Assembly: GCA_964016885.1 (NCBI GenBank)
Contig: OZ024742.1
Coordinates: 4,340,001 to 4,404,000 of the forward strand
Source: Eledone cirrhosa
Taxonomy: Eukaryota
Length of the DNA: 64,000 nucleotides
Reading direction: 5' to 3'
Part shown: positions 1-64,000 of the stretch, in pieces
Position numbering within the stretch: position 1 is the stretch's first letter
Layout: each line of letters opens with the position of its first letter
Notes under the pieces: generated by a model
What the model was told of the DNA's origin: nothing
Seen by the model: only the letters and a program-made list of their open reading frames with translations
Database searches by the model: none
Position numbers and translations under genes: made by a program

Positions 1-319
1 CTATGGCAGAATTAAAGAAGAAATTCCAGACATGGTAGCTAAGCCAAGGGTGAAAAGGTCTCGAAAACAACCTAGAAAAGATCTAAGTCTTAGTAAGTTA
101 AAGGAAGCCTTGGAAGTGGAGGCCCTAGGAAATCTTGGGCTGATATGGAGAAGGCCGTCTTCATGCAGCGGAACATCAAAAAGGGCATGAATCAAAATCG
201 AGAAAATTGCCTATATTCCATAATACGGGGGAGTCTCACGCAAACAGGAGCAGCACAAGCGGGGTGGCTAAACTATCCACCCGAAAAAACAGAGGGATGG
301 AAGAACTCTCAGGGCCTTA

Positions 320-433
320 GTTTCGACGGGTATTTCTGGACTCCAGAACCTCCTATTACGCACTCAACTACCCAAAGTATTGAGTACTCTGGTGCGTTAT
401 CGTCCACCTGGTTCCTTACCACACTTCCTTCGT

Positions 434-435
<2 letters not shown>
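320..435 (+). mobile_element. Family-A short (TA)n-inserted retroelement remnant, copy 1
   Basis: CCTATTACGCACTCAACTACCC...GAGTACTCTGGTGCGTTAT...CCTTACCACACTTCCTTCGTTA followed by (TA)n; shared with 2031-2186, 3020-3238 and 10826-11010. Confidence 0.7.
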
Positions 436-1061
<626 letters not shown>

Positions 1062-1271
1062 CGTATCGAGAGAGAGAAAAAAAAGGGGAGGATAAGTGAT
1101 ACATGTAGTTATTTGCCAAATACCGTATGCAGAAGGTGTTCAATACTAATGCCGGCAGTATTAAATATTAGAAGTGTTAATATTTAGTGGGCGAGAGAGT
1201 TAGCAGAGCGTAAGCACGTGGAAAAGTAAGAAATCGGAGAACAGACCGTTAAAACATGTTTATTTAAAACA

Positions 1272-1311
1272 GCCCCTAAGTACGTTTCGCCCAGTTGGGC
1301 TTCTCAAGGGC
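1272..1311 (-). ncRNA. Minimal type I hammerhead ribozyme motif (U3:A8 variant)
   Basis: GCCC-TTGAGAA-GCCC(AACT)GGGC-GAAA-CGTACT-TA-GGGGC; stem II is perfect and the stem III palindrome has one mutation. Confidence 0.7.
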
Positions 1312-1517
1312 ATAATTAACCAAAAGTGTTCCTTACATTGCCCGGAAAGTGTCTTTGGGGTTAAGTTCACGTCATAGTTCATTTTTCGCAAAAAGACATC
1401 CCTTGACCTACTGCAAAATGAAAAAAACGCTTATTTTGCGAAGAATGAACTATGACGTGAACTTAACCCCAAAGACACACTTTCCGGGCAATGTAAGGAA
1501 CACTTTTTGTTATATAT

Positions 1518-1557
1518 GCCCTTGAGAAACCCAACCAGGCGAAACGTACGTAGGTGC
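1518..1557 (+). ncRNA. Minimal type I hammerhead motif (U3:A8), mirror copy with damaged stem II
   Basis: GCCC-TTGAGAA-ACCCAACCAGGC-GAAA-CGTACG-TA-GGTGC with palindromic ACGTACGT in stem III; AATAAA at 1565-1570. Confidence 0.6.
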
Positions 1558-1588
1558 TGATTTAAATAAACATGTATTACTTTCCCAC

Positions 1589-1620
<32 letters not shown>

Positions 1621-1625
<5 letters not shown>

Positions 1626-1880
1626 TGTATGTATAGTATGTTTGGCAATATACTGTATATTTAATTAAAAAACATTTTAAAGACCATTCACTATGAGTTT
1701 TAAAGTAGTGACTATGTCACTTATTCTCGGTAAAAACAACAGAGAGCGGCCGACAGACTGTTTCTCAATTGTGAGCGTTTATCAAGACCACACACTCAGT
1801 TGCCTATGCCAAGAAGAATTATAGAGGCTGCATTCTTATAGAATGATAAAACAGAGTGATTGCCGGTCAAGACATACATT
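1621..1880 (-). mobile_element. Diverged Penelope-like 3' remnant related to 3376-3690, with a degenerate hammerhead at 1791-1746
   Basis: 1621-1720 is reverse-complement similar to 3590-3690. Minus strand reads GTGGTC-TTGATAA-...-GAAA-CAGTCTG-TC-GGCCGC, with stems I and III pairing and a weak stem II. Confidence 0.6.
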
Positions 1881-1890
1881 ATATATATAA

Positions 1891-2006
1891 TTAGGGTAAT
1901 AGAATGGGTAATACGAAAAGAGTTTGCTAGATCTGAACTAAGTTAGTTCGGACCTAGCTATCGAAATGGCCGGAGCTCAGCCGTCGGGGTCCTGACTCTT
2001 TTCCTA
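1891..2006 (-). mobile_element. Family-A partial copy with an internal hairpin
   Basis: TTAGGGTAATAGAATGGGTAATA and GAGCTCAGCCGTCGGGGTC are shared with the other copies; hairpin at 1926-1958; flanked by TA runs. Confidence 0.6.
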
Positions 2007-2030
2007 TATATATATATATATATATATATA

Positions 2031-2182
2031 TAACAAAGGAAATGTGGTAAGGAACCAGGTAGACCATAACGCACTAAAGTACTCAATACTTAGGGTAGTA
2101 GAGTGGGTAATAGGAACGAGTAGGACCCCGACGGCTGAGCTCAAGCCCTTTCGACGGCTAATCCGTCGCGGTCCTACTAGTT

Positions 2183-2186
<4 letters not shown>
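2031..2186 (-). mobile_element. Family-A copy with terminal fold-back (2111-2134 / 2163-2186)
   Basis: Reverse complement of the 352-435 core plus an inverted arm; (TA)n on both sides. Confidence 0.75.
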
Positions 2187-2248
<62 letters not shown>

Positions 2249-2970
2249 TAACAGATTAAAGTTTAAGCAAATAATCGCTGCTTTCACCCTTAACGGGATC
2301 TTCTGAAACTAACAAAGTCAATCTGTAGACGCAGAAGTGGATATTTCAAAAAACGTTGCAATTCTTCTCCACGCTCCACATATGACGTATTATCTTCGTT
2401 TTTTCCGTTCATTGCCAGAGAACGTCTCTATGAACCACCTAAGAAAACATTAGTCTACGACTTCTTTTATACCATAAACGTGTGAAAAATGTTTATAAAT
2501 GAATTAATAAAACATAAATGAACTCCAACCAAAATTAAATAGAAAACATGAATGGAACAGCAACATCACAACTTACAATTAAGGACAAAATGAAAACACA
2601 CACGCACATAGAACAAACAACCAACCAGTAACATGTAAATAAACAAATAAATAAACAAATATAAACACACACAGACACCCGGATGTAACACATGCGCAAA
2701 CTAAGCACACAACACACCCAAAAACAAGATGGCGTAGGACAGAACAAAGGAGAGGCACAAAAACAGAGAAAAGAATCCCCAGTCACTGAAGAGTTCACAG
2801 AATGTGTGACGAAAGAACTTTGACAATATATAAACAATCATCTGGTTGTGGAACCAACCAACCAACCGGAAATATATAAATTCCTAAATTTATAAATTTA
2901 TTATAATAAATTGAAGTGAAAGCAACTGGTGCGTGTGTTTCTTATTAGCAACATGACCCTCCCAAAGTAT

Positions 2971-3019
<49 letters not shown>

Positions 3020-3022
<3 letters not shown>

Positions 3023-3233
3023 CAAAGGAATTGTGGTAAGGAACCAGATTGACCATAACGCACCAGAGTACTCAATACTTAGGGTAGTAGAGTGGGAAAT
3101 AGGAATAAGTATGACCCCGACAGCAGAGCTCAAGCCGTTTCGACGGCTATTTCTGGACTAAATTAGTATTCTAATTTTGTCCAGAAATAGCCGTCGAAAC
3201 GGCTTGAGCTCTGCCGTCGGGGTCATACTTGTT

Positions 3234-3238
<5 letters not shown>
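3020..3238 (-). mobile_element. Family-A copy with 67-bp fold-back arms (3100-3166 / 3171-3237, loop TATT)
   Basis: Near-perfect inverted repeat with about 3 mismatches plus the family tail; (TA)n on both sides. Confidence 0.8.
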
Positions 3239-3298
<60 letters not shown>

Positions 3299-3300
<2 letters not shown>

Positions 3301-3682
3301 CGTGAGGTCTTCGAAATGCTGTTAATTAAGCATACAGTATATTGCAAAATACACTATATATACATTCATATATATATCGCTTTTTCAGAGCACCAATTCT
3401 AATTTTCAATTTTTGCTGGACCGGCAACCGCTCTGTATAATCAGTTCCTGATTATTACTGGAATTTAATAAGAATCCAACATTCATAATTTTAAGCAAAC
3501 AGGGGGCGTGGTAGGCTTTGATAAGTACCAACAATACGAAACAGAGCACTGTCAGATTTATCTCTCCTCTTTGCTGAAAATTGAATTTAGTGACATAGTC
3601 ACTACTCTAAAACAATAGCATAAGGTTTTTGAAATGCTTTTAATTAAGCATACTGTGTATTGCAAAATACTCTATATATACA

Positions 3683-3690
<8 letters not shown>
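3299..3690 (+). mobile_element. Penelope-like 3' remnant preceded by a direct repeat of its own 3' end (3299-3372 similar to 3617-3690; pLTR-like partial tandem)
   Basis: GAAATGC..TTAATTAAGCATAC..ATTGCAAAATAC.CTATATATACATTCATATA occurs twice in direct orientation; hammerhead motif inside; TA flanks. Confidence 0.7.
3510..3562 (+). ncRNA. Type I hammerhead ribozyme motif (U3:A8 variant)
   Basis: GGTAGGCT-TTGATAA(3518-3524)-GTA(CCAACAA)TAC-GAAA-CAG(AGCA)CTG-TC-AGATTTATC. Predicted GUC cleavage after 3553; stem I needs one bulge. Confidence 0.72.
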
Positions 3691-3731
<41 letters not shown>

Positions 3732-3844
3732 GTGAGGTTTTTTTTACAAAATGAAAAATAACCGAGGTGTCCTACACGAGTGGAAGTATAAAGAAAAAGG
3801 GATGAAATCGAAAATGCAACTGAAGTCTTATTTTTTTTAAAAAT

Positions 3845-4400
3845 ATATATATTTATTTGGTTCCTTTACCGGTTTCGCAGTTCTTCTGCTTTTCAAAAGG
3901 TGAGTTGAGATGGAGGGTCTGTGGTTTTTCTCACATCTGGTTGGTCTCTAAATGTTACTTGTTTTATATGGAAAAACTAGCTCGAAAACCAGGTTTTTCG
4001 AGAAGTAATTTGATTGGTTTGTCAATAATTATAATAAATTTCGCGCCAGTTCGCGTTACAATAGTTCTTCAAATAAGAGAGGGGGGGGGGGTTTGTCACA
4101 GGTTGTTTTTTCATATATGAGTGTTTGAATTTCTTTTTACTTGAAAAAATGAGGCTCACGAAGGCTTTTTTTTGGTTGGTTATAAATGAAATTTGGCTGT
4201 CACGTGAACAAGTTTTCATTACATTTTTGCGCCCTTATTTGGAAAACTATTCTGTAGTCTTTATAGTGAATGTTATGACAATGGAGAGATAGTGGTCAAG
4301 GGAAAAGGGATTGGGAGAAATGTTCTGGTTTAGTGAATATGGCCAGCTGTCAGAGTTCAGGTGTCAGAGTTCAGATTTTCTATTGAGACTGAAGATATGT
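3845..4400 (-). mobile_element. Probable decayed Penelope-like element 3' region
   Basis: Ends in hammerhead + AATAAA + TA run. The upstream minus strand encodes SLNRKSEL (about 4392-4369), reminiscent of PLE endonuclease C-termini (weak). Boundaries approximate. Confidence 0.45.
3863..3900 (-). ncRNA. Intact minimal type I hammerhead ribozyme motif (U3:A8) with palindromic stem III
   Basis: CCTT-TTGAAAA-GCAG(AAGAA)CTGC-GAAA-CCGG-TA-AAGG followed by AATAAA. Stems I and II are perfect; predicted GUA cleavage between 3867 and 3866. Confidence 0.8.
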
Positions 4401-4415
4401 GTTTATTTGTGTGCT

Positions 4416-4448
<33 letters not shown>

Positions 4449-4742
4449 ATGTGTGTATTGGAAGATGATTCTATTAGTAGAGATGGGGGAGGGAGTTGTG
4501 TGTGTGTGTATATGGGTGTTATGTGTGTGTGTGCGAGTATGTTAGATAGAGAGAATATATATTTTTTGTGTGTGTGTATATATATATGTGTGTAGGAAAG
4601 TGGTTCTATTAGTAGAAATGGGGAGGGTGTTGTAGGTGTGGGGGTTTTTATGTGTGTGTATGGGTGTTATGTGTGTGGGAGTATGGTTAGCATGTTAAGA
4701 TGAAGAGAATATATATATATATATATATATTGTGTGTGTGTA

Positions 4743-4795
<53 letters not shown>

Positions 4796-4797
<2 letters not shown>

Positions 4798-4853
4798 GCG
4801 GTGCCCCAGCATGGCCTCAGCCGGATGGCTGAAACAGGTAAAAGAGTAAAAGA

Positions 4854-4855
<2 letters not shown>
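4796..4855 (+). mobile_element. 3' tail fragment of a cephalopod-type SINE
   Basis: GCGGTGCCCCAGCATGGCC...GCTGAAACAGGTAAAAGAGTAAAAGAG, ending in a short tandem tail; family recognised from memory only. Confidence 0.5.
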
Positions 4856-4891
<36 letters not shown>

Positions 4892-4930
4892 GATATTAAT
4901 AAATGGAAACTATATTTATAAAACCATATT

Positions 4931-4995
4931 TATTTCATTATACATATTTCAGGGATACCAAATTAAATTATGGTTTGCCTTCATCAGACAAAATA
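4931..4995 (-). ncRNA. Mirror copy of the same hammerhead, on the mGluR sense strand
   Basis: Exact reverse complement of 5144-5208. Confidence 0.8.
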
Positions 4996-5143
4996 CAATA
5001 TATAACAGTTTTACAAATAAGCTTTGACGTACCCTATTAAAATGCAACCATTGTTTTTGGAAGTCATCCGCATGACTTCCAAAAACAATGGTTGCATTTT
5101 AATAGGGTACGTCAAAGCTTATTTGTAAAACTGTTATATATTG

Positions 5144-5208
5144 TATTTTGTCTGATGAAGGCAAACCATAATTTAATTTGGTATCCCTGAAATATGTATA
5201 ATGAAATA
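5144..5208 (+). ncRNA. Type I hammerhead ribozyme motif with canonical CUGAUGA core
   Basis: TATTTTGT-CTGATGA(5152-5158)-AGG..ACCA..TGGT..CCT-GAAA(5189-5192)-TATGTA-TA-ATGAAATA. Stem I is 8 bp including 2 GU pairs; predicted cleavage after 5200; AATAAA at 5205-5210. Confidence 0.8.
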
Positions 5209-5336
5209 AATATGGTTTTATAAATATAGTTTCCATTTATTAATATCGTATATCTACTCCAAATACTTGTCGAGTGCTTTATATCAGTTATAAAAATATT
5301 TACTTTTTGTATCCCAACAATTTTAAATAGAACTTC

Positions 5337-5413
<77 letters not shown>

Positions 5414-5601
5414 TAATATATATATAAATTAATAAAAACAAAGAACAAGCTCCTTATATTAAAAAATTCATCATTTTTTTAGATCGTTTCTAGGATGTAT
5501 ATATGTATTGGTATGTATATCATATAGATCTATGCAAAAATATTACAAATTATCAGAGGAAATATACATACCTTCACATATACATGGTGTTTTCAGAAAT
5601 G

Positions 5602-5642
<41 letters not shown>

Positions 5643-5832
5643 GGAATAGAATAAAACGAAATTTCATTTCTCACTCTTAGTACGGCACTTACTTACATAC
5701 ATACTTACATTTATATATATTTTTTTTTTTTTTTAGGAACGATCGACTTTCGTCAAATCGGACCGAGGGAACAATGTTTCCGTTGGTCTTTCAAATTGCT
5801 AATACTATCTATCGGTCGCAACTCCAGGTAGA

Positions 5833-5941
5833 AGGAGCAACGTGAAATAAAGTGTCTTGCTCAAGGACATAACGCATCGCCTGGTCCAGGAATCGAACTC
5901 ACAACCTTACGATTGCGAATCCAATTCTCTAACCACTCAGC

Positions 5942-5947
<6 letters not shown>
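5833..5947 (-). mobile_element. tRNA-derived SINE, 5' part
   Basis: Minus strand has A-box-like TGGCTGAGTGG, B-box GTTCGATTCC, then the SINE central-domain motif GTCCTTGAGCAAGACACTT. Confidence 0.8.
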
Positions 5948-6025
<78 letters not shown>

Positions 6026-7835
6026 TGTGTGTGTGTGTAATATATATATACACATATATGTGTGCGTGTGTATGTGTGGGTGGGTGTGTGTGTAATTGTG
6101 CTCTATATTTAATTCAAATATATATACCGGAATTTAGTTTAATTCATTATCAACTAAATATCTTTTGTGATCACTGTTTGTGACAATATATTTTCCAACA
6201 CAACATTTATATATATATATGCATATGTGCATGTGTGCATGCGCGCGTCTATATAATTTTTATGCAACCTAATAAAGTTGTGTGTGCACATTTGGTGTTA
6301 TTGTATGTGATGGAAGTGTTTGTTTAAGTGTTTGAAAGGAACGAATTTAAATGAAACAGGTTTTACAAAAATTAAAACAATTTAAATTATTTTTTGGTGG
6401 TCCCTGCCGCCTGTGACACTTCACATAATATATAGCTTAGTCACTTTTTAAACAATTATATTTAACGTTTGCACAAAATATTGAAGACATAAATGGGTTT
6501 TGTTCATTGTAGCAGCCCTTTCCTGTGGATAATGGGACCTTAAGTCATATAAAACTTACAGGCCATTTGTTAAATAATTATACCAGAATGTGTCGCTTTT
6601 CTATATTTTCGTTTACCATGGAATGACTCTTCCAACGCATCTCCTTTACCATCCTCCGGGGAAACGCCTTCTCCATTCTGTCCTCCGGGGCTGTGGGCGG
6701 CCAGCATGTGGGACCCCATACAGAGAGATGGGGAGGGCGAGAGAGATGGAGACAATGACAGTGGGAGTTCGGCTCTTCCGTGTTCGGACACATTGCACCT
6801 GTCATGTAGATCATGTGATTTATGTACATGTTACACCATTTTAACTTATGTCCCAATGATTTTAATAGCAATAACTTGTTCAGCTTGTATCGAACTCTGT
6901 CACAGGTTTTAGAAAATGTACTACAGACTTCAAATATATACAGAAAAGAAAACTTTTAAATACTTTCAATATGTGAATATGTAACAGATGGAAATACAGA
7001 TAATACGTTATTGTCTCGTGTAGTTTTAATTACTGAAATTCTTGGAATGTATGTAAAGATGAAGGGAACGAGGTTGTGTTCATACATTTCCGCGTGTGTA
7101 CTTAACAGCGTGAGTGAATTGGTGTTAAGTGGAGTGGTTGAACATAGAATCGTCACTAGTTGGCAGACTCACTTTCACAAGAACTTTCCGGCCTCCCACT
7201 ACCCCACGCCACAATGATGGCTCTGGTCATACAATAAGACTTTACATATACAAGTTACAACAATTGTAACAGAGAGGCTGGGTGCGTGGGGTGATTTATG
7301 AAACAAAAACAAAAGTAGGCATGGAAAATAAAAGTATAGAAAATGTATGAAATGTTATATCCCAGTATGAAGACTGTCACAAAGAGGCAAACAACGTTCT
7401 TTACAGATCGATCCTTGGTTACTCTGGTTACCAAATGTAAATGCCCTTTCCTGCTGTGTTTCTCAGATAGATTCAGAAAGTAGAGACATTCCCGCCACAT
7501 ATTTTCGCTACTCTCATCCTACGCTTTTCAGCAAATTCACTGGAAAGCAGGACACCTCGCTCTCCGCCCTCGCCTTCATCTCCAATTGGAACTTGACGAA
7601 GTGGAGGAAGAAGAAATAATATAGATGATGATGGTGGCAATAATTATTTGTTTAATTACCACAAGGACCCAAGATGTTCCGAACAATACAGAAGTGAAAT
7701 GCATAACAAAACAACAGAGAAGACATAATGGAGTTGGTGTGTATATTGGGTAACCTGTGGTAGCAATGATAAGGACACATAGATAATTAGATTATAATAA
7801 TAAATAGTTATTGGTATTAGTAATGGTATTATTAT

Positions 7836-7851
7836 TAGTAGTATTAGTATC

Positions 7852-7908
<57 letters not shown>
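7836..7908. repeat. (AGT)n microsatellite 10 bp from the splice donor
   Basis: Directly visible. Confidence 0.95.
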
Positions 7909-7910
<2 letters not shown>

Positions 7911-7918
7911 ACACTAAC

Positions 7919-8405
7919 CTCTGATAAAGTCGACTGCTTGTTCAAGTCCGTAGATATCCCGGTCACAGTCATCTTTTGCAAGGACTCCCAACCTTATCCC
8001 TGGTAAGAAGTCAGGATCCTTATTTATTTGGTCTATGGTGTAAAGCATCACTTCCAGTGCTTGTATACCACCGTCCGGCATGATAGCTCCACAGATTTTA
8101 TCTTCGCTTCTCTCGTGAATCATATGTAAAGCTCCTATCACAATCTCGCCGTCAATTTTCGAGGCAAGTTGGCGATTAGGCCAAGTATAATTACCGTATT
8201 TACCTACCACGGTCTGGGGTTTCTCGCTAGCCATAGCACTTGGGACTTTCATATGCCCTAACCCTGCCTGAACTCTTGTGAAAGGCAGCAATATTTGACC
8301 GGCGGCACAGATCCAAGTAACAGTCACACTAACACTAATAAAAGTGTTGCAAAGTAGAAAGAAGGAAGGTGGAAAATATGAAAAATATCTTCTTTGTCCA
8401 ACCAT
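7919..8405 (-). CDS. mGluR: First coding exon of a metabotropic glutamate receptor-family class C GPCR (hydrophobic leader plus start of the Venus flytrap domain), mXR/class IV-like
   Basis: ATG at 8405-8403. Translation includes IDGEIVIGALHMIHER..CG..GGIQALEVMLYTIDQINKDPDFLPGIRLGVLAKDDCDRDIYGLEQAVDFIRG, the typical mGluR N-terminal motif series. The exon ends at a phase-1 donor AGAG|GTTAGT (intron starts at 7918). No downstream exon is recognisable in the window. Confidence 0.93.
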
Positions 8406-8508
8406 ATTGACTCGACCAAGGACTGTTGCAATAGCTACCTGTCCCCCGAAATGGCACCAAGAAAGAATTTCTTGGTTCTCAACTGTTAACAGGAAAGAAG
8501 AAAGAAAG
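8406..8508 (-). other. 5' UTR part of the exon (8482-8406) with an upstream splice acceptor, implying a non-coding upstream exon
   Basis: Minus strand reads CTTTCTTTCTTCTTTCCTGTTAACAG|TTGAG (AG at 8484-8483). No ATG lies between 8482 and the start codon. Confidence 0.55.
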
Positions 8509-8529
8509 TGGTGATGGTGTAGTAGGTAC

Positions 8530-8543
8530 GTGTGTGTATGTGA

Positions 8544-8601
<58 letters not shown>

Positions 8602-8906
8602 GTATCTGTGTAAATGTACCTACGTGTGCGTGTTTGTATTCCTGTGTTTTTGTGATGTGTGAGTGGGTGTATAAGTGTATATGTGCATGTGTGTCTGTGT
8701 GTGTGTTGTGTGTCTCAAATGCCGGTGTAGAAAATAAATGACGACGACTATCTTCAAAATTCCTTGGCAGCTCTTTCTCTCTCTCACTCATTCTCTCTCA
8801 CTCTCTTTCTCTCTCTCACTCTCTTTCACCCTCTCTCTCGCTCATTCTCTCTCACTCTCTTTCTCTCTATATATATTTCTATCTGTCTTTGAATCTCTCT
8901 CTTCCC

Positions 8907-8979
<73 letters not shown>

Positions 8980-9040
8980 GTTTCTATCAGCCTTTCAATC
9001 TCTCTCTCCCTCACCTTCTGTCTGCTACTCTCTCTCAATC
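8530..9040. repeat. (TG)n and (TC)n microsatellite blocks upstream of the exon
   Basis: Directly visible. Confidence 0.9.
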
Positions 9041-9394
9041 CCACCCTATTGTTGTCTATTACCGATTACAACCCCCTCCCCCCTCCCTCCGCTGTCACAG
9101 TGCCATAACAGCTCCAACAACACTGCAATTGGCTAAATCACTTATATTCCTTTTGCTCCTTTATATTTAGTTATTTATCTGCTCATATATTTATTTAGCC
9201 CTCTCTTCCTCTATATATCTATCTGTCTATCTATTTATATACGTAACTATCTATTCAATATATATATATATATATATACATATATATTTATAAGTAGAAG
9301 GGATATTTAATTTGTTGGAAATTCAACAAATATAAATGTTTATAACTGATTCAGATATTTATAAATATATACATATATTTATACATATATATAC

Positions 9395-9440
<46 letters not shown>

Positions 9441-10196
9441 ATTTATTTATTTATAAACATATATATATATATATTTTTATGTGTGTGTATGTATCTGTAT
9501 ATACATGTATATATGTGTGTGTGTATAATGTATATATTTCTGTTTATATTTATTCAATTATATATTCCATTATTTGATATGGATTTTATTGTTCTGTTTT
9601 CTTTGATGTTTTATCGATTTATAATTGTTAATATTGTCTTATTTTTTGTTTATTGTTTGTATTTTTTGTTTTTGGTGTGTTGTTGTTTTTTTTTGGGAGG
9701 TGGGGTGGCTTATTTTGTCATGTTTACCTCTATTAAATAAATACCCCAGCCCTTTCATCGATTCAAACACGCCACATTCCACCCCTCACAGCCCACAATT
9801 ATATCAAACCCCACCTATCATAATTACCTCAGCAACTCCACCATATCTCCCCACCGCCACCCCTTCACCTCTAACTTATCTCTCAACACCACATGACATC
9901 TCCTTCACCTTCTTTACATCACCTTCATCTCCACCACCCCATCATACAACCTCCCCTCGTCACCATCTCACCACTCCTTCCACCACCCCACTATATCACA
10001 TGCCCTCACTCCATCTTGCTCTCCAAAATATAGGGAAAACAAATATTGAGGAATTCAAGGAAACGGGATTAAAAGAATAGAATAGAATACAGGTTTGAAT
10101 TACCGAACAGGTGACTAAACCTGTTTAAACTTTGGTCTGTGTTTTATATATATATATATATATATAGTAATAATAATAAATTTGAAGACTAAAATC

Positions 10197-10272
<76 letters not shown>

Positions 10273-10368
10273 ATATTTATAAACAATGAAATATGAAAGA
10301 AGTTGAAAAATACTTTTTATTGTCAATCAAATGTGTATGATACACACAGACACACGGACACATATATG

Positions 10369-10406
<38 letters not shown>

Positions 10407-10793
10407 TGGCGAAGGGTAACCTGGAAAGCAGGGCATGCAGTCCAATCGCCATGGCGGAAAGTGGGGCTGTGCAGCCTCACCCCCATCCCCCATTTCCCTC
10501 TAAATGACCCTCTCGGTCAAAGCCGCATGTAGTGTTATCTAGTGTGTGTGTGTATGTGTGTGTTATCTTTTTATGTGTCTACGATTTAGTAAGCAGTCAA
10601 AATTCTGCTTGCCGCAAAGCTGTCGTGTGTTTGTGTGTATGTGTGATTGTGTATGTGTGTGTGTGTTATCTTTTTTGTGTCTATACGTTTTAGTAAGCAG
10701 CCAAAATTCTGCTTGCTTCAACCGACGCAATTGATCAACTCAAGATTCTATAACGCATGCACTGCATGCGTTGTATGCACGGACCCTTCACCC

Positions 10794-10825
<32 letters not shown>

Positions 10826-10829
<4 letters not shown>

Positions 10830-11007
10830 AAAATGTTCAAGACCCCGACGGCAGAGCTCAATCCGTTTCGACAGCTATTTCTGGTCGAAACGGCTTGAGC
10901 TCCGCCGTCGGGGTCATGAACATTTTCCTATTACCCACTCTACTACCCTAAGTGTTGAGTACTCTGGTGCGTTATGGTCCACCTGGTGCCTTACCACACT
11001 TCCTTCG

Positions 11008-11010
<3 letters not shown>
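10826..11010 (+). mobile_element. Family-A copy with 47-bp fold-back arms (10826-10872 / 10884-10930) and an 80-bp tail
   Basis: Inverted repeat plus family tail ending CCTTCGTTA; (TA)n on both sides. Confidence 0.8.
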
Positions 11011-11065
<55 letters not shown>

Positions 11066-11120
11066 TGCGTGTGTTTCTTATTGGCAACATGACCCTCCCA
11101 TATATATATATATATATATA

Positions 11121-11465
11121 TGGCGTTGATGTTGGTGTCGTGTTGGTATTGTAGTTCTTGTTGCTGGTGTCTCATGGTGGTGGTATCATAGTTCTTGGTA
11201 GTGGTGGAGTGTTGGTGGTGGTGGGATTCTGATGTTTCTTACAGTTGGTGGTGGTGATGGTGTCGTGGTTATTATTGAAGTTGGTGGCGGTGTCCTGGTT
11301 GATGATTTAGTTGTTGTTGTTGTTGGTGTTCTGGTTATTGTTGGTGCTGGTGTCGCGGTTGTTGTTGTTGGTGGGGTTGCTGTTGCTATTGGTTGTGTTG
11401 GTGTCGTGGTTGCTGTTGGTGGTGGTGTTGGTGTCGTGGTTGCTGTTGGTGGGGGGTGGAGGTGT
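11121..11465. repeat. Degenerate (GGT/GTT)n low-complexity tract
   Basis: Directly visible. Confidence 0.85.
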
Positions 11466-11569
11466 TAATTCTATGGTATCTTTATAATATAAACGCCACG
11501 AAAAGTTTTCAATTAGTATTTGTAAATTACACTCAAAAGTATATATTTATTCACTTACAAACACGTACA

Positions 11570-11784
11570 CATACTTACATACATATATACATACATACAT
11601 ACATGCATACATACATACACACATACATACATACATACATGCATACATACATACATACATACATACTTAGACACATACATGCATACATACATACATACAT
11701 ACATACATACATACATACATACATACATACATACATACATACAAAACACGCGTTTTAAAAATGTGTACAGACAGATAGTGAGAC

Positions 11785-11839
<55 letters not shown>

Positions 11840-11875
11840 CAGGCATATGGGTGGAGAGAGAGATAGATAGACAGG
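11570..11875. repeat. (TACA)n and (GATA)n tetranucleotide microsatellites
   Basis: Directly visible. Confidence 0.95.
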
Positions 11876-12961
11876 CGGGTTGACAAAAATATAATTAGAT
11901 AGAATCCATGAAAAAAGCCAGCTCCTAGACAATGTTCAAATAATCTTACAATTATATGCAATTACATAAAATATTCCTTAAGGAAAAATATGAGTATGTA
12001 TATTTATATATAAGTAGTTATGTAATAAACAACATAAGATAATTATTTCATTTACCAGTGGTTTCTTGAAGGCAGATGTTATGTCTGTCTTCAGTCGTCA
12101 GAATGAATATATATATGTGTGTGTGTGTGTATGCATGTATATGTAAATATGTATATGTAAATATGTGTATACATATGTATATCTATTGTATGACGATGCA
12201 TGTTTTTATTAACACATGAGTGTTTATGTGTGTGTATGAGAACATATGTATATATATTTATATATATATGTGAGTATATGTATGGAGATGCATGTATATA
12301 TAAACATAGTAGTGTGTGTGTGTATGTTAGTGTGTGTCTGTGTATGTGTGTGCGTGTGTGTATGTGTGTGTGTGTATGTGTATGTATGTTCGTGTGTGGT
12401 GTGTGTGTGTCTGTGTGTCTGTGTATGTGTGTGTATGTGTGTCTGTGTGTGTGTCTGTGTATGTGTGTATGCAAGCAATTACTGCCAAGTTGATGTGATT
12501 TAGTCGATAATACATATGTAAGGTCTCTCATTAAAGTGGCCGAAGCTGTACCAGTCGTTTCTCGACTTATTTGCTAAGCTCATTTATACATGCTAAACTG
12601 GGACGTTAAACTTCATCTCTACCCTATATGGATTTGTGGCTGCCTGTGTATTGTCGCTGTTTAGAGGACCAGCTTACCACTGCAGCAATAGTGGGGTTAC
12701 ATAGGACCTTATAACCATAAAATATTGCTCTATTTCAGACGGAAATGTATTTGGATGGAGATTTTGGTTGCTATTTCTAGCAGGTCAACTGCGATCTAGA
12801 AAGGTATCGTATGTGGATCTATGTAGTGGATTCCTATGTAGATTTTCCTGAGTGTATATATGCATTTCAACATACACACACAAACACATACACATATGTA
12901 TATTGCTTTACATACATTTATATATAAATATGCGTGTACGTGTAGTTATACACACACACGA

Positions 12962-13002
<41 letters not shown>

Positions 13003-13062
13003 GCTTCTGTTTGTACCAAAACAATATGTATTTATTTATGTATATATATATATATATGTATG

Positions 13063-13115
<53 letters not shown>

Positions 13116-13240
13116 ATGTATATATGTATGTATGTATGTCGCTGGCTGGACTAAAAAGTCACACTCGTTCAGCGCATCAGTAAGGGTTCTCCTACATGGA
13201 TATAAAGTAGTGGCCGTACTCGAAAACGAGTTGGCAGCCA

Positions 13241-13282
<42 letters not shown>

Positions 13283-13347
13283 GTATGTATGTAAATACAA
13301 GTATGTAAGTATGTATGTATGCATATGTAAACACAAGTATGTATGTA

Positions 13348-13379
<32 letters not shown>

Positions 13380-13400
13380 CTGGATCTACCAACTCATAAT

Positions 13401-13578
13401 TGTTTCTACTTTAGGCACAAGGCCAGCAATTACCTAGTGCATTACTGGTACTTTATTTTATCGACCCCGTAAGGATGAAAGGCAAAGTCAACGTCGGCGG
13501 GATTTGAACTCAGATCGTAAAGGGACGTAACTATGCTGGAAAGCATGGCGTCCGACCCTCTACCGATACTGCCAATCC
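13401..13578 (-). mobile_element. tRNA-derived SINE with a 13-bp target-site duplication
   Basis: ACCAACTCATAAT at 13388-13400 and 13579-13591; B-box-like GAGTTCAAATCC on the minus strand; body CTGGTACTTTATTTTATCGACCCCG..GGATGAAAGGCAAAGTC. Confidence 0.85.
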
Positions 13579-13909
13579 ACCAACTCATAATATTATAATA
13601 TTATAAAATTAAATCAAAAAAAGTATTTTAACACTACAAGTGAAGTCATTCTTTTCCTCTTTTTTTTCAAATATACCTAACTGTACCAAGGATCGCACAC
13701 ATTTTCCCATATATATGTGTGTGTGGGGGGGGGGGGGGGGGGGTGATTGTCTATGTATCAATATATGTATGAATGCAGCTTTGGTTTGCGTAAAAATCTA
13801 TAAAACAACCAAAATTTGTAAACAGATCTATATACACAAACACATGTATATGGATTTGTGTATGTGCTTGTATTTGTGTGTATGTGCTTGTATGTCTGTA
13901 TATGTGTGT

Positions 13910-14185
13910 GTAGGCCATGTGCCTTGGTGGTTAGGGTTTGGTGCTGTGTGCTGTATTATCTACCTTGGTTAGGGTTTTCCACTCACAAGTTGGTGCTGTG
14001 CGGTGCATTATGTCACTTCAGCAAAACGCTTTATTTCACTCTTCTCTAATCCACTGACCTGGTAATAAACGAGTTGTACCAGCTTTGTCACACACGATAC
14101 CACTGAATCTCCCTGAGAATTACGGCAAGAGTACACGTATCTGTGATATTATCAGACATGTGTACGTTCATTTCACGAACAGGCA
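13910..14185 (+). mobile_element. Degenerate SINE, probably the same family as 5833-5947
   Basis: TGGTGGTTAGGG head and TGCATTATGTCACTTCAGCAAAACGCTTTATTTCAC, similar to TGCGTTATGTCCTTGAGCAAGACACTTTATTTCAC. Confidence 0.6.
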
Positions 14186-14220
14186 TTACAGAAGGTTGGT
14201 CCAATAACAAAAACAAACTC

Positions 14221-15012
14221 TAGTTGTTAATGTGTGTGTGTGTGTATAGTTGTTAGTGTGTGTGTAGTTGTTTGTGTGTGTGTATAGTTGTTACTGTATG
14301 TGTGTAGTTGTTAGTGTGTGTGTGTAGTTGTTAGTGTGTGTGTGTAGTTGTTAGTGTGTGTGTAGTTGTTAGTGTGTGTGTGTGTAGTTGTTAGTGTGTG
14401 TATGTATAGTTGTTAGTGTGTGTGTGTAGTTGTTACTGTGTATGTGTGTAGTTGTTAGTGTGTGTGTGTAGTTGTTAGTGTGTGTGTAGTTCTTAGTGTG
14501 TGGGTAGTTGTTAGTATGTGTGTGTGTAGCTGTTAGTGTGTGTGTGTATAGTTGTTAATGCGTGTGTGTGTAGTTGTTAGTGTGTGTGTAGTTATTAGTG
14601 CGTGTGTAGCTGTTAGTATGTGTATGTATAGTTGTTAGTGTGTGTGTGTAGTTGTTACTGTGTGTGTGTAGTTGTTAGTGTGTGTGTGTGTGTAGTTGTT
14701 AGTGTGTGTGTGTGTAGTTGTTAGTGTGTGTGTAGTGTTAGTATGTGTGTGTGTAGTTGTTAGTGTGTGTGTGTAGTTGTTAGTGTGTGTGTCGTTGTTA
14801 GTGTGTGTGTGTAGTTGTTAGTGTGTGTGTGTAGTTGTTAGTGTGTGTGTAGTTGTTAGTGTGTGTGTAGTTGTTAGTGTGTGTATGTAGTTGTTAGTGT
14901 GTGCGTAGTTGTTAGTGTGTGTGTAGTTGTTAGTGTGTGTGTGTAGTTGTTAGTGTGTGTGTAGTTGTTAGTGTGTGTATGTAGTTGTTAGTGTGTGCGT
15001 AGTTGTTAGTGT
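14221..15012. repeat. Minisatellite of AGTTGTTA-(GT)n units, variable length about 18-26 bp
   Basis: Roughly 40 units with a constant AGTTGTTA core and a variable GT tract. Confidence 0.95.
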
Positions 15013-15402
15013 CTGTGTATACGTGTGTTTATGGTTGCATGTTTGTGTGCGTGTGTGAGAAACAGTTTTTTGCGTGTATATATATATATATATATACACA
15101 TTATTAATGGCATTTGGTGAGTCCATATATGTGTGTGTATGTGTGAGTGTATATGTGTGTGTGTATGTGTGAGTGTATGTGTGTGTGAGTGTATAAGTGT
15201 GTGTGCATGTGTGCGTGTGTATGTGAATGTGTTGGAGGTCACTTGCGTGCATGTGTTGTACATGTGTGTGTGTGCATACATATGTAGATATCTGCATATG
15301 TATACACATACTCCTTTCAGTGTGGTTGTCTGTCGCTAGCTTGCAGGAACGTGTATTATGTATGTGAGTGTGTCTGTGTGTGTGTGTGTCTGCTGTTTGA
15401 GA

Positions 15403-15445
<43 letters not shown>

Positions 15446-15558
15446 GGGGGGGGTATATATGTGTGTGGGGGGTGGGTGTATGTATATATATATATATATG
15501 TGTGTGTGTGTGGGTGTGTGTGAGTAAATATATGTGTGTGTGTGTGTATATATATATA

Positions 15559-15589
<31 letters not shown>

Positions 15590-15606
15590 GTGTGTGTGTG
15601 TATGTA

Positions 15607-15668
<62 letters not shown>

Positions 15669-15882
15669 TCTCCTTCCAAACGCCTATACGTATATGCTAC
15701 TTGCATGTGTATGGGTGCTGTCCCTTGTGTTGACAAGCCAAATGATGCTGACAACATCCGTGGCCGCTAGGTGACACTAGGTGTCAGCTAGGTTTACGTT
15801 GAAGTTCATTCTGCCTGTCACGAAACTAATGAGAAGGTTCTGTCGTTGGAAGTGTAAGGGCGGTAGATGGCAGCACCTATAG

Positions 15883-17135
15883 TAGCAGCAACAACAACAA
15901 CAGTTGAAGCAGCAACAGTAACAACAGCAGCAGAGACTATAGCAGCAGCAGCCATAATAGTAGTAAAGACAGCAGTATAAACAGTAACTCAGCAACATAT
16001 ATAAGAGAAGTAACAACAACAACAACAGCAACAGCAGCAATACCAGCAGCAGCAACACCAACGACAACAGCAGCAGCAGCAACTACTGAATCAGGAGCAA
16101 CAACAGCAACAGTGATATAAAGAATAGTAGCAGCAGCAACAGCAACAACATATAAATAAAAGGAAAAAAAAACAGCAGTAATAGGAGCTCAGCAGCAGCA
16201 AAAACAGCAGCAGCAGTAATAACAACAGCAGCAACAGCAGACATAATATCAGCTGTAACAGCAACAGCAGCATCAGCAACAGCAGCATCAGCAGCAGTAA
16301 CAACAGCAACACCATCAACGGTAACAAAATCAGCTGTAACAGGAACAGTAGTATCAGCAGCACTAACAACAGCAGCACCAGTAGCAATATCAGCAGCAGG
16401 CTAAGACAGCAACACCATCAACAGCAACAGTTATAACAACAACAACAACAACAACAGCAGCTATAACAACAACAATAACAACAATAACAGCAACAACAAC
16501 AACAACAGCAGCAACGGCAGCAGTGACACCAACAGCAGCAACAGCAGCAGTGACAACAACAACAGCAGCAATAACAGCAGCAATGACAACAACAACAGCA
16601 GCAATAACAGCAGCAATGACACCAACAGCAGCAACAACATCACTGACAACAACAACAGCAGCAATAACAGCAGCAGTCACACCAACAGCAGCTATATCAA
16701 TAAAAACAACAGCAGCAACGGCAGCAGTGATAACAACAACATCAGCAATAACAGCAGCAGTTACAGCAACAGCAATAACAGCAGCAGTGACACCACCAGC
16801 AGCAACGACAGCAGTGACAGCAACAACAGCAGCAATAACAGCAGCAGTGATAACAACAACAGCAGCAACACAGCAGCAGTCACACCAACAGCAATAACAG
16901 CAGGAGTGACAGCACCAACAACAGCAATAACAGCAGCAACGGCAACAACAGCAGCAATAACAGCAGCAGTCACCCCAACAGCAGCAACGGCATCAGTGAC
17001 AGCAACCACAGCAGCAACAATATCAGCAGTGACAACAACAACAACAACAGCAATAACAGCAGCTGTCACACCAACAACAATAACAGCAGCAGTCACACCA
17101 ATAGCAGCAACGGTGACAACAACAACGACAACCCT
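15883..17135. repeat. Degenerate (CAG/CAA)n tract whose right half has a higher-order ACAGCAGCAATAACAGCAGCAGTGAC unit
   Basis: Directly visible. Confidence 0.92.
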
Positions 17136-17377
17136 AACCACAAAGCCACGGTCCTTGACACTAAGATGGCATCAAATATGAAATTGCTGTCTCCGATTCT
17201 CTGAAAGATAAAGATACGTCGAATAGTGTTGTATGAGGCGTGTATGTATATATGTGTATGCGTGTATGTATGTATATGTGTGTGTGCGTGTATGTATGTG
17301 TGTGTGTATGTATGTGTGTGTATGCATGTGTGTGCGTATATGTGTGTATGTGCGTGTGTATGTATGTATCTATATAT

Positions 17378-17820
17378 GTCGGGTCACTCTAGAGTGCTAC
17401 TGGTAACAACCTGTCGCATGGTCGGGTCGTCGGCGACTAAACCGGTAACCCCACCAAGTTTACTTGGTGAGGAGGGTGATTTTGGACACCCTGCAGGACA
17501 AAAAACAAAACCTGACAAAGGGCGGAAGAACTCATAAGAGTCAACGGCCATCCGAAATTGTGTAAATATGTATATAGACATATACCGCCTGGTTAAACCA
17601 CTGGGAGCGAAGGACCCCTAGCCTTTGTTAGGACATTCTTCTAGGAGAAGGCAACTCAGGAAACTGGGATAACTCCGATATAAAACCTGCGGCTCAGTAG
17701 TTACCGATGATGTTGAACTTCTCTTCTTTTCGGGTTATAGCTACTGTCGCCCAGAGAGTGGGATTGGCTCAGTGCACAGTCTTTCTTCACTTTAAAAAAT
17801 ATCTTCATGCACAGGCATTG
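17378..17820 (+). mobile_element. 5' region of an RTE-like non-LTR retroelement, copy 1
   Basis: Motifs GGCGACTAAAC, CTAGGAGAAGGCAACTC..AAACC and GTGGGATTGGCTCAGTGCAC..CACTTTAAAAA..GCACAGGC resemble RTE-clade 5' UTRs (from recall). A homologous second copy lies at about 18050-18240. Confidence 0.6.
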
Positions 17821-18049
17821 CACGATAGAATTAATTAATAATTATTAATAATGGTATACCGTGCAACGAGGGGGCAGCCATCATGTATATATGTATGTAT
17901 GTGTGTATGTATGGGTGTATATGTGTATGTATGTGTGTGTATGTGTGCATGTGTGTATGTATGTGTGTATGTATGTGTGTATATGTATGTATGTATGTGT
18001 ATGTGTGCGTATGTATGTATGTGTGTGTATGCGTGTGTGTCCAGGGAGA

Positions 18050-18240
18050 GACATGGATAAGCTCGGTTTGGTGTCTGAGTGAATGGTTGCCCCACTGAAA
18101 GTGAGCGACACCTAGTTATTGTTAAGACATTCTAGGAGAAGGAAAACTGAAGTGACGCGATGGCAGCCAATGATGTTGACCTTGATACCTGTCACTGTTG
18201 GTCAGAGAGTGGGATTGATCCAGTGTAAGGCCTTGTCACT
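18050..18240 (+). mobile_element. Diverged second copy of the same element, running directly into the satellite
   Basis: Collinear blocks shared with copy 1: CCACTG, CCTAG, TTGTTA(A/G)GACATTCT, CTAGGAGAAGG.AA, ATGATGTTGA.CTT, then ACTGT....CAGAGAGTGGGATTG. Confidence 0.75.
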
Positions 18241-21200
18241 GTTGGTCAGAGAGTGGGATTGGTCCAGTGTAAGGTCTTGTCACTGTTGGTCAGAGAGTAG
18301 GATTGGTCCAGTGTAAGGCCTTGTCACTGTTGGTCAGAGAGTGGGATTGGTCCAATGTAAGGCCTTGTCACTGTTGGTCAGAGAGTGGGATTGGTCCAAT
18401 GTAAGGCCTTGTAACTGTTGGTCAGAGAGTAGGATTGGTCCAATGTAAGGCCTTGTCACTGTTGGTCAGAGAGTGGGATTGGTCCAATGTAAGGCCTTGT
18501 CACTGTTGGTCAGAGAGTAGGATTGGTCCAATGTAAGGCCTTGTCACTGTTGGTCAGAGAGTAGGATTGGTCCAGTGTAAGGCCTTGTCACTGTTGGTCA
18601 GAGACTGGGATTGGTCCAATGTAAGGCCTTGTCACTGTTGGTCAGAGAGTGGGATTGATCCAGTGTAAGGCCTTGTCACTGTTGGTCAGAGAGTAGGATT
18701 GGTCCAATGTAAGGCCTTGTCACTGATGGTCAGAGAGTAGGATTGGTCCAATGTAAGGCCTTGTCACTGTTGGTCAGAGAGTAGGATTGGTCCAATGTAA
18801 GGCCTTGTCACTGTTGGTCAGAGAGTAGGATTGGTCCAGTGTAAGGCCTTGTCACTGTTGGTCAGAGAGTAGGATTGGTCCAATGTAAGGCCTTGTCACT
18901 GTTGGTCAGAGAGTAGGATTGGTCCAATGTAAGGCCTTGTCACTGTTGGTCAGAGAGTAGGATTGGTCCAATGTAAGGCCTTGTCACTGTTGGTCAGAGA
19001 GTAGGATTGGTCCAATGTAAGGCCTTGTCACTGTTGGTCAGAGAGTAGGATTGGTCCAATGTAAGGCCTTGTCACTGTTGGTCAGAGAGTAGGATTGGTC
19101 CAATGTAAGGCCTTGTCACTGTTGGTCAGAGAGTAGGATTGGTCCAATGTAAGGCCTTGTCACTGATGGTCAGAGAGTAGGATTGGTCCAGTGTAAGGCC
19201 TTGTAACTGTTGGTCAGAGAGTAGGATTGGTCCAATGTAAGGCCTTGTCACTGTTGGTCAGAGAGTAGGATTGGTCCAATGTAAGGCCTTGTCACTGTTG
19301 GTCAGAGAGTAGGATTGGTCCAATGTAAGGCCTTGTCACTGATGGTCAGAGAGTAGGATTGGTCCAGTGTAAGGCCTTGTAACTGTTGGTCAGAGAGTAG
19401 GATTGGTCCAATGTAAGGCCTTGTCACTGTTGGTCAGAGAGTAGGATTGGTCCAATGTAAGGCCTTGTCACTGTTGGTCAGAGAGTAGGATTGGTCCAAT
19501 GTAAGGCCTTGTCACTGTTGGTCAGTGAGTAGGATTGGTCCAATGTAAGGCCTTGTCACTGATGGTCAGAGAGTAGGATTGGTCCAGTGTAAGGCCTTGT
19601 AACTGTTGGTCAGAGAGTAGGATTGGTCCAGTGTAAGGCCTTGTAACTGTTGGTCAGAGAGTAGGATTGGTCCAATGTAAGGCCTTGTAACTGTTGGTCA
19701 GTGAGTAGGATTGGTCCAGTGTAAGGCCTTGTCACTGTTGGTCAGAGAGTAGGATTGGTCCAATGTAAGGCCTTGTAACTGTTGGTCAGAGAGTAGGATT
19801 GGTCCAGTGTAAGGCCTTGTAACTGTTGGTCAGTGAGTAGGATTGGTCCAGTGTAAGGCCTTGTCACTGTTGGTCAGAGAGTAGGATTGGTCCAATGTAA
19901 GGCCTTGTAACTGTTGGTCAGAGAGTAGGATTGGTCCAGTGTAAGGCCTTGTCACTGTTGGTCAGAGAGTATGATTGGTCCAGTGTAAGGCCTTGTCACT
20001 GTTGGTCAGTGAGTAGGATTGGTCCAGTGTAAGGCCTTGTCACTGTTGGTCAGAGAGTAGAATTGGTCCAGTGTAAGGCCTTGTCACTGTTGGTCAGAGA
20101 GTAGGATTGGTCCAATGTAAGGCCTTGTCACTGTTGGTCAGTGAATAGGATTGGTCCAGTGTAAGGCCTTGTCACTGTTGGTCAGAGATAGGATTGGTCC
20201 AGTGTAAGGCCTTGTCACTGTTGGTCAGTGAGTAGGATTGGTCCAGTGTAAGGCCTTGTCACTGTTGGTCAGAGAGTAGGATTGGTCCAGGGTAAGGCCT
20301 TGTCACTGTTGGTCAGAGAGTAGGATTGGTCCAGTGTAAGGCCTTGTCACTGTTGGTCAGAGAGTAGGATTGGTCCAATGTAAGGCCTTGTCACTGTTGG
20401 TCAGAGAGTAGGATTGGTCCAATGTAAGGCCTTGTCACTGTTGGTCAGAGAGTAGGATTGGTCCAATGTAAGGCCTTGTCACTGTTGGTCAGAGAGTAGG
20501 ATTGGTTCAATGTAAGGCCTTGTCACTGTTGGTCAGAGAGTAGGATTGGTCCAATGTAAGGCCTTGTCACTGATGGTCAGAGAGTAGGATTGGTCCAATG
20601 TAAGGCCTTGTCACTGTTGGTCAGAGAGTAGGATTGGTCCAATGTAAGGCCTTGTCACTGTTGGTCAGAGAGTAGGATTGGTTCAATGTAAGGCCTTGTC
20701 ACTGTTGGTCAGAGAGTAGGATTGGTCCAATGTAAGGCCTTGTCACTGATGGTCAGAGAGTAGGATTGGTCCAATGTAAGGCCTTGTCACTGTTGGTCAG
20801 AGAGTAGGATTGGTCCAATGTAAGGCCTTGTCACTGTTGGTCAGAGAGTAGGATTGGTCCAATGTAAGGCCTTGTCACTGATGGTCAGAGAGTAGGATTG
20901 GTCCAATGTAAGGCCTTGTCACTGATGGTCAGAGAGTAGGATTGGTCCAATGTAAGGCCTTGTCACTGATGGTCAGAGAGTAGGATTGGTCCAATGTAAG
21001 GCCTTGTCACTGTTGGTCAGAGAGTAGGATTGGTCCAATGTAAGGCCTTGTCACTGATGGTCAGAGAGTAGGATTGGTCCAATGTAAGGCCTTGTCACTG
21101 TTGGTCAGAGAGTAGGATTGGTCCAGTGTAAGGCCTTGTCACTGTTGGTCAGAGAGTAGGATTGGTCCAGTGTAAGGCCTTGTCACTGTTGGTCAGAGAG

Positions 21201-24200
21201 TAGGATTGGTCCAATGTAAGGCCTTGTCACTGTTGGTCAGAGAGTAGGATTGGTCCAATGTAAGGCCTTGTCACTGTTGGTCAGAGAGTAGGATTGGTCC
21301 AATGTAAGGCCTTGTCACTGTTGGTCAGAGAGTAGGATTGGTCCAATGTAAGGCCTTGTCACTGTTGGTCAGAGAGTAGGATTGGTCCAATGTAAGGCCT
21401 TGTCACTGTTGGTCAGAGAGTAGGATTGGTCCAGTGTAAGGCCTTGTCACTGTTGGTCAGAGAGTAGGATTGGTCCAATGTAAGGCCTTGTCACTGATGG
21501 TCAGAGAGTAGGATTGGTCCAATGTAAGGCCTTGTCACTGTTGGTCAGAGAGTAGGATTGGTCCAATGTAAGGCCTTGTCACTGTTGGTCAGAGAGTAGG
21601 ATTGGTCCAGTGTAAGGCCTTGTCACTGTTGGTCAGAGAGTAGGATTGGTCCAATGTAAGGCCTTGTCACTGTTGGTCAGAGAGTAGGATTGGTCCAATG
21701 TAAGGCCTTGTCACTGTTGGTCAGAGAGTAGGATTGGTCCAGTGTAAGGCCTTGTCACTGTTGGTCAGAGAGTAGGATTGGTCCAATGTAAGGCCTTGTC
21801 ACTGTTGGTCAGAGAGTAGGATTGGTCCAGTGTAAGGCCTTGTAACTGTTGGTCAGAGAGTAGGATTGGTCCAATGTAAGGCCTTGTAACTGTTGGTCAG
21901 TGAGTAGGATTGGTCCAGTGTAAGGCCTTGTCACTGTTGGTCAGAGAGTAGGATTGGTCCAGTGTAAGGCCTTGTCACTGTTGGTCAGTGAGTAGGATTG
22001 GTCCAGTGTAAGGCCTTGTCACTGTTGGTCAGAGAGTAGGATTGGTCCAGTGTAAGGCCTTGTCACTGTTGGTCAGAGAGTAGAATTGGTCCAATGTAAG
22101 GCCTTGTCACTGTTGGTCAGTGAGTAGGATTGGTCTAGTGTAAGGCCTTGTCACTGTTGGTCAGAGATAGGATTGGTCCAGTGTAAGGCCTTGTCACTGT
22201 TGGTCAGTGAGTAGGATTGGTCCAGTGTAAGGCCTTGTCACTGTTGGTCAGAGAGTAGGATTGGTCCAGTGTAAGGCCTTGTCACTGTTGGTCAGAGAGT
22301 AGGATTGGTCCAGTGTAAGGCCTTGTCACTGTTGGTCAGAGAGTAGGATTGGTCCAATGTAAGGCCTTGTCACTGTTGGTCAGAGAGTAGGATTGGTCCA
22401 ATGTAAGGCCTTGTCACTGTTGGTCAGAGAGTAGGATTGGTCCAATGTAAGGCCTTGTCACTGTTGGTCAGAGAGTAGGATTGGTCCAATGTAAGGCCTT
22501 GTCACTGTTGGTCAGAGAGTAGGATTGGTCCAATGTAAGGCCTTGTCACTGTTGGTCAGAGAGTAGGATTTGTCCAATGTAAGGCCTTGTCACTGATGGT
22601 CAGAGAGTAGGATTGGTCCAATGTAAGGCCTTGTCACTGTTGGTCAGAGAGTAGGATTGGTCCAATGTAAGGCCTTGTCACTGTTGGTCAGAGAGTAGGA
22701 TTGGTCCAATGTAAGGCCTTGTCAGTTGGTCAGAGAGTAGGATTGGTCCAATGTAAGGCCTTGTCACTGTTGGTCAGAGAGTAGGATTGGTCCAATGTAA
22801 GGCCTTGTCACTGTTGGTCAAAGAGTAGGATTGGTCCAATGTAAGGCCTTGTCACTGTTGGTCAGAGAGTAGGATTGGTCCAGTGTAAGGGCTTGTAACT
22901 GTTGGTCAGTGAGTAGGATTGGTCCAGTGTAAGGCCTTGTCACTGTTGGTCAGAGAGTAGGATTGGTCCAGTGTAAGGCCTTGTCACTGTTGGTCAGAGA
23001 GTAGGATTGGTCCAATGTAAGGCCTTGTCACTGTTGGTCAGTGAGTAGGATTGGTCCAGTGTAAGGCCTTGTCACTGTTGGTCAGAGATAGGATTGGTCC
23101 AGTGTAAGGACTTGTCGCTGTTGGTCAGTGAGTAGGATTGGTCCAGTGTAAGGCCTTGTCACTGTTGGTCAGAGAGTAGGATTGGTCCAGTGTAAGGCCT
23201 TGTCACTGTTGGTCAGAGAGTAGGATTGGTCCAGTGTAAGGCCTTGTCACTGTTGGTCAGAGAGTAGGATTGGTCCAGTGTAAGGCCTTGTCACTGTTGG
23301 TCAGAGAGTAGGATTGGTCCAGTGTAAGGCCTTGTCACTGTTGGTCAGTGAGTAGGATTGGTCCAGTGTAAGGCCTTGTCACTGTTGGTCAGAGAGTAGG
23401 ATTGGTCCAGTGTAAGGCCTTGTCACTGTTGGTCAGAGAGTAGGATTGGTCCAGTGTAAGGCCTTGTCACTGTTGGTCAGTGAGTAGGATTGGTCCAGTG
23501 TAAGGCCTTGTCACTGTTGGTCAGAGAGTAGGATTGGTCCAGTGTAAGGCCTTGTCACTGTTGGTCAGAGAGTAGGATTGGTCCAATGTAAGGCCTTGTC
23601 ACTGTTGGTCAGTGAGTAGGATTGGTCCAGTGTAAGGCCTTGTCACTGTTGGTCAGAGATAGGATTGGTCCAGTGTAAGGCCTTGTCACTGTTGGTCAGT
23701 GAGTAGGATTGGTCCAGTGTAAGGCCTTGTCACTGTTGGTCAGAGAGTAGGATTGGTCCAGTGTAAGGCCTTGTCACTGTTGGTCAGAGAGTAGGATTGG
23801 TCCAGTGTAAGGCCTTGTCACTGTTGGTCAGAGAGTAGGATTGGTCCAATGTAAGGCCTTGTCACTGTTGGTCAGAGAGTAGGATTGGTCCAATGTAAGG
23901 CCTTGTCACTGTTGGTCAGAGAGTAGGATTGGTCCAATGTAAGGCCTTGTCACTGTTGGTCAGAGAGTAGGATTGGTTCAATGTAAGGTCTTGTCACTGT
24001 TGGTCAGAGAGTAGGATTGGTCCAATGTAAGGCCTTGTCACTGTTGGTCAGACAGTAGGATCGGTCCAATGTAAGGCCTTGTCACTGTTGGTCAGAGAGT
24101 AGGATTGGTCCAATGTAAGGCCTTGTCACTGTTGGTCAGAGAGTAGGATTGGTCCAATGTAAGGCCTTGTCACTGTTGGTCAGAGAGTAGGATTGGTCCA

Positions 24201-27200
24201 ATGTAAGGCCTTGTCACTGTTGGTCAGAGAGTAGGATTGGTCCAATGTAAGGCCTTGTCACTGTTGGTCAGAGAGTAGCATTGGTCCAGTGTAAGGCCTT
24301 GTCACTGTTGGTCAGAGAGTAGGATTGGTCCAGTGTAAGGCCTTGTCACTGTTGGTCAGAGAGTAGGATTGGTCCAATGTAAGGCCTTGTCACTGTTGGT
24401 CAGAGAGTAGGATTGGTCCAATGTAAGGCCTTGTCACTGTTGGTCAGAGAGTAGGATTGGTCCAATGTAAGGCCTTGTCACTGTTGGTCAGAGAGTAGGA
24501 TTGGTCCAATGTAAGGCCTTGTCACTGTTGGTCAGAGAGTAGGATTGGTCCAATGTAAGGCCTTGTCACTGTTGGTCAGAGAGTAGGATTGGTCCAGTGT
24601 AAGGCCTTGTCACTGTTGGTCAGAGAGTAGGATTGGTCCAATGTAAGGCCTTGTCACTGATGGTCAGAGAGTAGGATTGGTCCAATGTAAGGCCTTGTCA
24701 CTGTTGGTCAGAGAGTAGGATTGGTCCAATGTAAGGCCTTGTCACTGTTGGTCAGAGAGTAGGATTGGTCCAATGTAAGGCCTTGTAACTGTTGGTCAGA
24801 GAGTAGGATTGGTCCAGTGTAAGGCCTTGTCACTGTTGGTCAGAGAGTAGGATTGGTCCAGTGTAAGGCCTTGTCACTGTTGGTCAGTGAGTAGGATTGG
24901 TCCAGTGTAAGGCCTTGTCACTGTTGGTCAGAGAGTAGGATTGGTCCAGTGTAAGGCCTTGTCACTGTTGGTCAGAGAGTAGGATTGGTCCAATGTAAGG
25001 CCTTGTCACTGTTGGTCAGAGAGTAGGATTGGTCCAATGTAAGGCCTTGTCACTGTTGGTCAGAGAGTAGGATTGGTCCAATGTAAGGCCTTGTAACTGT
25101 TGGTCAGAGAGTAGGATTGGTCCAGTGTAAGGCCTTGTCACTGTTGGTCAGAGAGTAGGATTGGTCCAGTGTAGGGCCTTGTCACTGTTGGTCAGTGAGT
25201 AGGATTGGTCCAGTGTAAGGCCTTGTCACTGTTGGTCAGAGAGTAGGATTGGTCCAGTGTAAGGCCTTGTCACTGTTGGTCAGAGAGTAGGATTGGTCCA
25301 ATGTAAGGCCTTGTCACTGTTGGTCAGTGAGTAGGATTGGTCCAGTGTAAGGCCTTGTCACTGTTGGTCAGAGATAGGATTGGTCCAGTGTAAGGCCTTG
25401 TCACTGTTGGTCAGTGAGTAGGATTGGTCCAGTGTAAGGCCTTGTCACTGTTGGTCAGAGAGTAGGATTGGTCCAGTGTAAGGCCTTGTCACTGTTGGTC
25501 AGAGAGTAGGATTGGTCCAATGTAAGGCCTTGTCACTGTTGGTCAGAGAGTAGGATTGGTCCAATGTAAGGCCTTGTCACTGTTGGGCAGAGAGTAGGAT
25601 TGGTCCAATGTAAGGCCTTGTCACTGTTGGTCAGAGAGTAGGATTGGTTCAATGTAAGGCCTGGTCACTGTTGGTCAGAGAGTAGGATTGGTCCAATGTA
25701 AGGCCTTGTCACTGTTGGTCAGAGAGTAGGATTGGTCCAATGTAAGGCCTTGTCACTGATGGTCAGAGAGTAGGATTGGTCCAATGTAAGGCCTTGTCAC
25801 TGTTGTCAGAGAGTAGGATTGGTCCAATGTAAGGCCTTGTCACTGTTGGTCAGAGAGTAGGATTGGTCCAATGTAAGGCCTTGTCACTGTTGGTCAGAGA
25901 GTAGGATTGGTCCAGTGTAAGGCCTTGTCACTGTTGGTCAGAGAGTAGGATTGGTCCAATGTAAGGCCTTGTCACTGTTGGTCAGAGAGTAGGATTGGTC
26001 CAATGTAAGGCATTGTCACTGTTGGTCAGAGAGTAGGATTGGTCCAATGTAAGGCCTTGTCACTGTTGGTCAGAGAGTAGGATTGGTCCAGTGTAAGGCC
26101 TTGTCACTGTTGGTCAGAGAGTAGGATTGGTCCAGTGTAAGGCCTTGTCACTGTTGGTCAGAGAGTAGGATTGGTCCAATGTAAGGCCTTGTCACTGTTG
26201 GTCAGAGAGTAGGATTGGTCCAATGTAAGGCCTTGTCACTGTTGGTCAGAGAGTAGGATTGGTCCAATGTAAGGCCTTGTCACTGTTGGTCAGAGAGTAG
26301 GATTGGTCCAATGTAAGGCCTTGTCACTGTTGGTCAGAGAGTAGGATTGGTCCAATGTAAGGCCTTGTCACTGTTGGTCAGAGAGTAGGATTGGTCCAGT
26401 GTAAGGCCTTGTCACTGTTGGTCAGAGAGTAGGATTGGTCCAATGTAAGGCCTTGTCACTGATGGTCAGAGAGTAGGATTGGTCCAATGTAAGGCCTTGT
26501 CACTGTTGGTCAGAGAGTAGGATTGGTCCAATATAAGGCCTTGTCACTGTTGGTCAGAGAGTAGGATTGGTCCAGTGTAAGGCCTTGTCACTGTTGGTCA
26601 GAGAGTAGGATTGGTCCAATGTAAGGCCTTGTCACTGTTGGTCAGAGAGTAGGATTGGTCCAATGTAAGGCCTTGTCACTGTTGGTCAGAGAGTAGGATT
26701 GGTCCAGTGTAAGGCCTTGTCACTGTTGGTCAGAGAGTAGGATTGGTCCAATGTAAGGCCTTGTCACTGTTGGTCAGAGAGTAGGATTGGTCCAGTGTAA
26801 GGCCTTGTAACTGTTGGTCAGAGAGTAGGATTGGTCCAATGTAAGGCCTTGTAACTGTTGGTCAGTGAGTAGGATTGGTCCAGTGTAAGGCCTTGTCACT
26901 GTTGGTCAGAGAGTGGGATTGGTCCAGTGTAAGGCCTTGTCACTGTTGGTCAGTGAGTAGGATTGGTCCAGTGTAAGGCCTTGTCACTGTTGGTCAGAGA
27001 GTAGGATTGGTCCAATGTAAGGCCTTGTCACTGTTGGTCAGAGAGTAGGATTGGTCCAGTGTAAGGCCTTGTCACTGTTGGTCAGAGAGTAGGATTGGTC
27101 CAATGTAAGGCCTTGTCACTGTTGGTCAGTGAGTAGGATTGGTCTAGTGTAAGGCCTTGTCACTGTTGGTCAGAGATAGGATTGGTCCAGTGTAAGGCCT

Positions 27201-30200
27201 TGTCACTGTTGGTCAGAGAGTAGGATTGGTCCAATGTAAGGCCTTGTCACTGTTGGTCAGTGAGTAGGATTGGTCCAATGTAAGGCCTTGTAACTGTTGG
27301 TCAGAGAGTAGGATTGGTCCAGTGTAAGGCCTTGTCACTGTTGGTCAGAGAGTAGGATTGGTCCAGTGTAGGGCCTTGTCACTGTTGGTCAGTGAGTAGG
27401 ATTGGTCCAGTGTAAGGCCTTGTCACTGTTGGTCAGAGAGTAGGATTGGTCCAGTGTAAGGCCTTGTCACTGTTGGTCAGAGAGTAGGATTGGTCCAATG
27501 TAAGGCCTTGTCACTGTTGGTCAGTGAGTAGGATTGGTCCAGTGTAAGGCCTTGTCACTGTTGGTCAGAGATAGGATTGGTCCAGTGTAAGGCCTTGTCA
27601 CTGTTGGTCAGTGAGTAGGATTGGTCCAGTGTAAGGCCTTGTCACTGTTGGTCAGAGAGTAGGATTGGTCCAGTGTAAGGCCTTGTCACTGTTGGTCAGA
27701 GAGTAGGATTGGTCCAATGTAAGGCCTTGTCACTGTTGGTCAGAGAGTAGGATTGGTCCAATGTAAGGCCTTGTCACTGTTGGGCAGAGAGTAGGATTGG
27801 TCCAATGTAAGGCCTTGTCACTGTTGGTCAGAGAGTAGGATTGGTTCAATGTAAGGCCTGGTCACTGTTGGTCAGAGAGTAGGATTGGTCCAATGTAAGG
27901 CCTTGTCACTGTTGGTCAGAGAGTAGGATTGGTCCAATGTAAGGCCTTGTCACTGATGGTCAGAGAGTAGGATTGGTCCAATGTAAGGCCTTGTCACTGT
28001 TGTCAGAGAGTAGGATTGGTCCAATGTAAGGCCTTGTCACTGTTGGTCAGAGAGTAGGATTGGTCCAATGTAAGGCCTTGTCACTGTTGGTCAGAGAGTA
28101 GGATTGGTCCAGTGTAAGGCCTTGTCACTGTTGGTCAGAGAGTAGGATTGGTCCAATGTAAGGCCTTGTCACTGTTGGTCAGAGAGTAGGATTGGTCCAA
28201 TGTAAGGCATTGTCACTGTTGGTCAGAGAGTAGGATTGGTCCAATGTAAGGCCTTGTCACTGTTGGTCAGAGAGTAGGATTGGTCCAGTGTAAGGCCTTG
28301 TCACTGTTGGTCAGAGAGTAGGATTGGTCCAGTGTAAGGCCTTGTCACTGTTGGTCAGAGAGTAGGATTGGTCCAATGTAAGGCCTTGTCACTGTTGGTC
28401 AGAGAGTAGGATTGGTCCAATGTAAGGCCTTGTCACTGTTGGTCAGAGAGTAGGATTGGTCCAATGTAAGGCCTTGTCACTGTTGGTCAGAGAGTAGGAT
28501 TGGTCCAATGTAAGGCCTTGTCACTGTTGGTCAGAGAGTAGGATTGGTCCAATGTAAGGCCTTGTCACTGTTGGTCAGAGAGTAGGATTGGTCCAGTGTA
28601 AGGCCTTGTCACTGTTGGTCAGAGAGTAGGATTGGTCCAATGTAAGGCCTTGTCACTGATGGTCAGAGAGTAGGATTGGTCCAATGTAAGGCCTTGTCAC
28701 TGTTGGTCAGAGAGTAGGATTGGTCCAATATAAGGCCTTGTCACTGTTGGTCAGAGAGTAGGATTGGTCCAGTGTAAGGCCTTGTCACTGTTGGTCAGAG
28801 AGTAGGATTGGTCCAATGTAAGGCCTTGTCACTGTTGGTCAGAGAGTAGGATTGGTCCAATGTAAGGCCTTGTCACTGTTGGTCAGAGAGTAGGATTGGT
28901 CCAGTGTAAGGCCTTGTCACTGTTGGTCAGAGAGTAGGATTGGTCCAATGTAAGGCCTTGTCACTGTTGGTCAGAGAGTAGGATTGGTCCAGTGTAAGGC
29001 CTTGTAACTGTTGGTCAGAGAGTAGGATTGGTCCAATGTAAGGCCTTGTAACTGTTGGTCAGTGAGTAGGATTGGTCCAGTGTAAGGCCTTGTCACTGTT
29101 GGTCAGAGAGTGGGATTGGTCCAGTGTAAGGCCTTGTCACTGTTGGTCAGTGAGTAGGATTGGTCCAGTGTAAGGCCTTGTCACTGTTGGTCAGAGAGTA
29201 GGATTGGTCCAATGTAAGGCCTTGTCACTGTTGGTCAGAGAGTAGGATTGGTCCAGTGTAAGGCCTTGTCACTGTTGGTCAGAGAGTAGGATTGGTCCAA
29301 TGTAAGGCCTTGTCACTGTTGGTCAGTGAGTAGGATTGGTCTAGTGTAAGGCCTTGTCACTGTTGGTCAGAGATAGGATTGGTCCAGTGTAAGGCCTTGT
29401 CACTGTTGGTCAGAGAGTAGGATTGGTCCAATGTAAGGCCTTGTCACTGTTGGTCAGTGAGTAGGATTGGTCCAGTGTAAGGCCTTGTCACTGTTGGTCA
29501 GAGATAGGATTGGTCCAGTGTAAGGACTTGTCGCTGTTGGTCAGTGAGTAGGATTGGTCCAGTGTAAGACCTTGTCACTGTTGGTCAGAGAGTAGGATTG
29601 GTCCAGTGTAAGGCCTTGTCACTGTTGGTCAGAGAGTAGGATTGGTCCAGTGTAAGGCCTGGTCACTGTTGTTCAGAGAGTAGGATTGGTCCAATGTAAG
29701 GCCTTGTCACTGTTGGTCAGAGAGTAGGATTGGTCCAATGTAAGGCCTTGTCACTGTTGGTCAGAGAGTAGGATTGGTCCAGTGTAAGGCCTTGTCACTG
29801 TTGGTCAGAGAGTAGGATTGGTCCAATGTAAGGCCTTGTCACTGTTGGTCAGAGAGTAGGATTGGTCCAGTGTAAGGCCTTGTAACTGTTGGTCAGAGAG
29901 TAGGATTGGTCCAGTGTAAGTCCTTGTAACTGTTGGTCAGTGAGTAGGATTGGTCCAGTGTAAGGCCTTGTCACTGTTGGTCAGAGAGTAGGATTGGTCC
30001 AGTGTAAGGCCTTGTAACTGTTGGTCAGAGAGTAGGATTGGTCCAGTGTAAGGCCTTGTCACTGTTGGTCAGAGAGTAGGATTGGTCCAGTGTAAGGCCT
30101 TGTCACTGTTGGTCAGTGAGTAGGATTGGTCCAGTGTAAGGCCTTGTCACTGTTGGTCAGAGAGTAGGATTGGTCCAGTGTAAGGCCTTGTCACTGTTGG

Positions 30201-32580
30201 TCAGAGAGTAGGATTGGTCCAATGTAAGGCCTTGTCACTGTTGGTCAGTGAGTAGGATTGGTCCAGTGTAAGGCCTTGTCACTGTTGGTCAGAGATAGGA
30301 TTGGTCCAGTGTAAGGCCTTGTCACTGTTGGTCAGTGAGTAGGATTGGTCCAGTGTAAGGCCTTGTCACTGTTGGTCAGAGAGTAGGATTGGTCCAGTGT
30401 AAGGTCTTGTCACTGTTGGTCAGAGAGTAGGATTGGTCCAGTGTAAGGCCTTGTCACTGTTGGTCTGAGAGTAGGATTGGTCCAATGTAAGGCCTTGTCA
30501 CTGTTGGTCAGAGAGTAGGATTGGTCCAATGTAAGGCCTTGTCACTGTTGGTCAGAGAGTAGGATTGGTCCAATGTAAGACCTTGTCACTGTTGGTCACA
30601 GAGTAGGATTGGTTCAATGTAAGGCCTTGTCACTGTTGGTCAGAGAGTAGGATTGGTCCAATGTAAGGCCTTGTCACTGTTGGTCAGAGAGTAGGATTGG
30701 TCCAATGTAAGGCCTTGTCACTGTTGGTCAGAGAGTAGGATTGGTCCAGTGTAAGGCCTTGTCACTGTTGGTCAGAGAGTAGGATTGGTCCAATGTAAGG
30801 CCTTGTAACTGTTGGTCAGAGAGTAGGATTGGTCCAATGTAAGGCCTTGTAACTGTTGGTCAGTGAGTAGGATTGGTCCAGTGTAAGGCCTTGTCACTGT
30901 AGGTCAGAGAGTAGGATTGGTCCAGTGTAAGGCCTTGTAACTGTTGGTCAGAGAGTAGGATTGGTCCAGTATAAGGCCTTGTCACTGTTGGTCAGAGAGT
31001 AGGATTGGGCCAGTGTAAGGCCTTGTCACTGTTGGTCAGTGAGTAGGATTGGTCCAGTGTAAGGCCTTGTCACTGTTGGTCAGAGAGTAGGATTGGTCCA
31101 GTGTAAGGCCTTGTCACTGTTGGTCAGAGATAGGATTGGTCCAGTGTAAGGCCTTGTCGCTGTTGGTCAGTGAGTAGGATTGGTCCAGTGTAAGGCCTTG
31201 TCACTGTTGGTCAGAGATAGGATTGGTCCAGTGTAAGGCCTTGTCACTGTTGGTCAGTGAGTAGGATTGGTCCAGTGTAAGGCCTTGTCACTGTTGGTCA
31301 GAGAGTAGGATTGGTCCAGTGTAAGGCCTTGTCACTGTTGGTCAGAGAGTAGGATTGGTCCAGTGTAAGGCCTTGTCACTGTTGGTCAGAGAGTAGGATT
31401 GGTCCAGTGTAAGGCCTTGTCACTGTTGGTCAGAGAGTAGGATTGGTCCAGTGTAAGGCCTTGTCACTGTTGGTCAGAGAGTAGGATTGGTCCAGTGTAA
31501 GGCCTTGTCACTGTTGGTCAGAGAGTAGGATTGGTCCAATGTAAGGCCTTGTCACTGTTGGTCAGAGAGTAGGATTGGTCCAATGTAAGGCCTTGTCACT
31601 GTTGGTCAGAGAGTAGGATTGGTCCAATGTAAGGCCTTGTCACTGTTGGTCAGAGAGTAGGATTGGTCCAGTGTAAGGCCTTGTCACTGTTGGTCAGAGA
31701 GTAGGATTGGTCCAATGTAAGGCCTTGTCACTTTTGGTCAGAGAGTAGGATTGGTCCAATGTAAGGCCTTGTCACTGTTGGTCAGAGAGTAGGATTGGTC
31801 CAATGTAAGGCCTTGTCACTGTTGGTCAGAGAGTAGGATTTGTCCAATGTAAGGCCTTGTCACTGATGGTCAGAGAGTAGGATTGGTCCAATGTAAGGCC
31901 TTGTCACTGTTGGTCAGAGAGTAGGATTGGTCCAATGTAAGGCCTTGTCACTGTTGGTCAGAGAGTAGGATTGGTCCAATGTAAGGCCTTGTCACTGTTG
32001 GTCAGAGAGTAGGATTGGTCCAGTGTAAGGGCTTGTAACTGTTGGTCAGTGAGTAGGATTGGTCCAGTGTAAGGCCTTGTCACTGTTGGTCAGAGAGTAG
32101 GATTGGTCCAGTGTAAGGCCTTGTCACTGTTGGTCAGAGAGTAGGATTGGTCCAATGTAAGGCCTTGTCACTGTTGGTCAGTGAGTAGGATTGGTCCAGT
32201 GTAAGGCCTTGTCACTGTTGGTCAGAGATAGGATTGGTCCAGTGTAAGGCCTTGTCGCTGTTGGTCAGTGAGTAGGATTGGTCCAGTGTAAGGCCTTGTC
32301 ACTGTTGGTCAGAGAGTAGGATTGGTCCAGTGTAAGGCCTTGTCACTGTTGGTCAGAGAGTAGGATTGGTCCAGTGTAAGGCCTTGTCACTGTTGGTCAG
32401 AGATAGGATTGGTCCAGTGTAAGGCCTTGTCACTGTTGGTCAGAGAGTAGAATTGGTCCAGTGTAAGGCGATGTCACTGTTGGTCAGAGAGTAGGATTGG
32501 TCCAGTGTAAGGCCTTGCCACTGTTGGTCAAAGAGTAGGATTGGTCCAGTGTTAAGGCCTTATCACTGTTGGTCAGAGAG
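18190..32580. repeat. Satellite, homogeneous 44-bp layer (about 325 monomers): GTCACTGTTGGTCAGAGAGTAGGATTGGTCCA(A/G)TGTAAGGCCTT
   Basis: Head-to-tail 44-mers with a few recurrent variant positions; count estimated from length. Confidence 0.98.
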
Positions 32581-34950
32581 TGGGATTGGTACAGTGTAAG
32601 GCCTTTCTTGTCACTGTTGGTCAGAGAGTGGTGTTTGTCCAGTGTAAGGCCTTTCTTGTCACTGTTGGTCAGAGAGTGGAATTGGTCCAGTGTAAGGCCT
32701 TGTCACTGTTGGTCACAGAGTGGGGTTTGTCCAGTTTAAGGCCTTATTTGTCACTGTTGTTCAGAGAATGGGATTGGTCCAGTGTAAGGCCTTGTTCATG
32801 TTGGTGACAGATTCGAATTGGTCCAGTGTAAGGCCTTTCTTGTCAATGTTGGTCAGAGAGTGGGATTTGTCCAGTGTAAGGCCTTGTTCATGTTGGTCCC
32901 AGATTGGGATTGGTCCAGTGTAAGGCCTTTCTTGTCACTGTTGGTCACAGAGTGGGGTTTGTGCAGTGTAAGGCCTTTCTTGTCACTGTTGGTCAGAGAG
33001 TGGGATTTGTCCAGTGTAAGGCCTTGTTCATGTTGGTCCCAGATTGGGATTGGTCCAGTGTAAGGCCTTTCTTGTCACTGTTGGTCACAGAGTGGGGTTT
33101 GTCCGGTGTAAGGCCTTTCTTGTCAATGTTGGTCAGAGAGTGGGATTGGTCCAGGGTAAGGCCTTGTCACTGTTGGTCACAGATTGGGATTGGTCGAGTG
33201 TAAGGCCTTTCTTGTCACTGTTGGTCAGAGCATGGGAATGGTCTAGTGTAAGGCATTTTCACTGTTGGTCAGAGAGTGGGATTGGTCCAGTGTAAGGCCT
33301 TTCTTTTCACTGTTGGTCATAGAAGGGATTGGTGCAGTGTAAGGCTTTTCTTCTCATGTTGGTCAGAGAATTGGTCCAGTGTAAGGTATTGTCACTATTG
33401 TTCAGGGTGGGATTGGTCCAGTTTAAAGCCTTATCACTGTTGGTCAGAGAGTGGAATTGGTCCAGTGTAAGGCCTTGTCACTGTTGGTCACAGAGTGGGG
33501 TTTGTCCAGTTTAAGGCCCTATTTGTCACTGTTGTTCAGAGAGTGGGATTGGTCAAGTGTAAGGCCTTGTTCATGTTGGTGACAGATTCGAATTGGTCCA
33601 GTGTAAGGCCTTTCTTGTCAATGTTGGTCAGAGAGTGGGATAGGTCCAATGTAAGGCCTTGTCACTGTTGGTCAGAGAGTTTCATTGGTCCAATGTAAGG
33701 CCTTGTCACTGTTGGTCAGAGAGTGTGATTGGTCCAATGTAAGGCCTTTCTTGTCACTGTTGGTCAGATAATGGGATTGGTCCACTATAAGGCCTTTCTT
33801 GTCATTGTTGGTCAGAGAGTGGGAGTGGTCCAGTGTATGGCCTTTCTTGCTACTGTTCGTCAGAGAATGGGAATGGTCCAGTGTAAGGCATTGTCACAGT
33901 TGGTCAGAGAGTGGGATTGGTCCAGTGTAAGTACTTTCGTGTCTCTGTTGGTCAGAGAGTGGGATTGGTACAGTGTAAGTACTTTCGTGTCTCTGTTTGT
34001 CAGAGAGTGGAATTGGTCCAGTGTAAGGCCTTTCTTGTCACTGTTTGTCAGAGAGTGGGATTGGTCCTGTGTAAGGCCTTGTCACTGTTGGTCAGAGAGT
34101 GGGATTGGTCCAGTGTAAGGCCTTGTCACTGTTGGTCAGAGAGTTTCATTGGTCCAATGTAAGGCCTTGTCACTGTTGGTCAGAGAGTGTGATTTGTCCA
34201 ATGTAAGGCCTTGTCACTGTTGGTCAGAGTGTGATTGGACCAGTGTAAGGCCTTGTCAATGTTGGTCACAGAGTGGGATTGGTCCAGTGTAAGGCCTTTC
34301 TTGTCACTGTTGATCAGAGAATGGGATTGGTTCAGTGTTAAGGCCTTTCTTGTCACTGTTGGTCAGAGAAAGGGATTGGTCCAGTGTAAGGCATTTCTTG
34401 TCACTGTTGGTCAGAGAATGGGATTGGTCCAGTGTAAGGCCTTTCTTGTCACTGTTGGTCAGAGAATGGGATTGGTCCAGTGTAAGGCCTTGTCACTGTT
34501 GGTCAGAGTGGTATTGGTCCAGTGTAATGACTTTCTTGTCACTGTTGGTCAGAGAATGGGATTGGTCCAGTGTAAGGCCTTGTCACTGTTGATCAGAGTG
34601 GGATTGGTCCAGTGTAAGACCTTTCTTGTCACTGTTGGTCAGAGAATGGGATTGGTCCAGTGTAAGGCCTTGTCACTGTTGGTCAGAGAGTGGCATTGGT
34701 CCAGTGTGAGACCTTTCTTGTCACTGTTGGTCAGAGTGGGATTGGTCCAGTGTAAGGTCTTTCTTGATACTGTTGGTCAGAGAATGGGATTGGTCCAGTG
34801 TAAGGCCTTGTCACTGTTGGTCACAGATTGGGATTGGTCCAGTGTAAGGCCTTTCTTGTCACTGTTGGTCACAGAGTGGGGTTTGTCCAGTGTAAGGCCT
34901 TTCTTGTCACTGTTGGTCAGATATTGGGATTGGTCCAGTGTAAAGCCTTG
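32581..34950. repeat. Satellite, diverged 44/48-bp block (duplicate of 40066-42435)
   Basis: Monomers with GCCTTTCTT (48 bp) and GTGGGATT; a matching ORF series recurs 7485 bp downstream. Confidence 0.95.
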
Positions 34951-37900
34951 TCACTGTTGGTCAGAGAGTAGGATTGGTCCAGTGTAAGGCCTTGTCACTG
35001 TTGGTCAGAGATAGGATTGGTCCAGTGTAAGGCCTTGTCACTGTTGGTCAGTGAGTAGGATTGGTCCAGTGTAAGGCCTTGTCACTGTTGGTCAGAGAGT
35101 AGGATTGGTCCAGTGTAAGGCCTTGTCACTGTTGGTCAGAGAGTAGGATTGGTCCAGTGTAAGGCCTTGTCACTGTTGGTCAGAGAGTAGGATTGGTCCA
35201 ATGTAAGGCCTTGTCACTGTTGGTCAGAGAGTAGGATTGGTCCAATGTAAGGCCTTGTCACTGTTGGGCAGAGAGTAGGATTGGTCCAATGTAAGGCCTT
35301 GTCACTGTTGGTCAGAGAGTAGGATTGGTTCAATGTAAGGCCTGGTCACTGTTGGTCAGAGAGTAGGATTGGTCCAATGTAAGGCCTTGTCACTGTTGGT
35401 CAGAGAGTAGGATTGGTCCAATGTAAGGCCTTGTCACTGATGGTCAGAGAGTAGGATTGGTCCAATGTAAGGCCTTGTCACTGATGGTCAGAGAGTAGGA
35501 TTGGTCCAATGTAAGGCCTTGTCACTGTTGGTCAGAGAGTAGGATTGGTCCAATGTAAGGCCCTTGTCACTGTTGGTCAGAGAGTAGGATTGGTCCAGTG
35601 TAAGGCCTTGTCACTGTTGGTCAGAGAGTAGGATTGGTCCAATGTAAGGCCTTGTCACTGTTGGTCAGAGAGTAGGATTGGTCCAATGTAAGGCATTGTC
35701 ACTGTTGGTCAGAGAGTAGGATTGGTCCAATGTAAGGCCTTGTCACTGTTGGTCAGAGAGTAGGATTGGTCCAGTGTAAGGCCTTGTCACTGTTGGTCAG
35801 AGAGTAGGATTGGTCCAGTGTAAGGCCTTGTCACTGTTGGTCAGAGAGTAGGATTGGTCCATGTAAGGCCTTGTCACTGTTGGTCAGAGAGTAGGATTGG
35901 TCCAATGTAAGGCCTTGTCACTGTTGGTCAGAGAGTAGGATTGGTCCAATGTAAGGCCTTGTCACTGTTGGTCAGAGAGTAGGATTGGTCCAATGTAAGG
36001 CCTTGTCACTGTTGGTCAGAGAGTAGGATTGGTCCAATGTAAGGCCTTGTCACTGTTGGTCAGAGAGTAGGATTGGTCCAGTGTAAGGCCTTGTCACTGT
36101 TGGTCAGAGAGTAGGATTGGTCCAATGTAAGGCCTTGTCACTGATGGTCAGAGAGTAGGATTGGTCCAATGTAAGGCCTTGTCACTGTTGGTCAGAGAGT
36201 AGGATTGGTCCAATATAAGGCCTTGTCACTGTTGGTCAGAGAGTAGGATTGGTCCAGTGTAAGGCCTTGTCACTGTTGGTCAGAGAGTAGGATTGGTCCA
36301 ATGTAAGGCCTTGTCACTGTTGGTCAGAGAGTAGGATTGGTCCAATGTAAGGCCTTGTCACTGTTGGTCAGAGAGTAGGATTGGTCCAGTGTAAGGCCTT
36401 GTCACTGTTGGTCAGAGAGTAGGATTGGTCCAATGTAAGGCCTTGTCACTGTTGGTCAGAGAGTAGGATTGGTCCAGTGTAAGGCCTTGTAACTGTTGGT
36501 CAGAGAGTAGGATTGGTCCAATGTAAAGCCTTGTAACTGTTGGTCAGTGAGTAGGATTGGTCCAGTGTAAGGCCTTGTCACTGTTGGTCAGAGAGTGGGA
36601 TTGGTCCAGTGTAAGGCCTTGTCACTGTTGGTCAGTGAGTAGGATTGGTCCAGTGTAAGGCCTTGTCACTGTTGGTCAGAGAGTAGGATTGGTCCAATGT
36701 AAGGCCTTGTCACTGTTGGTCAGAGAGTAGGATTGGTCCAGTGTAAGGCCTTGTCACTGTTGGTCAGAGAGTAGGATTGGTCCAATGTAAGGCCTTGTCA
36801 CTGTTGGTCAGTGAGTAGGATTGGTCTAGTGTAAGGCCTTGTCACTGTTGGTCAGAGATAGGATTGGTCCAGTGTAAGGCCTTGTCACTGTTGGTCAGAG
36901 AGTAGGATTGGTCCAATGTAAGGCCTTGTCACTGTTGGTCAGTGAGTAGGATTGGTCCAGTGTAAGGCCTTGTCACTGTTGGTCAGAGATAGGATTGGTC
37001 CAGTGTAAGGACTTGTCGCTGTTGGTCAGTGAGTAGGATTGGTCCAGTGTAAGACCTTGTCACTGTTGGTCAGAGAGTAGGATTGGTCCAGTGTAAGGCC
37101 TTGTCACTGTTGGTCAGAGAGTAGGATTGGTCCAGTGTAAGGCCTGGTCACTGTTGTTCAGAGAGTAGGATTGGTCCAATGTAAGGCCTTGTCACTGTTG
37201 GTCAGAGAGTAGGATTGGTCCAATGTAAGGCCTTGTCACTGTTGGTCAGAGAGTAGGATTGGTCCAGTGTAAGGCCTTGTCACTGTTGGTCAGAGAGTAG
37301 GATTGGTCCAATGTAAGGCCTTGTCACTGTTGGTCAGAGAGTAGGATTGGTCCAGTGTAAGGCCTTGTAACTGTTGGTCAGAGAGTAGGATTGGTCCAGT
37401 GTAAGTCCTTGTAACTGTTGGTCAGTGAGTAGGATTGGTCCAGTGTAAGGCCTTGTCACTGTTGGTCAGAGAGTAGGATTGGTCCAGTGTAAGGCCTTGT
37501 AACTGTTGGTCAGAGAGTAGGATTGGTCCAGTGTAAGGCCTTGTCACTGTTGGTCAGAGAGTAGGATTGGTCCAGTGTAAGGCCTTGTCACTGTTGGTCA
37601 GTGAGTAGGATTGGTCCAGTGTAAGGCCTTGTCACTGTTGGTCAGAGAGTAGGATTGGTCCAGTGTAAGGCCTTGTCACTGTTGGTCAGAGAGTAGGATT
37701 GGTCTAATGTAAGGCCTTGTCACTGTTGGTCAGTGAGTAGGATTGGTCCAGTGTAAGGCCTTGTCACTGTTGGTCAGAGATAGGATTGGTCCAGTGTAAG
37801 GCCTTGTCACTGTTGGTCAGTGAGTAGGATTGGTCCAGTGTAAGGCCTTGTCACTGTTGGTCAGAGAGTAGGATTGGTCCAGTGTAAGGCCTTGTCACTG

Positions 37901-40065
37901 TTGGTCAGAGAGTAGGATTGGTCCAGTGTAAGGCCTTGTCACTGTTGGTCTGAGAGTAGGATTGGTCCAATGTAAGGCCTTGTCACTGTTGGTCAGAGAG
38001 TAGGATTGGTCCAATGTAAGGCCTTGTCACTGTTGGTCAGAGAGTAGGATTGGTCCAATGTAAGACCTTGTCACTGTTGGTCACAGAGTAGGATTGGTTC
38101 AATGTAAGGCCTTGTCACTGTTGGTCAGAGAGTAGGATTGGTCCAATGTAAGGCCTTGTCACTGTTGGTCAGAGAGTAGGATTGGTCCAATGTAAGGCCT
38201 TGTCACTGTAGGTCAGAGAGTAGGATTGGTCCAGTGTAAGGCCTTGTCACTGTTGGTCAGAGAGTAGGATTGGTCCAATGTAAGGCCTTGTAACTGTTGG
38301 TCAGAGAGTAGGATTGGTCCAATGTAAGGCCTTGTAACTGTTGGTCAGTGAGTAGGATTGGTCCAGTGTAAGGCCTTGTCACTGTAGGTCAGAGAGTAGG
38401 ATTGGTCCAGTGTAAGGCCTTGTAACTGTTGGTCAGAGAGTAGGATTGGTCCAGTATAAGGCCTTGTCACTGTTGGTCAGAGAGTAGGATTGGGCCAGTG
38501 TAAGGCCTTGTCACTGTTGGTCAGTGAGTAGGATTGGTCCAGTGTAAGGCCTTGTCACTGTTGGTCAGAGAGTAGGATTGGTCCAGTGTAAGGCCTTGTC
38601 ACTGTTGGTCAGAGATAGGATTGGTCCAGTGTAAGGCCTTGTCGCTGTTGGTCAGTGAGTAGGATTGGTCCAGTGTAAGGCCTTGTCACTGTTGGTCAGA
38701 GATAGGATTGGTCCAGTGTAAGGCCTTGTCACTGTTGGTCAGTGAGTAGGATTGGTCCAGTGTAAGGCCTTGTCACTGTTGGTCAGAGAGTAGGATTGGT
38801 CCAGTGTAAGGCCTTGTCACTGTTGGTCAGAGAGTAGGATTGGTCCAGTGTAAGGCCTTGTCACTGTTGGTCAGAGAGTAGGATTGGTCCAGTGTAAGGC
38901 CTTGTCACTGTTGGTCAGAGAGTAGGATTGGTCCAGTGTAAGGCCTTGTCACTGTTGGTCAGAGAGTAGGATTGGTCCAGTGTAAGGCCTTGTCACTGTT
39001 GGTCAAAGAGTAGGATTGGTCCAATGTAAGGCCTTGTCACTGTTGGTCAGAGAGTAGGATTGGTCCAATGTAAGGCCTTGTCACTGTTGGTCAGAGAGTA
39101 GGATTGGTCCAATGTAAGGCCTTGTCACTGTTGGTCAGAGAGTAGGATTGGTCCAGTGTAAGGCCTTGTCACTGTTGGTCAGAGAGTAGGATTGGTCCAA
39201 TGTAAGGCCTTGTCACTTTTGGTCAGAGAGTAGGATTGGTCCAATGTAAGGCCTTGTCACTGTTGGTCAGAGAGTAGGATTGGTCCAATGTAAGGCCTTG
39301 TCACTGTTGGTCAGAGAGTAGGATTTGTCCAATGTAAGGCCTTGTCACTGATGGTCAGAGAGTAGGATTGGTCCAATGTAAGGCCTTGTCACTGTTGGTC
39401 AGAGAGTAGGATTGGTCCAATGTAAGGCCTTGTCACTGTTGGTCAGAGAGTAGGATTGGTCCAATGTAAGGCCTTGTCACTGTTGGTCAGAGAGTAGGAT
39501 TGGTCCAGTGTAAGGGCTTGTAACTGTTGGTCAGTGAGTAGGATTGGTCCAGTGTAAGGCCTTGTCACTGTTGGTCAGAGAGTAGGATTGGTCCAGTGTA
39601 AGGCCTTGTCACTGTTGGTCAGAGAGTAGGATTGGTCCAATGTAAGGCCTTGTCACTGTTGGTCAGTGAGTAGGATTGGTCCAGTGTAAGGCCTTGTCAC
39701 TGTTGGTCAGAGATAGGATTGGTCCAGTGTAAGGCCTTGTCGCTGTTGGTCAGTGAGTAGGATTGGTCCAGTGTAAGGCCTTGTCACTGTTGGTCAGAGA
39801 GTAGGATTGGTCCAGTGTAAGGCCTTGTCACTGTTGGTCAGAGAGTAGGATTGGTCCAGTGTAAGGCCTTGTCACTGTTGGTCAGAGATAGGATTGGTCC
39901 AGTGTAAGGCCTTGTCACTGTTGGTCAGAGAGTAGAATTGGTCCAGTGTAAGGCGATGTCACTGTTGGTCAGAGAGTAGGATTGGTCCAGTGTAAGGCCT
40001 TGCCACTGTTGGTCAAAGAGTAGGATTGGTCCAGTGTTAAGGCCTTATCACTGTTGGTCAGAGAG
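34951..40065. repeat. Satellite, second homogeneous 44-bp block (about 115 monomers; duplicate of about 27470-32580)
   Basis: Same rare variants in the same order at an offset of about 7485. Confidence 0.95.
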
Positions 40066-43000
40066 TGGGATTGGTACAGTGTAAGGCCTTTCTTGTCACT
40101 GTTGGTCACAGAGTGGTGTTTGTCCAGTGTAAGGCCTTTCTTGTCACTGTTGGTCAGAGAGTGGAATTGGTCCAGTGTAAGGCCTTGTCACTGTTGGTCA
40201 CAGAGTGGGGTTTGTCCAGTTTAAGGCCTTATTTGTCACTGTTGTTCAGAGAATGGGATTGGTCCAGTGTAAGGCCTTGTTCATGTTGGTGACAGATTCG
40301 AATTGGTCCAGTGTAAGGCCTTTCTTGTCAATGTTGGTCAGAGAGTGGGATTTGTCCAGTGTAAGGCCTTGTTCATGTTGGTCCCAGATTGGGATTGGTC
40401 CAGTGTAAGGCCTTTCTTGTCACTGTTGGTCACAGAGTGGGGTTTGTGCAGTGTAAGGCCTTTCTTGTCACTGTTGGTCAGAGAGTGGGATTTGTCCAGT
40501 GTAAGGCCTTGTTCATGTTGGTCCCAGATTGGGATTGGTCCAGTGTAAGGCCTTTCTTGTCACTGTTGGTCACAGAGTGGGGTTTGTCCGGTGTAAGGCC
40601 TTTCTTGTCAATGTTGGTCAGAGAGTGGGATTGGTCCAGGGTAAGGCCTTGTCACTGTTGGTCACAGATTGGGATTGGTCGAGTGTAAGGCCTTTCTTGT
40701 CACTGTTGGTCAGAGCATGGGAATGGTCTAGTGTAAGGCATTTTCACTGTTGGTCAGAGAGTGGGATTGGTCCAGTGTAAGGCCTTTCTTTTCACTGTTG
40801 GTCATAGAAGGGATTGGTGCAGTGTAAGGCTTTTCTTCTCATGTTGGTCAGAGAATTGGTCCAGTGTAAGGTATTGTCACTATTGTTCAGGGTGGGATTG
40901 GTCCAGTTTAAAGCCTTATCACTGTTGGTCAGAGAGTGGAATTGGTCCAGTGTAAGGCCTTGTCACTGTTGGTCACAGAGTGGGGTTTGTCCAGTTTAAG
41001 GCCCTATTTGTCACTGTTGTTCAGAGAGTGGGATTGGTCAAGTGTAAGGCCTTGTTCATGTTGGTGACAGATTCGAATTGGTCCAGTGTAAGGCCTTTCT
41101 TGTCAATGTTGGTCAGAGAGTGGGATAGGTCCAATGTAAGGCCTTGTCACTGTTGGTCAGAGAGTTTCATTGGTCCAATGTAAGGCCTTGTCACTGTTGG
41201 TCAGAGAGTGTGATTGGTCCAATGTAAGGCCTTTCTTGTCACTGTTGGTCAGAGAATGGGATTGGTCCACTATAAGGCCTTTCTTGTCATTGTTGGTCAG
41301 AGAGTGGGAGTGGTCCAGTGTATGGCCTTTCTTGCTACTGTTCGTCAGAGAATGGGAATGGTCCAGTGTAAGGCATTGTCACAGTTGGTCAGAGAGTGGG
41401 ATTGGTCCAGTGTAAGTACTTTCGTGTCTCTGTTGGTCAGAGAGTGGGATTGGTCCAGTGTAAGTACTTTCGTGTCTCTGTTGGTCAGAGAGTGGAATTG
41501 GTCCAGTGTAAGGCCTTTCTTGTCACTGTTTGTCAGAGAGTGGGATTGGTCCTGTGTAAGGCCTTGTCACTGTTGGTCAGAGAGTGGGATTGGTCCAGTG
41601 TAAGGCCTTGTCACTGTTGGTCAGAGAGTTTCATTGGTCCAATGTAAGGCCTTGTCACTGTTGGTCAGAGAGTGTGATTTGTCCAATGTAAGGCCTTGTC
41701 ACTGTTGGTCAGAGTGTGATTGGACCAGTGTAAGGCCTTGTCAATGTTGGTCACAGAGTGGGATTGGTCCAGTGTAAGGCCTTTCTTGTCACTGTTGATC
41801 AGAGAATGGGATTGGTTCAGTGTTAAGGCCTTTCTTGTCACTGTTGGTCAGAGAAAGGGATTGGTCCAGTGTAAGGCATTTCTTGTCACTGTTGGTCAGA
41901 GAATGGGATTGGTCCAGTGTAAGGCCTTTCTTGTCACTGTTGGTCAGAGAATGGGATTGGTCCAGTGTAAGGCCTTGTCACTGTTGGTCAGAGTGGTATT
42001 GGTCCAGTGTAATGACTTTCTTGTCACTGTTGGTCAGAGAATGGGATTGGTCCAGTGTAAGGCCTTGTCACTGTTGATCAGAGTGGGATTGGTCCAGTGT
42101 AAGACCTTTCTTGTCACTGTTGGTCAGAGAATGGGATTGGTCCAGTGTAAGGCCTTGTCACTGTTGGTCAGAGAGTGGCATTGGTCCAGTGTGAGACCTT
42201 TCTTGTCACTGTTGGTCAGAGTGGGATTGGTCCAGTGTAAGGTCTTTCTTGATACTGTTGGTCAGAGAATGGGATTGGTCCAGTGTAAGGCCTTGTCACT
42301 GTTGGTCACAGATTGGGATTGGTCCAGTGTAAGGCCTTTCTTGTCACTGTTGGTCACAGAGTGGGGTTTGTCCAGTGTAAGGCCTTTCTTGTCACTGTTG
42401 GTCAGATATTGGGATTGGTCCAGTGTAAAGCCTTGTTTATGTTGGTCACAGATTGGGATTGGTCGAGTGTAAGGCCTTTCTTGTCACTGTTGGTCAGAGA
42501 GTGCGATTGGTCCAGGGTAAGGCTTTGTCACTGTTGGTCACAGATTGGGATTGGTCCAGTGTAAGGCATATCTTGTCACTGTTGGTCAGAGAATGGTATT
42601 GGTCCAGTGTAAGGAATTGTCACTGTTGGTCAGAGAGTGGGATTGGTCCAATGTAAGGCCTTTTCACTGTTGGTCTGAGAGTGTGATTGGTCCAGTGTAA
42701 GGACTTTCTTGTCACTTTGGTCAGAGAATGGGATTGGTCCAGTGAAAGGCCTTTCTTGTCACTGTTGGTCAGAGAGTGGGATTGGTCCAGTTTAAGGCCT
42801 TGTCATTGTTGGTCAGAGAGTGGGGTTGGTCCAGTGTAAGTCTTTTCTTGTCACTGTTGGTCAGAGAATGGGATTGGTCCAGTGTAAGGTCTTGTCACTA
42901 TTGTTCAGGGTGGGATTGGTCCAATTTAAAGCCTTGTCACTGTTGGTCAGAGAGTGGGATTGGTCCAGTGTAAGGCCTTTTCACTGTTGGTCACAGAGTG

Positions 43001-46000
43001 GGGTTTGTCCAGTTTAAGGCCTTTCTCGTCACTGTTGGTCAGAGAGTGGGATTGGTCCAGTGTAAGGCCTTGTTCATGTTGGTCACATATTCGGATTGGT
43101 CCAGTGTACGGCCTTTCTGCTCACTGTTGGTCAGAGAGTGTGATTGATCCAATGTAAGGCCTTTCTTGTCACTGTTGGTCAGAGCATGGGAATGGTCCAG
43201 TGTAAGGCATTTTCACTGTTGGTCAGAGAGTGGGATTTGTCCAGTGTAAGGCCTTTCTTTTCACTGTTGGTCATAGAAGGGATTGGTGCAGTGTAAGGCT
43301 TTTCTTCTCACTGTTGGTCAGAGAATTGGTCCAGTGTAAGGTCTTGTCACTATTGTTCAGGGTGGGATTGGTCCAGTTTAAAGCCTTGTCACTGTTGTTC
43401 AGAGAGTGGGATTGGTCCAGTGTAAGGCCTTGTTCATGTTGGTGACAGATTCGAATTGGTCCAGTGTAAGGCCTTTCTTGTCACTGTTGGTCAGAGAGTG
43501 TGATTGGTCCAATGTAAGGCCTTTCGTGTCACTGTTGGTCAGAGAATGGGATTGGTCCAGTATAAGGCCTTTCTTGTCACTGTTGGTCAGAGAGTGGGAG
43601 TGTTCCAGTGTATGGCCTTTCTTGTTACTGTTCGTCTGAGAATGGGAATGGTTCAGTGTAAGTCATTGTAGCAGTTGGTCAGAGAGTGGGATTGGTCCAG
43701 TGTAAGTACTTTCGTGTCTCTGTTGGTCAGAGAGTGGGATTGGTCCAGTGTAAGTACTTTCGTGTCTCTGTTTGTCAGAGAGTGGAATTGGTCCAGTGTA
43801 AGGCCTTTCTTGTCACTGTTGGTCAGAGAGTGGGATTGGTCCAGTATAAGGCCTTGTCCCTGTTGGTCAGAGAGTGTGATTTGTCCAATGTAAGCCTTGT
43901 CACTGTTGGTCAGAGAGTGGGTTTGGTCCAGTGTAAGGCCTTTCTTATCACTGTTGGTCTGAAAGTGGGATTGGTCCAGTGTAAGGCCTTGTCACTGTTG
44001 GTCAGAGTTGGATTGGTCCGGTGTAAGGCCTTGTCAATGTTGGTCACAGAGTGGGATTGGTCCAGTGTAAGGCCTTTCTTGTCACTGTTGGTCTGAAAGT
44101 GGGATTGGTCCAGTGTAAGGCCTTGTCACTGTTGGTCAGAGTTGGATTGGTCCGGTGTAAGGCCTTGTCAATGTTGGTCACAGAGTGGGATTGGTCCAGT
44201 GTAATGCCTTTCTTGTCACTGTTGGTCAGAGAATGGGATTGGTCCAGTGTAAGGCCTTGTCACTGTTGATCAGAGTGGGATTGGTCCAGTGTAAGGCCTT
44301 GTCACTGTTGGTCACAGATTGGGATTGGTCCAGTGTAAGGCCTTTCTTGTCACTGTTGGTCACAGAGTGGGGTTTTTCCAGTGTAAGGCCTTTCTTGTCA
44401 CTGTTGGTCAGAGAGTGGTATTGGTCCAGGTTAAGGCCTTGTTCATGTTGGTCACAGATTGGGATTGGTCGAGTGTAAGGCCTTTCTTGTCACAGTTGGT
44501 CAGAGAGTGGGATTGGTCCAGGGTAAGGCCTTGTCACTGTTGGTCAGAGAGTGGGATTGGTCCAATGTAAGGCCTTGTCACTGTTGGTCAGAGAGTGTGA
44601 TTGGTCCAGTGTAAGGCATTTTTTGTCACTGTTGGTCAGAGAATGGTATTGGTCCAGTGTAAGGACTTGTCACTGTTGGTCAGAGAGTGGGACTGGTCCA
44701 ATGTAAGGCCTTGTCACTGTTGTTCAGAGTGTGTGATTGGTCCAGTGTAAGGACTTTCTTGTCACTTTGGTCAGAGAATGGGATTGGTCCAGTGTAAAGC
44801 CTTTCTTGTCACTGTTGGTCAGAGAATGGGATTGGTCTAGTGTAAGGCCTTTCTTGTCACTGTTGGTCAGAGAGTGGGATTGGTCCAGTTTAAGGCCTTG
44901 TCATTGTTGGTCAGAGAGTGGGGTGGGTCCAGTGTAAGGCTTTTCTTGTCACTGTTGGTCAGAGAATGGGATTGGTCCAGTGTAAGGTCTTGTCACTATT
45001 GTTCAGGGTGGGATTGGTCCAATTTAAAGCCTTGTCACTGTTGGTCAGAGAGTTGGATTGGTCCAGTGTGAGGCCTTTTCACTGTTGGTCACAGAGTGGG
45101 GTTTGTCCAGTTTAAGGCCTTTCTCGTCACTGTTGGTCAGAGAGTGGGATTGGTCCAGTGTAAGGCCTTGTTCATGTTGGTCACAGATTCGGATTGGTCC
45201 AGTGTAAGGCCTTTCTTGTCACTGTTGGTCAGAGAATGGGATTGGTCCAGTGTAAGGCCTTTCTTGTCACTCTTGGTCAGAGAGTGGGAATGGTCCAGTG
45301 TATGGCCTTTCTTGTTACTGTTGGTCAGAGCATGGGAATGGTCCAGTGTAAGGCATTTTCACTGTTGGTCAGAGAGTGGGTTTGGTCCAGTGTAAGGCCT
45401 TTCTTGTCACGCTTGGTCAGAGAGTGGAATTGGTCCAGTGTAAGGCTTTTCTTCTCATGTTGGTCAGAGAGTGGAATTGGTCCAGTGTAAGGCCTTGTCA
45501 CTGTTGGTCACAGAGTGGGATTTGTCCAGTTTAAGGCCTTATTTGTCACTGTTGTTCAGAGAGTGGGATTGGTCCAGTGTAAGGCCTTGTTCATGTTGGT
45601 GACAGATTCAAATTGGTCCAGTGTAAGGACATTCTTGTCACTGTTGGTCAGAGAGTGGCATAGGTCCAATGTAAGGCCTTGTCACTGTTGGTCAGAGAGT
45701 TTCATTGGTCCAATGTAAGGCCTTGTCACTGTTGGTCAGAGAGTGTGATTGGTCCAATGTAAGGCCTTTCTTGTCACTGTTGGTCAGAGAATGGGATTGG
45801 TCCAGTATAAGACCTTTCTTGTCACTGTTGGTCAGAGAGTTGGAGTGGTCCAGTGTATGGCCTTTCTTGTTACTGTTCGTCAGAGAATGGGAATGGTCCA
45901 GTGTAAGGCATTGTCACAGTTTGTCAGAGAGTGGGATTGGCCCAGTGTAAGTACTTTCGTGTCTCTGTTGGTCAGAGAGTGGGATTGGTCCAGAGTAAGT

Positions 46001-49000
46001 ACTTTCGTGTCTCTGTTGGTCAGAGAGTGGAATTGGTCCAGTGTAAGGCCTTTCTTGTCACTGTTTGTGAGAGAGTGGGATTGGTCCAGTGTAAGGCCTT
46101 GTCACTGTTGGTCAGAGAGTGGGATTGGTCCAGTGTAAGGCCTTGTCACTATTGGTCAGAGAGTTTCATTGGTCCAATGTAAGGCCTTGTCACTGTTGGT
46201 CAGAGAGTGTGATTTGTCCAATGTAAGGCCTTGTCACTGTTGGTCAGAGTGTGATTGGACCAGTGTAAGGCTTTTCTTGTCATTGTTGGTCAGAGTGGGA
46301 TTGGTCCAATCTAAGGCCTTGTCACAGTTGGTCAGAGAGTGGGTTTGGTCCAGTGTAAGGCCTTTCTTGTCACTGTTGGTCTGAAAGTGGGATTGGTCCA
46401 GTGTAAGGCCTTGTCACTGTTGGTCAGATTGGGATTGGTCCAGTGTAAGGCCTTGTCAATGTTGGTCACAGAGTGGGATTGGTCGAGTGTAAGGCCTTTC
46501 TTGTCACTGTTGATCAGAGAATGGGATTGGTTCAGTGTTAAGGCCTTTCTTGTCACTGTTGGTCAGAGAATGGGATTGGTCCAGTGTAAGGCCTTTCTTG
46601 TCACTGTTGGTCAGAGAATGGGATTGGTCCAGTGTAAGGCCTTGTTACTGTTGGTCATAGTGCGATAGGTCCAGTGTAAGGTCTTTCTTGATACTGTTGG
46701 TCAGAGAATGGGATTGGTCCAGTGTAAGGCCTTGTCACTGTTGGTCAGATTGGGATTGGTCCAGTGTAAGGCCTTGTCAATGTTGGTCACAGAGTGGGAT
46801 TGGTCGAGTGTAAGGCCTTTCTTGTCACTGTTGGTCAGAGAAAGGGATTGGTCCAGTGTAAGGCATTTCTTGTCACTGTTGGTCAGAGAATGGGATTGGT
46901 CCAGTGTAAGGCCTTTCTTGTCACTGTTGGTCAGAGAATGGGATTGGTCCAGTGTAAGGCCTTGTTACTGTTGGTCATAGTGCGATAGGTCCAGTGTAAG
47001 GTCTTCTTGATACTGTTGGTCAGAGAATGGGATTGGTCCAGTGTAAGGCCTTGTCACTGTTGGTCACAGATTGGGATTGGTCCAGTGTAAGGCCTTTCTT
47101 GTCACTGTTGGTCACAGATTGGGGTTTGTCCAGTGTAAGGCCTTTCTTGTCACTGTTGGTCAGAGATTGGGATTGGTCCAGTGTAAAGCCTTGTTCATGT
47201 TGGTCACAGATTGGGATTGGTCGAGTGTAAGGCCTTTCTTGTCACTGTTGGTCAGAGAGTGCGATTGGTCTTGGGTAAGGCTTTGTCACTGTTGGTCACA
47301 GATTGGGATTGGTCCAGTGTAAGGCATATCTTGTCACTGTTGGTCAGAGAATTGTATTGGTCCAGTGTAAGGACTTGTCACTGTTGGTCAGAGAGTGGGA
47401 TTGGTCCAATGTAAGGCCTATTCACTGTTGGTCAGAGAGTGTGATTGGTCCAGTGTAAGGACTTTCTTGTCACTTTGGTCAGAGAATTGGATTGGTCCAG
47501 TGTAAGGCCTTTCTTGTCACTGTTGGTCAGAGAGAAGGATTGGTCCAGTTTAAGGCCTTGTCATTGTTGGTCAGAGAGTGGGGTTGGTCCAGTGTAAGGC
47601 TTTTCTTGTCACTGTTGGTCAGAGAATGGGATTGGTCAAGTGTAAGGTCTTGTCACTATTGTTCAGGGTGGGATTGGTCCAGTTTAAAGCCTTGTCACTG
47701 TTGGTCAGAGAGTGGGATTGGTCCAGTGTAAGGCCTTGTTCATATAGGTCACAGATTGGGATTGGTCCAGTGTAAGGCCTTTCTTGTCACTGTTGGTCAG
47801 AGAGTGGGATTGGTTCAATGTAAGGCCTTGTCACTGTTGGTCAGACAGTGGGATTGGTCCAATGTAAGGCCTTGTCACTGTTGGTCAGAGAGTGTCATTG
47901 GTCCAATGTAAGGCCTTTCTTGTCACTGTTGGTCAGAGAATGGGATTGGTCCAGTGTAAGGCCTTTCTTGTCACTCTTGGTCAGAGATTGGGAGTAGTCC
48001 AGTGTATGGCCTTTCTTGTTACTGTTGGTCAGAGAATGGGAATGGTCCAGTGTAAGGCATTGTCACTGTTGGTCAGAGAGTGGGATTGGTCCAGTGTAAG
48101 TACTTTCTTGTCACTGTTGGTCAGAGAGTGGGATTGGTCCAGTGTAGGGCCTTTCTTGTCACTGTTGGTCAGAGAGTGGGATTGGTCCAGTGTAAGGCCT
48201 TGTCACTGTTGGTCAGAGAGTGGGATTGGTCCAGTGTAAGGCCTTTCTTGTCACTGTTGATCAGAGAATGGGATTGGTCCAGTGTAAGGCCTTTCTTATC
48301 ACTGTTGGTCAGAGACTGGGATTGGTCCAAGGTAAGGCCTTGTCACTGTTGGTCAGAGAGTGGGATTCGTCCAGTGTAAGGCCTTTCTTGTCACTGTTGG
48401 TCAGAGAATGGGATTGGTTCAGTATAAGGCCTTTCTTGTCACTGTTGGTCAGAAAGTGGGACTGGTCCAGTGTAAGGCCTTTCTTGTCACTGTTGGTCAG
48501 AGAGTGGGATTGGTTCAGTGTAAGGCCTTTCTTGTCACTGTTGGTCAGAGAGTGGGATAGGTCCATTGTAAGCCTTTCTTGTCACTGTTGGTGAGAGAGT
48601 GGAAATTGGTCCAGTGTAAGGCCTTTCTTGTCACTGTTGGTCAGAGAGTGTGATTGGTCCAGGGTAAGGCCTTATCACTGTGTGTCACAGATTGGAATTG
48701 GTCCAGTGTAAGGCTTTTCTTGTCACTGTTGGTGAGAGAGTGGGATTGGTTCAGTGTAATGCCTTTGTTGTCAATGTTGGTAAGAAAGTGGATTGGTCCA
48801 GTGTAAGGCCTTTCTTGTCACTGTTGGTCAGAGAATGAGATTGGTCCAGTGTTAAGGCCTTGTCACTGTTGATCAGATAAGTGGGATTGGTCCAGTGTAA
48901 GGCCTTGTTACTGTTGGTCAGAGAATGGGATTTGTCCTGTGTAAGACCTTTCTTGTTACTGTTGGTCAGATAATGGGATTGGTCCAGTGTAAGGCCTTTC

Positions 49001-52000
49001 TTGTCACTGTTGGTCAGAGAATGGGATTGGTCCAGTGTAAGGCCTTTCTTGTCAATGTTGGTCAGAGAATGGGATTGGTCCAGTGTAAGGCCTTTCTTGT
49101 CACTGTTGGTCAGAGAATGGGATTGGAGCATATTAAGGCATTGTCACTGTTGGTCATAGTGGGATTTGTCCAATGTAAGGCCTTGTCACAGTTGGTCAGA
49201 GAATGGGATTGGTACACTGTTAAGTCCTTCTCATTGTTGGTCAGAGAGATGGATTGGTCCAGTGTAAGACCTTTCTTGTCACTGTTGGTCAGAGAATGGT
49301 ATTGGTCCAGTGGAAGGCCTTTCTTGTCACTGTTGGTAAGAATGTGGATTGATCCAGTGTAAGGCCTTTCTTGTCACTGTTGGTCAGAGAGTAAGATTGG
49401 TCCATTGTAAGGACTTTCTTATCACTGTTGGTCAGGGAATCTGATTGGTCCAGTGTAAGGCCTTTCTTGTCACTTTGGTCAGAGAGTGGTATTGGTCCAG
49501 TATAAGTCCTTTCTGTCACTGTTTGTCAGATAGTGGGATTGATCCAGTCTAAGGCCTTTCTTGTCACTGTTGATCAAAGAGTGGGATTGGTTCAGTTTCA
49601 AGCCTTTCTTGTCACTGTTGCTCAGAGAATGGGATTGGTCCAGTGTAAGGCCTTTCATGTTACTGTTGGTCAGAATATGGGAATGGTCCAGTATAAGGCA
49701 TCGTCACTGTTGGTCAGAGAGTGGGATTGGTCCAGTGTAAGGCCTTTCTTGTCATTGTTGGTCAGAGAGTGGGATTGGTCCAGTGTAAGGCATTTCTTGT
49801 CACTGTTGGTCAGAGAGTGGGATTAGTCTTGTGTAACGCCTTGTCACTGTTGGTCAGAGAGTGGGATTGGTCCAGTGTAAGGCCTTGCTTGTCACTGTTG
49901 GTCAGAGAATGGGATTGGTCCAGTATAAGGCCTTTCTTATCACAGTTGGTCAGAGAGTGGGATTGGTCCAGTGTAAGGCTTTTCTTGTCACTGTTGGTCA
50001 GAGAGTGGAATTGGTCCAGTGTAAGGCCTTTCTTGTCACTGTTGGTCAGAGAGTGGGATAGGTCCATCTTAAGGCCTTTCTTGTTACTGTTGGTGAGAGA
50101 GTGGGATTGGTCCAGTGTAAGGCCTTTCTTGTCACTGTTGGTCACAGAGTGGGATTGGTCCAGTGTATGGCCTTTCTTGTTACTGTTGGTCAGACAGTAA
50201 GATGGGTCCAGTGTAAGGCCTTTCTTGTCACTGTTGGTCAGAGAATGTAATTGGTCCAGTGTAAGGCCTTTCTTGTCACTGTTGGTCAGAGAGTAAGATT
50301 GGTCCATTGTAAGGACTTTCTTTTCACAGTTGGTCAGGGAATCTGATTGGTCCAGTGTAAGGCCTTTCTTGTCACTTTGGTCAGAGAGTGGTATTGGTCC
50401 AGTATAAGTCCTTTCTTGTCACTGTTGGTCAGATAGTGGGATTGATCCAGTCTAAGGCCTTTCTTGTCACTGTTGATCAAAGAGTGGGATTGGTTCAGTT
50501 TCAAGCCTTTCTTGTCACTGTTGGTCAGAGAATTGGATTGGTCCAGTGTAAGGCCTTTCCTGTCACTGTTGGTCAGAGAATGAGATTGGTCCAGCGTTAA
50601 GGCCTTGTCACTGTTGATCAGATAAGTGGGATTGGTCCAGTGTAAGGCCTTGTTACTGTTGGTCAGAGAGTGGGATTTGTACTGTGTAAAACCTTTCTTT
50701 TTACTGTTGGTCAGATAATGGAATTGTTCCAGTGTAAAGCCTTGTCATTGTTGGTCAGAGAATGGGATTGGTCCAGTGTAAGGTCTTGTCACTATTGTTC
50801 AGGGTGGGATTGGTCCAGTTTAAAGCCTTGTCACTGTTGGTCAGAGAGTGGGATTGGTCCAGTGTAAGGCCTTTTCACTGTTGGTCACATAGTGGGGTTT
50901 GTCCAGTTAAAGACCTTTCTTGTCACTGTTGGTCAGAGAGTGGGATTGGTCCAGTGTAAGGCCTTGTTCATGTTGGTCACAGATTGGGATTGGTCCAGTG
51001 TAAGGCCTTTCTTGTTACTGTTGGTCAGAATATGGGAATGGTCTAGTATAAGGCATCGTCACTGTTGGTCAGAGAGTGGGATTGGTCCAGTGTAAGTACT
51101 TTCTTGTCACTGTTGGTCAGAGAGTGGGATTGGTCCAATGTAAGGCCTTTCTTATCAGTGTTGGTCAGAGAGTGGGATTGGTCCAGTATAAGGCCCTGTC
51201 ACTGTTGGTCAGAGAGTGTGATTGGTCCAGTGTAAGGCCTTTCTTGTCACTGTTGATCAGAGAATGGGATTGGTTCAGTGTAAGGCCTTTCTTATCACTG
51301 TTGGTCATAGAATGGGATTGGTCCGATGTAAGGCCTTTCTTGTCACTGTTGGTCAGAATGTGGGATTGGTCCAGTGTAAGGCCTTTCTTGTCACTGTTGG
51401 TCAGAGAGTGGGATTGGTCCAGTGTAAGGCCTTTCTTGTCACTGTTGGTCAGAGAATGGGATTGGTCCAGTGTAAGGTCTTTCCTGTCACTGTTGGTCAG
51501 AGAATGAGATTGGTGCAGATTTAAGGCCTTGTCACTGTTGATCAGATAAGTGGGATTGGTCCAGTGTAAGGCCTTGTTACTGTTGGTCAGAGAGTGGGAT
51601 TTGTCCTGTGTAAAACCTTTCTTTTTACTGTTGGTCAGATAATGGAATTGTTCCAGTGTAAGGCCTTGTCATTGTTGGTCAGATAGTCGGATTGGTCAGT
51701 GTAAGGCCTTTCTTGTCACTGTTGGTAAAAGAATCGTATTAGTCCAGTGTAAGGCTTTGTCACTGATGGTCATAGTGGGATTGTTCCAGTGTAAGGCCAT
51801 TCTTGTCACTGTTGGTCAGAGAGTAAGATTGGTCCAGTGTAAGTCCTTTCTTGTCACTGTTGGTCAGAGAGTGGGATTGGTCCAGTGTAAGGCCGTTCTT
51901 GTCACTGTCGGTTAGAGAGTGGGATTGGTCCAGTGTAAGGCCTTTCTTGTCACTGTTGGTCAGAGAATGGGATTGGTCCAGTGTAAAGCCTATCTTGTCA

Positions 52001-55000
52001 CTGTTGGTCAGAGAGTGGGACTGGTCCAGTGTATGGCCTTTCTTGTTACTGTTGGTCAGAGCATGGGAATGGTCCAGTGTAAGTCCTTGCTTGTCACTGT
52101 TGGTCAGAGAGAGGGATTGGTCCAGTGTAAGGCTTTTCTTGTCACTGTTGGTCGGAGAGTGGGATTGGTCCAGTGTAAGGCCTTGTCACTGTTGGTCAGA
52201 GAGTGGGATTGGTCCAGTGTAAGTCCATGCTTGTCACTGTTGGTCAGAGAGTGGGATTGGTCCAGTGTAAGGCTTTTCTTGTCACTGTTGGTCAGAGAGT
52301 GGGATTGGTCCAATGTAAGGCCTTGTCACTGTTGGTCAGAGTGGGATTGGTCCATTGTAAGGCCTTTCTTGTCACTGTTGGTCAGAGAATGGGATTGGTC
52401 CCGTGTAAAGACTATCTTGTCACTGTTGGTCAGAGAGTGGGATTGGTCCATGGTAAGGCCTTTCTTGTCACTGTTGGTCAGAGAGTGGGATTGGTCCAGT
52501 GTAAGACCTTTCTTGTCACTGTTGGTCAGAGAGTGTGATTGGTCCAGTATAAGGCCTTTCTTGTCACTTTTGGTAAGAAAGTGGATTGGTTCAGTGTAAG
52601 GCCTTTCTTGTCACTGTTGGTCAGAGTGAGGGATTGGTCCAGTGTAAGGCCTTTCTTGTCACTGTTGGTCAGAGAGTGGGACTGGTCCAGTGTATGGCCT
52701 TTCTTGTTACTGTTGGTCAGAGAATGGGAATGGTCCAGTGTAAGGCATTGTCACTGTTGGTCAGAGAGTGGGATTGGTCCAGTGTAAGGCCTTTCTTGTC
52801 ACTCTTGGTCAGAGAGTGGAATTGGTCCAGTGTAAGGCCTTTCTTGTCACTGTTGGTCAGAGAGTGGGATTGGTCCAGTGTAAGGCCTTTCTTGTCACTG
52901 TTGGTCAGAGATTGGGATTGGTCCAGTAGAAGGCCTTTCTTGTCACTTTTCGTAAGAAAGTGGATTGGTCCAGTGTAAGGCCTTTCTTGTCACTGTTGGT
53001 CAGAGTGTGGGATTGGTCCAGTTTAAAGCCTTTCTTGTCACTCTTGGTCAGAGAGTGGAATTGGTCCAGTGTAAGGCCTTTCTTGTCACTGTTGGTCAGA
53101 GAGTGGGATTGGTCCAGTGTAAGGCCTTTCTTGTCACTGTTGGTCAGAGATTGGGATTGGTCCAGTATAAGGCCTTTCTTGTCACTTTTGGTAAGAAAGT
53201 GGATTGGTTCAGTGTAAGGCCTTTCTTGTCACTGTTGGTCAGAGTGTGGGATTGGTCCAGTGTAAGGCCTTTCTTGTCACTGTTGGTCAGAGAGTGGGAC
53301 TGGTCCAGTGTATGGCCTTTCTTGTTACTGTTGGTCAGAGAATGGGAATGGTCCAGTGTCCTTGCTTGTCACTGTTGGTCAGAGAGAGGGATTGCTCCAG
53401 TGTAAGGCTTTTCTTGTCACTGTTGGTTAGAGAGTGGGATTGGTCCAGTGTAAGGCCTTGTCACTGTTGGTCAGAGAGTGGGATTGGTCCAGTGTAAGGC
53501 TTTTCTTGTCACTGTTGGTCAGAGAGTGGGATTGGTCCAGTGTAAGGCCTTGTCACTGTTGGTCAGAGTGGGATATGTCCAGTGTAAGGCCTTTCTTGTC
53601 ACTGTTTGTCAGAGAATGGGATTGGTCCATTGTAAGTCCTTTCTTGTCACTGTTGGTCAGAGAATCGGATTGGTCCAGTGTAAGACCTTTCTTGTCACTG
53701 TTGGTCAGAGAGTGGGAGTGGTCCAGTGTATGGACTTTCTTGTTACTGTTGGTCAGAGAATGGGAATGGTCCAGTGTAAGGCATTGTCACTGTTGGTCAG
53801 AGAGTGGGATTGGTCCAGTGTAAGGCCTTTCTTGTCACTGTTGGTCAGAGTGTGGGATTGGTCCAGTGTAAGGCCTTTCTTGACACTGTTGGTCAGAGAA
53901 TGTAATTGGTCCAGTGTAAGGACTTTCTTGTCACCTTTGGTAAGAAAGTGGATTGGTCCAGTGTAAGGCCTTTCTTGTCACTTTGGTCAGAGAGTGGTAT
54001 TGGTCCAGTTTAAGGCCTTTCATATGACTGTTGGTCAGAGATTGGGACTGGTCCAGTGTAAGGCCTTGTAACTGTTGGTCAGATAGTGTAATTGGTCCAG
54101 TGTAAGGCCTTTCTTGTCACTGTTGGTCAGAGAATGAGATTGGGCCAGTGTTAAGGCCTTGTCACTGTTGATCAGATAAGTGGGATTGGTCCAGTGTAAG
54201 GCCTTGTTACTGTTGGTCAGATAATGGGATTGGTCCAGCGTAAGGCCTTTCTTGTCACTGTTGGTCAGAGAATGGGATTGGTCCAGTGTAAGGCCTATCT
54301 TGTCACTGTTGGTCAGAGAATGGGATTGGTCCAGTGTAAGGCCTTTCTTGTCACTGTTGGTCAGAGAATGGGATTGCTCCAGTATAAGGCCTTTCTTGTA
54401 ACTTTTCGTAAGAAAGTGGATTGGTTCAGTGTAAGGCCTTTCTTGTCACTGTTGGTCAGAGTGTGGGATTGGTCCAGTGTAAGGCCTTTCTTGTCACTGT
54501 TGGTCAGAGAGTGGGACTGGTCCAGTGTATGGCCTTTCTTGTTACTGTTGGTCAGAGAATGGGAATGGTCCAGTGTAAGTCCTTGCTTGTCACTGTTGGT
54601 CAGAGAGAGGGATTGGTCCAGTGTAAGGCTTTTCTTGTCACTGTTGGTCAGAGAGTGGGATTGGTCCAGTGTAAGGCCTTGTCACTGTTGGTCAGAGAGT
54701 GGGATTGGTCCAGTGTAAGTCCATGCTTGTCACTGTTGGTCAGAGAGTGCGATTGGTCCAGTGTAAGGCTTTTCTTGTCACTGTTGGTCAGATAGTGGGA
54801 TTGGTCCAGTATAAGGCCTTGTCACTGTTGGTCAGAGTGGGATTGGTCCAGTGTAAGGCCTTTCTTGTCACTGTTGGTCAGAGAGTGGGATTGGTCCATT
54901 GTAAGGCCTTTCTTGTCACTGTTGGTCAGAGAATGGGATTGGTCCAGTGTAAGACCTTTCTTGTCACTGTTGGTCAGAGAGTGGGAGTGGTCCAGTGTAT

Positions 55001-58000
55001 GGACTTTCTTGTTACTGTTGGTCAGAGAATGGGAATGGTCCAGTGTAAGGCATTGTCACTGTTGGTCAGATAGTGGGATTGCTCCAGTGTAAGGCCTTTC
55101 TTGTCACTGTTGGGCAGAGTGTGGCATTGGTCCAGTGTAAGGCCTTTCTTGTCACTGTTGGTCAGAGAATGTAATTGGTCCAGTGTAAGGACTTTCTTGT
55201 CACTTTTGGTAAGAAAGTGGATTGGTCCAGTGTAAGGCCTTTCTTGTCACTTTGGTCAGAGAGTGGTATTGGTCCAGTTTAAGGCCTTTCATATGACTGT
55301 TGGTCAGAGATTGGGACTGGTCCAGTGTAAGGCCTTGTAACTGTTGGTCAGATAGTGTAATTGGTCCAGTGTAAGGCCTTTCTTGTCACTGATGCTCAGA
55401 GAATGAGATTGGGCCAGTCTTAAGGCCTTGTTACAGTTGGTCAGATAATGGGATTGGTCAAGCGTAAGGCCTTTCTTGTCACTGTTGGTCAGAGAATGGG
55501 ATTGGTCCAGTGTAAGGCCTATCTTGTCACTGTTGGTCAGAGAATGGGATTGGTCCAGTGTAAGGCCTTTCTTGTCACTGTTGGTCAGAGAATGGGATTG
55601 GAGCATATTAAGGCATTGTCACTGTTGGTCATAGTGTGATTGGTCCAATGTAAGGCCTTGTCACATTTGGTCAGAGAATGGGATTGGTTCACTGTTATGT
55701 CCTTCTCATTGTTGGTCAGAGAGTTGGATTGGTCCAGTGTAAGACCTTTCTTGTCACTGTTGGTCAGAGAATGGTATTTGTCCAGTGTAAGGCCTTTCTT
55801 GTCACTTTTGGTATGACAGTGGATTGGTCCAGTGTAAGGCCTTTCTTGTCACTGTTGGTCCGAGAGTAGGATTGGTCCATTGTAAGGCCTTTCTTATCAC
55901 TGTTGGTCAGAGAATCTGATTGGTCCAGTGTAAGGCCTTTCTTGTCACTTTGGTCAGAGAGTGGTATTGGTCCAGTATAAGTCCTTTCTTGTCACTGTTG
56001 GTCAGAGAATGGGACTGGTCCAGTGTAAGGCCTTGTCACTGTTGGTCAGATAGTGGGATTGGTCCAGTCTAAGGCCTTTCTTGTCACTGTTGATCAAAGA
56101 TTGGGATTGGTTCATTTCAGGCCTTTCCTGTCACTGTTGGTCAAAGAATGGGATTGGTCCAGTGTAAGGCCTTTCCTGTCACTGTTGGTCAGAGAATGAG
56201 ATTGGTTCAGTGTTAAGGCCTTGTCACTGTTGATCAGATAAGTGGGATTGGTCCTGTGTAAGGCCTTGTTACTGTTGATCAGAGAGTGGGATTTGTCCTG
56301 TGTAAAACCTTTCTTTTTACCATTGGTCAGATAATGGAATTGGTCCAGTGTAAGGCCTTGTCATTGTTGGTTAGAGAGTCGGATTGGTCAGTGTAAGGCC
56401 TTGTCACTGTTGATCAAAGATTGGGATTGGTTCATTTCAGGCCTTTCTTGTCACTGTTGGTCAAAGAATGGGATTGGTCCAGTGTAAGGCCTTTCTTGTC
56501 ACTGTTGGTAAGAGAATCGGATTTGCCCTGTGTAAGGCCTTGTCACTGTTGGTCATAGTGGGATTGGTCCAGTGTAAGGCCTTTCTTGTCACTGTTGGTC
56601 AGAGAATGGTATTGGTCCAGTGTAAGGCCTTTCTTGTCAATTTTGGTCATAGAATGGGATTGGTCCAGTGAAAGTCCTTTCTTGTCACTGTTGGTCAGAG
56701 ATTGGGATTGGTCCAGTGTAAGGCCTTTCTTGTCACTGTTGGTCAGAGAGTGGGATTGGTCCAGTGTAAGGCCTTGTTACTGTTGGTCAGAGAGTGGGAT
56801 TTGTCCTGTGTAAAACCTTTCTTTTTACTGTTGCTCAGATAATGGAATTGGTCCAGTGTAAGGCCTTGTCATTGTTGGTCAGAGAGTCGGATTGGTCAGT
56901 GTAAGGCCTTTCTTGTTGGTCAGAGAGTTGAATTGGGCCAGTGTAAGGCCTTTCTTGTCACTGTTGGTAAGAGAATCGTATTGGTCCAGTGTAAGGCTTT
57001 GTCAATGTTGGTCATAGTGGGATTGGTCCAGTGTAAGGCCTTTCTTGTCACTGTTGGTCAGAGAGTAAGATTGGTCCAGTGTAAGTCCTTTCTTGTCACT
57101 GTTGGTCAGATAATGGAATTGGTCCAGTGTAAAGTCTATCTTGTCACTGTTGGTCAGAGAGTGGGACTGGTCCAGTGTATGGCCTTTCTTGTTACTGTTG
57201 GTCAGAGAATGGGAATGGTCCAGTGTAAGTCCTTGCTTGTCACTGTTGGTCAGACAGTGGGATTGGTCCAGTGTAAGGCCTTTCTTGTCACTGTTGGTCA
57301 GAGTGTGGGATTGGTCCAGTGTAAGGCCTTTCTTGTCACTGTTGGTCAGAGAATGTAATTGGTCCAGTGTAAGGACTTTCTTGTCACTTTTGGTAAGAAA
57401 GTGGATTGGTCCAGTGTAAGGCCTTTCTTGTCACTTTCGTCAGAGAGTGGTATTGGTCCAGTGTAAGGCCTTTCATATGACTGTTGGTCAGAGATTGGGA
57501 CTGGTCCAGTGTAAGGCCTTGTAACTGTTGGTCAGATAGTGTAATTGGTCCAGTGTAAGGCCTTTCTTGTCACTGTTGGTCAGAGAATGAGATTGGGCCA
57601 GTGTTAAGTCCTTGTCACTGTTGATTAGATAAGTGGGATTGGTCCAGTGTAAGGCCTTGTTACTGTTGGTTAGAGAGTGGGATGTATCCTGCGTAAGACC
57701 TTTCTTGCTACTGTTGGTCTGATAATGGGATTGGTCCAGTGTAAGGCCTTTCTTGTCACTGTTGGTCAGAGAATGGGATTGGTCCAGTGTAAGGCCTATC
57801 TTGTCACTGTTGGTCAGAGAATGGGATTGGAGCATATTAAGACATTGTCACAGTTGGTCATAGTGTGATTGGTCCAATGTAAGGCCTTGTCACATTTGGT
57901 CAGAGAATGGGATTGGTTCACTGTTATGTCCTTCTCATTGTTGGTCAGAGAGTTGGATTGGTCCAGTGTAAGACCTTTCTTGTCACTGTTGGTCAGAGGA

Positions 58001-61000
58001 TGGTATTGGTCCAGTGTAAGGCCTTTCTTGTCACTGTTGGTATGACAGTGGATTGGTCCAGTGTAAGGCCTTTCTTGTCACTGTTGGTCAGAGAGTAGGA
58101 TTGGTCCATTGTAAGGCCTTTCTTATCACTGTTGGTCAGAGAATCTGATTGGTCCAGTGTAAGGCCTTTCTTGTCACTTTGGTCAGAGAGTGGTATTGGT
58201 CCAGTATAAGTCCTTTCTTGTCACTGTTGGTCAGAGAATGGGACTGGTCCAGTGTAAGGCCTTGTCACTGTTGGTCAGATAGTGGGATTGGTCCAGTCTA
58301 AGGCCTTTCTTGTCACTGTTGATCAAAGATTGGGATTGGTTCAGTTTCAGGCCTTTCTTGTCACTGTTGGCCAAAGAATGGGATTGGTGCAGTGTAAGGC
58401 CTTTCCTGTCACTGTTGGTCAGAGAATGAGATTGGTTCAGTGTTAAGGCCTTGTCACTGTTGATCAGATAAGTGGGATTGGTCCTGTGTAAGGCCTTGTT
58501 ACTGTTGATCAGAGAGTGGGATTTGTCCTGTGTAAAACCTTTCTTGTTACTGTTGGTCAGATAATGGGATTGGTCCAGTGTAAGGCCTTTCTTGTCACTG
58601 TTGGTCAGAGAATGGGATTGGTCCAGTGTAAGGCCTTTCTTGTCACTGTTGGTCAGAGAATGGGATTGGAGCATATTAAGGCCTTGTCACTGTTGGTAAG
58701 AGAATCGGATTTGCCCAGGTTAAGGCCTTGTCACTGTTGGTCATAGTGGGATTGGTCCAATGTAAGGCCTTTCTTGTCAATGTTGGTCAGAGAATGGTAT
58801 TGGTCCAGTGTAAGGCCTTTCTACAATTTTGGTCATAGAATGGGATTGATCCTGTGTAAGGCCCTTCTTGTCACTGTTGGTCAGAAAGTGGGATTGGTCC
58901 AGTGTAAGGCCTTTCTTGTCACTGTTGGTCAGAGAGTGGGATTGGTCCAGTGAAAGTCCTTTCTTGTCACTGTTGGTCAGAGATTGGGATTGGTCCAGTG
59001 TAAGGCCTTTCGTGTCTCTGTTGGTCAGAGAGTGGGATTGGTCCAGTGTAAGGCCTTGTTACTGTTGGTCAGAGAGTGGGATTTGTCCTGTGTAAAACCT
59101 TTCTTTTTACTGTTGGTCAGATAATGGAATTGGTCCAGTGTAAGGCCTTGTCATTGTTGGTCAGAGAGTCGGATTGGTCAGTGTAAGGCCTTTCTTGTTG
59201 GTCAGAGAGTTGAATTGGGCCAGTGTAAGACCTTTCTTGTCACAGTTGGTAAGAGAATCGTATTGGTCCAGTGTAAGGCTTTGTCAATGTTGGTCATAGT
59301 GGGATTGGTCCAGTGTAAGGCCTTTCTTGTCACTGTTGGTCAGAGAGTAAGATTGGTCCAGTGTAAGTCCTTTCTTGTCACTGTTGGACAGAGAATGGGA
59401 TTGGTCCAGTGTAAGGCCGTTCTTGTCACTGTCGGTTAGAGAGTGGGATTGGTCCAGTGTAAGGCCTTTCTTGTCACTGTTTGTCAGATAATGGAATTGG
59501 TCCAGTGTAAAGTCTATCTTGTCACTGTTGGTCAGAGAGTGGGACTGGTCCAGTGTATGGCCTTTTTGTTACTGTTGGTGAGAGAATGGGAATGGTCCAG
59601 TGTAAGTCCTTGCTTGTCACTGTTGGTCAGAGAGTGGTATTGGTCCAGTGTAAGGCTTTTCTTGTCACTGTTGGTCAGAGAGTGGGATTGGTCCAGTGTA
59701 AGGCCTTGTCACTGTTGGACAGAGAGTGGGATTGGTCCAGTGTAAGTCCTTGCTTGTCACTGTTGGTCAGAGAGTGGGATTGGTCCAGTGTAAGGCTTTT
59801 CTTGTCACTGTTGGTCAGAGAGTGGGAGTGGTCCACTGTATGGTCTTTCTTGTTACTGTTGGTCAGAGAATGGGAATGGTCCAGTGTAAGTCATTGTCAC
59901 TGTTGGTCAGAGAGTGGGATTGGTCCAGTGTAAGGCCTTTCTTGTCACTCTTGGTCAGAGAGTGGAATTGGTCCAGTGTAAGGCCTTTCTTGTCACTGTT
60001 GGTCAGAGAGTGGGATTGGTCCAGTGTAAGGCCTTATCACTGTTGGTCAGAGAGAGGGATTGGTCCAGTGTAACTCCTTGCTTGTCAATGCTGGTCAGAA
60101 AGTGGGATTGGTCCAGTGTAAGGCCTTTCATGTCACTGTTGGTCAGACAGTGTGATTGGTCCAGTGTAAGGCCTTTCTTGTCACTGTTGGTCAGAGTGTG
60201 CGATTGGTCCAGTGTAAGGCCTTTCTTGTCACTGTTGGTCAGAGAGTGGGACTGGTCCAGTGTATGCCTTTCTTGTTACTGTTGGTCAGAGAATGGGAAT
60301 GGTCCAGTGTAAGTCCATGCTTGTCACTGTTGGTCAGAGAGAGGGATTGGTCCAGTGTAAGGCTTTTTTGTCACTGTTGGTTAGAGAGTGGGATTGGTCC
60401 ATTGTAAGGCCTTGTCACTGTTGGTCAGAGTGGGATTGGTCCAGTGTAAGGCCTTTCATGTCACTGTTGGTCAGAGAGTGGGATTGGTCCATTGTAAGGC
60501 CTTTCTTGTCACTGTTGGTCAGAGAATGGGATTGGTCCAGTGTAAGACCTTTCTTGTCACTGTTGGTCAGAGAGTGGGACTGGTCCAGTGTATGGTCTTT
60601 CTTGTTACTGTTGGTCAGAGAATGGGAATGGTCCAGTGTAAGGCATTTTCACTGTTGGTCAGAGAGTGGGTTTGGTCCAGTGTAAGGCCTTTCTTGTCAC
60701 GCTTGGTCAGAGAGTGGAATTGGTCCAGTGTAAGGCCTTTCTTGTCACTGTTGGTCAGAGAGTGGGATTGGTCCAGTGTAAGGCCTTTCTTGTCACTTTT
60801 GGTAAGAAAGTGGATTGGGCCAGTGTAAGGCCTTTCTTGTCTCTTTGGTCAGAGAGTGGGATTGCTCCAGTGTAAGGCCTTATCACTGTTGGTCAGAGAG
60901 TGGGATTGGTCCAGTGTAAGTCCTTGCTTGTCAATGCTGGTCAGAAAGTGGGATTGGTCCAGTGTAAGGCCTTTCATGTCACTGTTGGTCAGACAGTGTG

Positions 61001-64000
61001 ATTGGTCCAGTGTAAGGCCTTTCTTGTCACTGTTGGTCAGAGTGTGGGATTGCTCCAGTGTAAGGCCTTTCTTGTCACTGTTGGTCAGAGAATGTAATTG
61101 GTCCAGTGTAAGGACTTTCTTGTCACTTTTGGTAAGAAAGTGGATTGGTCCAGTGTAAGGCCTTTCTTGTCACTTTGGTCAGAAAGTGGTATTGGTCCAG
61201 TGTAAGGCCTTTCATATGACTGTTGGTCAGAGATTGGGACTGGTCCAGTGTAAGGCCTTGTAACTGTTGGTCAGATAGTGTAATTGGTCCAGTGTAAGGC
61301 CTTTCTTGTCACTGTTGGTCAGAGAATGAGATTGGGCCAGTGTTAAGGCCTTGTCACTGTTGATCAGATAAGTGGGATTGGTCCAGTGTAAGGCCTTGTT
61401 ACTGTTGGTCAGATAGTGGGATTTGTCCTGTGTAAGACCTTTCTTGTTACTGTTGGTCAGATAATGGGATTGGTCCAGTGTAAGGCCTTTCTTGTCACTG
61501 TTGGTCAGAGAATGGGATTGGTCCAGTGTAAGGCCTATCTTGTCACTGTTGGTCAGAGAATGGGATTGGTCCAGTGTAAGGCCTTTCTTGTCACTGTTGG
61601 TCAGAGAATGGGATTGGAGCATATTAAGGCATTGTCACTGTTGGTCATAGTGTGATTGGTCCAATGTAAGGCCTTGTCACATTTGGTCAGAGAATGGGAT
61701 TGGTTCACTGTTATGTCCTTCTCATTGTTGGTCAGAGAGTTGGATTGGTCCAGTGTAAGACCTTTCTTGTCACTGTTGGTCAGAGAATGGTATTGGTCCA
61801 GTGTAAGGTCTTTCTTTTCATTGTTGGTATGACAGTGGATTGGTCCAGTGTAAGGCCTTTCTTGTCACTGTTGGTCAGAGAGTAGGATTGGTCCATTGTA
61901 AGGCCTTTCTTATCACTGTTGGTCAGAGAATCTGATTGGTCCAGTGTAAGGCCTTTCTTGTCACATTGGTCAGAGAGTGGTATTGGTCCAGTATAAGTCC
62001 TTTCTTGTCACTGTTGGTCAGAGAATGGGACTGGTCCAGTGTAAGGCATTGTCACTGTTGGTCAGATAGTGGGATTGGTCCAGTCTAAGGCCTTTCTTGT
62101 CACTGTTGATCAAAGATTGGGATTGGTTCAGTTTCAGGCCTTTCTTGTCACTGTTGGCCAAAGAATGGGATTGGTCCAGTGTAAAGCCTTTCCTGTCACT
62201 GTTGGTCAAAGAATGAGATTGGCTCAGTGTTAAGGCCTTGTCACTGTTGATCAGATAAGTGGGATTGGTCCCGTGTAAGGCCTTGTTACTGTTGATCAGA
62301 GAGTGGGATTTGTCCTGTGTAAAACCTTTCTTGTTACTGTTGGTCAGATAATGGGATTGGTCCAGTGTAAGGCCTTTCTTGTCACTGTTGGTCAGAGAAT
62401 GGGATTGGTCCAGTGTAAGGCCTTTCTTGTCACTGTTGGTCAGAGAATGGGATTGGTCCAGTGTAAGGCCTTTCTTGTCACTGTTGGTCAGAGAATGGGA
62501 TTGGAGCATATTAAGGCCTTGTCACTGTTGGTAAGAGAATCGGATTTGCCCAGTGTAAGGCCTTGTCACTGTTGATCATAGTGGGATTGGTCCAATGTAA
62601 GGCCTTTCTTGTCACTGTTGGTCAGAGAATGGTATTGGTCCAGTGTAAGGCCTTTCTTGTCACTGTTGGTCAGAGAGTGGGATTGGTCCAGTGAAAGTCC
62701 TTTCTTGTCACTGTTGGTCAGAGAGTGGGAGAGGTCCAGTGTATGGTCTTTCTTGTTACTGTTGCGCAGAGAATGGGAATGGTCCAGTGTAAGGCATTTT
62801 CACTGTTGGTCAGAGAGTGTGATTGGTCCAGTGTAAGGCCTTTCTTGTCACTCTTGGTCAGAGAGTGGAATTGGTCCAGTGTAAGGCCTTTCTTGTCACT
62901 GTTGGTCAGAGAGTGGGATTGGTCCAGTGTAAGGCCTTTCTTGTCACTTTTGGTAAGAAAGTGGATTGGGCCAGTGTAAGGCCTTTCTTGTCTCTTTGGT
63001 CAGAGAGTGGGATTGGTCCAGTGCAAGGCCTTATCACTGTTGGTCAGAGAGTGGGATTGGTCCAGTGTAAGTCCTTGCTTGTCAATGCTGGTCAGAAAGT
63101 GGGATTGGTCCAGTGTAAGGCCTTTCATGTCACTATTGGTCAGACAGTGTGATTGGTCCAGTGTAAGGCCTTTCTTGTCACATTTGGTCAGAGTGTGGGA
63201 TTGGTCCAGTGTAAGGCCTTTCTTGTCACTGTTGGTCAGAGAATGTAATTGGTCCAGTGTAAGGACTTTCTTGTCACTTTTGGTAAGAAAGTGGATTGGT
63301 CCAGTGTAAAGCCTTTCTTGTCACTTTGGTCAGAGAGTGGTATTGGTCCAGTGTAAGGCCTTTCATATGACTGTTGGTCAGAGATTGGGACTGGTCCAGT
63401 GTAAGGCCTTGTAACTGTTGGTCAGATAGTGTAATTGGTCCAGTGTAAGGCCTTTCTTGTCACTGTTGGTCAGAGAATGAGATTGGGCCAGTGTTAAGGC
63501 CTTGTCACTGTTGATCAGATAAGTGGGATTGGTCCAGTGTAAGGCCTTGTTACTGTTGGTTAGAGAGTGGGATGTGTCCTGCGTAAGACCTTTCTTGCTA
63601 CTGTTGGTCAGATAATGGGATTGGTCCAGTGTAAGGCCTTTCTTGTGACTGTTGGTCAGAGAATGGGATTGGTCCAGTGTAAGGCCTATCTTGTCACTGT
63701 TGGTCAGAGAATGGGATTGGTCCAGTGTAAGGCCTTTCTTGTCACTGTTGGTCAGAGAATGGGATTGGAGCATATTAAGGCATTGTCACTGTTGGTCATA
63801 GTGTGATTGGTCCAATGTAAGGCCTTGTCACATTTGGTCAGAGAATGGGATTGGTTCACTGTTATGTCCTTCTCATTGTTGGTCAGAGAGTTGGATTGGT
63901 CCAGTGTAAGACCTTTCTTGTCACTGTTGGTCAGAGAATGGTATTGGTCCAGTGTAAGGTCTTTCTTTTCATTCTTGGTATGACAGTGGATTGGTCCAGT
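40066..64000. repeat. Satellite, diverged 44/48-bp layer with kb-scale higher-order repeats; continues past the window end
   Basis: Mixed 42-48-bp monomers with many substitutions and recurring ordered variant series. Confidence 0.97.

Follow-up and report, generated by a model that had tools for sequence, protein, structure and literature searches.

The window analyzed here, a 64,000-nucleotide stretch of the Eledone cirrhosa genome (G000:C3:4340001-4404000 of a 3.0-Gb assembly, the single assembly used), contains one tandem array that runs from position 18190 to its end. Just upstream lies a short element with a single-copy segment that resembles the array unit, which raises the question of where this satellite was born and how it came to occupy its present site. 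An earlier note on this DNA had proposed that the array arose in situ from an RTE-like 5′ UTR segment, with the neighboring element as its single-copy progenitor.

Results

The array extends past the window end to G000:C3:4428379. With both ends located, it spans 70.2 kb, so the earlier figure of more than 45 kb was right about a long array but understated its length. Two ways of splitting it give 1,532 and 1,463 units (~1,500). The first part (18190..40000, + strand) is a homogeneous young zone of 44-bp GTAGG units with a pairwise diversity of ~0.03, and it includes a mixed 44/48 block near 32500-34950. From approximately 40000 onward (40000..64000, +, continuing to the far end), the array is an old zone of mostly 48-bp units with a diversity of ~0.11. 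Blocks of ~6 kb are repeated inside the array at offsets of 7,485 and 6,818 bp (28671-34952 recurs 7,485 bp downstream). Folding of the unit compared with shuffled sequences gave no hairpin above background (z of −0.06 to 0.18), and the array behaves as selfish or neutral DNA, with no function implied.

Other repeats were seen in and near the window. A 20-bp minisatellite of ~40 copies lies at 14236-15019, and decayed CAA/CAG repeats with stop-free frames of 170 to 258 codons, rich in Ser/Asn or Thr/Ala, lie at 16012-17150; a tract like the latter is found upstream of the array on C20. An unrelated tandem array of ~13 kb (G000:C3:4536001-4549000; L074-L075) lies 110 kb past the end of the main array.

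The sequence immediately in front of the array (18047..18189, +) is the head of a family-B element. Used as a query, it retrieves copies at 71 to 83% identity, a set distinct from that of the neighboring element's family (family A), and alignment of 44 of the 50 loci found in this way defines a family of ~440 bp with its own head and tail. At least 643 copies were counted with a B-specific pattern that is blind to 44-bp arrays. Single B copies score 73 to 157 against this head, while the neighboring A copy scores 61. At its far end, the array runs straight into a family-B tail (+, to about G000:C3:4428590, beyond the window) followed by (ATGT)n, and thus both ends of the host bracket the array. 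The host head, which carries a remnant of an RTE 5′ UTR domain, is 12.5% diverged and the host tail is 17.6% diverged from the B majority; B copies overall are 12.4% diverged.

The unit, which corresponds to B positions 187-234, agrees with the B column majority at 45 of 48 positions and with single B copies at a mean of 40.4 (35 of the 41 copies being scorable in register); the mean of 38.3 for all 41 copies without gap handling is lowered by indels. The 14 commonest 48-bp units match B at 42 to 44 of 48 positions and the neighboring A copy at 31 to 37, and the 48-bp unit used for matching is present 35 times in the array. These alignments indicate that the 70-kb array was built by amplifying a 48-bp internal segment of family B within a single B copy. 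The proposed origin in an RTE-like 5′ UTR therefore holds insofar as the unit is an internal segment of an RTE-related short element and the array lies inside such an element, but the RTE 5′ UTR domain itself is ~50 bp upstream, and the unit shares one open frame with a zinc finger remnant. The element also resumes beyond the array, a point that the earlier note had put up for checking, but with the tail of B rather than that of the neighbor. Since the single-copy B segment has the 48-bp state and it is the 44-bp GTAGG zone that is homogeneous, sequence comparison supports the earlier view that the 48-bp GTGGG/TTTCT unit is ancestral and the 44-bp GTAGG unit derived.

The neighboring element (17378..17885, +) is a young copy of family A, a cousin of the host. 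The family is about 520 bp long, and two 14-bp pieces are missing from this copy. Its insertion site is a degenerate (ATGT)n/(GT)n tract (17241..17377, +), of a type found upstream of most family-A copies, and a second (ATGT)n-like tract (17883..18040, +) comprises the tail of the A copy and the 5′ flank of the host. Family A is dispersed, as had been claimed, with 4,283 first-look candidates; among 40 scored copies, the other 39 are 92 to 96% identical. The homologue of the unit in the neighbor (17740..17787, +) does match the 48-bp unit at 37 of 48 positions without gaps (best of 200 shuffles, 27 of 48), and a unit-like segment is retained in all 30 family-A copies examined (33 to 38 of 48; mean, 36.4). 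What families A and B have in common is a 228-column middle, 71% identical, and a 3′ end of 41 bases. The collinearity of 18047-18189 with the neighbor is likewise well above chance (score of 61 versus a null maximum of 34 in 1,000 shuffles), but 18047-18189 is not a second copy of that element, as had been supposed; it is part of family B, which is older and differs in head and tail. The CTACTGT/TCACTTT microhomology put forward as the seed of tandem duplication is a feature of family A, not of the host family.

The neighbor is only 3.1% from the family-A majority, below the array's own internal diversity of 11%, and it would thus be a later insertion than the host. An exact-match search of the genome found no family-A tandem junctions. 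A or C copies (family C is described below) lie within 1.5 kb of 7 of the 41 single-B loci, so an A copy beside the host is ordinary.

Families A and B are short and dispersed, have (ATGT)n tails, and lack a full open reading frame. Family C (42,054 candidates) has the same middle and end as A and B, and its copies (L038, L297-L306, and many others) often adjoin A and B in (ATGT)n tracts. At the end of both B and C lies a C2H2 remnant too weak to reach the Pfam cutoff. The ends of A and B elements lie in (ATGT)n tracts, which hide any target site duplications. When compared by eye with the printed supplement of PMC5786205, B has a 23-base run identical to the RTE 5′ UTR domain of the squid OegopSINE, and the same run matches RTE-3_BF at 21 of 23 positions, also by eye. 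From these sequence features, B is likely a bipartite non-autonomous RTE element.

Other assignments fared less well. ARAGORN found no genes in 17300-18400, where a decayed head could be missed, and a tRNA-derived SINE head was set aside on that result; Rfam gave only weak, microsatellite-driven matches in the same interval, none above the gathering score. A MITE or Helentron-type carrier was rejected because terminal inverted repeats were absent from three of three B copies and from the A copy and because the internal tandem occurs at 24 loci versus at least 643 copies. A search for an autonomous partner LINE among 30 RVT_1 loci, 30 DUF6451 loci, and 6 long-frame zinc finger loci yielded none: the 945-codon LINE found by the RVT_1 search ends in (ATT)n and does not match either A or B, the DUF6451 loci have other tails, and the long frames with zinc finger matches are microsatellite. 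The 945-codon LINE is itself abundant and young, with many intact frames (L167-L196), and we take it to be CR1/L2-like.

Searches with the array and the tail revealed 22 further loci with the junction of the window array or a short-indel variant of it, ranging from dimers to ~45 kb. Counting the window, a collinear B head and tail are present at 16 of these 23 loci; the other 7 have B on one side only or are rearranged. In all hosts with an intact head, the array begins at the same point. Unit length is 48 bp or, through short indels, 44-45, 47, or 50 bp, and at a site where every other 48-bp array has CA, the window units read TG. With up to 3 mismatches allowed, the 23 loci account for 127 of 128 reverse and 2,560 of 2,597 forward junction matches, leaving 38 of 2,725 unexplained. 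About 3% of the B copies (at least 643) carry arrays, and more may exist, because the counting pattern misses 44-bp arrays.

As read from the sequence, the common junction has at most 1 to 3 bp of microhomology. A TCAC microhomology in B predicts a 46-bp unit and not the junction of the window array. A search for the 46-bp junction gave 306 matches, and the 100 listed all fall in one array on C10 (C10:26797514-26829940; L277-L280), which spans 32 kb inside a B copy, begins with units of 45 to 46 bp followed by units of 42 bp, and keeps the ancestral CpG. By its sequence this array is probably an independent birth, the alternative being a loss of 2 bp from the 48-bp junction. The genome thus holds other arrays of this unit, as the earlier note had suggested checking, and all of them (22 with the same junction and 1 with a different one) touch B. 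For the claim of an origin in situ, this means that expansion was clearly local but that the seed may be foreign, its junction being common to 22 other loci.

Old dimers occur at C2:88.96 Mb and C10:2.09 Mb and fit a retrotransposed dimer or fresh duplications equally well. One tail change 20 bp from the array is found in 6 of 18 hosts and in 0 of 69 single copies. The arrays tend toward small chromosomes and chromosome ends: only 4 of 21 placed arrays are on the giant chromosomes C1 to C4, versus 36 of 47 perfect-match single B copies (P of about 1e-5; 3e-4 by clusters). This bias would fit a recombination-dependent process if small chromosomes recombine more.

Several arrays have unusual surroundings. 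Near 3600-3880 of L130 (C19, 39.9 of 40.2 Mb), a degenerate TTAGC/TTAGG-like repeat, close to the end of the chromosome, directly adjoins the array, whose 3′ flank also occurs at a C23 locus. At L114 (C8, 41.45 Mb) and L122 (C17, 38.52 Mb), inverted pieces of the host's own head or tail adjoin the arrays, which points to fold-back rearrangement at the array edges. At L131:2625-8342 (+), an open frame of 1,906 codons, probably incidental, runs through a 48-bp (16-codon) array into the zinc finger remnant of the B tail.

In comparing hosts, we used shared derived changes and rejected raw identity, since copies near the family majority look alike. Four host pairs on the same chromosome, 0.07 to 3.3 Mb apart, have derived changes in common beside the array and not in the flanks, and in three of the four, the sharing also ends inside the element. 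One pair consists of the window host and a host at C3:1.05 Mb, 3.3 Mb away and inverted. The heads of these two are 94.6% identical over the 93 array-proximal columns and 65% identical beyond, with 6 shared and 3 private derived changes in the proximal part versus 3 shared and 20 private in the distal part. They also share 3-, 9-, and 12-bp deletions, and the first units of both carry the same rare variants. The shared part of the window head (18084..18189, +; left edge approximate) would represent a conversion tract. In the C3:1.05 Mb host, whose array measures 5.3 kb, a tail is absent from the adjoining 9 kb, which leaves a single tract edge to be read.

The C23 hosts at 1.00 and 1.29 Mb show the pattern on both sides of the array. 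Their identity is 97% over 100 head columns (65% beyond) and 98.5% over 67 tail columns (75% beyond), and the counts of shared and private changes for the proximal versus the distal part are 7/3 versus 0/18 in the head and 6/2 versus 4/28 in the tail. The tails of the C13 hosts at 16.8 and 17.5 Mb are the same at 65 of 66 bases and then diverged (8/1 proximal versus 1/44 distal), and their heads are unrelated. In the C23 hosts at 10.99 and 11.06 Mb, the whole tail is 92% identical and the head is similar over ~38 columns only. A change-point test on 12 head and 12 tail pairs placed 5 at the permutation floor and one at 0.04; the others were not significant. Five of six tract-bearing pairs are inverted, which is too few to claim a bias. 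Most host pairs lack a tract, with mean shared fractions of 0.07 to 0.09 for hosts versus 0.05 to 0.08 for single copies; few shared changes are seen in the C17 pairs or between the C13 heads, and the window tail shares nothing special with any other host. When the flanks of 22 hosts were compared, they were collinear in one pair only (C19/C23c), and segmental duplication was therefore rejected as a general route.

Array-free B copies served as a control. Over the proximal head, single copies have a mean identity of 82% and a maximum of 90% (561 pairs), and the head-proximal shared fraction is ≤0.25 in all 703 pairs. The sole outlier among 820 single tail pairs, L142/L146 (C19, 15.45 and 15.86 Mb), is 0.41 Mb apart and inverted. 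Prompted by this pair, we added 35 single copies chosen for having a neighbor within 5 Mb, giving 2,814 scorable pairs among 76 copies. Patches were present in 5 of 32 near pairs (<5 Mb) and in none of 2,782 distant pairs; without three segmental-copy pairs (L257-L259), they were present in 2 of 29 near pairs, a comparison of small numbers in which the pairs are not independent. The only prospective case (1 of 28 near pairs) is L269/L270 (C2, 393.05 and 393.59 Mb), 0.54 Mb apart and inverted, in which the copies are identical over B positions 177-377, diverged on either side of this ~200-bp stretch, and unrelated in their outer flanks. The control thus reproduces, in few cases, two marks of gene conversion: a high-identity patch within diverged homologous sequence that has unrelated outer flanks, and a patch frequency that falls with distance. 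It does not support a conversion hotspot at the unit, because the arrays and the added single copies were picked on that very segment.

Discussion

A patch with unrelated flanks is the pattern given by nonallelic gene conversion, whereas a retrotransposed or segmentally duplicated copy would bring along the entire element or its flanks. For this reason, we consider it probable that family B gave rise to the seed on only one or a few occasions and that ectopic gene conversion then carried it from one existing B copy to another. In this model, a break within a B copy or next to it would be mended when a strand invades a second B copy, at most a few megabases distant, and 40 to 200 bp of the element would be copied along with any array in between, either by synthesis-dependent annealing or by recombination with an excised circle. 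The array would then grow in place by unequal exchange and duplication of multikilobase blocks, and new variants (44-bp, GTAGG) would sweep from one end. Because it holds an older 48-bp zone and an intact tail, the window array probably served as donor for the 5.3-kb array at C3:1.05 Mb. It may itself descend from a seed born separately, given that its tail shares nothing special with other hosts and its units have TG in place of CA. For the step between chromosomes, the candidates are retrotransposition of an early dimer, conversion over short tracts, and repeated birth, and the tail change restricted to hosts fits either of the first two.

A broader reading of the same data is that dead SINE copies form a network of landing pads, through which arrays move over megabases and between small chromosomes by ectopic conversion and then grow. 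Together with its corollaries (that 40 to 100 bp of 20%-diverged homology is enough, that no retrotransposition is needed, and that arrays reach tens of kilobases), we judge this proposal just as apt to be wrong as right.

The strongest competitor to transfer by conversion is a B master with a short internal tandem that was retrotransposed to all loci, each array then growing alone and homogenization between arrays coming later. It would account for the single junction phase at all intact-head loci, the unrelated host flanks, the two dimers, and the tail change 20 bp from the array in one-third of the hosts scored. However, the hosts lack common element-wide diagnostic changes, the 38 unexplained junctions are few for scattered relic dimers, the hosts cluster locally and avoid chromosomes rich in B copies, and patches that end inside the element are not predicted. 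We regard this master as unlikely to explain all of the loci, although it may have provided the first, between-chromosome step.

Less probable still is that the segment is a duplication hotspot and that every array, including that of the window, was born in its own B copy. The C10:26.80 Mb array, with its different TCAC-microhomology junction and ancestral CpG, speaks for such births, as does the difference between the window units and the others at the CpG site. However, a common junction with at most 1 to 3 bp of microhomology is found again, unchanged or altered by short indels, at 23 loci, multibase deletions are common to pairs, the folding of the unit is ordinary, and the homologous family-A segment gave no junctions (exact matches only). 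For the window and C3:1.05 Mb pair, the hotspot is refuted in that at most one of the two can be an independent birth.

It is very improbable that the shared patches or the array are assembly artifacts (chimeric or collapsed repeats). The data come from one assembly, the near-exact internal duplications of 6.8 and 7.5 kb could be misassembly, and no contig of runs X1 to X3 (three runs of one sample) spans the junction of the window. These three runs contained 0.08 of the words searched, and no RNA run was among those listed. Nevertheless, the patches are 40 to 200 bp long within 440-bp elements that have unique flanks and some private changes, they depend on distance, and the unit has a summed depth of tens of thousands in X1 to X3 versus about 5 to 50 for single contigs, a measure that may not be assembly independent. 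Finally, the family-A neighbor is scarcely credible as the single-copy progenitor, despite its 37/48 match and its above-chance upstream collinearity, because it belongs to another, younger family, matches the unit less well than B does, has no tandem junctions in its family (exact matches only), is the kind of neighbor also found at single-B loci, and lies beside a host whose head and far-end tail are both B; the far-end tail already refutes this reading.

The arrival of a satellite at new loci is usually inferred indirectly. Here, a 70-kb satellite has been caught with the sequence of its birthplace intact on both sides, and each array sits in a 440-bp frame in which old private mutations mark where copying started and ended, with array-free copies as a built-in control. 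A comparison with sister genomes could measure the tract length, range, and direction of satellite spread. In the mainly open-access literature searched, we found no description of this family or of array transfer between SINE copies.

Parts of the process are known from other systems. The element itself resembles the Ceph-SINEs and other bipartite non-autonomous RTE elements described by Kojima in 2018 (PMC5786205, the main text of which does not include octopus): like them, B is short and noncoding, with a microsatellite tail, and it has the 23-base RTE 5′ UTR run of OegopSINE, but we found no tRNA head or autonomous partner for it. SINE-derived satellites include Alu minisatellites, the mouse B1 VNTR family, and salamander Hy/Pol III repeats (PMC9659126, PMC6947457). 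In these, too, an internal segment of a short retroelement is amplified at several loci, and short direct repeats are proposed as seeds. The present array differs in reaching 70 kb with both host ends intact, and the passages of those two papers that treat these repeats do not describe conversion transfer between copies.

Nonallelic conversion between copies of Alu and other transposable elements is raised at distances under 10 kb, according to the relevant part of PMC6598467. Identity patches between dispersed copies that are commoner at short distance are thus a shared feature, but the distances here are 0.07 to 3.3 Mb, the copies are ~20% diverged, and the transfer can carry kilobases of array. 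In Drosophila, the Rsp-like satellite spreads into 1.688 clusters, for which interlocus conversion or reintegration of eccDNA has been proposed (Sproul et al. 2020, PMC7403614). As far as that account goes, the likeness is that a rare tandem repeat gains sites via abundant dispersed homologous sequence and grows by unequal exchange and higher-order blocks. The Drosophila landing sites are another satellite, joined through microhomology, whereas the landing sites in the present case are individual retroelement copies of 440 bp, the unit derives from the element itself, and the tract edges can be read inside the element. Repeats derived from SINEs, conversion between transposable elements, and satellite spread via dispersed homology are thus each known, and it is their combination, with readable tract edges, that is new.
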